The translations under genes were made by a program, and so were the position numbers. A DNA stretch of 32,741 nt, taken from positions 5,051-37,791 of the forward strand of contig CAZRZS010000002.1 in NCBI GenBank assembly GCA_964604685.1, read 5' to 3'. How positions within the stretch are numbered: the first letter of the stretch is position 1; each line of letters opens with the position of its first letter. The notes beneath the pieces are model-generated. The model ran no database searches and was not told the origin of the DNA. It saw nothing but the letters and a program-made list of their open reading frames with translations. This stretch comes from an uncultured Gammaproteobacteria bacterium (GTDB lineage: Bacteria; Patescibacteriota; Patescibacteriia; Magasanikbacterales; UBA922). Below are positions 1 through 32,741 of this stretch, one piece after another.

Positions 1-25
1 TAATAAATAAATGTATCCTTTCATG

Positions 26-99
26 TGCGCGCGCCTGGAATCGAACCAGGGACCTCAACATTATCAGTGTTGCGCTCTAACCAGCTGAGCTACGCGCGC
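26..99 (-). tRNA. tRNA-Ile (anticodon GAT)
   Basis: Reverse complement reads GCGCGCG / TAGCTCAGCTGGTTAGAGC / anticodon loop CT-GAT-AA / GGTTCGATTCC T-loop / CGCGCGC + A. The 7-bp acceptor stem is perfect. No CCA is encoded. Confidence 0.93.
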
Positions 100-153
100 T
101 CGTAAAATAACGTAAGCATTATATAGTAAACTCAGATAAATTTCAAGTTTCTG

Positions 154-227
<74 letters not shown>

Positions 228-239
228 CTTGTGGCAGAT

Positions 240-268
240 ATATTATACCATAAAAACAGATTTGTCAA
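240..268 (-). promoter_or_regulatory. Promoter for the tRNA-Val/tRNA-Ile unit (TTGACA ... TGGTATAAT extended -10)
   Basis: Minus strand reads TTGACA (268->263), then aatctgtttttatgg, then TATAAT (247->242) with TG at the extended -10 position. The spacer is 15 nt, or 17 nt if TAATAT is used as the -10. It lies about 15 nt upstream of the tRNA-Val 5' end. Confidence 0.6.
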
Positions 269-270
269 TA

Positions 271-449
271 TAAAAAATCCCGATGAATCGGGATAATTTA
301 TGATCCTTTAGCACTGGACAAAACTTGTTCATACCCCTGAAAATCAGGTGGGTGACCGCAACTACAGTCCACGAACTATAGCAATCTAAGTCTCCCTAAA
401 ACGAACTAATGACGGATATAATCTGTCCTGTCCGGCTATCAGGATCATC
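271..449 (-). ncRNA. Unclassified structured small RNA of about 180 nt (rod-like fold; 6S-like is only a guess)
   Basis: The 330-bp gap has no ORF of 60 aa or more. A consensus promoter lies immediately upstream and an intrinsic terminator (stem 277-283/288-294 followed by a U-run) forms the 3' end. The 5' segment AUGAUCCU..UAGC.GGACA pairs with the 3' segment UGUCC..GCUA.AGGAUCAU. Internal helices include CCUGA/UCAGG, CUAUAG/CUGUAG and GUUCGU/AUGAAC; two of these use G-U pairs that only work on the minus strand. Confidence 0.6.
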
Positions 450-452
450 TCT

Positions 453-481
453 ATTATATAATTTTAAAAAACATCTGTCAA
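453..481 (-). promoter_or_regulatory. Consensus sigma-70-type promoter driving the sRNA
   Basis: Minus strand has TTGACA (481->476), an exact 17-nt spacer and TATAAT (458->453). Both hexamers match consensus perfectly. Confidence 0.75.
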
Positions 482-483
482 GA

Positions 484-520
484 CCCCATTTGCTTACTTT
501 AGTAAAATAAGCAAATGGGG
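484..520 (-). terminator. 13-bp perfect hairpin downstream of the 130-aa ORF
   Basis: ccccatttgctta (484-496) pairs with taagcaaatgggg (508-520) around an 11-nt loop. There is no strong U-tract on the minus strand, so it could be a terminator or a stabiliser. Confidence 0.5.
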
Positions 521-557
521 GTAGGTAACATATTCACCTCCTTTTCCCCCTTATTAT

Positions 558-950
558 TCAATCGCTTTTGATCAAAGGTAGATGGACTGTTATAGACTGC
601 CTTCTTGCTGGCAATCCTTTCTTGCGTAGAACGTTGGCCATTTTTTTACCGCTAGGACTCTGGATTATGACCTTAATGCCCGGACCATGCTCGTTGGTCC
701 CTTTAACCAACTTACAATCAACAAAATCAGAAACCTCTAACCCTTGGCAATATTCAAACAGATATCTCATCATCTTTGCCCCTTCCTCTATAGGGACATC
801 ACCTGCAATACTTGAAAGCATACAGACAGTATTTCCCAACTTTCCCTGCAACCGGCTAAAATCACTAGGAAAACTACTCCGTCTGTAATTTTTCAATAAA
901 TCATTTAAAGACAATCTCAACTTCCACAACTTTCTTACATTTTTTGGCAT
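558..950 (-). CDS. Hypothetical basic protein, 130 aa, no family recognised
   Basis: Longest ORF in the interval. A purine-rich GAAGGGGTGG lies 3 nt before the ATG. Hairpins bracket it on both sides. I recognise no catalytic or domain motif. Confidence 0.6.
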   Translation of the reverse strand: MPKNVRKLWKLRLSLNDLLKNYRRSSFPSDFSRLQGKLGNTVCMLSSIAGDVPIEEGAKMMRYLFEYCQGLEVSDFVDCKLVKGTNEHGPGIKVIIQSPSGKKMANVLRKKGLPARRQSITVHLPLIKSD

Positions 951-998
951 TGACCACCCCTTCTTGTTTTAGAACCCCACCCCTCACTCTCAACTTAT

Positions 999-1053
999 AA
1001 AATCAGAGTGAAAACAATTGTGTCAAACACACAGCTCTTTTCACTCTGATTTT
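999..1053 (-). terminator. 16-bp perfect stem with A/T runs on both sides; likely ndk terminator
   Basis: aaaatcagagtgaaaa (999-1014) pairs with ttttcactctgatttt (1038-1053). The 23-nt loop contains a small inner hairpin (gtgt/acac). On the minus strand it is followed by TTTTAT. Confidence 0.7.
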
Positions 1054-1176
1054 AATTAAAATTAAAAGTCAGAAGTTAAAAACATGTTACCTGATTTATT
1101 ACTTATACCATAAACATGATAAAAGTAAAATTTAAAAAAACACAGATAATTATTCCTATTATATTCAAATAATTTA

Positions 1177-1758
1177 TTATTCGCCAAACCTCTTATACTC
1201 ATGAATCACATATTCTCTTCCGCCGAACCAGTGCTCAATCTCGTGCTTGGCTTCTTCAGCAGTTTCCGAGGCGTGAACAATGTTCATCACGGCTCGCTTT
1301 TCAGCGTTAGCAATGGCCGGAGAGTCATTGGAATAATCCCCGCGGATGGTGCCCATGTCCGCCAAATAAGGCAAAGTATTACCACAAATTTTACGCACCA
1401 TGTCAACCGCATGCACGCCTTCCACAACCAGCCGGATTAACGGAGCCGAGATCATATAATCAACCAGCCAGCCACGCACCATTTTGCCGATTTCCAAATC
1501 ACTGTCCGTGCCTAACTCTTTTTTCGCCTCAACGTCATATTTTTCATAAGTGGTAAGCGTCTTCTGGCCTAGACGGCGAATCCAGGTCTCATCTTTGGGA
1601 TAATGGTTGTCAATCTGCTCATGGTTGGGTTGGAACATTTCCAAAGCCACGACTTTCAAATCACGCTGTTCAAAACGACTAATTACTTCTCCAATTAATC
1701 CCTTCTTAACTCCGTCGGGCTTTATCATTACAAAGGTCTTTTCTTGTTTAAAATCCAT
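1177..1758 (-). CDS. ndk: Nucleoside diphosphate kinase, long form (193 aa)
   Basis: Has TFVMIKPDGV, GTIRGD and NIVHAS (catalytic His) motifs. An insertion of about 40 aa lies between the HY..K.. region and the LIRLVVEG strand, relative to canonical NDKs of about 140-150 aa. Confidence 0.92.
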   Translation of the reverse strand: MDFKQEKTFVMIKPDGVKKGLIGEVISRFEQRDLKVVALEMFQPNHEQIDNHYPKDETWIRRLGQKTLTTYEKYDVEAKKELGTDSDLEIGKMVRGWLVDYMISAPLIRLVVEGVHAVDMVRKICGNTLPYLADMGTIRGDYSNDSPAIANAEKRAVMNIVHASETAEEAKHEIEHWFGGREYVIHEYKRFGE

Positions 1759-1802
1759 ATATTTAAATATTATTTAAAAGTGGCCTCATTATATATTAAA
1801 AA

Positions 1803-4076
1803 TCAAAGTTTGTCAATCTCTTTTAAAAAACTCGTCCCCTCTTCTCTGACATATTCAACATCATCTTCATCATCCGACGGATCAGAAAATACTGTACCTC
1901 CGCCTATAGTATTCAAATCAATTAATTTTTTATCAATCTCATCCAAAAACATAGACGGACCTTGTAAATATCCGCCAAAACCGCCCATGAGTGGATAGGT
2001 AAGATGTAAATATTTTTTAGCCCGGGTGACTGCCACATAAAACAAACGGCGTTCTTCTTCTATTTCATGGCTACTCCTCACCCGTTCAATGGGAAATTGA
2101 CCTTGGGCCAAGTTTATGACAAAGACGGCGTCCCATTCCAAACCCTTGGCTTGATGGATAGTAGATAAAATCAACATTTCCTCTTTATTATATTCATTAT
2201 CTTGAACTTTTTTAGCATTGTAACTCTCGTGCAAACTAGCTTCAGCTAAAAACTGATTTAAATCCGGCTGGCGTTCGGCATACAAAGCCAATTGCTCTAA
2301 ATCTTGCAAACGTTCTCGATAATCTGGATATTCGTTTTCCAAATATTCTACGTATTTTGAATCCAAAATCTCCGCAATTAAATCACTCGGCTTCCCTCTC
2401 CTATGAGTGGAGGGCAGCCTGCCTGCCGGCAAGGCAGGGGTGTGGTCTGTCCGTTCCAAAACCCCCTCCTCACCTCCCCCTTGTAGGGGGAGGGAAATTA
2501 ATTTTTCATAAATCTGCAAAAAATCATTCCAACCCATTTGACCGCGAGCTGATAAATGCGAACCTAAATTAGCGAGGTCTTCAATATTGTCCAAATCTCT
2601 AACTTCCATGATAATCCTTTCAGCACTGACTGGGCCAATCCCCACTTGCATATTCAGCACCCGGCTCCAAGCCATTGCGTCAGCCAAATTATTTACAATT
2701 TTTAAATATGACAAAACATCTTTGATATGAGCACGTTCAAAAAAACGCAAACCACCGCGATAGTCATAGGGAATATCCCGCTTAGTCAATTCCATTTCTA
2801 AAGCTTGAGAGTGATAAGCGGCGCGAAAAAGCACAGACATCTTATTCATAGCCACACCTTCATCACGCAGTTCTAAAACACGGTCGGTTATAAACTGGGC
2901 TTCTTCCAAATTATCAGCAAAGGGATGGACTTCAGGTTTAATAAACTTTTCTTGCAAAGAAGAAAGATTTTTTTTGTACTGATTTAAATTATTAGCAATA
3001 ATATTATTGGCCAAATTTAAAATATCTGGAGTGGAGCGATAATTTGTTTCCAATTTAAAAATTTTAGCATTTTTATATTTTTTTTCAAAAGCTAAAATAT
3101 TTTGGATATCTGCCGCACGAAATGAATAGATGCTTTGGGCATCATCCCCGACTACTAACAAGTTTTGATGTTTTGAAGCTAATAAATCTATAATTGAAGC
3201 TTGAATTTTGTTAGTATCTTGATATTCGTCAACAAGAATATACTTAAATTGCTGGCTAAATTTATCTTTAATTTTAGGTGACTTAACTAAAAGTAAGTAG
3301 AGATTGACTAGCAAATCATCAAAATCCATGACATTGGCCTCAAGTTTTCTTTTTTGATAATCCTCGGCAATGCGTTTGATAACATCACCAATGGCTAGAA
3401 AATTGGGGTGCAGTAAATCCAAAGTATCTTCAATAGTAGTTTCAGCATTGCGCGCATAGGAGATGATTGCTTGCAAGACTTTGGGTGAAGGAAAACGTTT
3501 CTCTTTCCGATCAATCCCCTCCTGTTTTAAACAGAGCTTAAGTAAATCCAAACTGTCTTGGCTGTCTAAAATTGTAAATCCAGCACCAGAACTCGCTCCA
3601 CTCGTTTGGTGCTGGGCTGAATTATTTTTATAACCCAATAGATAGGCATACTGACAAAGAATTTTGTAGGCAATATGATGAAAAGTACCCGACCAAGGCA
3701 ATATTATCCCCCTCTTACCAATCACCGCCACAGCGGGACCCCGCCTCAAGGCGGTGGGAAGGGGCTCGGGGGGAGTTGCCGAGGTTCCATTTTCCCCCCC
3801 TTTAATAAAGGGAGGGTAGCCTGCCTGTCGGCAGACAGGGGGGAATTTTGGCAACAGTTTTTCTACTCTCTCAATCATTTCTTTGGCCGCTTTATTGGTA
3901 AATGTCACCAATAAAATATTTTCTGGACAGACACCTTGCTCTAATAAATAGGCCACGCGATAAGTAATGGTGCGCGTTTTGCCGCTCCCGGCTCCGGCCA
4001 AGACTAAACACGGGCCGTTTCCTTCAAAAACGACCCGCTGCTGTTCCAAATTTAAATCTTTTTGAAAATCAACCAT
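1803..4076 (-). CDS. uvrD: UvrD/PcrA-type superfamily 1 DNA helicase carrying three in-frame repeat insertions
   Basis: Walker A AGAGSGKT, TFTNKAAKEM, GTFHH, VDEYQDTN, VGDDAQSIYSFRAAD, ETNYRS and VAVTRAKK motifs appear in canonical order. GC-rich segments at about 3697-3850, 3580-3615 and 2391-2497 interrupt it without breaking the frame. Confidence 0.93.
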   Translation of the reverse strand: MVDFQKDLNLEQQRVVFEGNGPCLVLAGAGSGKTRTITYRVAYLLEQGVCPENILLVTFTNKAAKEMIERVEKLLPKFPPVCRQAGYPPFIKGGENGTSATPPEPLPTALRRGPAVAVIGKRGIILPWSGTFHHIAYKILCQYAYLLGYKNNSAQHQTSGASSGAGFTILDSQDSLDLLKLCLKQEGIDRKEKRFPSPKVLQAIISYARNAETTIEDTLDLLHPNFLAIGDVIKRIAEDYQKRKLEANVMDFDDLLVNLYLLLVKSPKIKDKFSQQFKYILVDEYQDTNKIQASIIDLLASKHQNLLVVGDDAQSIYSFRAADIQNILAFEKKYKNAKIFKLETNYRSTPDILNLANNIIANNLNQYKKNLSSLQEKFIKPEVHPFADNLEEAQFITDRVLELRDEGVAMNKMSVLFRAAYHSQALEMELTKRDIPYDYRGGLRFFERAHIKDVLSYLKIVNNLADAMAWSRVLNMQVGIGPVSAERIIMEVRDLDNIEDLANLGSHLSARGQMGWNDFLQIYEKLISLPLQGGGEEGVLERTDHTPALPAGRLPSTHRRGKPSDLIAEILDSKYVEYLENEYPDYRERLQDLEQLALYAERQPDLNQFLAEASLHESYNAKKVQDNEYNKEEMLILSTIHQAKGLEWDAVFVINLAQGQFPIERVRSSHEIEEERRLFYVAVTRAKKYLHLTYPLMGGFGGYLQGPSMFLDEIDKKLIDLNTIGGGTVFSDPSDDEDDVEYVREEGTSFLKEIDKL
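2409..2442 (-). repeat. Hairpin module B, copy in uvrD (site 2)
   Basis: Exact reverse complement of the 34-nt tgt copy. Confidence 0.9.
2456..2496 (-). repeat. Hairpin module C, uvrD copy (site 2)
   Basis: Reverse complement ttccctccccctacaagggggaggtgaggagggggttttgg aligns with tgt module C apart from a few substitutions. Confidence 0.85.
3580..3615 (-). repeat. Isolated 8-bp-stem hairpin inside uvrD
   Basis: ccagcacc (3580-3587) pairs with ggtgctgg (3608-3615). It encodes the extra residues QHQTSGASSGAG just before the FTILD motif. Confidence 0.55.
3727..3817 (-). repeat. GC-rich hairpin cluster in uvrD insertion site 1
   Basis: ccgcc-tcaa-ggcgg (3751-3764), ctcgg-N9-ccgag (3774-3792) and ccccccc-tttaataaa-gggaggg (3794-3817). 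It lies adjacent to the module B variant. Confidence 0.7.
3811..3843 (-). repeat. Hairpin module B variant, copy in uvrD (site 1)
   Basis: ggagggtagcctgcctgtcggcagacagggggg compared with ggagggcagcctgcctgccggcaaggcaggggtg. It is one nt shorter, so it is read in a different frame. Confidence 0.8.
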
Positions 4077-4103
4077 AGTCGCCTTATTTTACCATTAAAC
4101 TTC

Positions 4104-4970
4104 CTAATCCTCAACAACCAACACTACCCGCCTGCCCTCTTTCACGTTCCCATCGTTCCAATCATGAATGGCAAATAATAAATCCTGATAATAATAGGCA
4201 AAATTTTCTCCCCATTGGGTGCCAGGGTCATTGGTTATAAATTTCTCATCAGTATAACCGCGGATGATTAAAGCATGATATTCTGGCCCATCACCGCGAA
4301 AATACGGATTAGGCAAATCCTTGCCATGGGCTAAAACCAAGACTGGCTTGCCTGCAGTAATAAATTTTTTAATATCATCTATAATAGGATTTTCAATAAT
4401 TTTTAACCCCACCCTACCCTCCCCGGAACTTGTCCCGAGTTTCATCTCGGGAAGGGGAGGGGAAGGGAGGGGTTGCGCCAATTTTAGATACTCCTCCGCC
4501 ATTTGTTTCACTTTCTCCATCTCAATACTATTCCCCCACCCCTGCGCTTCTTCCCACTCCACCATTTTCAAAATTTCGTCACGAGAAAATAATGGACTTA
4601 GATTATAGTTTTTATAATAAGCGTCAAGCATTAAAACGGCCGCTTCTTCACAGGCATCTTGCCAGGGCTGTTCCCAATTTTTTTCCGGGGCTTGGGAGGT
4701 GAAGGGAACGGCGAGATTCACTGTGTCATTCCGAGCGAAATCCGAATGAAATGAGGATGTAGTCGAGGAATCCCTTTCAACCACTACACTAGTTTCTAAA
4801 TTTCCTAGTTTCTTAGTTTCTATATTATTTTCGTAGTTCGTAATCTCGCTTGTCCCGAGCGAAGTCGAGGAATCTTTCGTAGTTCGCACATAAATAAAAA
4901 TTGTCCCAAGCAAAAACAACCCGCTTAAAATAAGACAGGAGTAATTAAATATCTTGTATTCTTTCTTCAT
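4104..4970 (-). CDS. Membrane-anchored C39-like (YvpB/Peptidase_C39_2-type) cysteine peptidase
   Basis: N-terminal TM segment (CLILSGLFLLGTIFIYV). FTSQAPEKNWEQPWQDACEEAAVLMLDAY contains the Cys motif and HALIIRGY is the candidate His. It carries repeat modules in-frame. Confidence 0.75.
   Translation of the reverse strand: MKKEYKIFNYSCLILSGLFLLGTIFIYVRTTKDSSTSLGTSEITNYENNIETKKLGNLETSVVVERDSSTTSSFHSDFARNDTVNLAVPFTSQAPEKNWEQPWQDACEEAAVLMLDAYYKNYNLSPLFSRDEILKMVEWEEAQGWGNSIEMEKVKQMAEEYLKLAQPLPSPPLPEMKLGTSSGEGRVGLKIIENPIIDDIKKFITAGKPVLVLAHGKDLPNPYFRGDGPEYHALIIRGYTDEKFITNDPGTQWGENFAYYYQDLLFAIHDWNDGNVKEGRRVVLVVED
4417..4461 (+). repeat. Hairpin module A, copy in the peptidase gene (antisense to the gene)
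   Basis: Identical 45-nt string to 5384-5428. The minus-strand gene translates it as [15 protein letters not shown]. Confidence 0.9.
4725..4773 (-). repeat. Module E copy 1 (gtcattccgagcgaa...gtcgaggaatcc) in the peptidase gene
   Basis: Shares gtc..ccgagcgaa and gtcgaggaatc with copy 2 and has about 21 extra internal nt. It is translated as DSSTTSSFHSDFARND. Confidence 0.7.
4852..4874 (-). repeat. Module E copy 2 in the peptidase gene
   Basis: gtcccgagcgaagtcgaggaatc. It is flanked by the 12-nt direct repeat tttcgtagttcg (4829-4840 and 4875-4886). Confidence 0.7.
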
Positions 4971-4989
4971 ATCACCAGTGTATCAAGAA

Positions 4990-5018
4990 TTGATTTTTTT
5001 CGCAAAATACTCTAAACT
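4990..5018 (+). promoter_or_regulatory. Candidate tgt promoter (TTGATT-17-TAAACT) only 8 nt before the ATG
   Basis: TTGATT at 4990-4995, a 17-nt spacer and TAAACT at 5013-5018, with the ATG at 5027. No SD sequence is present. This implies a leaderless or nearly leaderless mRNA. Confidence 0.45.
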
Positions 5019-5020
5019 GA

Positions 5021-7094
<2,074 letters not shown>

Positions 7095-7104
<10 letters not shown>

Positions 7105-7122
7105 GCCGAAGCTCAGTTTTTT
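7095..7122. terminator. Bidirectional intrinsic terminator between convergent genes
   Basis: aaaaaa-CTGAGC-cgaa-GCTCAG-tttttt. The yhhQ stop codon lies in the 5' arm, and the minus-strand 71-aa ORF stop lies at the end of the T-run. Confidence 0.85.
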
Positions 7123-7336
7123 AATTCATTCCACCAAATTCTTTACCACCCGTCATCTGCCTCCATAATCTTTCTGCTTCTTCTCTATTTTTTGGGTTAG
7201 ACCTCTTTGATTGTTTTTCTCTTTTTTTAGCTTCAACTTCAAAACCTGAAGGATCAACTGATCTTAAACTACCTTTAGCACCTTCAGGTACCCCTCTTCT
7301 AACTGCCCCCTTATTATGCCAACCAATTACTGACAT
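7121..7336 (-). CDS. Small basic hypothetical protein (71 aa)
   Basis: ORF is bounded by terminators on both sides. It is Lys/Arg/Glu-rich and I recognise no family. Confidence 0.5.
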   Translation of the reverse strand: MSVIGWHNKGAVRRGVPEGAKGSLRSVDPSGFEVEAKKREKQSKRSNPKNREEAERLWRQMTGGKEFGGMN

Positions 7337-7380
7337 ATATTTATGGTTAATAATAAGTAATAAAAGTATAACATATTATT

Positions 7381-7409
7381 AAAAAAACCTCCAATAAGAA
7401 GGTTTTTTC
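7381..7409 (-). terminator. Intrinsic terminator closing the femAB-to-queA operon
   Basis: Minus strand reads aaaaaACCTTCttattGGAGGTttttttt. The stem contains a U-G pair that would be an A-C mismatch on the plus strand, which supports minus-strand function. Confidence 0.75.
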
Positions 7410-7418
7410 AATATCTGT

Positions 7419-7577
7419 TTAGGCTTCAGCTTCCTCATTAGTAGTTTCATCATCACTGCCAGCTGTTTCAGCAGGAGCTTCTTCACCACTTTCAGCTTCT
7501 GTTTCAGGAGCTGTAGTAGTAGCCTCTTCTTCGGTACCCTCATCAGTAACAGGGCCCATTGTTGTATCCTCATCCAT
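7419..7577 (-). CDS. Possible 52-aa highly acidic peptide (MDEDTTMGPVTDEGTEEEATTTAPETEAESGEEAPAETAGSDDETTNEEAEA)
   Basis: Hand translation of the minus strand; it falls below the ORF-track size cutoff. Its TAA stop lies 10 nt before the terminator hairpin, whereas the competing 64-aa frame reads through that hairpin. No SD sequence is present. Confidence 0.35.
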   Translation of the reverse strand: MDEDTTMGPVTDEGTEEEATTTAPETEAESGEEAPAETAGSDDETTNEEAEA

Positions 7578-7632
7578 AGAAAAGAAGATTAAGAATTAAC
7601 GGTCTATAGTTTATCACAGATTACTATTCTTG

Positions 7633-8703
7633 TCAAGATGTTATCAACATGCCATCCCCAAAGCTATAAAAACGATATTTTTCCTTTATTGCCTGCTGAT
7701 AGCAATGCAACATAAATTCCCTATTTCCCACAAAGGCAGAGACTAACATAAGCAGGGTGGATTTAGGCAAATGAAAATTAGTAATTAAGGCGTCAATGAT
7801 TTTAAATTGAAAACCTGGGGTAATAAACAAATTTATCTCGCCTTGATATGGTTCAAGTCTCTCGTCAGCATAGCCAGCCTGATGTGCCAGACCTTCCAAA
7901 GTACGCACAGTAGTTGTACCTACAACAATCACTCGTCTGCCTTCGCTCTTCGCCTGGTTTATAGCCATAGCTGTGCCAAAATTAAGCTCCACCCATTCAC
8001 TGTGCATCCGATGTTCTTCAATCTCTTCGCTTTTAACCGGCAAAAAAGTACCTAAACCCACATGCAAAGTAATTTCCGCTATTTCCACCCCCTTAGCTCG
8101 AATTTTCTCTATCAACTCTTTGGTAAAATGGAAACCAGCCGTGGGTGCGGCCACTGAACCTTCCTGCTTGGCATAGATAGTTTGATAATCAGCCAAATCT
8201 ACCGGCTGTTTTTTAATATATGGCGGTACAGGCACTTCGCCGCAGTTATTGGCTTTTTGTCGAACCACTTCATCATTATCTGAAAACTGAACTAAAATGG
8301 TGCCATCTTTTTCTTTCAACATAACATCGCAGTAAAAATCAGAAGCAAACTGCAGGCGTAGGCCATTTTGTACATGCCTACCGGGTTTAGCCAAAACTTG
8401 CCAAACCCCAAGGTTTTCCATCGGTCGAACTAAAAAGATTTCCACAGGCTTTCCATGTTCGCGCAATACCTCGCCTTCGGGAGTAATTAGCTGGCCATAT
8501 AACCGAGCGCGAAAAACTTTGGAATTGTTGCAAACTAATAAATCTCCGGTTTTTAGATAATCAAGGAAATCATAAAAATGACGGTGTTCCACCGTCTGAG
8601 TTGTTTTATTTACTACCATGAGGCGTGAGTGATCACGCGGCCATAGAGGCTCCTGGGCAATCAACTCTCTAGGTAGATTATAATCAAAATCTGCTGTTTT
8701 CAT
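7633..8703 (-). CDS. queA: S-adenosylmethionine:tRNA ribosyltransferase-isomerase
   Basis: N-terminus reads DFDYNLPRELIAQEPLWPRDHSRLMV. AAPTAGFHFT and GTTTVRTLE motifs are present, and the 356-aa length is typical. Confidence 0.92.
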   Translation of the reverse strand: MKTADFDYNLPRELIAQEPLWPRDHSRLMVVNKTTQTVEHRHFYDFLDYLKTGDLLVCNNSKVFRARLYGQLITPEGEVLREHGKPVEIFLVRPMENLGVWQVLAKPGRHVQNGLRLQFASDFYCDVMLKEKDGTILVQFSDNDEVVRQKANNCGEVPVPPYIKKQPVDLADYQTIYAKQEGSVAAPTAGFHFTKELIEKIRAKGVEIAEITLHVGLGTFLPVKSEEIEEHRMHSEWVELNFGTAMAINQAKSEGRRVIVVGTTTVRTLEGLAHQAGYADERLEPYQGEINLFITPGFQFKIIDALITNFHLPKSTLLMLVSAFVGNREFMLHCYQQAIKEKYRFYSFGDGMLITS

Positions 8704-9746
8704 AAATTTAAAAATTGCGCACGATTTCTATTATGGTTCTCTAAATTTTTAGCATATTTCACTTCACCTTCAGAAGTTGTCAGAAAATACCAGTCATTAT
8801 TTTTCTCTGGATAAATGGCCGCTTTGATTGATTCCAAGCTCGGATTGCAAATAGGTCCAAAAGGCAAGCCCGGATACTTATAGGTATTCCACGGTGAATT
8901 AAAATTACGCTCTTCTTGAGTAGTGAAAACATCACCAGTTTTACCTAAAGCATAGTGAACCGTGGAATCAGCTTGTAATGCCCAGTTCAAATCATAGCGG
9001 CGCCAAAAGATATCAGCCACCTTTTTCTTATCTTCCAACTCCTTCACTTCTTTTTCTAAAACAGATGCCATAGTTAAAACTTCATAAAATGTCCGCCCGC
9101 TTTTCTCCATGTCCTCCCACAGCTTATCTGTAATTTGATTCTCACGTTCTTGTAATAATCGCAAGATAATATCTGCGACTGTAGCATTTTTGTAAATGCG
9201 GTAGGTTTCTGGAGCTAAATAGCCTTCGTAGCTGGCAAACCATGGCTTATCTTCTAAAATTTTTAAATCTAAATCAATCTCTGGTGCAGACTCAGCCGCT
9301 AGCTTATAATTCACAGCCGGTAAACCCACATATTCAGTAATCTCTTCAGCTTGAAACCTGCCTTGACTTTCAAAATACATACTAATATCACGAATTGTCC
9401 AACCGGGAATAATCGTAATTGTGGCTTCACTTAAGCCAGGTTGACTGAGAGCCTTAGCCACGCGGGACAAAGTAATTGGCGCAACCACTTCAAACTCACC
9501 ATAATTTACTTTCTTATCCAAACCTTTGAAAATTAAATACTTTTTAAACAACCAGCTATTGCGGATAATTTGCTCCTCTTGCAAACGCGTAACTAAATCA
9601 CCCACTGACTCGCCTGACTTAACTTCAAAAACAACTTTATCCACGCCCTTCTGTGCTTCGGCTGTGTAGAGTTCCGAAAGAAAAAACCAGCCAGCAATAA
9701 CTAGGCAGGCAATAATAATCCCCAAAAGTATTTTGTTTAAATTCAT
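8700..9746 (-). CDS. mltG: Endolytic murein transglycosylase MltG (YceG-like)
   Basis: N-terminal TM segment, then ASVLEKE, ADSTVHYALG and NTYKYPGLPFGPICNPS motifs. It overlaps queA by 4 nt. Confidence 0.9.
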   Translation of the reverse strand: MNLNKILLGIIIACLVIAGWFFLSELYTAEAQKGVDKVVFEVKSGESVGDLVTRLQEEQIIRNSWLFKKYLIFKGLDKKVNYGEFEVVAPITLSRVAKALSQPGLSEATITIIPGWTIRDISMYFESQGRFQAEEITEYVGLPAVNYKLAAESAPEIDLDLKILEDKPWFASYEGYLAPETYRIYKNATVADIILRLLQERENQITDKLWEDMEKSGRTFYEVLTMASVLEKEVKELEDKKKVADIFWRRYDLNWALQADSTVHYALGKTGDVFTTQEERNFNSPWNTYKYPGLPFGPICNPSLESIKAAIYPEKNNDWYFLTTSEGEVKYAKNLENHNRNRAQFLNL

Positions 9747-10435
9747 AGAAAAATTTGGTAATTATCTCTGGCCCAAGCCAGACTCTCGGGCTTGCCCACA
9801 TCAATCCAAGGCTTATCTGATTCATAAACATATAAATTTTTCACATTAGGAAAAACATCATATTCAATACTAAATTCATCTTTATCAGGAAAATATTTTT
9901 TAAGACTAGACATAAACATATATACCCCGCCATTTTGATAACCTGGCTGATGTATGCCTTCTTTTTCTTTAAAAACTGTTAAATGATAATCTTTACCATA
10001 GACTAAAGTACCATAGCGAGCCACATCTTCTACATAGGCGCCGAGGATAATGCCATCACTCTCTAAGGGTAGATATTTAAGCATGTCAGTAAAGTCTACA
10101 GTAGTTAAAACATCACCATTCAAAACTATGGTTGGTTCATCTGGGTGTAGAATATATTCTAAACCATGTTTGATGGCTCCGCCTGTGCCTAATTTTCTGT
10201 CTTCAATGGCATAAATAAGTTTTAAACCTAACCTGGCTTCACCAACTTGAGTTTGTAATTTTTCAGCCAAATGCCCGGCAGCCAAAACTACTTCTTTAAC
10301 ACCTAAAGTTTTTAATTTCTCCAATTGCCAATCCAAGACTATCCTACCGCCGATCTCAAGTAAAATTTTTGGTACTTCTTTGGTTATCTCACCTAAGCGG
10401 GTAGATAATCCGCCACATAAAATTATGGCATTCAT
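9743..10435 (-). CDS. Sugar-phosphate nucleotidyltransferase (NTP_transferase fold; substrate unknown)
   Basis: MNAIILCGGLSTRLG...PK signature plus GTGGAI. At 230 aa it is a single-domain enzyme. It overlaps both neighbours by 4 nt. Confidence 0.85.
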   Translation of the reverse strand: MNAIILCGGLSTRLGEITKEVPKILLEIGGRIVLDWQLEKLKTLGVKEVVLAAGHLAEKLQTQVGEARLGLKLIYAIEDRKLGTGGAIKHGLEYILHPDEPTIVLNGDVLTTVDFTDMLKYLPLESDGIILGAYVEDVARYGTLVYGKDYHLTVFKEKEGIHQPGYQNGGVYMFMSSLKKYFPDKDEFSIEYDVFPNVKNLYVYESDKPWIDVGKPESLAWARDNYQIFL

Positions 10436-10998
10436 AACAAGTTTAATAGATAATTATACAAGGGCTGTACTATTTTTTCTAAAAGCCAAAAAGAGAAAAA
10501 ACTAAAAAACAACGCAAAAACTATGCCACCAACAATATCCCGTGGATAATGCACGCCAACGTAAACCCGAGCTAACGCCACTAAAATAGCTAACATCAAT
10601 AAGATTATTATTCCATATAAAGAAGCGCCAACTAAGGCCAGCATAATGGCAAGAATAAAAGAAATAGAGGTATGATCAGAAGGAAAACCTTTCCAACTTT
10701 GACAAGGTTTGATTAACTCTTTGACTTCAGCCAACTCAGTCACTGGCCGGCCATGGGACCAAATGGTGGCTAAAAACCAACTAGTTAAAATATTAAAGAA
10801 TAAAGCGGTTAATAATAATTTAATAAGCAATTTAAAATCCTCCGCACTTAAAAAATTCACACTCCAAAGCAAAACCACAAAAACCAAAATATAAATCAAC
10901 CACTGCGCACAAAACTCCATGAGTTTATCAAGACAAGGCCTTTTGCCCAAAGATTGATTAATTTGCAAAAATAATTTTTGTGACCAAGATAATTGCAT
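10432..10998 (-). CDS. PAP2-family membrane phosphatase (undecaprenyl-diphosphatase-like)
   Basis: Multi-TM protein carrying PSDHTS and VYVGVHYPRDIVGG, which are acid phosphatase motifs 2 and 3. Confidence 0.85.
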   Translation of the reverse strand: MQLSWSQKLFLQINQSLGKRPCLDKLMEFCAQWLIYILVFVVLLWSVNFLSAEDFKLLIKLLLTALFFNILTSWFLATIWSHGRPVTELAEVKELIKPCQSWKGFPSDHTSISFILAIMLALVGASLYGIIILLMLAILVALARVYVGVHYPRDIVGGIVFALFFSFFSFWLLEKIVQPLYNYLLNLL

Positions 10999-10999
10999 A

Positions 11000-11950
11000 T
11001 TATTTTAAACCTTTAATTTTTCTTGCCAATTTATACAATCCATACTTCCACCTATTAAGTATTATATCACAAGCAACTGGATATTCTACATAACTCCCGC
11101 CAAAACCCGCCTTAAACCTAGTCACGCCAGACAAGTCATGTGCTTCCTGCCAGCAAAAATTATTAAAACATTCTCCCGCGCTAGTTTTTGATGCTATGCC
11201 CCAAAAATCATAGTACTGGCAGCCCAAACTCTTGGCCAACTTAATCCCCTGCCATTGTAATAAATATGGCGCCATTAAATTTTTATGATATTGACTTGAT
11301 GCGCCGTGTAAATATGTACAGGTGTTGTGAAAAATAATTAATAAATTACTGACCACAGGTTTATTATCAACATAGGCTGTTAGCTGGTGACACATATCCA
11401 GGTCTAACATTTTCTTATAATATTCTTTGTCATGACTTTGAAATTGATCCCGCTCTGTGGTTTCCTGATTTAATTGCCAAAAAACATCCAGATTTTTTTC
11501 TTGTTTTATTGTCACACCTTTTCTCTCCCCCAACCCTATATTATATCGCGTCTTACTATGCATGCCCTGCAGTAATTCCTCTGCTGATTTAGTTAAATCT
11601 AGAATTAAAGTTTGCTGGGGTTGGCGATTTTTTACTGGTACACCACTTTGTATTTCTTGTAGTGGTTCAAGGCGAATAAAAGCCAAACCCTGTTTATCCA
11701 GCCAGTCTTTCATCTCTGGTAAATAACTCTCTAGTCTTGGAAAATACCCATATTGCACGCCTAAACCTAGTTTGTGGACAAACCCCTGTATTTGGTCACT
11801 TTGAGAGCCCAAAATCTGTAATCTCAACGGTTTTTGTCCCATTTTACCCTGAAAGATGCCCCAATCCCAAGATTGCAAAAAAGAAGGCAAATTCTTTTGT
11901 TTTTGCCATTTTTCCCATTCCCCCTTATTTTCACAAATCTTGATTTTCAT
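11000..11950 (-). CDS. FemAB-family peptidoglycan interpeptide-bridge aminoacyltransferase
   Basis: FLQSWDWG, TRYNI..GERKGV, YLHGASS and YDFWGI motifs are typical of FemX/FemAB (lipid II aminoacyl transferases). Confidence 0.85.
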   Translation of the reverse strand: MKIKICENKGEWEKWQKQKNLPSFLQSWDWGIFQGKMGQKPLRLQILGSQSDQIQGFVHKLGLGVQYGYFPRLESYLPEMKDWLDKQGLAFIRLEPLQEIQSGVPVKNRQPQQTLILDLTKSAEELLQGMHSKTRYNIGLGERKGVTIKQEKNLDVFWQLNQETTERDQFQSHDKEYYKKMLDLDMCHQLTAYVDNKPVVSNLLIIFHNTCTYLHGASSQYHKNLMAPYLLQWQGIKLAKSLGCQYYDFWGIASKTSAGECFNNFCWQEAHDLSGVTRFKAGFGGSYVEYPVACDIILNRWKYGLYKLARKIKGLK

Positions 11951-11956
11951 GCTCGT

Positions 11957-11985
11957 ATTTTAGCGAAAAAGGGGTAGTTTGGCAA
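11957..11985 (-). promoter_or_regulatory. Candidate promoter of the cell-wall/queA operon (TTGCCA-17-TAAAAT), 6 nt before the ATG
   Basis: Minus strand has TTGCCA (11985->11980), a 17-nt spacer and TAAAAT (11962->11957), with the ATG at 11950. The geometry predicts a leaderless transcript. Confidence 0.45.
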
Positions 11986-11999
11986 TATCAAACTCCCTA

Positions 12000-12028
12000 T
12001 TGATTTTTTTTATAATATAATATATAAT
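12000..12028 (+). promoter_or_regulatory. Candidate rpmF-nusB-rnc promoter (TTGATT-17-TATAAT)
   Basis: TTGATT at 12000-12005, a 17-nt spacer and TATAAT at 12023-12028, which is 32 nt before the rpmF ATG. Confidence 0.55.
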
Positions 12029-12060
12029 GTAGCCGTTAATTACTAATCAATCATAAATAT

Positions 12061-12291
12061 ATGGGTTTACCTGCCAAACAGAGAACTAGAACTTCAAAAA
12101 AACAAAGAAGTTCACATTTCGCTTTAAAAAAGAAAGCCACGGCTAAATGTGAAAAATGCAAGGCTCCAACCACTCCACATCAAGCCTGCTCTCAATGCGG
12201 TACCTACAAAGGCCGTCAAGTTATTGATGTGGCCAAACGCGCTGCCCGTTTAAAACGCTCACGCAAAGGCAGTGGTAAAACTGATCATTAA
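12061..12291 (+). CDS. rpmF: 50S ribosomal protein bL32 with a basic C-terminal extension
   Basis: Sequence reads PAKQRTRTSKKQRSSHF...C.KC......H..C..CG.Y.GR, the bL32 zinc-ribbon signature. Confidence 0.9.
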   Translation: MGLPAKQRTRTSKKQRSSHFALKKKATAKCEKCKAPTTPHQACSQCGTYKGRQVIDVAKRAARLKRSRKGSGKTDH

Positions 12292-12300
12292 TTTCAAACT

Positions 12301-12729
12301 ATGTCCAATCGACATCTGGCTCGTTGTATTGCTATGCAAGCCCTCTATCAATGGGATTTTCGCGGTGGTGTAAACAAAAATCTTCCAACCATTGTTGAAC
12401 AAAACCTGGCTGAGTTTGGTTTTGGTTTAGAAGAAGAAAAAAAATTTGTCCATGATACGATTGAACAGGTTATTAAGCACCAAAAAGAATTGGATGCCAT
12501 AATTGCTAAATATGCGCCTAATTGGCCGATTGAACAAATTACTATTATTGACCGCAATATTCTCCGCATTGGCGTCTACGAATTAAAATTCAATGAAGAG
12601 ATCCCCGCTAAAGTGGCCATTAATGAAGCCATTGAAGTTGCCAAAAGCTATAGCGGACCCGCCTCTGGCAAGTTTGTCAATGGCGTTTTAGGAGCAATAT
12701 ATAATGACATGAATAAAGACAATAAATAA
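12301..12729 (+). CDS. nusB: Transcription antitermination factor NusB
   Basis: [25 protein letters not shown] and [11 protein letters not shown]....[10 protein letters not shown] motifs are present. Confidence 0.9.
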
Positions 12730-12743
12730 TATATTAATTATCT

Positions 12744-12792
12744 CCGGCTTTCAGTAGTTGATCTATCTAATAGGTTATGTGCTGAAAACTGG
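12744..12792 (+). promoter_or_regulatory. Stem-loop in the rnc 5' untranslated region
   Basis: CCGGCTTTCAG (12744-12754) pairs with CTGAAAACTGG (12782-12792) at 10 of 11 positions, one of them G-U. A short CCCC/GGGG hairpin follows at 12797-12808. Confidence 0.4.
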
Positions 12793-12823
12793 TGATCCCC
12801 ATCTGGGGTAACTAGTTAAATCT

Positions 12824-13591
12824 ATGGACATTGTTCCAGAATATGCAGAGAAAAATTTCTCTGCCCTAGAAGACAAATTGGGCATTAAATTCAAAAATCC
12901 AAATTACTTGGTGCAAGCGCTAGTGCATCGGTCATATATAAACGAAAATCGTGAATTTCCCTTGGATCATAATGAACGCTTGGAATTTCTCGGCGATGCA
13001 GTTTTAGAACTAGTCATTACTGAATATCTATTTGAACACTATCTCAATCCTGAAGGTGAACTCACCTCTTGGCGGGCTGCTCTAGTCAATGCCAAGATGT
13101 GTGCTTTGGTTGCCAATGAAATAAACTTGGAAAATTACCTCTTTCTTTCTCATGGCGAGAACAAAGACGCTGGCACTAAAGCCAGAGAATATATTTTAGC
13201 CAATGTCACTGAATCCTTAATTGGCGCCATTTATATTGATCAGGGTTGGGATATTACCAAGCAGTTTATCACCCGCTGGGTTATTTCTAAACTGCCAAAA
13301 GTTCTGGGACAAGGTCTATGGATGGATGCCAAATCACGCTTCCAAGAATCAGCTCAAGAAATTGTTGGTTTAACCCCAACTTACAAAGTCTTAAAAGAAG
13401 AGGGACCAGATCATGCCAAACATTTTGTGGTCGGAGTCTATTTAGATAAAGAAAAAGTCGCTGAAGGCGAAGGTACCAGCAAACAAGAAGCTCAAGTTGA
13501 CGCGGCAGAAAATGCCTTACAAATAAAAAAGTGGAAAGGACCGCATGTTGAGGTGATGGTACGAGACAAAAATAATACGTATTTGGGATAA
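12824..13591 (+). CDS. rnc: Ribonuclease III
   Basis: NERLEFLGDAVLELVITEYLF is the RNase III signature. A C-terminal dsRBD reads GPDH.K.F.V.V.........GEG.SKQEAQ..AA..AL. Confidence 0.93.
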   Translation: MDIVPEYAEKNFSALEDKLGIKFKNPNYLVQALVHRSYINENREFPLDHNERLEFLGDAVLELVITEYLFEHYLNPEGELTSWRAALVNAKMCALVANEINLENYLFLSHGENKDAGTKAREYILANVTESLIGAIYIDQGWDITKQFITRWVISKLPKVLGQGLWMDAKSRFQESAQEIVGLTPTYKVLKEEGPDHAKHFVVGVYLDKEKVAEGEGTSKQEAQVDAAENALQIKKWKGPHVEVMVRDKNNTYLG

Positions 13592-13665
13592 GCGCCGCTA
13601 GCTCAGCTTGGTAGAGCAGTTGCCTCTTAAGCAAACGGTCCAGGGTTCGAATCCCTGGCGGCGCA
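13592..13665 (+). tRNA. tRNA-Lys (anticodon CTT)
   Basis: GCGCCGC / TAGCTCAGCTTGGTAGAGC / anticodon loop CT-CTT-AA / GGTTCGAATCC / GCGGCGC + A. It begins on the base immediately after the rnc TAA stop. Confidence 0.93.
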
Positions 13666-13677
13666 CTGCTTACCCCT

Positions 13678-13749
13678 GCCCCTGTGGTGTAATGGATAAC
13701 ACAACGGTCTTCGGAACCGTTGATCCGGGTTCGATTCCTGGTAGGGGCA
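13678..13749 (+). tRNA. tRNA-Arg (anticodon TCG)
   Basis: GCCCCTG / TGGTGTAATGGATAACACA / stem ACGGT, loop CT-TCG-GA, stem ACCGT / GGTTCGATTCC / TAGGGGC + A. Confidence 0.88.
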
Positions 13750-13750
13750 C

Positions 13751-13777
13751 AAAAAACGACCTTTGAAGGTCGTTTTT
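13751..13777. terminator. Bidirectional terminator shared by the rnc-tRNA unit and the pilus operon
   Basis: aaaaaa-CGACCT-ttga-AGGTCG-ttttt. A second minus-strand hairpin at 13803-13829 lies just after the last pilin gene. Confidence 0.85.
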
Positions 13778-13838
13778 AAAAAATGAAAGATTGGGCTTAA
13801 TTTATCCGCCCCATTTTTTACGGAGCGGATATATAAAT

Positions 13839-14330
13839 CTATCTTACAACTACAATCTGATCACTATTTTCTGATTCACAAGCATATACTGAAATTGCAC
13901 CTGTCGTACCAACTGACAAAGTATAACCAGTATAATTAGCAGACCAAATACCTTGACCATTTGGACTTGTTGGTATAGCGCCAAGGTAACCAGCTGTTTG
14001 TAAACCGGATAAATCAACACAAGTTGTATCACCAGTTACGTTGGTGTCACAATAAGCATTCTGGTCATCACATCCTATTGCGGCCGTGCCAATCATATAA
14101 ACATTACCAGCGCTTAAAGCTTGTATTGTCGCTAAATTATAACCACCATTGTCCACTTGATATAAATTAATTGCATGGGACAATTCGCTGATTTCTTGCC
14201 AGCGTACAGAGTCGCGTGAATCCTGAAAACGCGTTAAAGGATCCAAAGCGACAAAGACCACGGCTGCCAAAATTGCAATAATGGCAATCACAATCAAAAG
14301 CTCAATGAGCGTAAAACCTTTGTGCCTCAT
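13839..14330 (-). CDS. Type IV pilin, major-pilin-sized paralogue 2 (163 aa)
   Basis: MRHKG|FTLIELLIVIAIIAILAAV is a class III signal with Glu at +5. The C-terminal half has four Cys and shares the C.DL.GL...GYLG..P..P motif with the other pilins. Confidence 0.9.
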   Translation of the reverse strand: MRHKGFTLIELLIVIAIIAILAAVVFVALDPLTRFQDSRDSVRWQEISELSHAINLYQVDNGGYNLATIQALSAGNVYMIGTAAIGCDDQNAYCDTNVTGDTTCVDLSGLQTAGYLGAIPTSPNGQGIWSANYTGYTLSVGTTGAISVYACESENSDQIVVVR

Positions 14331-14361
14331 AAAGTTTTGGATTAAAAAATAAAATTATTTT

Positions 14362-14859
14362 TTATCTTGAAACGGAAATAGCACCAGTATTTTCTGATTC
14401 ACAAGCCTGAATTGTAATAATGCCTGTACTCGCTTTCTTCAAAGTATAACCTGTTATTGTCTCATCCCAAGTAGCATTACCTGTTGGACTGACAGGCACC
14501 GAACCAAGATATCCTTGACTGGCTAGACCAGTTAAATCTACACAGTCTGTAGTATTAATAATAGCCACATCACAATTTCCAGCATTATAAGCAGTATTAC
14601 AAGCAGAAACTGCCGTACCAATCATATAGACAGTATCATTCACCAAATTGCTAATGGCCATTAAATAATATCCACCATTATCGATTTGATTAATTTTAAT
14701 CGCCGACAATAAAGCGGTGGTATCTTGCCAGCGTGAAGCATCACGTGCATCCTGAAAACGCGTTAAAGGATCTAAAGCTACAAAGACCACGGCTGCCAAA
14801 ATTGCGATAATGGCAATCACGATTAATAATTCAATTAAAGTAAAACCTTTTCGTTGCAT
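14362..14859 (-). CDS. Type IV pilin, major-pilin-sized paralogue 1 (165 aa)
   Basis: MQRKG|FTLIELLIVIAIIAILAAVVFVALDPLTRFQD. The first 35 or so residues are almost identical to the downstream paralogue. Confidence 0.9.
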   Translation of the reverse strand: MQRKGFTLIELLIVIAIIAILAAVVFVALDPLTRFQDARDASRWQDTTALLSAIKINQIDNGGYYLMAISNLVNDTVYMIGTAVSACNTAYNAGNCDVAIINTTDCVDLTGLASQGYLGSVPVSPTGNATWDETITGYTLKKASTGIITIQACESENTGAISVSR

Positions 14860-14870
14860 ATAATTTTTAC

Positions 14871-16208
14871 TTAAAAATTAAAATTGCTACTTGTAACAGT
14901 TACAGCTTCAGTGGATGAAGACTGGACATTAAAATTAAATTCGGGAATTTGTTCTAATTGTTGTTGAATCTGTAAAGGCACATCTCTTACCTCTTGACTA
15001 TGCTGCCAAAATAAATAAGCAACCAATAAACCTCCAACTATTATAACTAACAATAAAATAATTAACAAAAGACGTGTGTGAGTTTTCTGTGCTTCTTCCT
15101 CTTGGCCTGATATCTTTTCCTCATCAATCACTAAATTGGTTTTTTTAGAAAGAGGCTTTTCTTCTTTTAAATCTTTAAGTATGGGTATGCTAGGATCAGT
15201 ACTTTCCCAATGATTGTGTAAACCTCGCAGGCCCAAGCCAATTGCCTCTATATACTCCAAAGGGACCTTTACATCTAGAGATTTGGCATTGCCAATTTGC
15301 ACCGGTAATTTAACATTCTCTTCTAAATATTTATTCAAACCTTTTAACTGGCTAGTGCCGCCAATTAAAACTAACTTTTGCACTTCCATTCCAGTTTGCT
15401 CTTTAAAATACTCTACTAAAGTTATAATTTCCTTACTTATTGTACTTAATTCTTTTTCCAGAGCTTTTACCACCAGTTTACTCTTACTTTTCAAGCCATC
15501 TTTAATTTTAGCCGCTTCCGCTTTCTTTTCATCTAATTTAACGGCTCCGGCCACGGCCGTCGTCAAATTGTTGCCAGCTATATTTATCACTTCTTCATAA
15601 TGTAATCCATTTTTGTCAAACACTGCTAAATAAGTAGTTGTAGCGCCCAGATCTACTAGGCAAACCGGCTCTTTGGGCAAAGTAGAAAACAAATCTCGAA
15701 AACTTGCCAAAATTTCTACATCTAAAAACTGCACCTCAAATTTATTTTTCTTAAAAAATCTCAACCACTCCTTAACCACATCTTTACTGGCAGCTGCTAC
15801 TAAAACCTCTGTCCCATCCTTTTTTTCTTCTAAAACCCGATAATCATAAACTAAACCATCTTCTACTAGTGGAATATTCTTTACGACTTCAGTTTTAATT
15901 AACTCTTCTCTTGCTTTCTTGCTATGCGCCGACAAAATAAAATTTCGTAGATAGACCTGGGATTCGGGCAAAGCAAAAATTATTTTTCTACCAGTTATGG
16001 CTCTTGGCTTGGCCATCTTAAATAATTGCTTTAAAGCCTGAGACAGTTTAATTTCATCTTTTATTCTGCCACGCTCAACTATACCAGCCTCCAATTTCAT
16101 CCGGCCTAAATTTTTTACCTTCACATGCAAACCAAAACCCTTCAACTCTGCCACCTCCATAGTCTGGTCAGCAATGTCCAAGCCAATGACTTTCTTAGTT
16201 AAAAACAT
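14871..16208 (-). CDS. pilM: PilM actin-like ATPase fused to a PilN-like transmembrane tail
   Basis: VIGLDIADQTMEVAEL, VDLGATTTYLAVF and LIGGTSQLKGL are sugar-kinase/actin-fold motifs. A C-terminal TM segment reads LLLIILLLVIIVGGLLVAYLFW. I prefer the ATG at 16208 (MFLTKK) over the track's TTG at 16232. Confidence 0.85.
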   Translation of the reverse strand: MFLTKKVIGLDIADQTMEVAELKGFGLHVKVKNLGRMKLEAGIVERGRIKDEIKLSQALKQLFKMAKPRAITGRKIIFALPESQVYLRNFILSAHSKKAREELIKTEVVKNIPLVEDGLVYDYRVLEEKKDGTEVLVAAASKDVVKEWLRFFKKNKFEVQFLDVEILASFRDLFSTLPKEPVCLVDLGATTTYLAVFDKNGLHYEEVINIAGNNLTTAVAGAVKLDEKKAEAAKIKDGLKSKSKLVVKALEKELSTISKEIITLVEYFKEQTGMEVQKLVLIGGTSQLKGLNKYLEENVKLPVQIGNAKSLDVKVPLEYIEAIGLGLRGLHNHWESTDPSIPILKDLKEEKPLSKKTNLVIDEEKISGQEEEAQKTHTRLLLIILLLVIIVGGLLVAYLFWQHSQEVRDVPLQIQQQLEQIPEFNFNVQSSSTEAVTVTSSNFNF

Positions 16209-16210
16209 AG

Positions 16211-16603
16211 TTAATTTTCTTCTTCCTGCCAAGAATTAAGGACAATAGTATCACCGTTTAAAGTGGCCTTGACTAACAATTTGTTATTATATTCACCCAC
16301 ACTGGCCGCTACTGCTATTGCTCGTTCAAAACCATTACTAGTTACTGATATTATACAGGAATTTTGGCCAATGTTCAAAGTCTCGCCGGAATAGTTTTCG
16401 TCTAAATACAAACGGCGTAAAGCTTCTTCGGCACAACCTTCAGCCAAAGCCTGTGCTTCATTACCTTTTTGTGAAGTCCAACCCATATCTAAATCACCCA
16501 AACCTAAAATAATAGCCGAAAAAGCCATTAACAAAACTGCCGTACTGACAATGACAATAGTCAGCAAAGCAACCATACCTCGTTTGTCTTTTACAACTAT
16601 CAT
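16211..16603 (-). CDS. PilX-like accessory pilus protein (130 aa)
   Basis: KRGMVALLTIVIVSTAVLLMAF hydrophobic N-terminus followed by AQALAEGCAEEALRRL. The same helix motif opens the 1116-aa protein. There is no Glu at +5. Confidence 0.6.
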   Translation of the reverse strand: MIVVKDKRGMVALLTIVIVSTAVLLMAFSAIILGLGDLDMGWTSQKGNEAQALAEGCAEEALRRLYLDENYSGETLNIGQNSCIISVTSNGFERAIAVAASVGEYNNKLLVKATLNGDTIVLNSWQEEEN

Positions 16604-16604
16604 A

Positions 16605-17117
16605 CTATTGTCTTAAGCTCACAGCTGTCTGCAGGCTCTGGTCATAGCTAAACTCAACATCACCGTCAAAATTATTAAACTCCACAGTTAAAGCAACTCC
16701 AATATTTTCTTTACTAGCTCCGCCTGTCAAATTGGTAAAAACTAAATTTGTCACCCTGACTTCATCACTCGTTATGGGTATAGCGCCACTTGTACCTTGA
16801 TTGATTTGTAATACCCCATCATCAACCGAAAGGTCAATAACTGTAGGATTTAAACTAATAGAAGCCATACTTAAAGACAAAACACCTGGATCTAAAGCAA
16901 AAGTTGAACTATCTAAATTAACCCCATTGGCCGCTTCTATCTTTTGACTGATTAAATCTAAAGCTACTCGTGCATTCGCCTGGACCTCCTGAACTACATA
17001 GGTTTTATTACGTGAATCAGAAATATGTAAAGCAAAACTGACAAATGCCAACATCACACCGCCAATTATGGTAATATATATCAAAGTTTCAATTAAGGTA
17101 AAGCCACGCTTATTCAT
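16605..17117 (-). CDS. Minor pseudopilin (PilW/GspJ-like, 170 aa)
   Basis: MNKRG|FTLIETLIYITIIGGVMLAF prepilin signal with Glu at +5. Confidence 0.8.
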   Translation of the reverse strand: MNKRGFTLIETLIYITIIGGVMLAFVSFALHISDSRNKTYVVQEVQANARVALDLISQKIEAANGVNLDSSTFALDPGVLSLSMASISLNPTVIDLSVDDGVLQINQGTSGAIPITSDEVRVTNLVFTNLTGGASKENIGVALTVEFNNFDGDVEFSYDQSLQTAVSLRQ

Positions 17118-17120
17118 ATT

Positions 17121-18059
17121 TTATTTGCTAAGCTGGATAATTTCCCCTCCTTCTGCGCCACAAGCTATGACCTGTAGTTGCCCGGCGGCCTGCTTTTTAA
17201 CTACATAATATGTTTGTTCAGCACTGCCTACCGAAGGATCAAAAGGTATAGTGGATAATTTACTACTTAAGGCCCCTGATAAATCTAAACAAGCAGTTTG
17301 TGTCTGCTGACCAGTACCTAAATTAATCTTAATAAAATAATCACCATTGTCATTAGTCCAACCAGTCTGTGAACCATCACCATTCAAACCACTGCGATAT
17401 TCAGGATCAGGACCGGTAGGACCAACTTCATCCATCAAAAACTTAACCGTGCCAGAACCATTATACAAAAGCAATTGCACAAAAAAATAATCCCCCAAAC
17501 TATTCTTATTAATATTATAACTATTGCTATACCAAGTGTAGTTACTGGTAGTGCTATCAGTCCTGATATTGGCAGCATCAACAAAATCATAATCAGTATA
17601 AGAAGAAGCATTGCCAATACGCAAACGTAACTGACCACTACAGCTGCCATCACAATCTAAAACTGCCGAAACTGTTAAAACGGAAAAATCACTCACTGCT
17701 GAAGCATTAAACCAATTACGCACTGTATAGGTGTTGTTAGAGTAATACTTTAAAGTCTGATTGGAATTGTGATAAGCAATGTCCATATTGCTTTCACCAC
17801 CACATCTCACATCACAACCACTGCCAGCCGTGCCTAACATTCTTAAACTGGTATCAATACCAGCTGGTAAAATCCCCCGCTGGTCAACTTGCTCTAAACG
17901 GATGGCATCAATAATAGAGTTAATATCATTCCAACGCCGAGAATTACGGGCGTCCTGAAAACGTTGCAAAGGATTAAGGGCAACAAAGACCACTGCCGCT
18001 AAAACAGCGATAATCGCAATCACGATTAATAATTCAATCAAAGTAAAACCTTTTTTCAT
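17121..18059 (-). CDS. Type IV pilin with an inserted central domain of about 190 aa (312 aa)
   Basis: MKKG|FTLIELLIVIAIIAVLAAVVFVALNPLQRFQD. The C-terminus CLDLSG...IPFDPS......TYYV......G.L.V.ACGAEGGE matches the C-terminus of the neighbouring 482-aa pilin. Confidence 0.88.
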   Translation of the reverse strand: MKKGFTLIELLIVIAIIAVLAAVVFVALNPLQRFQDARNSRRWNDINSIIDAIRLEQVDQRGILPAGIDTSLRMLGTAGSGCDVRCGGESNMDIAYHNSNQTLKYYSNNTYTVRNWFNASAVSDFSVLTVSAVLDCDGSCSGQLRLRIGNASSYTDYDFVDAANIRTDSTTSNYTWYSNSYNINKNSLGDYFFVQLLLYNGSGTVKFLMDEVGPTGPDPEYRSGLNGDGSQTGWTNDNGDYFIKINLGTGQQTQTACLDLSGALSSKLSTIPFDPSVGSAEQTYYVVKKQAAGQLQVIACGAEGGEIIQLSK

Positions 18060-18060
18060 A

Positions 18061-19509
18061 TTATCTTGTTACTTTTATTTCCTCCCCTTCTGCGGCACAA
18101 GCTTGGACATTAACTTGCCCGGTTTCATCGCGCTGCAAAGCATAATATGTTTTATTACTATCACCCAGAGAAGGATCAAAAGGTATTTGAGGTAAATGAG
18201 AGACTAAAATAGAACCTAGGTCAAGACAACTATCCACCAAAACATCACGACCCCCGCCAGCACTGGCTATTCCAACTGTCACACTTTTCAATATCGGACT
18301 ATAAACTGCCCGATCAGTATTAAAATTCACTTGATATTGAAAATATTGATTATCAGCCAAATTAGTTAAATTCAAAGCAGGCAAGCCAATTGTAGAATTA
18401 TTTAACTCTGTGTAATAGGTAGCAGCTGTACCATCAGGTCCGATAAATGATTCACCACTACAGGCATTGTCAGCACAAGAGCGGACTTGAAAACGTAGAC
18501 GATTAGCCCCCCGGCGATAATGAGACAAAACTTCATCTGGTGAAAGTGCACGGTTATAAATAGCGACCTCATCCATACTGCCGTGAAAATAACTATTTTG
18601 TTTACCTAATTGCACAGGTAGATTGTTGATATTAATATCCCAACTAACTGGTGAATCATCGATTAAGACCCCGTTGGCATATAAAGAAACTTTGTCATTT
18701 GCCTCAAACACACCAACTAGATGTGTCCATCCTGTACCTAAATAATATGGGCCAGAAGCAGCATAACCAGTATTATTGGCATTTCTGACGAAAAAATAGA
18801 CTGACCTAATTTTATGTAAACTCAAAGAAAAAGAACCACCTTTAGCATAACCTATACCCTTGGTTATTATGCCAGCATAAGAAACAGTTGGATTAGTTAA
18901 CTTTTTTACCCAAGCTTCAACAGTAAAATCACCAGACAAGTTTAGACTTGAAGCATTACCCGCATCTATGTAATCACTACTGCCAGCAAAACCTATCGCT
19001 CTATTGAATTTACCAGTTTGTCCGTAAAGACTACCATTGTATGTCCCTGCATTACCACTACCAGAACTATCAGTAATCGTCCCGGAAGTTTCATTTAAGT
19101 GGTAAAGTAACACATTGCCACTCATGTTGGCATTACCAGAGTTATAACTAGACTCACTTGCCTGATTATTAGGCAATTCTTTATAACTAGGTTGACTTGG
19201 ACTCCAATATAAAGTAGTCCAAGCACTCAAGGTGCTGGCAGAAAATATCTGCGAGGTATAGGTGCCACTTGTACCTGAAGCTAATTTAACTCCAGATTCT
19301 GTTCCGATCCACTGTGTATTAATATAACTGCCAGCATTTTGGTAAAGCCGTATAGCGCCGGCAATAGCATCCACATCTGACCAACGTTGGACATTACGCG
19401 TCTCCTTAAAACGCTGCAGAGGATTAAGAGCAACAAAAACCACTGCCGCTAAAACAGCAATAATCGCAATCACGATTAATAATTCAATTAAAGTAAAGCC
19501 TTTTTTCAT
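18061..19509 (-). CDS. Type IV pilin carrying a LamG/concanavalin-like lectin-fold domain (482 aa)
   Basis: Same prepilin N-terminus as the 312-aa pilin. The central region LYHLNETSGT..DSSG.GN.GT......G..G.A..F.G..DYI.....SL.LSGDFTVEAWV...SLYANGVL....FHGSMDEVAIYNRALS..EV is the Laminin_G_3 pattern (about nt 18505-19122). Confidence 0.88.
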   Translation of the reverse strand: MKKGFTLIELLIVIAIIAVLAAVVFVALNPLQRFKETRNVQRWSDVDAIAGAIRLYQNAGSYINTQWIGTESGVKLASGTSGTYTSQIFSASTLSAWTTLYWSPSQPSYKELPNNQASESSYNSGNANMSGNVLLYHLNETSGTITDSSGSGNAGTYNGSLYGQTGKFNRAIGFAGSSDYIDAGNASSLNLSGDFTVEAWVKKLTNPTVSYAGIITKGIGYAKGGSFSLSLHKIRSVYFFVRNANNTGYAASGPYYLGTGWTHLVGVFEANDKVSLYANGVLIDDSPVSWDININNLPVQLGKQNSYFHGSMDEVAIYNRALSPDEVLSHYRRGANRLRFQVRSCADNACSGESFIGPDGTAATYYTELNNSTIGLPALNLTNLADNQYFQYQVNFNTDRAVYSPILKSVTVGIASAGGGRDVLVDSCLDLGSILVSHLPQIPFDPSLGDSNKTYYALQRDETGQVNVQACAAEGEEIKVTR

Positions 19510-19512
19510 AAG

Positions 19513-22500
19513 CTAGTGATAATATATTCTAGTTTTTTGTAAGGTAGGGGTATTAATTGAATCACCAAACAGACTTGCCTTATAACGTATCCACTGTTGA
19601 TTATTATCAGGATTAATCAACTCTCCAGTATTTTTCGTAAAATAGTCGGTCTCATCGCCGTCTTCACCCTGTGGACCAGACCAAGTGGCTGACCAAACAC
19701 CTGGTACACCCTCATTATCAGGAGCGGTTTTAATTTGTAACTTAACTTCACAATTAGGACTACAACTAGGTGTCTCTTGATCCCATTCTATCACAGTAAA
19801 AGCCGTAGGTGAACCTTCATTAAAAGCCGAAGAGATAATATAACCTAAACTACTAAAAATCGTCTGCTGAAAACGAAAACCTGCTAAATCTTGATTCAAA
19901 CCACTAGTATCCCAGCTACTGCCACCATCTGTACTGACAACATAAAAAGATGATATATAGCCGTAATTAATACTGTTTAAAGCAAAATCATCAAGATGGC
20001 TTTCTGAACGGATGATGTAATAGACTGTTTCATCAGCCTCAGGTGAGGAAATATAAATACGATATATCTTACCCGCTGTCAAAGTCAAAGGCGAGGTAAA
20101 ATAAAACTCCTGCCAAGCATAAACGCCATTAGTTATTTGATCTAAAGTTGTTAAAGTAGTGGTAGCCAATAACAGATTGTCAGTCACATTATATAAACTC
20201 AAAATTAAATCAGCTTCTGGTCCTTGATCATTTTCTGAAACGTTTATACCCACCGAAGAAATAATTGTATCCTTAGCGGGAGTAAACTGTTGGCCAAAAT
20301 AATTGGCACCATAAATCTGATGTTCTTCTGATGTCTCATAAGGATTACCTTCGTAACTACCATCACTAAATTCTAAAATATAAATGGGTTGATGATTTTG
20401 TATAAGCCAACTAGCACCACTATCTTCACTAAACAAAATATTACTTTGTCTGTCTGCCGAACCATCAAAAGCATGTAGTAAATTAAGCGGTTGACTGCGA
20501 CGTAATTCAATATTATTGCCACCGTTAATAGTACCCGTCTGGTGTTCTATTACTAAGTGATAAACTGTATCTTGGTTTAAAGACACATTTTCATTTAAGG
20601 TTATAGTCTGCCAACCAGTGGCAGTGGCTTGATAATCACCATAACCTTGATTATTATTTCCCAACCAGATACCAGAGGGTTCACCTTCATTATCAGCCTG
20701 CAAACCATAACGATAAGTTGGGCTAGTACCTCTTTCTTCTTGTAAATAGAAGCGCAAAGCACTAACCTCTTTGCTATTTGTGGCAGTAAAACGCAAACTT
20801 ATTGTATAAGCCGAATTAGATAAAGATCCAACACCATCAACTGAAGAAACAATAAAACGATTACCATAATAAGTTACCGAAGCGACATTGTAGGTTAAAT
20901 CAATATTATCTAATTTTACCAACTGAGTGCCATCACTTGCCAAGAAAGCCTTAAACATAAATTTCTTGGCTGTCGTATCAAAATATAAAATTGCAGAATT
21001 CACTACAGAAGCGGTGTTATAATCCTCTGCTTCAGCCAACTCCCAAGAATCACCATCCCAATACTGCCAAGTAGCTCCATCATCATTTGACAATTGATAA
21101 TATATTTCTCCCCCGTTTTTTACTGCTGTTTCCACAAAGCCTGTCCAGGAATTTAGAGCTGTGGGCATAAAAGAAGAACTATTACTAATCACCGGTTTAT
21201 TACTATCATAACTGGCCGCCTGCCAAACTAAGTTGACATTATCAAAACCAACTGTAAAAGGCCCAGCGCCTTCGCCACTAGGAGTTTCTAACCAATAAGC
21301 AAGTTTTAAATAATAAGTGCCCGGCGTGGTAGCCAATGAAGAAGCATCAATTTGAGGGACGGCTGTCCAATCCCCTGTGGCGGCAACATTAACAATTGTC
21401 CCTATTTGGTTAACCGGATCGCCAGAGGTCATATCTAAATAAACACGAATCTGAGAAAAGTTGGGTATGCCATTAAAAACAAAAGCTTTATAATCAAAAT
21501 CTATAGTTACTTGGGGATTTTCTTCGGTCGTGGTAAAAGACTGTTGCCAATAACCTCCTACTTCATCATTATTACCAGCTAGTACACTAATTTCAGCGTA
21601 ACTATCTGAGTCGCCACCACTTATCTGTATTGCACCGCTAGGGGTAACCTCCTCACCGCCGACATCCCAGGTAGAAAAACTCCAAACTGGGGTACTAGGT
21701 GTAAAGCCAATAACCAAATTATCCAATTGTACTTGCTGGCTACCATCACTTGTTAAAAATGCTCGGAACTTAATCTGTTCTGAACTTGTAGAAAAACTAA
21801 AAATACTTGTATTCACCACACTGGCAGTGTTGTAGTTAGCGACTCCGGCAGTGTCCCAAGCAGAACCTGTCCAATACTGCCAAGTAGCCCCATTATCATT
21901 TGACAGTTGATAATATATTTCTCCCCCGTTTTTCACTGCTGTTTCAATAAAACTATTCCAACTCTGCACACCTGGAGCAGAATATGAGGATATAGGATAA
22001 ATGGCTATAGTACCACCTTCTGCTTTCAACTGGGCCATGCCGGAAGTAATTTCTATGGAGTTAGTGTCATAAATATAATTACTAGTCGTGGTAAACGACC
22101 AATTATAACTATCATCAATTGTATACTCAAAACCATCGTCCAAAGTTTCGCCAGAACCACCGGCTGTGCCTACTAATTGGGCAAAGCCATCTGCAACCGC
22201 AATTAAAGAAGTGGAATAAGTATAGTTTTCTGGCAATTCAAAAGGCCAAGTGGTAGAAGCAGAGATATCTGTAGTTTGTGCCAATGTCACTTCACCAACA
22301 CTATTATCAATAACATCTTCACCTGTACTGTAACGGGTACTATTGGACCAAATATTTTGTCCTTTCCCTCCGAACCAGTCAGTTTGTGGCCAAAGTTTGG
22401 TCTGCCAATTAGTTAAATAAGCTACTTCTTGAACAGTATTTGTCACCCCTTCTCTGACCTGCCAAATAACAGCTGAAGTAACTTTCTTGCTATGAACATC

Positions 22501-22863
22501 TAAATAACTACCCGGACAATCTGTGATCTCATCATTCTCATCACGACAAACATCAGCAAAACTAATTGTCCGCGTATAATCCCCAATTGTCTCAGTAGTA
22601 CCCTCACCAGTTAAAGCCCAGGCCACACCAGAGACAAAAACCGAAGAAGTGGTAAAACGCAATTCATTCCAAGCTCTGTCACGAATTGCCCGCACTGCCT
22701 CTAAACCTTCCTGAGCTAAAGCCTGAGCTTCTGTTTGCTCACCACCTTGCTCTAAAGTGATAAAACCACCAGTTGACATTGACACCATAGCTGCGGCAAG
22801 CAAAGCAAAAATGGACATCGCTAAGATGACCTCTAATAAACTTTGTCCCCTGTTATTAAGCAT
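19513..22863 (-). CDS. Giant pseudopilin/adhesin (1116 aa) with Asp-box motifs and duplicated beta-sandwich modules
   Basis: RG|QSLLEVILAMSIFALLAAA prepilin-type N-terminus with Glu at +5. Four SxDxGxxW Asp-boxes: SNDNGATW, SNDDGATW, SEDSGASW and STDGGSSW. There is an internal duplication of about 90 aa. GGAGGAGG lies 5 nt upstream of the ATG. Confidence 0.88.
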   Translation of the reverse strand: MLNNRGQSLLEVILAMSIFALLAAAMVSMSTGGFITLEQGGEQTEAQALAQEGLEAVRAIRDRAWNELRFTTSSVFVSGVAWALTGEGTTETIGDYTRTISFADVCRDENDEITDCPGSYLDVHSKKVTSAVIWQVREGVTNTVQEVAYLTNWQTKLWPQTDWFGGKGQNIWSNSTRYSTGEDVIDNSVGEVTLAQTTDISASTTWPFELPENYTYSTSLIAVADGFAQLVGTAGGSGETLDDGFEYTIDDSYNWSFTTTSNYIYDTNSIEITSGMAQLKAEGGTIAIYPISSYSAPGVQSWNSFIETAVKNGGEIYYQLSNDNGATWQYWTGSAWDTAGVANYNTASVVNTSIFSFSTSSEQIKFRAFLTSDGSQQVQLDNLVIGFTPSTPVWSFSTWDVGGEEVTPSGAIQISGGDSDSYAEISVLAGNNDEVGGYWQQSFTTTEENPQVTIDFDYKAFVFNGIPNFSQIRVYLDMTSGDPVNQIGTIVNVAATGDWTAVPQIDASSLATTPGTYYLKLAYWLETPSGEGAGPFTVGFDNVNLVWQAASYDSNKPVISNSSSFMPTALNSWTGFVETAVKNGGEIYYQLSNDDGATWQYWDGDSWELAEAEDYNTASVVNSAILYFDTTAKKFMFKAFLASDGTQLVKLDNIDLTYNVASVTYYGNRFIVSSVDGVGSLSNSAYTISLRFTATNSKEVSALRFYLQEERGTSPTYRYGLQADNEGEPSGIWLGNNNQGYGDYQATATGWQTITLNENVSLNQDTVYHLVIEHQTGTINGGNNIELRRSQPLNLLHAFDGSADRQSNILFSEDSGASWLIQNHQPIYILEFSDGSYEGNPYETSEEHQIYGANYFGQQFTPAKDTIISSVGINVSENDQGPEADLILSLYNVTDNLLLATTTLTTLDQITNGVYAWQEFYFTSPLTLTAGKIYRIYISSPEADETVYYIIRSESHLDDFALNSINYGYISSFYVVSTDGGSSWDTSGLNQDLAGFRFQQTIFSSLGYIISSAFNEGSPTAFTVIEWDQETPSCSPNCEVKLQIKTAPDNEGVPGVWSATWSGPQGEDGDETDYFTKNTGELINPDNNQQWIRYKASLFGDSINTPTLQKTRIYYH
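20893..21168 (-). repeat. Internal duplicated module Y2 of the giant pilin (aa about 566-657)
   Basis: SWTGFVETAVKNGGEIYYQLSNDDGATWQYW...DYNTASVVN...FKAFLASDGTQLVKLDNI. Confidence 0.85.
21706..21978 (-). repeat. Internal duplicated module Y1 of the giant pilin (aa about 296-386)
   Basis: SWNSFIETAVKNGGEIYYQLSNDNGATWQYW...NYNTASVVN...FRAFLTSDGSQQVQLDNL aligns with Y2, 810 nt away. DNA similarity is visible (ttgataatatatttctcccccgttttt in both). Confidence 0.85.
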
Positions 22864-22864
22864 A

Positions 22865-23335
22865 CTAATCCTCCTCCACTTTACCCAAGCTATTAACTGA
22901 AATCAAGACTGTACCTTCTATATCGTGGTTTAAATTAAAACTTCCCACATTATTTGGTCGCCCTAGACCTTGAGAAAAATTTATATCCACGTCAGTGCCT
23001 AACAAAGCAAAATCTTGATTTACAATTGATAAGGGATCATCTAATTCAACCACTCGATCATAATCAAAATCACGGGTAAGGTATGAATCACCGTGATATA
23101 AGATGTAACTGTCAGGGGTTAAAGCATTGATATCAAAATATACGCCATGGGCGCTGTTGTTAAAACGAGCCAGACTGTCTTGACGGGCAGTGCGCAATGT
23201 CTGTACTATTTGACTGGCCGACTCTTTTAACTGTGCCTGCACTTGCAAGTTGCCATAAATCGGAATAGCCACAATAACTAAAATCGACGCAAGGGCAATT
23301 ACGATTAAAAGTTCTACTACAGTAAAACCACGCAT
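22865..23335 (-). CDS. Minor pseudopilin (GspH/FimT-like, 156 aa)
   Basis: MRG|FTVVELLIVIALASILV prepilin signal, followed by the QIVQTLRTARQ.SL helix typical of GspH/FimT-type minor pilins. Confidence 0.8.
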   Translation of the reverse strand: MRGFTVVELLIVIALASILVIVAIPIYGNLQVQAQLKESASQIVQTLRTARQDSLARFNNSAHGVYFDINALTPDSYILYHGDSYLTRDFDYDRVVELDDPLSIVNQDFALLGTDVDINFSQGLGRPNNVGSFNLNHDIEGTVLISVNSLGKVEED

Positions 23336-23337
23336 AA

Positions 23338-24423
23338 TTATCTATTAATACCACCAGTAATATTATAGATTGGGGTAATAATTGACAACGCTAAAAAGCC
23401 AACAACTAAACCGATAAAGATGAGTAAAATCGGTTCCACAGCCGTGGCTAGAGATTTAGTAGAATTATCTACTTCCACTTCATAAAAATTAGCTAAATAA
23501 GCTAATGTATCTTCTAAATTGCCAGACTCCTCACCCACCATAATCATACGCGAAACCATACGGGGAAATAAATTAGGGTAAGCTTTAAGATTGTCTGCCA
23601 GTTTAGTGCCCTTGGCTACGCGTTCTTCAATATGAGATAAGGCCTTGTAATAATAATAATTACCAACCGTATTACGTGTTACTTCCAAGGCTTCATCAAT
23701 ATGCAAACCGCTTTTTAATAACATTCCTAAAGTACGGGCAAAGCGAGTTAAATTAGTATGAAAAACAATACTTTTGACAATCGGTACCTTAAGCATGAAC
23801 CAATGGGTTACTGGATGAGAAAACTTTTGCTTAACTATCCAAACTAAAATAACTATAAAACCTATTAAACTTAAAAATAAAGCCATACCATGATCACTAA
23901 TAAGATGAGAGAATTTTATCAGCCAACGGGTAGTTAAAGGCAAGTCAGTTTTTAAGCCTTCAAATAAAGGAGTAATTTTAGGCAAAACAAAAAAAGACAT
24001 AGTTAAACCCATAATAAAGGCGGCAATCAAAACTACCACAGGATAAAGCAAAGCGCCTTTTACTTTAGAAGTTATTTCCTTTTCCTTCTGTAACTGTTCA
24101 GCCAAGATTTTTAAATTCTCTGATAAAGTACCAGAACTTTCACCGGCATAAACGGCACTAACAAAAATACCCGAAAAAACTTTTGGATAACGAGTTAAAG
24201 AATTAGCCAACGAATTACCTGCTTCTACTGAATGCCTGACACCCTGAATGATTTTTTTCATCTTACCTTTCGCAGCATCTTGAATAATTTCTAAAGATTC
24301 AGTAATGGTTAAACCTGACTGTTGCATGACCGACAAGTGCTTGGCTAAAAGTGCCTTGTCAGTCAAGCCAGTACCACCAATGTTAATATTTAAGTTTAAA
24401 AAATTCTTTCTCTCTGTTGGCAT
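23338..24423 (-). CDS. pilC: Type IV pilus platform protein PilC/GspF
   Basis: Two GspF repeats (the second reads MV.VGEESGNLED.L) and three TM segments. Located immediately downstream of the ATPase. Confidence 0.9.
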   Translation of the reverse strand: MPTERKNFLNLNINIGGTGLTDKALLAKHLSVMQQSGLTITESLEIIQDAAKGKMKKIIQGVRHSVEAGNSLANSLTRYPKVFSGIFVSAVYAGESSGTLSENLKILAEQLQKEKEITSKVKGALLYPVVVLIAAFIMGLTMSFFVLPKITPLFEGLKTDLPLTTRWLIKFSHLISDHGMALFLSLIGFIVILVWIVKQKFSHPVTHWFMLKVPIVKSIVFHTNLTRFARTLGMLLKSGLHIDEALEVTRNTVGNYYYYKALSHIEERVAKGTKLADNLKAYPNLFPRMVSRMIMVGEESGNLEDTLAYLANFYEVEVDNSTKSLATAVEPILLIFIGLVVGFLALSIITPIYNITGGINR

Positions 24424-24438
24424 AAAAAATAATTAATT

Positions 24439-26136
24439 TTAATCGCGAGTAACCCGCAAAACTTCTTCCAAGGTAGTCAAACCATTTAGCACTTTATCAA
24501 TGCCGTCTTCTAACATGGTTGTCATACCATTTTTCTTCGCTGTCTTCAGTATCTCTTCAGAAGAAACACGCTGCAAAATTAACTGACGTACATCTTCTGT
24601 CATTTCCAGAATTTCAAATATAGCAATCCGACCATGATAACCAGTGCTATTACAAACTTTACAACCCGCACCCTTGTACAAGCGTAATTTTTCCAATTTT
24701 TTTTCGCCATGAGCTATCAAAATATCCTTAAGATGATCATTCATTTGCATGGCATGCTTTTCTTCTTCATTTAAACGATAAGAAGTACGGCAATGAGCGC
24801 AAATTTTACGCACCAAACGCTGGGCAATAGCTACATTAACGGTTGAGGCCACTAAAAAAGGCTCAACCTCCATATCCAACAAACGTGGTAAGGTGGTAGC
24901 CGCATCATTAGTATGCAAAGTAGATAAAACCAAATGGCCGGTCAGCGCAGAATTTATGGCAATACCAGCAGTTTCTTCATCACGAATTTCACCTACCATA
25001 ATAATATCAGGATCTTGACGAACCAATGAACGTAGACCTTTGGCAAAAGTCAAATTGGTTTTGTTATCAACTTGAATTTGAGTAATACCGCCAATATCAT
25101 ATTCCACAGGGTCTTCAATCGTCGCGATATTTACATCCCGCCGATTTAAAATTTTCAAAACAGCATACAAAGTGGTTGTCTTACCAGAACCAGTCGGACC
25201 AGTAACTAAAAACATACCATGAGGATGCTTAATAGCACTTTGTACTTTTTTCATGTCTTTTGGTCCCAAACCCAAGTCAGAGAGACTAAACTGGCGACTA
25301 TGCGAAGACAAAATACGCATGACGATATTTTCTCCCTGAACCGTAGGCACAATTGAAATACGAACATCAATCGTTTCTTTTGCCACTTTAAAACGCAACT
25401 TGCCATCTTGAGCCGCTCGATGTTCATCAGTACGTAATTTCGCTAAAATTTTCACTCTAATTAAAATAGTCTCCATGTAATCCTTGGGTATTTCCAAAAC
25501 ATCATGCATCACCCCGTCAATTCTAAAACGAACTATAATTTTATCCTCAGCTGGTTCAATATGGATATCAGATGACTTATTCTGATAACCATATTGCAAT
25601 AAGACATCTACCATCTGGACAACTACATCATCACGCTCTTCTCGTGACATGCCAACTTGCTTTAGCTTCTCTAAGATTTTTTTAAATTCTTCTTCTAAAC
25701 CAGCCTTGTAGTTTGACAAAGCCTCTTGTAAGTCTGTCTCCATCGTATAATATAGAAAAACTTTTTGGCCTAGCCTTTTTTCTACCAAATGCAGTGTAGT
25801 CAAATCGGTTGGGTTGTTCATTGCCACCTTCACACCATCTTTTACCTGAGCAAAAGCTATAATGCCGTTTTGCTTGGCAACTATCTCTGGTATCTGTTTT
25901 AACACCTCTTCCTCAACTTTCTCTCGAGAGAGATTAGCATAAACTAAATTATAATGCTCGGCTAAAGCTTGACCCAAGATGTCTTTGGTCATAAAGCCAG
26001 CTTCCAAAAGGTACTCAACAAAAGTCATACTGGTCTCTTTCATGCCTTTTTCAATCTCTTTAAGGTCAGTATCAGCAATATAGGTTTCTTTAAGCAGTAT
26101 TTGCTTTATTTGTTCTTCAGTTAATTTACCATTCAT
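24439..26136 (-). CDS. pilB: Type IV pilus assembly ATPase PilB/GspE
   Basis: N-terminal GSPII_E_N-like domain, Walker A GPTGSGKTTT, Asp box, Walker B IIMVGEIRD, His box TGHLVLSTLHTN, and tetracysteine CAHC...CKVC. Confidence 0.93.
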   Translation of the reverse strand: MNGKLTEEQIKQILLKETYIADTDLKEIEKGMKETSMTFVEYLLEAGFMTKDILGQALAEHYNLVYANLSREKVEEEVLKQIPEIVAKQNGIIAFAQVKDGVKVAMNNPTDLTTLHLVEKRLGQKVFLYYTMETDLQEALSNYKAGLEEEFKKILEKLKQVGMSREERDDVVVQMVDVLLQYGYQNKSSDIHIEPAEDKIIVRFRIDGVMHDVLEIPKDYMETILIRVKILAKLRTDEHRAAQDGKLRFKVAKETIDVRISIVPTVQGENIVMRILSSHSRQFSLSDLGLGPKDMKKVQSAIKHPHGMFLVTGPTGSGKTTTLYAVLKILNRRDVNIATIEDPVEYDIGGITQIQVDNKTNLTFAKGLRSLVRQDPDIIMVGEIRDEETAGIAINSALTGHLVLSTLHTNDAATTLPRLLDMEVEPFLVASTVNVAIAQRLVRKICAHCRTSYRLNEEEKHAMQMNDHLKDILIAHGEKKLEKLRLYKGAGCKVCNSTGYHGRIAIFEILEMTEDVRQLILQRVSSEEILKTAKKNGMTTMLEDGIDKVLNGLTTLEEVLRVTRD

Positions 26137-26193
26137 AAACTATTAAATTACGGCAAATAATGGATTTGCTACCAAACCACTATCATTGTCCCT

Positions 26194-26228
26194 TATTATA
26201 CCATAAATTTGCCAACTATGGTATAATA
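26194..26228. promoter_or_regulatory. Back-to-back divergent extended -10 promoters (pilB leftward, kinase rightward)
   Basis: tattataccat (26194-26204) and atggtataata (26218-26228) form a perfect 11-nt inverted repeat separated by 13 nt. Each arm reads TGGTATAAT in its own direction. Confidence 0.6.
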
Positions 26229-26252
26229 TAGACACTTTAACTACCATATTTT

Positions 26253-27335
26253 ATGTTCAAACAATTCCCTATCAAAGACGTTGACTTTTTCATGAATTCT
26301 ATTGGCGATGGCATTTTTGTAGTTGATACTAAAGGTAAAATCCTTAAAAGCAATCAGGCCATCTGCGACATGTTAGGATATGGCCAAAACCAAGAAATTG
26401 ACGGCCAAGATGCCCTTAAACTCTTATCGGCTATTGATGATAAAGGTCAAGTTATAACCAAACACAATGCTGCTTTATATGAATCCATTCGTAAAGGTAA
26501 AAAAGTAAATAATGCTATTCGCCAATTTATTAAAAAAAACAGCTTACGCATGTGGGCTTCAATTACTACCACGCCCATAAAAAACCAGACTAACCAAACC
26601 CAAGGGGCAATTGTCATCATTCGCGACATTACTGAAGAACGCCAACAGCAAGAATATCGTACTGACTTTGCCCATATTGCCTCTCACGCCTTGCGCACAC
26701 CTCTAGGCAATATGCTATGGGCAATCGAATATATCCTCAGTGAAAAACCAGGCAAATTAAACAAAGAACAAACTGATTATTTAAACGAAAGTTATCATAC
26801 GCTAAAAGCAATGAATACCATGATTAATGACTTATTAAGTGTTTCACGCTTGCCTGATAAAAAAATGAATCCTCACCTCAAAAAGATTAATTTAAATAAA
26901 ATTATTAAAAATACTTTGAAAAATTATAAATCTTATGCTCAGGCTCAAAATGTCAAGTTCAAATTTGAAAATAATAAAAAAGCCTGCTATATTAAAGCTG
27001 ACGAAGAGTTCCTAAAAATTATTATTCAAAACCTCTTGGAAAACGCTATTCGTTACTGTAATCCTAAAACGGAAATAACTTTTAAAGTAAAAGAAAATAA
27101 AAAAGACACTATCATGTCTTGTACTAATAAAGGCATTGGCATTCCCAATGACAAACAGCCATTCATCTTTGCCAAATTTTTCCGCGCCCCCAATGCCATA
27201 AAAAAACAGGGCAATGGTACTGGTTTAGGGCTTTATATTACCCGCGAAATAGTGAGACTGAACAATGGCAGTATCTGGTTTAAGAGCACACCTAAAAAAG
27301 AAACTACTTTTTATGTAAAATTTAAAAATAGCTAG
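26253..27335 (+). CDS. Cytoplasmic PAS-domain sensor histidine kinase
   Basis: No TM segment. PAS-like N-terminal half, H-box FAHIASHALRTPL, N-box LLENAIRY and G2 box GTGLGLYI. Confidence 0.9.
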   Translation: MFKQFPIKDVDFFMNSIGDGIFVVDTKGKILKSNQAICDMLGYGQNQEIDGQDALKLLSAIDDKGQVITKHNAALYESIRKGKKVNNAIRQFIKKNSLRMWASITTTPIKNQTNQTQGAIVIIRDITEERQQQEYRTDFAHIASHALRTPLGNMLWAIEYILSEKPGKLNKEQTDYLNESYHTLKAMNTMINDLLSVSRLPDKKMNPHLKKINLNKIIKNTLKNYKSYAQAQNVKFKFENNKKACYIKADEEFLKIIIQNLLENAIRYCNPKTEITFKVKENKKDTIMSCTNKGIGIPNDKQPFIFAKFFRAPNAIKKQGNGTGLGLYITREIVRLNNGSIWFKSTPKKETTFYVKFKNS

Positions 27336-27336
27336 T

Positions 27337-27708
27337 ATGCCTAAAAAGAAAACTATCCTCATTCTAGAGGACGAGCACTTTACACTCAAACTTTACAGCC
27401 ATCTTTTAGAAGAAGAAGGCTATGAGGTCTTTGCCACGCCTCAGGCTAATGAAGCTCTAATCATGGCCAAACAACATAAACCAAACCTCTTTATCATCGA
27501 CTTAATGCTACAAGATGGTGATGGATTTTCTGTTATCCGCCAAATACGACAAACTGCGGGATATAAAAAAACCCCAATCGTCGTGTTATCAAATTTGGGG
27601 CAAGAAACTGATATCCGTGAAGCTAAAGAAAAGGGTGCCACAGAATATCTAGTCAAAAGCAACATCCGCTTTGAGGATATGATAAAAATGGTTAAAAAAC
27701 TAATTTAA
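27337..27708 (+). CDS. Stand-alone receiver (CheY-like) response regulator
   Basis: ILILEDE, phospho-acceptor IIDLMLQDGDG, VVLSN and conserved Lys in YLVKS. At 123 aa it has no output domain. It starts 1 nt after the kinase stop. Confidence 0.9.
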   Translation: MPKKKTILILEDEHFTLKLYSHLLEEEGYEVFATPQANEALIMAKQHKPNLFIIDLMLQDGDGFSVIRQIRQTAGYKKTPIVVLSNLGQETDIREAKEKGATEYLVKSNIRFEDMIKMVKKLI

Positions 27709-27790
27709 AAATTTTTGACTATTTTTACCATTTCTTTTTCAATAGTTTTGGTAACAAAAAGTCCCATTATTTTTAATTTCAAATATTATT

Positions 27791-29740
27791 TCAATTCAAT
27801 AAAATTTCATCTCCGGCCATGATAATATCCTCACCAGTAATGGCATCTTTGGCTTTTATCGTCACTTTGGACATGAGATTGCTTTGGGAAGGATTTTTAT
27901 TGTTCAACAATAGACCAAATTGCAAAGCCAAGACATCAACACTGGTGGGCATGGTCTCTACCTGCCAAACCAGCTTTTTTTCTGTCGGATCATATTTAGC
28001 CTCACCAGCAGGTACTACCAAATTTTCCTCCTGCCATGTAACATCGCCATACACATCGGCACTCAATTCAATATCTTGCAGTTCGTGATAACTATTGCTT
28101 AAAAACCAAGTCACGGTATGCAACTCCTTGTTTTGATTATTCTCAATCACTTTATCGCGCAATTCAAACTCAAAATCAGAATTAACAGTCAGATTAATTT
28201 GCTTGGAAGATAATAGCTTTTGACCTCCGCCATTCTCATATTTTACTTCCACCATAGCCGTGGTCAAATATGAAGTAAACTTAGTTAAATCAATATCCTG
28301 GTTATCTTTAAAGGGAATGTGTAAATCAATCAAAAGTTCTTCGCCAGGATCAAGCTGGCGCAAATCTAAAATCTGCTTACTGTTCCAAGTAATATATCCA
28401 CGCCGAGTCTGTGAATTAACCTGCTCCCCGATAATATCGCCATCAGCCAAATCTTCCAGTTCATACCAGTCCAGCATACTCAATTCACTATATGAAGGCG
28501 TTTCAAAAATAAGACGGACAATAACATTTTTAAGCGGAGTATCACCAGCGTTCTTCAAATCAATGGAAATATTTAAAATTTCACCGGGCTGTACAAAAAA
28601 ATCACTCAAAGAACCATTAATAACTAAATTAGCTGATAAATCTGTTTTTAGCAGGACTAAATCAATGACTTCCTCACCTAGCAAGTATGGTTCAAGACTT
28701 TTGTCATCATCTTTCCACACTAACAATTTAAATTTAACTTGAATACTTGCTTCATCAACACTGGGGCTAAACGTTCCTTTAATTCTAATTTCTTTGTCTG
28801 CAACCATTTCACCCAAACTCCATTGATATTCTTCAGCCTCATCAGTGGCAGGCTGGCTATTAGTTTTAGTAAAGCTATTTGCTGTTTCCATAACTAAAGC
28901 TAGATTGGAAATTGATTCATCTGGTTTAATAATATCCACCACAAACTCAGTCTCAGCTCCGGGCACAACTTCTTCTGGGGCCGTGACTACAAAACTCACT
29001 GGTGAATCTTTTATTTCCGTATTTAGACTAGAGACTTTTTGAAATTCCGAACTAAAGTTGGCAGGAAAATAATTTAAAAAAACGCGAAAAGACTGCTGCT
29101 TGCCTAAATCACCATAGAGCTTGCCAAAAATATCAAGATAACCACTGCCCTGTTCTTCTAAAGAACCCAAAACCCACTCATCAGTCTTATCAGAAGTTGG
29201 TGTCTTGCTGGCTGATTCAAAAACAAAACCTTCAGGATAGCGAACTTGCAAAACTACTTTAGATAGAGGCACATTCTGGGCATTGCGATAATGTATCCGG
29301 TAACGAACTTCCTGGCCAGCCATAATTTGTTCTTCACCAGTTATGTTTAAAGTCAAATATTCTTCATTAAAGCGTGATTGAGGTGAAAACATGAAAAAAC
29401 CGGCCCAAGCTACGACCGCCAAAAAAACACAAGCAAATACTAAAACCAAAAAAGCTGTCAGAAGATGATTGCGCTTGTTTTTTTCAAAATCCCCCATGTC
29501 CGGCATGGTGCCATCGCCATTTTGGTAGATCTCTTCCAAATCTTTCTCTATTCTCTTCTCGTCTGCTTGGTTCAACACTGGACTAAACTCCTTGGCTTCT
29601 TTTTGCAGTATTGTCTTTTTCTTAATCTTTATTTTCTTCCTCGCTTGGGGCTTGCTCATTACTTTAGATGTCTCAAGCTCGACTTTGGTAAAACTACGTT
29701 CTTTTTTGTCTTTTGCTGGGGTATTTTTTTTGACAGGCAT
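27791..29740 (-). CDS. Membrane-anchored surface protein with repeated Ig-like/CARDB-DUF11-type beta-sandwich modules (649 aa)
   Basis: Lys-rich N-terminal tail, a single TM segment (LLTAFLVLVFACVFLAVVAWAGFFMF), then repeated segments of about 100 aa such as AGQEVRYRIHYRN...L..V.L.V.YPEGF. The functional call is tentative. Confidence 0.7.
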   Translation of the reverse strand: MPVKKNTPAKDKKERSFTKVELETSKVMSKPQARKKIKIKKKTILQKEAKEFSPVLNQADEKRIEKDLEEIYQNGDGTMPDMGDFEKNKRNHLLTAFLVLVFACVFLAVVAWAGFFMFSPQSRFNEEYLTLNITGEEQIMAGQEVRYRIHYRNAQNVPLSKVVLQVRYPEGFVFESASKTPTSDKTDEWVLGSLEEQGSGYLDIFGKLYGDLGKQQSFRVFLNYFPANFSSEFQKVSSLNTEIKDSPVSFVVTAPEEVVPGAETEFVVDIIKPDESISNLALVMETANSFTKTNSQPATDEAEEYQWSLGEMVADKEIRIKGTFSPSVDEASIQVKFKLLVWKDDDKSLEPYLLGEEVIDLVLLKTDLSANLVINGSLSDFFVQPGEILNISIDLKNAGDTPLKNVIVRLIFETPSYSELSMLDWYELEDLADGDIIGEQVNSQTRRGYITWNSKQILDLRQLDPGEELLIDLHIPFKDNQDIDLTKFTSYLTTAMVEVKYENGGGQKLLSSKQINLTVNSDFEFELRDKVIENNQNKELHTVTWFLSNSYHELQDIELSADVYGDVTWQEENLVVPAGEAKYDPTEKKLVWQVETMPTSVDVLALQFGLLLNNKNPSQSNLMSKVTIKAKDAITGEDIIMAGDEILLN

Positions 29741-29769
29741 AAATAAATATTAAATGAATGTATAAAATT

Positions 29770-32208
29770 TTATTTTTTCTCCATAACTAAACCAATCACT
29801 TCGTCCGTTTCCAAAGTCGTATTAAATTCTGCTCCATTGGTGGCTAAAACCATGTTAGTCCCAGTTTGCCAGACTGGCTGCCAACCAACTGGATAAATAA
29901 TCTGCGAAGTAAAATCATAATTAATGCCAGATTGTTTTTGCACAACCAGACTATACCGTGAACTCTGTTTCTTACTGCCAGTCAATACAGTCTGCCATTT
30001 CTCAACATTACTCTCTGCTTCAATTATATTCACTTTAAAAGGCAATTTATAGGTAAAATAAATGCTACCTGACTCCCCTGGTGGCACAATCATCCAATTA
30101 CCAAAGACAGTTTTGTCAAACTCTTCTGTGATACGCGTACCCGTATTGGCATGAATAGCCACCTCTTTTTCCAAATTATTTAAATCCTTATCCTCCTCAT
30201 ACCAATTCTCAGGTACATGAAAAACAGCTTCCGGCGGATAAACAAAACCACCAGCTTCTATTAATTCTGAACCTCTGGGGACATAAACGCGAACATAATG
30301 GATATTGTCAGAACCATAAAACAATTCGCCGGGTATGCCTAAATGTTTTTTATGTATGACCACTGTATCTACAACCGAACCATCTGGCTGTACTGCCGCC
30401 TGATGCTCTACAACTTGCTTAATCCGCGCATCTGACTTTTGGCCTTGCAAATTCGTGCCCACCACGGCCAAATAATCCTGCTGAATACTGGTGGAAAATA
30501 ATTCACCTGTCCAACCAAAACTACGAAATCTCTTTTGTGTTAAATCATCATTAAAATATACTTGAATTTCTTTTTGTTGCAAAGCTTCATGCAATTCAGC
30601 CAACAAACGAATGTCATTATCAGCATTAAGATTTTTCATTTGCGCTAAAAATTGCCCAGCCAAATCTGCTAAAACCTTCTTAGGTTGGTTCTCGGCTTTG
30701 TCATAATTAACTTCCACTTCATATTGTAATCTGGCCACGGCATCTTCACTGGCAATTTCTAAATCTTGTTCTTCACTGACTACCGGACCCAGTATTTTCA
30801 ATAAACGTTCCAAAACTGAAGCATTAATGGCAATCACGCCATCTACTGTCGTCCCGCGGGCCTGTTCATAAAACCACTCAATCTTTTGGGCTGAAGCTAC
30901 AAAATCGGGAAACCAATTAGCATCCTGAAATTCCCAGCGGGCATTAGTTAATTGCAAAGGCAGAGGTGGTTTGAGATAAGTGTCTAACTGTCCTTGAAGG
31001 TCATAAGAGCCACCGCCAGGAATGTCTAAATTCATCAATTTGCCTTTTTGCAGATCCAAGACAGCAAAACTGCCCATAAAACCACCCGTGGCGCGCAATT
31101 CACTATTGTTTTGAAAGACTAATAAATATCTCTTAAATTGGTCGGCGCCAAAGACTGAGTCCATGGCTCGAACCAGCTCTACCAAATCAGTCATATCATT
31201 AATTAAAGCAGCAAAAAGGAGTTTAAATTCAGAAAAAGACTGCTGGTATTCCACTGGCACAGCAGTTTGGTCCACGGCCGACAATTGTTCTAAAGCTTCC
31301 TGGTATTGGGGAATAGCACTATGCAAATGATTGGCTAGAACTTCAAATCTATCTGTTAAAGCTAGCTCGGCTTGTTCTGATTCGCTAATGCCTTTGACTA
31401 GATAAGTATTGCCGAGTGCCAAATGATGCCCTGCTGTCAATAAATGCTGACGGCTATTAACCTGTTTGCCCACGATTGGTAATAAACCTACGGCATAGAC
31501 CAAAGCGCCATGCTCTTTTTCTAAAATAGTTTCAGCCTTGCTAAAAGAATCTAAAGCTGAATTTAAATCATATTGAGCTTGGGTTAAATTTGATTGGAAA
31601 GCGGCTACTGTAGAAGACTGTAATGATAAAAAGGCATTAGTACTTTCCTCTACCACTTGAGCGTTGGCATCTTTAAGCTTGTTATAATAACCAATGGTAG
31701 GAAAAGGCAGCAAGGCGATTAATAAGATTACAATGGTGCTATATGCCAAACGATTAAGAGTAAACACTTTAATGATATTCTGTCTAGTTTGTGCTAAATT
31801 ATCTCGAACATTCCCCAAATATGCTGACAACTGTAATTTTGGTAATTTAATAGCCGGCCATTTAATCGTGGGTAATTTTATTTGCCGCTTGGTTTTCAAC
31901 TTCTTAACCTTAAATTCACGCTGAGATACGGCTAAATTAGCTGCTCTAACCATTTCACCTAAATTTACAGTCACTCTTTTTTCTCTGGCTATTGGTTTTT
32001 CAGTAAAAACTTGAACACCTTGCCAAACACTTGATTCTGGTTCATTTCTTAAATTAACAACATACGGTGATTGAGTATATTTTTGCGTAACTTTAACTAA
32101 CACCGATTTTCTCTTTGGTGCTTGTTTTTGTTGCCTGAAGATTGGACATTTTCTCTTGTCATGCCCTGTTTTTCTGCAGACAGAACATTGGCGTTTTGTC
32201 TTTTTCAT
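29770..32208 (-). CDS. DUF4012-like membrane-anchored protein with an N-terminal CCHC zinc knuckle (812 aa)
   Basis: Core NNSELRATGGFMGSFAVLDL.KG is the DUF4012 signature as I recall it. A TM segment lies near aa 154-175. The N-terminus reads C-SV-C-RKTG-H-DKRK-C. Confidence 0.8.
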   Translation of the reverse strand: MKKTKRQCSVCRKTGHDKRKCPIFRQQKQAPKRKSVLVKVTQKYTQSPYVVNLRNEPESSVWQGVQVFTEKPIAREKRVTVNLGEMVRAANLAVSQREFKVKKLKTKRQIKLPTIKWPAIKLPKLQLSAYLGNVRDNLAQTRQNIIKVFTLNRLAYSTIVILLIALLPFPTIGYYNKLKDANAQVVEESTNAFLSLQSSTVAAFQSNLTQAQYDLNSALDSFSKAETILEKEHGALVYAVGLLPIVGKQVNSRQHLLTAGHHLALGNTYLVKGISESEQAELALTDRFEVLANHLHSAIPQYQEALEQLSAVDQTAVPVEYQQSFSEFKLLFAALINDMTDLVELVRAMDSVFGADQFKRYLLVFQNNSELRATGGFMGSFAVLDLQKGKLMNLDIPGGGSYDLQGQLDTYLKPPLPLQLTNARWEFQDANWFPDFVASAQKIEWFYEQARGTTVDGVIAINASVLERLLKILGPVVSEEQDLEIASEDAVARLQYEVEVNYDKAENQPKKVLADLAGQFLAQMKNLNADNDIRLLAELHEALQQKEIQVYFNDDLTQKRFRSFGWTGELFSTSIQQDYLAVVGTNLQGQKSDARIKQVVEHQAAVQPDGSVVDTVVIHKKHLGIPGELFYGSDNIHYVRVYVPRGSELIEAGGFVYPPEAVFHVPENWYEEDKDLNNLEKEVAIHANTGTRITEEFDKTVFGNWMIVPPGESGSIYFTYKLPFKVNIIEAESNVEKWQTVLTGSKKQSSRYSLVVQKQSGINYDFTSQIIYPVGWQPVWQTGTNMVLATNGAEFNTTLETDEVIGLVMEKK

Positions 32209-32263
32209 GCAAAATATATTTGCCTGCCCTGAATCGTTTAAAAAACTGATTTAGGATAAGTTA

Positions 32264-32272
32264 ATTATAGCA
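32264..32272 (-). promoter_or_regulatory. Extended -10 element (TGCTATAAT) upstream of the DUF4012 gene
   Basis: The reverse complement of attatagca is TGCTATAAT. It lies 55 nt upstream of the ATG at 32208 and downstream of the glycosyltransferase terminator. Confidence 0.5.
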
Positions 32273-32293
32273 TAATTTGGCTTAAAACAAAAC

Positions 32294-32320
32294 TAAAAAT
32301 CACCCAATTTGTGGATGATT
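32294..32320 (-). terminator. Intrinsic terminator after the glycosyltransferase gene
   Basis: Minus strand reads ATCATCCA-caaat-TGGGTGAT followed by TTTTTAGTTTT. The stem includes a U-G pair. Confidence 0.7.
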
Positions 32321-32342
32321 TTATATACCACGTTTATTTGTA

Positions 32343-32741
32343 TTATCGCCTATACACTACCAACGTTTCTCTGGCCAATTTCTCTCCTGAATATCGCTTT
32401 AATTCCTCTGGCGCTTTTATACTCAAATCATATCTGACATCTTCATTTGTTAAACCAGTCTGAATAACTTCAGCCATCTGCTCAAAATTTTCCGGATCAA
32501 AATATATGGCAGCTTCACCGAGAATTTCCGGCAAACATGAACTGTTGGAAGAGGCCACAGGCACACCATAGGTCATAGCTTCTAAAGGAGGCAGGCCAAA
32601 ACCTTCATACAAACTAGGAAAAACATACAACTTCGCTTGTTTATACAATCCCACTAATTCCTCATCAGAAACAAAGTCAGTGAACACAACGTTTCCTCCC
32701 CTTCCCGAGATGAAACTCGGGACAAGTTCCGGGGAGGGCAG
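32343..32741 (-). CDS. GT4-family glycosyltransferase, C-terminal part; the 5' end runs off the window through a repeat module
   Basis: FPSLYEGFGLPPLEAMTYGVPV is the GT-B/GT4 EX7E region. The frame stays open upstream of the track's GTG start (32687) for all 18 remaining codons ([18 protein letters not shown]). Confidence 0.85.
   Translation of the reverse strand: MPSPELVPSFISGRGGNVVFTDFVSDEELVGLYKQAKLYVFPSLYEGFGLPPLEAMTYGVPVASSNSSCLPEILGEAAIYFDPENFEQMAEVIQTGLTNEDVRYDLSIKAPEELKRYSGEKLARETLVVYRR
32695..32738 (-). repeat. Hairpin module A, copy in the glycosyltransferase gene
   Basis: Reverse complement of module A. It is followed at the window edge by cag, which reverse-complements to ctg, the same module B junction (ggctgccctcc) seen in tgt. 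Confidence 0.88.

Follow-up and report, generated by a model that had tools for sequence, protein, structure and literature searches.

Protein-coding palindromes were reportedly called unique to the genus in a 2002 paper on Rickettsia. The elements concerned there, the RPE (Ogata et al. 2000, 2002), are, according to a review (PMC10969869), palindromic DNA lying in frame within Rickettsia genes. Intragenic dimers of REP sequences are also known; they contribute 20–30 aa, are enriched in replication and repair genes, UvrD/Rep helicases included, and are argued to be tolerated in loops and linkers (Di Nocera et al. 2013, PMC3733652). Is anything comparable to be found among the Patescibacteria, or CPR? 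A literature search yielded nothing on in-frame palindromes in CPR, and the B and L sequences described below in no paper found. Here we consider such a case from an uncultivated Patescibacteria (CPR) bacterium, a Magasanikbacterium, in a stretch of 32,741 nt (the window). What is new is the family and the lineage; intragenic REP dimers and the Rickettsia RPEs had already been described.

The gene concerned, uvrD/pcrA, has an intact ORF in which, from orthologue alignments, every conserved helicase motif is kept, and whose PDB matches are PcrA and UvrD. A previous sequence-only reading had proposed that its 2B-domain region carries an in-frame insertion at 2391–2497 consisting of two repeat modules, C and B, and this holds for the insertion itself: the closest orthologue with conserved synteny (L001/P0002, 81% aa identity) does not have the segment, and no insert occurs at that position in 116 of 120 Magasanikbacteria orthologues. 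It also holds for the domain, as HMMER alignment to 1pjr places the insert between PcrA residues 436 and 481. The extent needs only trimming by two nucleotides, to the block given in Table 1. Its G/P/R-rich codons, in frame with uvrD, take the place of six codons of the sister L001, a net gain of 29. At the element GC is 63–64%, versus 38.6% across the window, and the folding of a 121-nt stretch there has z = −3.5 for RNA and −3.1 for DNA, while the number of matches to the B and C1 patterns expected in the shuffled window is 0.00. A terminator-like site is absent from the sense strand of the insert, the sole one being antisense, and an Rfam cmscan of 2200–6400 returned only sub-threshold, miRNA-like hairpin matches, with no family reaching its gathering score. 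Read-through of the insert implies junction-spanning UvrD peptides, e.g., LISLPLQGGGEEGVLER.

Table 1. Coordinates in the window of the uvrD/pcrA gene, the parts of its site-2 element, and the other insert sites
Feature	Position	Strand	Description
uvrD/pcrA helicase gene	1803–4076	minus	757-aa ORF; host of the site-2 element
Site-2 composite element	2391–2495	minus	105 nt = 35 codons, residues 528–562; from codon comparison with sister L001
Hairpin H1	2394–2414		Degenerate stem CCCTC (2394–2398) / GAGGG (2410–2414), 11-nt loop
Module B	2416–2436		Nested 21-nt palindrome AGCCTGCCTGCCGGCAAGGCA, boundaries ±2 nt; encodes ALPAGRL
Box L	2437–2447		GGGGTGTGGTC; in other copies GGGGTGGGGTT; complementary to box R
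Spacer	2448–2459		12 nt separating the half-elements; encodes part of LERT
Box R	2460–2469		AACCCCCTCC, reverse complement of GGAGGGGGTT
Hairpin C1	2473–2493		CCTCCCCC-TTGTA-GGGGGAGG; core of module C
uvrD site 1b	3579–3620	minus	14-codon hairpin insert SAQHQTSGASSGAG; stem CCAGCACCA / TGGTGCTGG
uvrD site 1	3708–3845	minus	Nested hairpins in a GC-rich cluster of 46 codons, B' (CCTGCCTGTCGGCAGACAGG, 3820–3839) among them
C39-like peptidase gene element	4405–4474	minus	AACCCCACCC, module A, GGGAGGGGTT; without B
tgt site 1	5351–5557	plus	L, B, A, C1, R, then a 75-nt partial tandem duplication; +69 codons
tgt site 2	6101–6178	plus	Three C-run/G-run hairpins; net +21 codons
Module A copy	32692–32741	minus	In frame in a GT4 glycosyltransferase gene cut by the window end; 16-residue peptide

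As to composition, the proposal of a module C plus a module B was right in that the insert is built of repeat modules also present in tgt, but from the copies in two other Magasanikbacteria (L125 and L066) it reads as one composite element, which takes in the ‘VLERT’ stretch between the modules and a third hairpin, and within which B is nested. That hairpin had itself been noticed, as ccctc-N10-gaggg; it is present, though its loop is N11. On the plus strand of the window the order is H1, [B], L, spacer, R, C1, and the composite is an inverted doublet whose unit is a C-run/G-run hairpin with a GGGTGGGGTT-type tail. H1, degenerate here, is intact in the L125 copy (CCCTCCCC-TCAT-AGGGGAGGG), and H1-type hairpins lie directly upstream of B at about 25 loci of other genomes. 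B, a palindrome of the perfect type, sits between H1 and L and matches a 21-column gap in the alignment with the L125 copy; tgt and L124 have these 21 nt as well, whereas the C39 copy lacks them. The boxes L and R pair in the minimum-energy fold, in which C1 has a 9-bp stem, and box R adjoins C1 in Photobacterium and Rahnella too. H1, C1, A and B are all hairpins of 20–45 nt; within the window there are three copies of C1 (versus 0.00 expected), three of A, and two of B together with the variant B'. Two separate insertions flanking a native ‘VLERT’ remnant were also considered, the sister having VKEKT with three codons identical, and were rejected since the element in L125, which is at another site, includes the same central stretch. 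The spacer is likewise taken to be part of the element rather than a native remnant, because its sequence differs between the window and L125.

Seven intragenic insert sites occur in the window, three in uvrD, two in tgt and one each in the C39-like peptidase and GT4 genes. All are within ORFs, and every one of them keeps the frame (7/7) and is free of stops (7/7). Six of the seven are within 4 kb. Exact identities of 34–50 nt are shared by distant loci; among them B with its surroundings, 2409–2442, is, as the sequence-only reading had it, an exact reverse complement of tgt 5356–5389, the match extending to 38 nt at 97%. The inversion is due to uvrD and tgt being on opposite strands, and when each is read along its coding strand the two B copies agree in orientation and frame; the 11-residue peptide encoded there is, again as had been claimed, found in both UvrD and Tgt. 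Module C (2453–2493) is 88% complementary to tgt 5442–5481 and 5517–5557, and its frames differ, with LPLQGGGEEGV in uvrD and an unlike 12-residue peptide in tgt. For modules A and B there are readings in both orientations, and the C39 element, which gives a 15-residue peptide, is read in the opposite one. The C39 and tgt copies start with AACCCCACCC and end with GG(G/A)AGGGGGTT-type boxes, and in the uvrD composite the same boxes, L and R, are internal. Judged by these readings, what is shared is a DNA element and not a protein module. Three of the six frames of the site-2 element contain stops, and at four related loci no ORF is interrupted by any C/G-run hairpin that was classed as intragenic; from this conservation of frame the site-2 element is probably translated as part of UvrD.

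What effect would 35 extra residues have on the helicase? In the AlphaFold2 (AF2) model residues 528–562 are coil with pLDDT of about 50–54, the flanking helices, 510–527 and 563–571, have pLDDT above 90, and the helicase fold is intact, with TM of 0.82–0.83 to apo PcrA and UvrD (1pjr, 3lfu). For uvrD site 1, residues 87–120 have pLDDT below 50. Among the 120 Magasanikbacteria UvrD orthologues, inserts are found repeatedly at the same few loop hot spots, which map to helix ends or loops. The model thus predicts an insert that is structurally tolerated, at a loop position compatible with the fold.

In the sister L001 the other five inserts of uvrD, the C39-like peptidase gene and tgt are missing too, the comparison with L001 having covered these five sites and site 2. 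Only four of the 120 orthologues have any insert at the site-2 position. The same composite, without B, is in the uvrD of L125, at a different site 54 aa upstream; over 83 nt the two composites are 88% identical, versus 68.7% for the host gene and 49% for its third codon positions. In L066 the composite is intergenic. A near-identical B+A is present in a JGI contig from another sample, and a scan of metagenomes with a module-A 26-mer found one locus (L124). From these comparisons the composite appears to be mobile as a unit. At the six sites no target-site duplication is visible against the empty sites of L001, a comparison at 77% nt identity in which one of 1–2 nt could go unnoticed, and no target motif is evident at the insert sites. 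The left flanks of both uvrD composites are GAAAAA(T)T(A)AT-like, two cases being too few to interpret. Pfam revealed no transposase, RAYT or IS in the 32.7-kb window, and no transposase or RAYT is among the called genes of L001, L125, L128, L129 and L130.

Our preferred reading, to which we give a probability of roughly 0.8, is that a non-autonomous palindromic repeat rich in GC, with an architecture like that of REP/REPINs and a behaviour like that of the RPE, was inserted in uvrD and is now transcribed and translated as part of the helicase. Copying would have been at the DNA level, leaving no recognisable target-site duplication. The best guesses for the mechanism would be a single-strand transposase of the RAYT/IS200-IS605 type that recognises hairpins and acts in trans, or else template switching or gene conversion between copies; since no transposase or RAYT, target-site duplication or GTAG/CGTC tag was found, the mobilisation step is one that we purely infer. 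Where a genome is compact, low in GC and short of intergenic space, copies that break the frame, carry stops or disturb the fold are probably purged by selection, and the survivors would be multiple-of-three, stop-free copies in surface loops. At site 2 a disordered loop rich in Gly, Pro and Arg is predicted to connect two helices of the regulatory 2B domain, and for helicase function the insert would most likely be neutral or nearly so. The elements may also stack on, or nest in, one another, and this would explain why the ‘modules’ are mosaic and why hot spots recur. The clustering of six sites is predicted specifically by none of the proposed mechanisms.

Could the cell instead dispense with the insert after transcription? 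A mature helicase without the 35 residues would result from ribosomal bypassing, as with the GC-rich inserts of Magnusiomyces mitochondria (byp) or T4 gene 60, or from RNA-level excision, and the insert, a cluster of GC-rich hairpins with strong structure (z = −3.5 as above) within an AT-rich gene, is superficially byp-like; translation, moreover, is inferred and not directly observed. However, inserts that are bypassed or excised need not keep the frame, and the seven copies are all multiples of three and stop-free in spite of the stops in three of six frames; seven independent multiple-of-three inserts have a chance of about (1/3)^7 = 5e-4, and the intragenic hairpins of the four related loci never break ORFs, so that we hold skipping to be very improbable. 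Somewhat less so, though still improbable, is that selection on the peptide keeps an adaptive, exapted addition to 2B, e.g., an interaction or autoinhibition loop. The 2B domain does control the activity of UvrD, Rep and PcrA, and four lineages have inserts at the same loop. REP inserts have, in addition, been noted to be over-represented in repair genes (PMC3733652). Against this, 10 nt differences between the window and L125 copies result in 8 aa changes, the hairpin stems being kept and the peptide not; the same DNA gives unrelated peptides in other frames and orientations and in unrelated enzymes; the closest relative functions without the insert; and the insert is disordered in the AF2 prediction.

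An origin of the hairpins in situ, through quasi-palindrome or template-switch mutagenesis or through slippage in G/C runs, would suit modules consisting of simple C-run/G-run arms and tetranucleotide-like (GCCT)n palindromes, and also the lack of a visible target duplication. The odds of it are, in our estimate, as poor as those of skipping, as the exact 34–50 nt identities between distant window loci, the 83-nt composite recurring at another uvrD site in another genome, and the near-identical B+A in the JGI contig mean that a template was copied. There is also the matter of assembly or binning, and of a repeat-induced chimera joining uvrD fragments. Repeats of this kind disturb assembly, for they are often at contig ends in metagenome-assembled genomes, but here both flanks are collinear uvrD in a single frame; a separate ENA MEGAHIT contig (L003) matches window positions 1749–9238, 7.5 kb with all six inserts, with one mismatch; and the homologous composite is found in Magasanikbacteria genomes that were deposited independently, the P0049 gene being on nine contigs. 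The chimera that the sequence-only reading had named as a hazard is accordingly the least credible of these explanations, and it is hardly to be entertained.

Returning to the inserted palindromic repeat, how far does the family extend? The H1-L-spacer-R-C1 layout is intergenic in both Rahnella and Photobacterium, in the latter as 141-nt tandem arrays, and genomes of at least 120 species, from many phyla, have the B core. Of its 123 hits, about 100 are within 50 codons of the end of any ORF that spans them, hence B hits are mostly intergenic or at gene ends; the relatives in Rahnella and L066 and most of the GTDB hits are intergenic. Likeness to the proteobacterial copies amounts to 36–38 nt at 89–92%, in low-complexity C/G runs, and common descent across phyla rather than convergence is not proven. 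Contamination was considered as a source of the cross-phylum hits of module C and is ruled out, the Photobacterium and Rahnella genomes being complete isolate genomes; for individual MAG hits of B it is possible. Viral contigs match B twice and C never, making phages no obvious reservoir, and the phage GenBank collection gave only chance-level matches of 24–30 nt. Searching a 41-aa peptide against an index of 5.8 billion proteins returned no candidate with three shared words and missed even the window's own protein, and is uninformative. Whether the family is cosmopolitan is a tentative and, we think, rather doubtful proposition: GC-rich hairpin elements would be common, with their architecture conserved, to Gammaproteobacteria, Bacteroidota, Omnitrophota, Thermodesulfobacteriota and many CPR lineages, would spread across phyla or via a universal host process and not by a lineage-specific RAYT, and would regularly supply CPR core enzymes with disordered loops. 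On such a proposition the family unit would combine a CCCTCCCC/GGGGAGGG-type hairpin and a GGGTGGGGTT tail; the palindrome GCCTGCC(T)TGCCGGCAGGCAGGC would be an optional part, its 21 nt coming and going exactly as one unit.

The significance of the finding is partly that protein-coding palindromes also pepper core genes (those for UvrD, Tgt, the C39-like peptidase and a glycosyltransferase) of a Patescibacteria/CPR bacterium. Such inserts make the proteins 10–25% longer, split Pfam matches in the window, with TGT and NDK each in two stretches, and create spurious peptides common to unrelated enzymes. The family is also a natural experiment on which helicase loops bear 30–50 extra residues. If the architecture conserved in distant phyla is due to shared descent, it would challenge the species or genus specificity of REP-like families.

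Among known systems, MITEs are set apart by target-site duplications, of which the window elements have none visible, and translational bypassing (byp/T4 gene 60) by inserts with matching take-off and landing codons that need not keep the frame, the window copies being all in frame and stop-free. With REP/REPINs the window element shares imperfect palindromes of 20–40 nt that are multicopy in the window, and inverted pairing around a short spacer, but REP/REPINs are predominantly extragenic and all seven window copies are intragenic. With REPINs and with the BIMEs of E. coli it has in common the inverted doublet around a short spacer, mosaic modules and, in the Photobacterium 141-nt array, tandem clusters; those are extragenic, species- or genus-specific and tied to a RAYT, whereas the window copies are intragenic and the family apparently cosmopolitan. 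Closer in location are the intragenic REP dimers (PMC3733652), likewise short palindromic repeats, often inverted dimers, that are mostly intergenic with a fraction within ORFs. The GTAG/CGTC REPs differ in that the window element is without a terminal GTAG or CGTC tag beside the stem, GTAG being confined to the C1 loop of the uvrD copy, as the tgt, Photobacterium and Rahnella copies lack it, and in that it has C-run/G-run stems, the extra nested 21-nt palindrome and a Patescibacterium host. The mobile GC clusters of yeast mitochondria, e.g., in var1, are also GC-rich palindromic mini-elements of an AT-rich compact genome, occasionally in-frame and polymorphic between relatives, and the Coxiella QMITE (PMC5896051) and the coding palindromes or MITEs of Nematomorpha mitochondria (PMC6649704) are reported to be of the same sort; all of these differ from the window element in genome and sequence, and nothing indicates a common ancestry. 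RPE-1 is about 100–150 bp, AT-richer, Rickettsia-specific and conserved in its peptide reading, while the window elements are GC-rich mosaics of 20–50-nt hairpins in several frames and both orientations with relatives in other phyla; a GC of about 60% and the modular hairpins speak against their belonging to RPE-1 to RPE-10, and the host is a Magasanikbacterium. What they share with the RPE is that both are selfish palindromes lying in frame in unrelated housekeeping genes of a small AT-rich genome, compatible with the fold of the protein and absent from orthologues.

The window is low in GC (38.6%) and its top protein hits come from Candidatus Magasanikbacteria (Patescibacteria/CPR), whereas site 2 of uvrD/pcrA stands at 63-64% GC. 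The feature is genuine, and the sequence-only reading was correct in what it observed and how it interpreted it: 2409-2442 (module B) is the exact reverse complement of tgt 5356-5389, with an extended match of 38 nt at 97%, and the 11-residue peptide it encodes is common to the UvrD and Tgt ORFs. Two tgt copies resemble 2453-2493 at 88%, and for the B and C1 patterns shuffled versions of the window put the expected number of matches at 0.00. As uvrD and tgt are on opposite strands, their B copies have identical orientation and frame relative to the host genes.

Is it an insertion? The closest syntenic sister, L001, has tgt, C39 (a C39-like peptidase gene), uvrD and ndk in the window's order, with UvrD 81% identical in amino acids, and is without the site-2 segment, two other uvrD inserts, one C39 insert and two tgt inserts. 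At site 2 it reads ...KMLEVKEKT/PTELI..., 6 codons there versus 35 in the window, and just 4 of 120 Magasanikbacteria UvrD orthologues have any insert at the position. Relative to the sister genome, then, the segment is an insertion. A one-off assembly chimera is ruled out since an independent ENA MEGAHIT contig reproduces 1749-9238 with one mismatch. That mismatch (5462) is in a 75-nt tandem duplication located within the tgt element, 98% identical (5419-5481 and 5494-5556).

Modules C and B had been proposed as the inserted parts. The mosaic-module idea is sound, because the same parts occur in tgt in permuted order (L-B-A-C1-R, then a 75-nt partial duplication), but 'C plus B' as separate inserts did not survive comparison with L125, a GW2011_GWC2_37_14-like Magasanikbacterium, and the insert is better read as one composite element. 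Boxes L and R are complementary and paired in the minimum-energy fold, and given this pairing within the order tabulated, the element pairs two 'hairpin plus tail' units as an inverted doublet, which is the REPIN layout. In L125 uvrD the composite, TCCCTCCCCCTACAAGGGGGAGGAGAGGAGGGGGTT TCGGACGAGACA AACCCCACCCC A CCCTCCCCTCATAGGGGAGGG AAC, follows ERIIEKIM, 54 aa upstream of the window's site, and is read as SLPLQGGGEEGVSDETNPTPPSPHRGGN in the same frame as the window copy. The two align end to end save for a 21-column gap at the window's B, with 73/83 (88%) identity versus 68.7% for the host genes (49% at third codon positions). This recurrence at a different uvrD site makes the central 'VLERT' codons part of the element. 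The composite, its order unchanged, also lies between genes in a Magasanikiibacteriota UBA12086 genome, where an M16 peptidase gene is upstream of it. B, present in tgt, L124 (a JGI contig) and uvrD site 2, is missing from L125 and from an otherwise identical C39 copy, the difference being exactly 21 nt in each case.

Layout of the uvrD insert and related features (window positions unless stated)
Feature	Position	Strand	Details
uvrD/pcrA	1803..4076	minus	ORF, 757 aa
Site-2 segment	2391-2495	minus	35 codons, UvrD residues 528-562
H1	2394-2414		window plus-strand layout
B	about 2416-2436		window plus-strand layout
L	2437-2447		GGGGTGTGGTC; window plus-strand layout
Spacer	2448-2459		window plus-strand layout
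R	2460-2469		AACCCCCTCC; window plus-strand layout
C1	2473-2493		window plus-strand layout
Tandem array, Photobacterium sp. GJ3 pGJ3-1 (L131)	2110-4335 of L131		about 15 units of 141 nt, H1-L-spacer-R-C1; record unannotated
SAQGGSALGG-type inserts	after residue 271 of the L001 UvrD (P0002)		orthologues P0006, P0045, P0049, P0105, P0117
SAQGGSALGG-type inserts	after P0002 residue 274		orthologues P0046, P0088

The insert is a DNA element rather than a protein module: uvrD and tgt read module C in different frames, C39 and the glycosyltransferase of L124 read A and B in the opposite orientation, and 10 nt differences between the window and L125 copies cause 8 amino acid changes and leave the C1 stem unchanged. 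Three of the element's six frames have stop codons, yet each of the window's seven intragenic copies preserves the reading frame, as had been proposed for site 2, and is stop-free, which looks like the signature of purifying selection on random insertions. Bypassing or excision is disfavoured by these copies and by the C/G-run hairpins of four related loci, which interrupt no ORF.

HMMER alignment to 1pjr puts site 2 between PcrA residues 436 and 481, which from published domain boundaries we take to be domain 2B, in keeping with the earlier placement. An AlphaFold2 UvrD model built on 82 orthologues (mean pLDDT 83, pTM 0.79; target-normalised TM 0.82-0.83 to apo PcrA and apo UvrD) predicts a loop location, with residues 528-562 a coil (pLDDT 50-54) and helices 510-527 and 563-571 at block pLDDT >90; site 1 (residues 87-120) is <50. 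The orthologue insertion hot spots (after P0002 residues 75-77, 107, 206, 271-274, 435, 448, 470 and 537), mapped onto the model's secondary structure, are all at helix ends or loops. At one such loop seven Magasanikbacteria orthologues have a different palindrome family, which encodes SAQGGSALGG-type peptides (Table) and whose DNA in L125 is TCTGCCAAAGACGGATCCGCTTTTGGCGGA. Site 1 (window 3708-3845; L125 10240-10290) has a homologous core, ACCTCGGCAACTCCCCC...AAGAGGGGG (peptide TSATPP), with additional nested hairpins in the window copy; as the core is common to the window and the more distant L125 and absent from L001, it must have been lost precisely or one spot must have been hit repeatedly. 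P0046, P0070 and P0072 each have a similar insert where the window has a 14-codon hairpin insert at 3579-3620, SAQHQTSGASSGAG (stem CCAGCACCA / TGGTGCTGG).

What might do the copying? The comparisons show copying from locus to locus and across genomes, a preserved frame and a hairpin architecture; the insert is presumably translated and near-neutral, the copies seen probably having passed a survivorship filter. A Y1/RAYT-type single-strand transposase is a speculative candidate that would suit inserts with hairpins and no target duplications; no RAYT was found within ~130 kb of related sequence. Equally speculatively, the copies may have undergone template switching or gene conversion with one another, which might also explain why, of the seven insert sites in the 32.7-kb window, six are within 4 kb, and why new modules are nested in older ones. 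These six sites (2391-6178) are in three adjacent genes, and no insert is present in the six downstream genes open to comparison, which run from Vut_1 to FemAB over about 5.5 kb. Nearby ndk (1177-1758) encodes 193 aa versus 159 in all related loci, is 41% identical to the L001 copy and has an internal ~30-residue additional segment that is AT-rich, not a GC-rich module; in a related Magasanikbacterium a 23S_rRNA_IVP / bAvd Pfam gene adjoins ndk (L128 13644-13988). Further along (13839-26136) is a type IV pilus cluster with PilM-like, several N-methyl pilin (one of 1116 aa with DUF4082), PilC/T2SSF and PilB/T2SSE genes, then a PAS histidine kinase and response regulator.

The B core pattern has matches in at least 120 species-representative genomes, including Bacteroidota, Thermodesulfobacteriota, Omnitrophota, Planctomycetales, Nitrospirae, Gammaproteobacteria and many CPR groups. 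Among the matches listed, about 100 of 123 are no more than 50 codons away from where an ORF ends, and so mostly intergenic or at gene ends; a few are clearly intragenic, e.g., in Daviesbacterium ribosomal protein S6, where B alone is in frame in an S6-like ORF, its identity judged by eye (L006 3380-3402, …SDGLPAGRQGEIFKEDLWG…). At ~25 loci in several phyla an H1-type hairpin, its stem sequence varying by locus, directly precedes B, and GGTGAGG or GGTGGGG follows. In three genomes (L085 ~5571-5593, L104 ~2864-2886, L058 ~5885-5908) T-arm-like GGTTC(G/A)A(A/G)TCCC comes directly after B, which may there be the long variable arm of a tRNA, and so some cross-phylum matches reflect a strong hairpin put to unrelated use. 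A B-like hairpin (AAGCCTGCCTGCCGGCGAGGCAGGTT) is in a terminator-like position 10 nt past the L125 ndk stop codon (15438-15463). By blastn against PLSDB, complete genomes of isolates carry R+C1 with 89-92% identity, namely Photobacterium sp. GJ3 (at least 40 places), Rahnella spp. and Aeromonas; the H1-L-spacer-R-C1 layout is also in Rahnella and Photobacterium loci, in Rahnella ~49 nt downstream of fhuE. The family thus seems not to be private to one lineage, and the common architecture makes shared descent of module C across phyla likely, though not proven, the matched stretches being short and of low complexity.

The Photobacterium array resembles a BIME-2 cluster. Intragenic REPs have been reported, over half of them dimers that encode 20-30 aa; genes for replication and repair, UvrD/Rep helicases among them, were found to hold more than their share, and the inserts were suggested to be tolerated in loops (Di Nocera et al. 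2013, PMC3733652). RPEs are the classic case of intragenic palindromes (PMC10969869). The uvrD element works alike but, unlike REPs, is without the GTAG/CGTC tag and in the window genome is intragenic, not extragenic. It matches no Rfam family and our literature search found no report of such in-frame palindromes for Patescibacteria. We therefore class it as a new family and lineage within a category already described. Its interest is in the CPR setting, the recurrent hot spots and the unexpectedly wide module distribution.

What the first reader, a model, noticed from the sequence alone, without database searches (positions are those of the whole stretch)
3697..3850. uvrD insertion site 1: GC-rich multi-hairpin block of about 150 nt between motif Ia and the GTFHH motif
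...KLLPKF[PPVCRQAGYPPFIKGGENGTSATPPEPLPTALRRGPAVAVIGKRGIILP]WSGTFHH.... The block holds a module B variant (3811-3843). It is one nt shorter than the other copies, so it is read in another frame (PVCRQAGYPP rather than [10 protein letters not shown]). It also holds three more hairpins. The GC content is clearly higher than in the flanking AT-rich coding DNA. Three independent insertions in one essential helicase, none breaking the frame, argue for selection that tolerates only frame-preserving events.
Basis: partly seen in the sequence, partly recalled or inferred. Interest (0 to 1): 0.75.

Follow-up and report, generated by a model that had tools for sequence, protein, structure and literature searches.

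The report
Nested hairpin repeats inserted in uvrD
A 138-base GC-rich stretch inside the UvrD/PcrA helicase gene of an AT-rich Magasanikbacteria (candidate phyla radiation) genome is a mosaic of small palindromic repeats that also occur in unrelated genes. It is read through in frame as an extra, probably floppy, 45-residue loop, much like the "selfish DNA in genes" known from Rickettsia.

Summary
Window 3708-3845 is 61-63% GC in a 38.6% GC genome, folds far better than shuffles, and adds 45 residues between helicase motifs Ia and Ib. The closest orthologue and 94 of 120 homologues lack these residues.

The block is not one insertion. It is a nested mosaic of at least four repeat modules:
- a 20-nt palindrome ("B core") placed after GTAG;
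- a C-run/G-run hairpin;
- an outer hairpin module "X";
- an inner hairpin "E" sitting in the loop of X.

Each of the three sequence-specific modules (B, X, E) has copies in other genes or genomes, in both orientations and in different reading frames. The C-run/G-run hairpin belongs to a generic class with no specific copy found. Filled and empty versions of the same parent element show that the B core, at 20-21 nt, is a unit of its own.

Only one sense frame of the block is free of stops, and that is the frame used. AlphaFold gives the segment no structure (pLDDT about 31-35).

Best reading: non-autonomous palindromic repeats of the RPE / intragenic-REP kind, kept only where they stay in frame in a tolerant loop. 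What mobilises them is unknown, and no transposase lies in the window. This is a new member of a known kind, and I found no earlier report for CPR bacteria.

The parts
1803..4076 (-). Host gene: UvrD/PcrA-type SF1 helicase, 757 aa, intact ORF
   Evidence: Pfam UvrD-helicase, UvrD_C and AAA_19. Best homologues are Candidatus Magasanikbacteria. The AF2 core matches PcrA/UvrD with TM 0.77-0.80.
3708..3845 (-). Site-1 insertion block, the finding itself. It is a mosaic of nested hairpin modules, translated as residues 78-123 (FPPVCRQAGYPPFIKGGENGTSATPPEPLPTALRRGPAVAVIGKRG).
   Evidence: Net +45 aa against L081. GC 0.61, flat over codon positions (0.62/0.62/0.58), against host 0.37 (0.49/0.29/0.33). 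pLDDT below 50 and coil for residues 78-122. The phmmer alignment to PcrA breaks at query 75 to 165.
3820..3839 (.). B core, 20-nt form (CCTGCCTGTCGGCAGACAGG), directly 3' of GGGAGGGTAG (3810-3819)
   Evidence: Copies at 2409-2446 and 5352-5389, and in 8 metagenome contigs. Filled and empty parent elements differ by exactly the 21-nt core. The exact variant recurs in L093 5313-5334.
3794..3816 (.). C-run/G-run hairpin (CCCCCCCTTTA / TAAAGGGAGGG). Its G arm carries the GTAG in front of the B core.
   Evidence: Inverted repeat of 11 nt, 91% complementary. The same hairpin-plus-B arrangement is seen at 2394-2431 (family D16) and in L084, L085, L087, L088 and L091.
3705..3792 (.). Module X, the outer hairpin (TATCCCCCTCTTACCAA ... 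GGGGGGAGTTGCCGAGGTT). Its loop holds module E.
   Evidence: Four aligned copies: window; L092 at the same uvrD site with a short loop; L088 295-375 with a B core after TTACCAA; L088 375-430 empty.
3722..3760 (.). Module E, the inner hairpin (TCACCGCCACAGCGGGACCCCGCCTCAAGGCGGTGGGAAG)
   Evidence: A homologous copy lies in the C39-peptidase gene of another Magasanikbacterium (L093 about 1395-1440; 22 of 23 identical core, E = 3.5e-5). There it is read in the opposite orientation, as SPPQRDPVLMAGR.
2388..2498 (-). uvrD site-2 insertion: a composite of a C/G hairpin, the B core (21 nt) and module D
   Evidence: Absent in L081. The same composite, in the same order, lies in an intergenic stretch at L091 598-700 (94% over 51 nt and 91% over 35 nt). 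pLDDT below 50 for residues 532-559.
3582..3623 (-). uvrD site-3 insertion (14 aa). It overlaps a hairpin with an 11-bp stem at 3580-3615.
   Evidence: Absent in all 21 aligned orthologues. RNA fold. pLDDT below 50 for residues 154-164. No other copy was found.
4404..4478 (-). In-frame insertion in the C39-like peptidase gene: module C plus a tail, in the 'empty' state (no B core)
   Evidence: 95.8% identical over 72 nt to L089 7239-7310. Junction GGGAGGGTAG|GGTGGGGTT.
5348..5560 (+). In-frame insertion of about 70 aa in tgt: B core, module C, and a 75-nt tandem duplication of D-type hairpins
   Evidence: (families D5, D6, I3). The first 81 nt are 98.8% identical to L089 7260-7340, where they sit in a glycosyltransferase in the opposite orientation.
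6102..6182 (+). Second in-frame insertion in tgt: two C/G hairpins forming one long palindrome
32692..32741 (-). Module C copy, in frame, in a GT1 glycosyltransferase that runs off the end of the window
   Evidence: Inverted repeats I1 and I2. Frame 0 is open through the module. Pfam Glycos_transf_1.

Best explanation
SHOWN. The block is DNA of a dispersed family of small GC-rich palindromic repeat modules, added to a surface loop of UvrD. Each module is about 20-45 nt, and most have a C-rich 5' arm and a G-rich 3' arm. The modules nest: a new palindrome sits inside or next to an older one. This built a 138-nt mosaic of B core, C/G hairpin, and X with E in its loop.

INFERRED.
- The copies arise at the DNA level by a non-autonomous, trans-mobilised or copy-and-paste process.
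- Purifying selection then removes every insertion that shifts the frame, brings a stop, or hits a structured part of the protein. What remains sits in frame in tolerant loops.
- The mRNA is read through, so UvrD carries an extra Pro/Gly-rich, disordered loop of 45 residues between motifs Ia and Ib, with no function of its own.

MOST LIKELY MOBILISER, a weak inference (about 0.25). A single-strand, hairpin-recognising enzyme of the HUH/Y1 type, as RAYT is for REPs. The reasons are precise filled and empty sites, no consistent target duplication, a mostly conserved (T/C)AG 5' of the B core, and insertion into hairpin loops.
For: Insertion, not ancestral sequence:
- The syntenic locus of the closest relative (L081, UvrD 81% identical where aligned) is empty at all six complete insertion sites in uvrD, the C39 gene and tgt. 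It has no module match in 22 kb.
- 94 of 120 homologues have the canonical 18-residue loop.

Repeat family. Every sequence-specific module of the block has copies elsewhere:
- B in 3 window sites and 8 metagenome contigs;
- X in L092 and twice in L088;
- E in the C39 gene of L093.

The unit of copying is DNA, not protein. The same DNA is read in both orientations and in several frames:
- [33 protein letters not shown] and LPPLPAGRQVGKGE for B;
- [15 protein letters not shown] and [14 protein letters not shown] for C.
GC is flat over codon positions, and codon choice differs from the host's.

Nesting:
- The same parent element occurs with and without the 21-nt B core at ...GGGAGGGTAG|GGTGGGGTT.
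- X occurs empty, with B, or with E after TTACCAA.

Intergenic copies also exist, so there is no coding requirement: 20 genic against 15 non-genic hairpin clusters.

Frame filter: only 1 of the 3 sense frames is open.

Loop tolerance:
- pLDDT is 31-35 with no secondary structure for residues 78-122, while the core matches PcrA/UvrD.
- 26 of 120 orthologues carry expansions at this same loop.
- The four whose DNA was read have four different hairpin sequences there.
Against: - No transposase or other mobiliser lies in the 32.7-kb window. The rest of the genome is not available.
- No consistent target-site duplication was found. The TTGCC repeats flanking the insert in the window, L105 and L106 would give an out-of-frame ancestor.
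- GTAG in front of the B core is only half conserved: 4 T against 4 C in metagenome copies, two window copies have GCAG, and one L088 copy follows CCAA.
- There is no close strain with an empty site 1, so the event itself is not observed.
- Translation of the block is inferred from the open frame only.
- The window and the distant orthologue L092 share 17 of 17 identical bases at the start of module X at the same site, although third-codon identity of the genes is 0.49. Simple random insertion does not explain this.
Confidence: 0.75

Rival explanations
1. The modules do not transpose. They spread and grow by replication template switching at quasi-palindromes, slippage, and short-patch gene conversion or recombination between existing copies. 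No dedicated enzyme is involved.
For: - A 75-nt tandem duplication inside the tgt insertion, 98% identical (family D5).
- Contig L108 joins tgt to the distant GT1 gene exactly through the 50-nt inverted copies of module C. This points to recombination between copies, or an assembly join at the repeat.
- There is no TSD and no transposase in the window.
- Modules lie preferentially inside or beside older modules.
Against: - Near-identical composites of 81-105 nt lie in unrelated genes and genomes with no flanking homology. Conversion alone cannot seed these.
- The same 20-21-nt core sits at a precise junction in several parents.
Confidence: 0.2
2. The hairpins are kept by selection as nucleic-acid signals, and their presence in genes is functional rather than selfish. 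Candidate signals are DNA-uptake sequences, RNase III or stability sites, or pause or gyrase sites.
For: - The arms CCCTCCCC/GGGGAGGG are far over-represented: 7-9 copies per 7-mer against about 1.2 expected.
- Module starts stay identical although host genes are near saturation at silent sites.
- Intergenic copies sit 3' of genes.
- Intragenic REPs have been noted to favour repair genes, UvrD among them (PMC3733652).
- The window encodes a type IV pilus cluster.
Against: - The close relative L081 has none at all in 22 kb of the same genes.
- There is no terminator-like site in the block and no Rfam family at threshold.
- The arms occur almost only as pairs, so the hairpin is the unit, not the word.
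- Content at the same loop differs between orthologues.
Confidence: 0.08
3. The extra 45 residues are a lineage-specific functional protein insertion, such as a linker or partner-binding loop, selected at the protein level. On this view the palindromes are incidental.
For: The loop between Ia and Ib is expanded in 26 of 120 orthologues, often with Pro/Gly-rich peptides. The ORF is intact in two assemblies.
Against: - The same DNA is read in other frames and in the opposite orientation in other proteins.
- The peptides at this loop are unrelated among orthologues.
- There is no codon-position structure.
- No predicted structure.
- The closest orthologue lacks it.
Confidence: 0.04
4. The block is not translated. 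It is removed from the RNA, or bypassed by the ribosome as with the byp elements of yeast mitochondria. Alternatively it is an assembly artefact.
For: It is a strong local RNA structure. Contigs break at these repeats, for example at the window end and at both ends of L108.
Against: - All seven intragenic copies in the window keep the frame and lack stops. Excised or bypassed elements would not need this.
- At 138 nt the block is far smaller than known bacterial introns, and it has no Rfam match.
- An independent contig is identical at 7489 of 7490 bases.
Confidence: 0.03

Closest known systems
Rickettsia palindromic elements (RPE; Ogata et al. 2000 and 2002, as summarised in PMC10969869 and PMC3733652)
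   Same: - Palindromic repeats inserted in frame in unrelated housekeeping genes of a small, AT-rich genome.
- Translated as extra peptide segments judged compatible with the fold.
- Several families.
- Absent from orthologues.
   Different: - A different phylum (Patescibacteria/CPR).
- No sequence relation is expected, and none was tested.
- The units here are much smaller (20-45 nt against about 100-150 nt).
- They are strongly GC-rich with C-run/G-run arms, and they build mosaics by nesting.
- Copies occur in both orientations.
REP / REPIN elements with RAYT transposases, and intragenic GTAG/CGTC REPs (PMC3733652; PMC2817692; PMC3116915)
   Same: - Imperfect palindromes of 20-40 nt.
- A tetranucleotide tag at the 5' end; the B core in this block follows GTAG.
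- Found as singletons, inverted doublets (L088 2086-2198) and clusters.
- Mostly located 3' of genes, with some inside genes and read in frame. Repair genes, UvrD/Rep helicases among them, are noted as carriers.
   Different: - The tag is only (T/C)AG and is not invariant.
- No RAYT was seen, though only 32.7 kb is available.
- Copy number per genome is unknown.
- A far higher share of copies is intragenic, and there is extensive nesting.
Small dispersed repeats (SDR) of cyanobacteria (Elhai et al. 2008, recalled from memory; named in PMC3116915)
   Same: Very small (about 20-27 nt) palindromic units that appear as precise insertions within other repeats and hairpins, giving nested mosaics.
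   Different: A different phylum and different sequences. I could not read that paper here, so the comparison rests on recall.
GC clusters of yeast mitochondria (from memory) and coding palindromes in mitochondrial genes of Nematomorpha (PMC6649704)
   Same: GC-rich or perfect palindromes embedded in frame in the protein genes of an AT-rich, compact genome.
   Different: Those are organellar. The Nematomorpha repeats are long (up to 284 bp) and not modular. There is no shared sequence.
Intragenic MITEs with in-frame fusions (Coxiella QMITE, PMC5896051; enterobacterial RU/ERIC, PMC2759123)
   Same: Non-autonomous repeats that can lie inside ORFs and add peptide segments.
   Different: Those have long terminal inverted repeats, target duplications and sizes of 100-300 nt. 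Here no TSD and no parent IS were found.

Membership tests
In-frame palindromic repeat insertion (RPE-like class, defined by behaviour) | The segment is absent from orthologues and the flanks align colinearly | tested here: met
   L081 is empty. 94 of 120 homologues have the canonical loop.
In-frame palindromic repeat insertion (RPE-like class, defined by behaviour) | The same DNA is repeated at unrelated loci | tested here: met
   Modules B, X and E, and the composites, are found in other genes and genomes.
In-frame palindromic repeat insertion (RPE-like class, defined by behaviour) | Palindromic, with predicted folding above chance | tested here: met
   z = -3.4 as RNA and -3.7 as DNA; 0 of 200 shuffles fold as well.
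In-frame palindromic repeat insertion (RPE-like class, defined by behaviour) | The host ORF stays open, and the insert falls in a loop compatible with the fold | tested here: met
   Intact 757-aa ORF. Coil with pLDDT below 50 at residues 78-122, with the core matching PcrA/UvrD. The surface position itself was not measured.
In-frame palindromic repeat insertion (RPE-like class, defined by behaviour) | The insert is actually translated | not testable with these tools
   This needs proteomics or ribosome profiling.
Rickettsia RPE families proper | Sequence similarity to the RPE-1 to RPE-10 consensus; Rickettsia host | not tested
   No RPE consensus was at hand. The host is a Magasanikbacterium, so it is not filed as an RPE.
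REP/REPIN-RAYT system | An imperfect palindrome of 20-40 nt | tested here: met
   The B core is 20-21 nt.
REP/REPIN-RAYT system | A conserved GTAG (or CGTC) tag at one end | tested here: inconclusive
   GTAG is present in this block and in 4 of 8 metagenome copies. GCAG is present in the other 4 and in two window copies. TTAG, AAAG and CCAA are also seen.
REP/REPIN-RAYT system | A cognate RAYT (Y1 transposase) gene in the genome, flanked by REPs | not testable with these tools
   None lies in the 32.7-kb window. The rest of the genome is not available.
REP/REPIN-RAYT system | High copy number, mostly extragenic, often in inverted doublets | tested here: inconclusive
   There are intergenic copies and one inverted doublet (L088). 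However, 20 of 35 hairpin clusters are genic, and genome-wide counts are unknown.
MITE | Terminal inverted repeats plus a target-site duplication | tested here: not met
   The arms are the stems themselves. No consistent TSD was found at any of five filled/empty comparisons.
MITE | A related autonomous IS with the same ends | not testable with these tools
   There is no IS in the window or in the fetched loci.
Known structured RNA family | An Rfam match at the gathering score | tested here: not met
   Only sub-threshold miRNA-like hairpin hits were found, and none in 3697-3850.

The most novel reading that the evidence does not exclude
The 20-21-nt B core, and likewise module E, is a free-standing mobile unit, among the smallest known. 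It is inserted precisely into the loops or G-arms of other hairpins, usually 3' of YAG, by a single-strand hairpin-specific enzyme.

Repeated nesting builds coding mosaics inside housekeeping genes across Magasanikbacteria. The same core has spread between lineages whose contigs range from 37 to 50% GC.

The recurrence of the same module X at the same UvrD loop in two distant orthologues would then reflect true target preference, not only tolerance.
Probability: 0.2. Interest if true: 0.7.

Novelty: new member of a known kind. Interest (0 to 1): 0.5.

Why it matters
CPR/Patescibacteria genomes are tiny and densely coding, and they are thought to hold little selfish DNA. Here one 32.7-kb stretch carries seven in-frame palindromic insertions in four genes, while a close relative has none. 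This shows that some CPR lineages are being actively colonised by micro-repeats that remodel protein loops.

Practical consequences:
- The repeats inflate and distort protein families built from metagenomes. Examples are Pro/Gly-rich low-complexity segments and broken profile alignments.
- They break or mis-join assemblies; contig ends and one chimeric contig lie exactly at modules.
- They may drive inversions.

The filled and empty nested sites also give a tractable system for asking how very small palindromes move.

Tried and rejected
- The genome-contig scan with the UvrD alignment returned only distant UvrDs from other phyla, because the motif patterns were too general.
- A six-frame composite peptide query of the block against the 5.8-billion-protein index found nothing, not even the protein itself. 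That tool is unsuited to short peptides.
- Scans of viral contigs: modules B and C gave no hits. The 17-mer of module X gave 11 chance hits in GC-rich phage contigs with no flank similarity. There is no sign of a phage origin.
- Rfam at a permissive E-value gave only sub-threshold miRNA-like hairpin matches.
- The terminator and promoter scan found no terminator-like site in the block.
- Target-site duplication: the TTGCC direct repeats flanking the insert in the window, L105 and L106 looked promising. Removing the insert plus one copy gives a 50-nt, out-of-frame deletion in L106, and the right-hand copy is the conserved Leu-Pro codons. Rejected.
- Similarly, TTAATT at site 2 is host sequence on both sides.
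- An exhaustive HMMER search with the tgt insert peptide found only two proteins. One was the tgt-GT chimera and the other an unrelated repeat protein. Peptide-level searches therefore badly under-count a family that is read in many frames.
- The attempt to fetch DNA beyond the window end failed. The look-up either found no record or returned a contig lying inside the window.
- I considered and set aside intein, intron and CRISPR readings, because of size, the open frame and the lack of regular spacing.
Full report
**What is there.** The window is AT-rich (38.6% GC). Its 757-aa ORF at 1803-4076 (minus strand) is a UvrD/PcrA helicase (Pfam), and the best homologues are Candidatus Magasanikbacteria, a CPR/Patescibacteria group. 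Positions 3700-3849 are 61-63% GC. Folded as RNA, the coding strand gives -77.4 kcal/mol against -63.2 +/- 4.2 for dinucleotide shuffles (z = -3.4). Folded as DNA, the + strand gives z = -3.7. No shuffle of 200 folds as well in either case. The segment lies between motif Ia (TFTNKAAKEM) and WSGTFHH.

**It is an insertion.** The syntenic locus of the closest relative was fetched as L081 (P0002; 72% identity by BLASTP, 81% over aligned columns). There UvrD has 9 residues where the window has 54, a net gain of 45 aa or 135 nt. The same relative is also empty at the two other uvrD sites, at one site in the C39-like peptidase gene, and at two sites in tgt. It has no match to any module in 22 kb. 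Among the 120 best homologues, 94 have the canonical 18-residue spacing at this loop and 26 are expanded. The window's 63 residues is the longest. phmmer against PDB sequences splits the alignment to PcrA exactly here, with query 75 jumping to 165. An independent ENA contig is identical at 7489 of 7490 bases over window 1749-9238, so this is not an assembly artefact.

**Anatomy.** The block is a mosaic, described here on the + strand.
- *3810-3843.* GGGAGGG-TAG is followed by a 20-nt palindrome, CCTGCCTGTCGGCAGACAGG, the "B core". Two other window copies (2409-2446, and 5352-5389 reversed) have a 21-nt core, CCTGCCTGCCGGCAAGGCAGG. The short form is a recurrent subtype, however. The exact 22-mer is in L093, and 20-nt cores are in L085, L087, L088 and L090.
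- *3794-3816.* A C-run/G-run hairpin. Its G arm carries the GTAG. This hairpin-plus-B arrangement recurs at 2394-2431 and in five metagenome contigs.
- *3705-3792.* Module X, TATCCCCCTCTTACCAA...GGGGGGAGTTGCCGAGGTT.
- *3722-3760.* Module E, an inner hairpin that fills the loop of X.

Module X has four alignable copies: the window; the same UvrD loop of a distant orthologue (L092/P0049) with a short loop; and two adjacent inverted copies inside a 399-aa ORF in L088. Of the two L088 copies, one is empty and one has a B core inserted after TTACCAA, the same point where E sits in the window. Module E recurs in the C39-peptidase gene of another Magasanikbacterium, where it is read in the opposite orientation as SPPQRDPVLMAGR.

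**Nesting shown directly.** The parent element "module C + tail" occurs as ...GGGGAGGGTAG|GGTGGGGTT in the window's C39 gene and in L091. It occurs as ...GGGGAGGG(T/C)AG-CCTGCCTGCCGGCAAGGCAGG-GGTGGGGTT in the window's tgt and in L084, L089 and L091. The 21-nt core is therefore a unit that is present or absent on its own. Its length of 21 nt preserves the frame, while the 20-nt form does not. Larger composites also travel as units:
- the first 81 nt of the tgt insert are 98.8% identical to a segment inserted, in the opposite orientation, in a glycosyltransferase in L089;
- the uvrD site-2 composite recurs, in the same order, in an intergenic stretch of L091.

**DNA, not protein, is what is copied.** The same modules are read in both orientations and in several frames, in UvrD, TGT, a C39-like peptidase, two GT1 glycosyltransferases, a Wzy_C-like protein and an uncharacterised ORF. 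GC in the insert is flat over codon positions (0.62/0.62/0.58), whereas the host gene shows 0.49/0.29/0.33. Codon choice also differs, for example CCC and GGG against the host's mixed Pro codons and GGT. Intergenic copies exist, typically 3' of genes: 20 genic against 15 non-genic clusters. The hairpins have a polarity. The 5' arm is C-rich in 64 perfect 7-bp stems and G-rich in 15.

**Why in frame.** Of the six frames of 3697-3852, only the frame used and one antisense frame are free of stops. All seven intragenic copies in the window keep the frame. This is what a survivorship filter would leave, and it says nothing about the insertion step itself. AlphaFold2, run with a 22-sequence alignment, gives pLDDT 31-35 and no secondary structure for residues 78-122. 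It gives low confidence for the other two inserts as well (154-164 and 532-559). The core matches PcrA/UvrD at TM 0.77-0.80. The model is only moderate overall (mean pLDDT 69), and I could not measure solvent exposure.

**A recurrent site.** DNA was read for four other expanded orthologues. Each has a different GC-rich hairpin at this loop:
- L092: a short X;
- L093: a 13-bp perfect palindrome, GTAGAGACGAGGC...;
- L105: a CTCCCCC/GGGGGAG hairpin within ACACCCC/GGGGTGT;
- L106: CCCTCCCC/GGGGAGGG.

The loop has therefore been hit repeatedly. One point is unexplained. The window and L092 share 17 of 17 identical bases at the start of X and 10 of 11 at its end, yet their uvrD genes are only 49% identical at third codon positions and closer relatives lack the insert. 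Either the same module entered the same loop twice, or the module sequence is held constant by conversion or selection.

**Mechanism.** No transposase is encoded in the window. No consistent target duplication was found. These facts, the precise filled and empty junctions, the mostly conserved (T/C)AG 5' of the B core, and insertion into hairpin loops all fit best a single-strand, hairpin-recognising mobiliser of the RAYT/IS200-IS605 type. I hold that at about 0.25 only. Template switching plus conversion is the main rival. It is supported by the 75-nt tandem duplication inside the tgt insert and by contig L108. That contig joins tgt to the GT1 gene at the far end of the window through the 50-nt inverted copies of module C.

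**Comparison with what is known.** The behaviour matches Rickettsia palindromic elements and the intragenic GTAG/CGTC REPs. For the latter, Di Nocera et al. note a bias towards repair genes, UvrD/Rep helicases among them (PMC3733652; PMC10969869). It also recalls the nested small dispersed repeats of cyanobacteria and mitochondrial GC clusters, both recalled from memory. It is not filed as an RPE, because the host differs and similarity was not tested. It is not filed as a MITE, because the TSD test was not met. REP/RAYT membership is left open, because the tag is inconclusive and a RAYT could not be tested. Eight literature searches found no report of such elements in CPR bacteria.

**Verdict.** It is a new member of a known kind, of moderate interest. 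The nested micro-palindromes and the recurrent UvrD loop are the parts worth following up.

Noticed in passing
window 5381-5430 and 32692-32741; L108 1-2257: A contig from another sample (L108) runs from window 4404 to 5431 and then, through the 50-nt inverted copy of module C, into window 32741 to 31462. It encodes a chimeric TGT(N-terminal)-GT1(C-terminal) protein, P0121. Both ends of L108 and the end of the window lie at module copies. This is either a real 27-kb inversion variant between inverted repeats or a mis-join caused by the repeat.
   Followed up: partly
window 5419-5481 and 5494-5556: There is a 75-nt tandem duplication, 98% identical, of D-type hairpins inside the tgt insertion. 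So inserts also grow by local duplication.
   Followed up: partly
window 3783-3792 / L092 10249-10266: The window and the distant orthologue P0049 carry the same module X at the same UvrD loop, with 17 of 17 identical bases. Yet the genes are 49% identical at third codon positions, and closer relatives are empty at this site. This is unexplained; it could be target preference, conversion or exchange.
   Followed up: partly
L085-L090 (metagenome contigs): The B core with its GGAGGG(T/C)AG flank occurs unchanged in contigs of 45-50% GC. Examples are between a 187-aa ORF and a 165-aa ORF (neither annotated) in L090, inside a terminator-like palindrome, and as an inverted doublet at L088 2086-2198. 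The unit is therefore not confined to the window's lineage.
   Followed up: partly
window 3675-3914 (+): A 79-aa antisense ORF spans the block. It is open only because the palindromic, stop-poor insert reads through in that frame. It is not a credible gene, but gene callers could pick it up.
   Followed up: partly
window 1177-1758 (-): The nucleoside diphosphate kinase is 193 aa, against 159 aa in three syntenic relatives, and it is strongly divergent with two extra segments. These segments are not GC-rich hairpins. It looks like a different NDK type rather than a repeat insertion.
   Followed up: partly
window 13839-26136: This is a type IV pilus-like cluster: several paralogous N_methyl pilin-like genes (repeat families D1-D3), PilM, T2SSF, a T2SSE ATPase, and large Laminin_G_3 and DUF4082 pilin-like proteins. 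It carries no GC-rich hairpin insertions, although it makes up about a third of the window. The insertions are clustered at 2.3-6.2 kb and at the window end.
   Followed up: no
L093 2375-4735 and L092 10001-12349: UvrD of other Magasanikbacteria carries up to five separate hairpin-derived insertions (proteins of 782-786 aa against 666 aa). Some sit at the same loops as in the window, and some carry the same module (SLPLQGGGEEGV) at a different site.
   Followed up: partly

Follow-up and report, generated by a model that had tools for sequence, protein, structure and literature searches.

The window analyzed here, a 32,741-nt stretch of DNA, ends inside a glycosyltransferase (GT) gene on the minus strand. 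A 114-codon open reading frame (ORF) with a GTG start at 32687 is listed at this end, and the last bases of the window, directly upstream of it, are a copy of a GC-rich repeat termed module A. This raises the question of whether the GTG is a genuine start or whether the gene reads through the repeat and past the window edge. The reading that we hold with high confidence is that a GT4 gene of Candidatus Magasanikbacteria (Patescibacteria/CPR) runs past the edge and carries, in a loop of its C-terminal domain, a translated, in-frame and modular hairpin repeat that resembles Rickettsia palindromic elements (RPEs) and MITE-type elements. The features at this end of the window are as follows.

32343..32741, minus strand: 3' part of a GT4 glycosyltransferase gene, 132 codons plus stop, running off the window; PF00534; 57–70% identity to 11 orthologues
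32343..32741, minus strand: coverage of the GT fragment; the C-terminal Rossmann domain is represented by its second half, in which the EGFGLPPLEAM (E-x7-E) motif lies
32692..32741, minus strand: module A copy in the GT gene, cut by the window edge; GC-rich two-tier hairpin; codons 32741–32694 give 16 residues in the GT phase
32685..32699, minus strand: start-like site, with GGAGG at 32699–32695, a 7-nt spacer and GTG at 32687–32685
29770..32208, minus strand: DUF4012 gene, directly downstream of the GT gene and used as the synteny anchor for orthologous loci

Translation of 32343–32741 on the minus strand gave a frame that is stop-free to the window edge and ends in VVYRR*. The fragment consists of 16 residues encoded by module A, followed by NVVFTDFVSDEELVGLYKQAKLYVFPSLYEGFGLPPLEAM...VVYRR*. 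Pfam analysis matched it to Glycos_transf_1 (PF00534) with a score of 77.6 bits against a cut-off (gathering threshold) of 26.4 bits, and fragment residues 16–111 corresponded to profile positions 73–170 of 172. Approximately 72 profile positions are missing immediately upstream of module A. The E-x7-E motif is present (EGFGLPPLEAM), and neither E46 nor E54 varies among 11 aligned orthologues; in the part after the element, every orthologue-invariant column is kept, the motif included. The PF00534 match and the E-x7-E motif identify the host gene as a GT4 glycosyltransferase. The best match in a protein search with the fragment showed only 71% identity, a scan of metagenome DNA with 35 nt of unique GT sequence yielded 0 matches, and solved GT4 structures compared at the insertion site gave one weak match, 7qsg. 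For the DUF4012 neighbour, an exact-protein look-up returned no record and a protein search with its N-terminal 300 aa returned no identical protein.

The DUF4012 query retrieved 80 loci, mostly labelled Candidatus Magasanikbacteria or Patescibacteria, with identities of up to 59%, which identifies the lineage. A GT match was located directly upstream of DUF4012 in approximately 60 of the 80 loci, and most tblastn alignments at these loci begin at query residue 16–18, just past the element. The orthologous GT ORFs that were extracted (n = 21) measured 360–406 aa, and Pfam analysis of two of them (L030 and L008) demonstrated both Glyco_transf_4 and Glycos_transf_1. Judged from this comparison, the GT gene, a cell-envelope glycosyltransferase, almost certainly continues past the window edge. 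The approximately 260 codons beyond the edge would encode the N-domain (Glyco_transf_4) together with the initial third of the C-domain.

Homologues of approximately 157 aa were also abundant in the databases, and these are C-halves of GT4 genes split at the inter-domain linker. Their large number is explained by the occurrence of GT4 as two ORFs, as in L087. At L087:2541–3471 (JGI Ga0366832_1000001), and also in L088, both from another Patescibacteria lineage, the GT4 homologue is present as two ORFs; those of L087 (2541–3020 and 3001–3471) overlap by 20 nt, the first encoding the N-domain (159 aa) and the second the C-domain (156 aa). The arrangement may reflect a genuinely split gene or a frameshift, whether programmed or not. 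The C-halves of such split genes begin with KPYxLYVGNxYPHKNL.

The repeat at the window edge is present in two further copies in the window. Positions 32692–32741 are an inverted copy of 5381–5430 (50 nt, 98%) and of 4414–4460 (47 nt, 98%), which lie in the tgt gene and in a C39-like peptidase gene, respectively. The 44-nt core of module A, CCCTCCCCGGAACTTGTCCCGAGTTTCATCTCGGGAAGGGGAGG, was found exactly at 4417, at 5384 and, on the minus strand, at 32695 (32695–32738), that is, three times in 32.7 kb, against 0.00 copies expected by chance in 100 dinucleotide-preserving shuffles. Module A is predicted to fold with an outer stem of CCCTCCCC/GGGGAGGG and an inner stem of CCCGAG/CTCGGG (−25.2 kcal/mol, z −2.9). 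The copy in the C39 gene is flanked by terminal inverted repeats, AACCCCACCC...GGGAGGGGTT, and a copy in a metagenome contig, L081, by AACCCCACCCC...GAGGGGTT in the same orientation. These termini pair as an outer stem in the predicted fold, and the C39 copy folded with its termini reached −45.9 kcal/mol (z −4.0). The three bases before module A are CTG in the GT and tgt copies and cta in the C39 and L081 copies. Module B adjoins module A in two of the three other A copies, and it likely precedes module A in the GT gene too. The sequences at the element junctions, and a peptide across one of them, are given below.

GT gene, junction: GGGGAGG followed by AAACGTTGTG
tgt, junction: GGGGAGGGAAAATAAG
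C39-like peptidase gene, junction: GGGGAGGGGAAGGG
Tryptic peptide spanning the predicted element/GT junction: GGNVVFTDFVSDEELVGLYK

Module A is one of several modules, all of them strongly GC-rich in a background genome of approximately 38% GC. The other modules and the element sites outside the GT gene are listed here.

Module B: CCTGCC..GGCAGG hairpin
Modules C and D: CCTCCCC(C)-loop-(G)GGGGAGG hairpins
2394..2500, minus strand: element site in the UvrD/PcrA helicase gene, made up of module C, module B and a D-like hairpin and encoding 34 residues; the module C phase differs from that in tgt
3716..3844, minus strand: second GC-rich hairpin cluster in the UvrD gene, with a B-like hairpin, PPVCRQAGYPPFIKGG
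4405..4480, plus strand: module A site in the C39-like peptidase gene, bounded by its terminal inverted repeats and read antisense as 23 residues
5347..5557, plus strand: composite B-A-C-D-C insert in tgt, approximately 71 extra residues, between residues 112 and 114 of Z. mobilis TGT
6100..6180, plus strand: second hairpin insert in tgt, CCCCCCTATCAGGGGGG and CCTCCCCTAAAAGGGGAGG, approximately 26 extra residues compared with the solved TGT, between residues 294 and 300

The module order is B-A-C-D-C in tgt; in the helicase gene, C is followed by B and then by a D-like hairpin, and module A stands alone in the C39-like peptidase gene. Hairpins of the form CCTCCCC-N3-7-GGGGAGG occurred five times in the window, against 0 expected. 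All three host genes are complete with their inserts: the UvrD/PcrA helicase gene (1803–4076, minus strand, 757 aa), the C39-like peptidase gene (4104–4970, minus strand, 288 aa) and the Tgt ORF (5027–6433, plus strand, 468 aa). Each of the six element sites found in the window is intragenic and in frame. Apart from the GT gene, UvrD and Tgt each contain two intragenic sites, and C39 and the L081 GT4 one each; at all of these, the host frame is kept and free of stops. A protein search with the 74-aa Tgt insert peptide gave no candidate, Rfam analysis of the window found four tRNAs and no family for the element, and Tandem Repeats Finder reported nothing.

Other repeats and a possible further insertion were also observed in the window. 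The tgt insert contains a 63-nt direct duplication (5419–5481 and 5494–5556) that is 98% identical, with a spacing of 75 nt from start to start. In the nucleoside diphosphate kinase gene (1177–1758, minus strand), the Pfam match falls into two stretches, with residues 98–182 corresponding to profile positions 60–134, which suggests an extra middle segment that is not GC-rich. A direct repeat of approximately 148 nt is present in four copies (14181, 14710, 17913 and 19363; 68–84% identical) within 13839–19510. The copies are located at the 5' ends of successive genes on the minus strand, one or more of which have an N_methyl prepilin motif, and the genes adjoin PilM, PilB-like (T2SSE) and PilC-like (T2SSF) genes. 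The gene content suggests that 13839–19510 is a type IV pilus cluster with paralogous pilins.

The same module DNA is read in different ways in different genes. Module A is read in the sense direction in tgt and the GT gene, giving a 15-residue peptide, and antisense in the C39-like peptidase gene, giving another 15-residue peptide. Module C is read as 13 residues in tgt and in a different phase, as SLPLQGGGEEGVL, in uvrD. Because modules A and C are used on both strands and in several phases, the element is a repeat at the DNA level and not a protein domain. A duplicated protein domain was accordingly rejected as an explanation. An intein or intron was also rejected: the element falls far short of the required size, lacks conserved splicing motifs and occurs in several phases and on both strands.

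Several claims of an earlier note on this DNA bear on the GT copy. It had stated that 16 GT residues are identical to the module A peptide in Tgt, which agrees with the Tgt translation and with the 50-nt, 98% DNA copy. It had also taken the last three bases for the B–A junction of tgt, and CTG on the minus strand does match ctgccctcc at 5381–5389. That a fourth gene carries the element in frame is borne out at the downstream junction, where the GT copy is in phase exactly as in tgt. The note had further relied on the lack of a stop codon up to the edge. The open frame is real, but the absence of a stop in the last 54 bases is not in itself evidence for read-through, because none of the three sense frames of module A contains a stop. 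Of its six frames, five are open, and module B is open in six of six; for comparison, a given frame is open in approximately 40% of random 48-nt windows.

The GTG at 32687–32685 (minus strand) is the codon for the second V of NVVF, and the GGAGG located 7 nt before it belongs to module A. The 114-aa ORF was listed from this codon because the ORF listing omits ORFs that run off the source. Gene starts in the window were ATG in 25 of the 25 genes checked, and an SD-like motif was absent from the 25 nt upstream of 23 of these 25 genes and had a typical spacing in only one. A GTG preceded by the element's own GGAGG is therefore atypical for this window. Moreover, the 114-aa product is shorter than any complete homologue and lacks strands that the shortest complete homologues keep. 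On these grounds, the GTG is judged to be an internal valine codon and its start an edge artefact, as the earlier note had proposed; the Pfam truncation and the full-length syntenic orthologues support this as well as the start-codon and SD statistics. The GTG would resemble a start only through the cut of the window and the mimicry of a Shine–Dalgarno box by the GGGGAGG of the element. In annotation, the feature should be recorded as a partial CDS of a GT4 enzyme of roughly 390–410 aa, and no 114-aa protein should be called from the GTG. It was also observed that the leaders of the window genes are AT-rich and mostly without SD-like motifs, whereas GGAGG and CCTCC abound in the intragenic repeat modules.

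The GTG could still be used if the element had broken the GT gene, leaving either a pseudogene or a split gene, the C-terminal part of which would be expressed from 32687 via the GGAGG of module A. We regard this as improbable. The position of GGAGG relative to an in-frame GTG fits such expression, two-ORF GT4 genes do exist in other Patescibacteria (L087), and the upstream continuation of the GT gene lies outside the window. However, the L087 genes are split at the inter-domain linker and their C-halves keep KPYxLYVGNxYPHKNL...LVL, which would be missing from the 114-aa product; the latter would begin partway through the C-terminal Rossmann domain, no earlier than profile position 73 of 172. 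The uniform ATG starts and the scarcity of SD-like motifs argue against initiation at this GTG, and the host frames are kept by all other element copies. Furthermore, no signs of decay were seen downstream, where the identity to orthologues is 57–70% and all invariant residues are retained.

The preferred reading, a continuous GT4 gene with an in-frame insert, also agrees with the location of the element. Alignment of the fragment with GT4 enzymes had been proposed in the earlier note as a check, and the alignment with 11 full-length orthologues (57–70% identity) left the invariant columns intact and placed the element in the loop between QLVLVGKxNYFYxxL and NVVFTDFVSD. This loop is variable in length, with 0–30 extra residues in the orthologues; it contains a 99-nt palindrome in L006 and an AT-rich palindrome in L009. 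As read from the alignment, module A in the GT gene occupies what is probably a surface-type, tolerant loop of the C-terminal Rossmann domain. The GT insert is likewise taken to be a true insertion, in that most of the approximately 60 orthologues align only past the element and the loop is length-variable.

The inserts in the other genes were compared with independent assemblies. A contig of ENA assembly ERZ27293347 covers 1749–9238 of the window and a contig of JGI metagenome 3300025021 covers 1776–5132, with one SNP each. The 757-aa helicase and the 288-aa peptidase are identical in both contigs, inserts included (helicase: L085 and L086). The 468-aa Tgt of the ENA contig (L085) differs only at 5462 (G/A), inside module C and within the 63-nt duplication, and this is the only SNP over 7.5 kb. 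These results demonstrate that the inserts in uvrD, the C39 gene and tgt are real and are reproduced by independent assemblies, so that in-frame copies are present in three complete genes. None of the same-organism contigs (L082–L086) reaches the GT gene. Three of them (L082–L084, from ENA, JGI and Logan) all end within 12 bases of each other, at 30519–30530 inside DUF4012, and the window reads through this position; strain variation and a coverage drop are possibilities for the shared end.

The GT copy thus stands outside all independent contigs found, unlike the uvrD, C39 and tgt copies, and its position is at a contig-like end, the least reliable part of an assembly. The window stops in a repeat with at least three copies, which is typical of a repeat-induced contig end and gives the window end the look of such a break. 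It could be argued from this that the terminal 50 bases are an assembly artefact, in which the contig end ran into a repeat from elsewhere and the real GT gene is free of the element. We consider this less probable still than a broken gene. The GT junction, GGGGAGG followed by its own host sequence, is unlike the junctions of the tgt and C39 copies, the point of insertion coincides exactly with the length-variable loop of the orthologues and is in a frame-preserving phase, and the other copies of this organism are real in independent assemblies.

Least probable of all is that the hairpin element is transcribed and not translated, being excised from the mRNA or bypassed by the ribosome in the style of byp or T4 gene 60: the element is predicted to form stable GC-rich hairpins, yeast mitochondrial GC clusters can be bypassed in translation (PMC8811140) and CPR rRNA genes carry intervening sequences (PMC7143001), but every intragenic copy is in frame and stop-free, which bypass or excision would not require, inspection by eye showed neither a take-off/landing codon pair nor a stop downstream of a take-off site, and no Rfam family matched. 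Since the frame is conserved at every intragenic site, we infer instead that the inserts are translated, and module A in the GT gene would be translated as a loop of at least 16 residues.

Copies of the element were also sought in other genomes. A scan of metagenome contigs with a 33-nt core of module A gave L081 (Ga0066637_10003841) as the sole match, which is a lower bound of at least one, as the collection was not exhaustive and missed Ga0210017_1027442, which holds the A core. The A-B element of L081 is 98.8% identical to the tgt copy over 81 nt (80/81). Its host is a complete 404-aa GT4, in whose N-terminal domain it is read in frame and antisense, and the contig is syntenic with the region upstream of the GT gene in relatives. 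At the corresponding site, 6 of 14 orthologues have no extra residues and the others have unrelated inserts. This copy raises the possibility that the element is mobile between lineages. Module A was absent from the 80 related loci, where only B-like and D-like pieces were found; D-like hairpins in other Magasanikbacteria loci were located both within long ORFs and outside them.

The last 1.8 kb of the L081 contig (8300–10081) has a G + C content of approximately 50%, compared with approximately 39% elsewhere in the contig, and contains odd ORFs, two of which have a ...GSRDH.G.VPRT.W..GKF.VW.Y.PD... motif. This terminal part may be foreign DNA or a chimeric join.

Unrelated palindromic inserts, all in frame, were observed at the same two loops in the orthologous GT4 genes L006:8621–9811, L030:5109–6374, L008:3462–4730 and L005:3128–4507. 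The insert peptides include CHCEE...EIAS(S) in L030, PSTPLRFAQDD in L008 and RLRSGQAPSKDP in L005. By comparison of these genes, the two GT4 loops appear to be insertion hot spots across the phylum that have been struck repeatedly by different palindromic elements.

For the window itself, these observations are consistent with the element being one of a family of hairpin modules whose terminal inverted repeats are of the AACCCCACCCC...GGGGTGGGGTT type. The modules would spread or recombine at the DNA level, and they would persist in genes only where their length and phase keep the frame and where the site is a tolerant loop, helped by their stop-free frames. The GT finding provides an annotation correction and a fourth host gene for the module element. 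One small CPR genome would thus tolerate repeat insertions, by inference translated, in at least four unrelated genes, three of which encode core enzymes.

A broader proposal, on which we find the case evenly balanced, is that Magasanikbacteria, and perhaps the wider CPR, harbour undescribed, very short GC-rich mosaic hairpin elements with CCTCCCC/GGGGAGG stems and AACCCCACCCC-type termini. Open in most frames and translated, such elements would recurrently colonise the same surface loops of essential enzymes (Tgt, UvrD and GT4s) and act as an RPE-like engine of protein-length variation in ultra-small genomes. No literature on such elements in CPR/Patescibacteria was found in the searchable library, which is absence of evidence only. 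If general, these elements would be a source of contig breaks in CPR metagenome assemblies and of spurious gene starts and "hypothetical" peptides, and would offer a natural experiment on the enzyme loops that accept insertions.

The host gene resembles other GT4 enzymes (GT-B fold, retaining; PF00534/PF13439) in its PF00534 match above threshold and its E-x7-E motif, and its syntenic orthologues have both domains. It differs in that the loop preceding the third strand of its C-domain holds an insert derived from the repeat, and its N-terminal domain would lie outside the window. The element itself was compared with several known classes. REP and BIME elements are extragenic by definition and are linked to RAYT transposases. 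The window modules share with REP/BIME and MITE-type elements (REP, ERIC, Correia and BOX) the arrangement of hairpin modules in mosaics and the terminal inverted repeats, AACCCCNCCC...GGGNGGGGTT, and copies in related genomes lie both inside and outside ORFs. Terminal inverted repeats as in MITEs are present on the C39 and L081 copies. No consistent flanking target-site duplication was seen by eye at the C39, tgt and L081 copies, and no transposase was noted among the subset of window ORFs scanned. Membership in REP/BIME was rejected, as six of six window sites are intragenic and in frame. The element was not assigned to byp or gene 60-like elements either, as all copies keep the frame without stops in the host phase.

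Yeast mitochondrial GC clusters are found in frame in var1 and shuffle into composites, and byp elements are bypassed in Magnusiomyces (PMC8811140). The window modules are likewise short GC-rich palindromes in an AT-rich genome that merge and shuffle and that change protein length when located in frame in coding regions. In contrast, GC clusters are organellar, eukaryotic and mostly intergenic, and some are bypassed and not translated. AG/TAG target-site duplications have been described for GC clusters, whereas no clear target duplication was seen for the window modules.

RPEs are known as in-frame insertions in unrelated genes (Ogata et al., 2000, as reviewed in PMC10969869), and each is described as carrying an ORF for a conserved peptide within approximately 100–150 bp (PMC10969869). 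The window modules are also dispersed, multi-copy palindromes, with three exact 44-nt copies, five hairpins and stable predicted folds. Like RPEs, they lie in frame in unrelated housekeeping genes, adding a peptide and leaving the host ORF intact, and in the GT gene this was tested at the downstream junction, which is in phase. Both occur in small AT-rich host genomes. The window modules differ in size, at approximately 20–50 nt with composites of 75–210 nt, and in being GC-rich, with CCTCCCC/GGGGAGG stems, and arranged in mosaic order, in several phases and on both strands. Given the difference in phylum (Patescibacteria) and in composition, a sequence relationship is not expected, and the likeness to RPEs is one of elements that work alike rather than one of membership.
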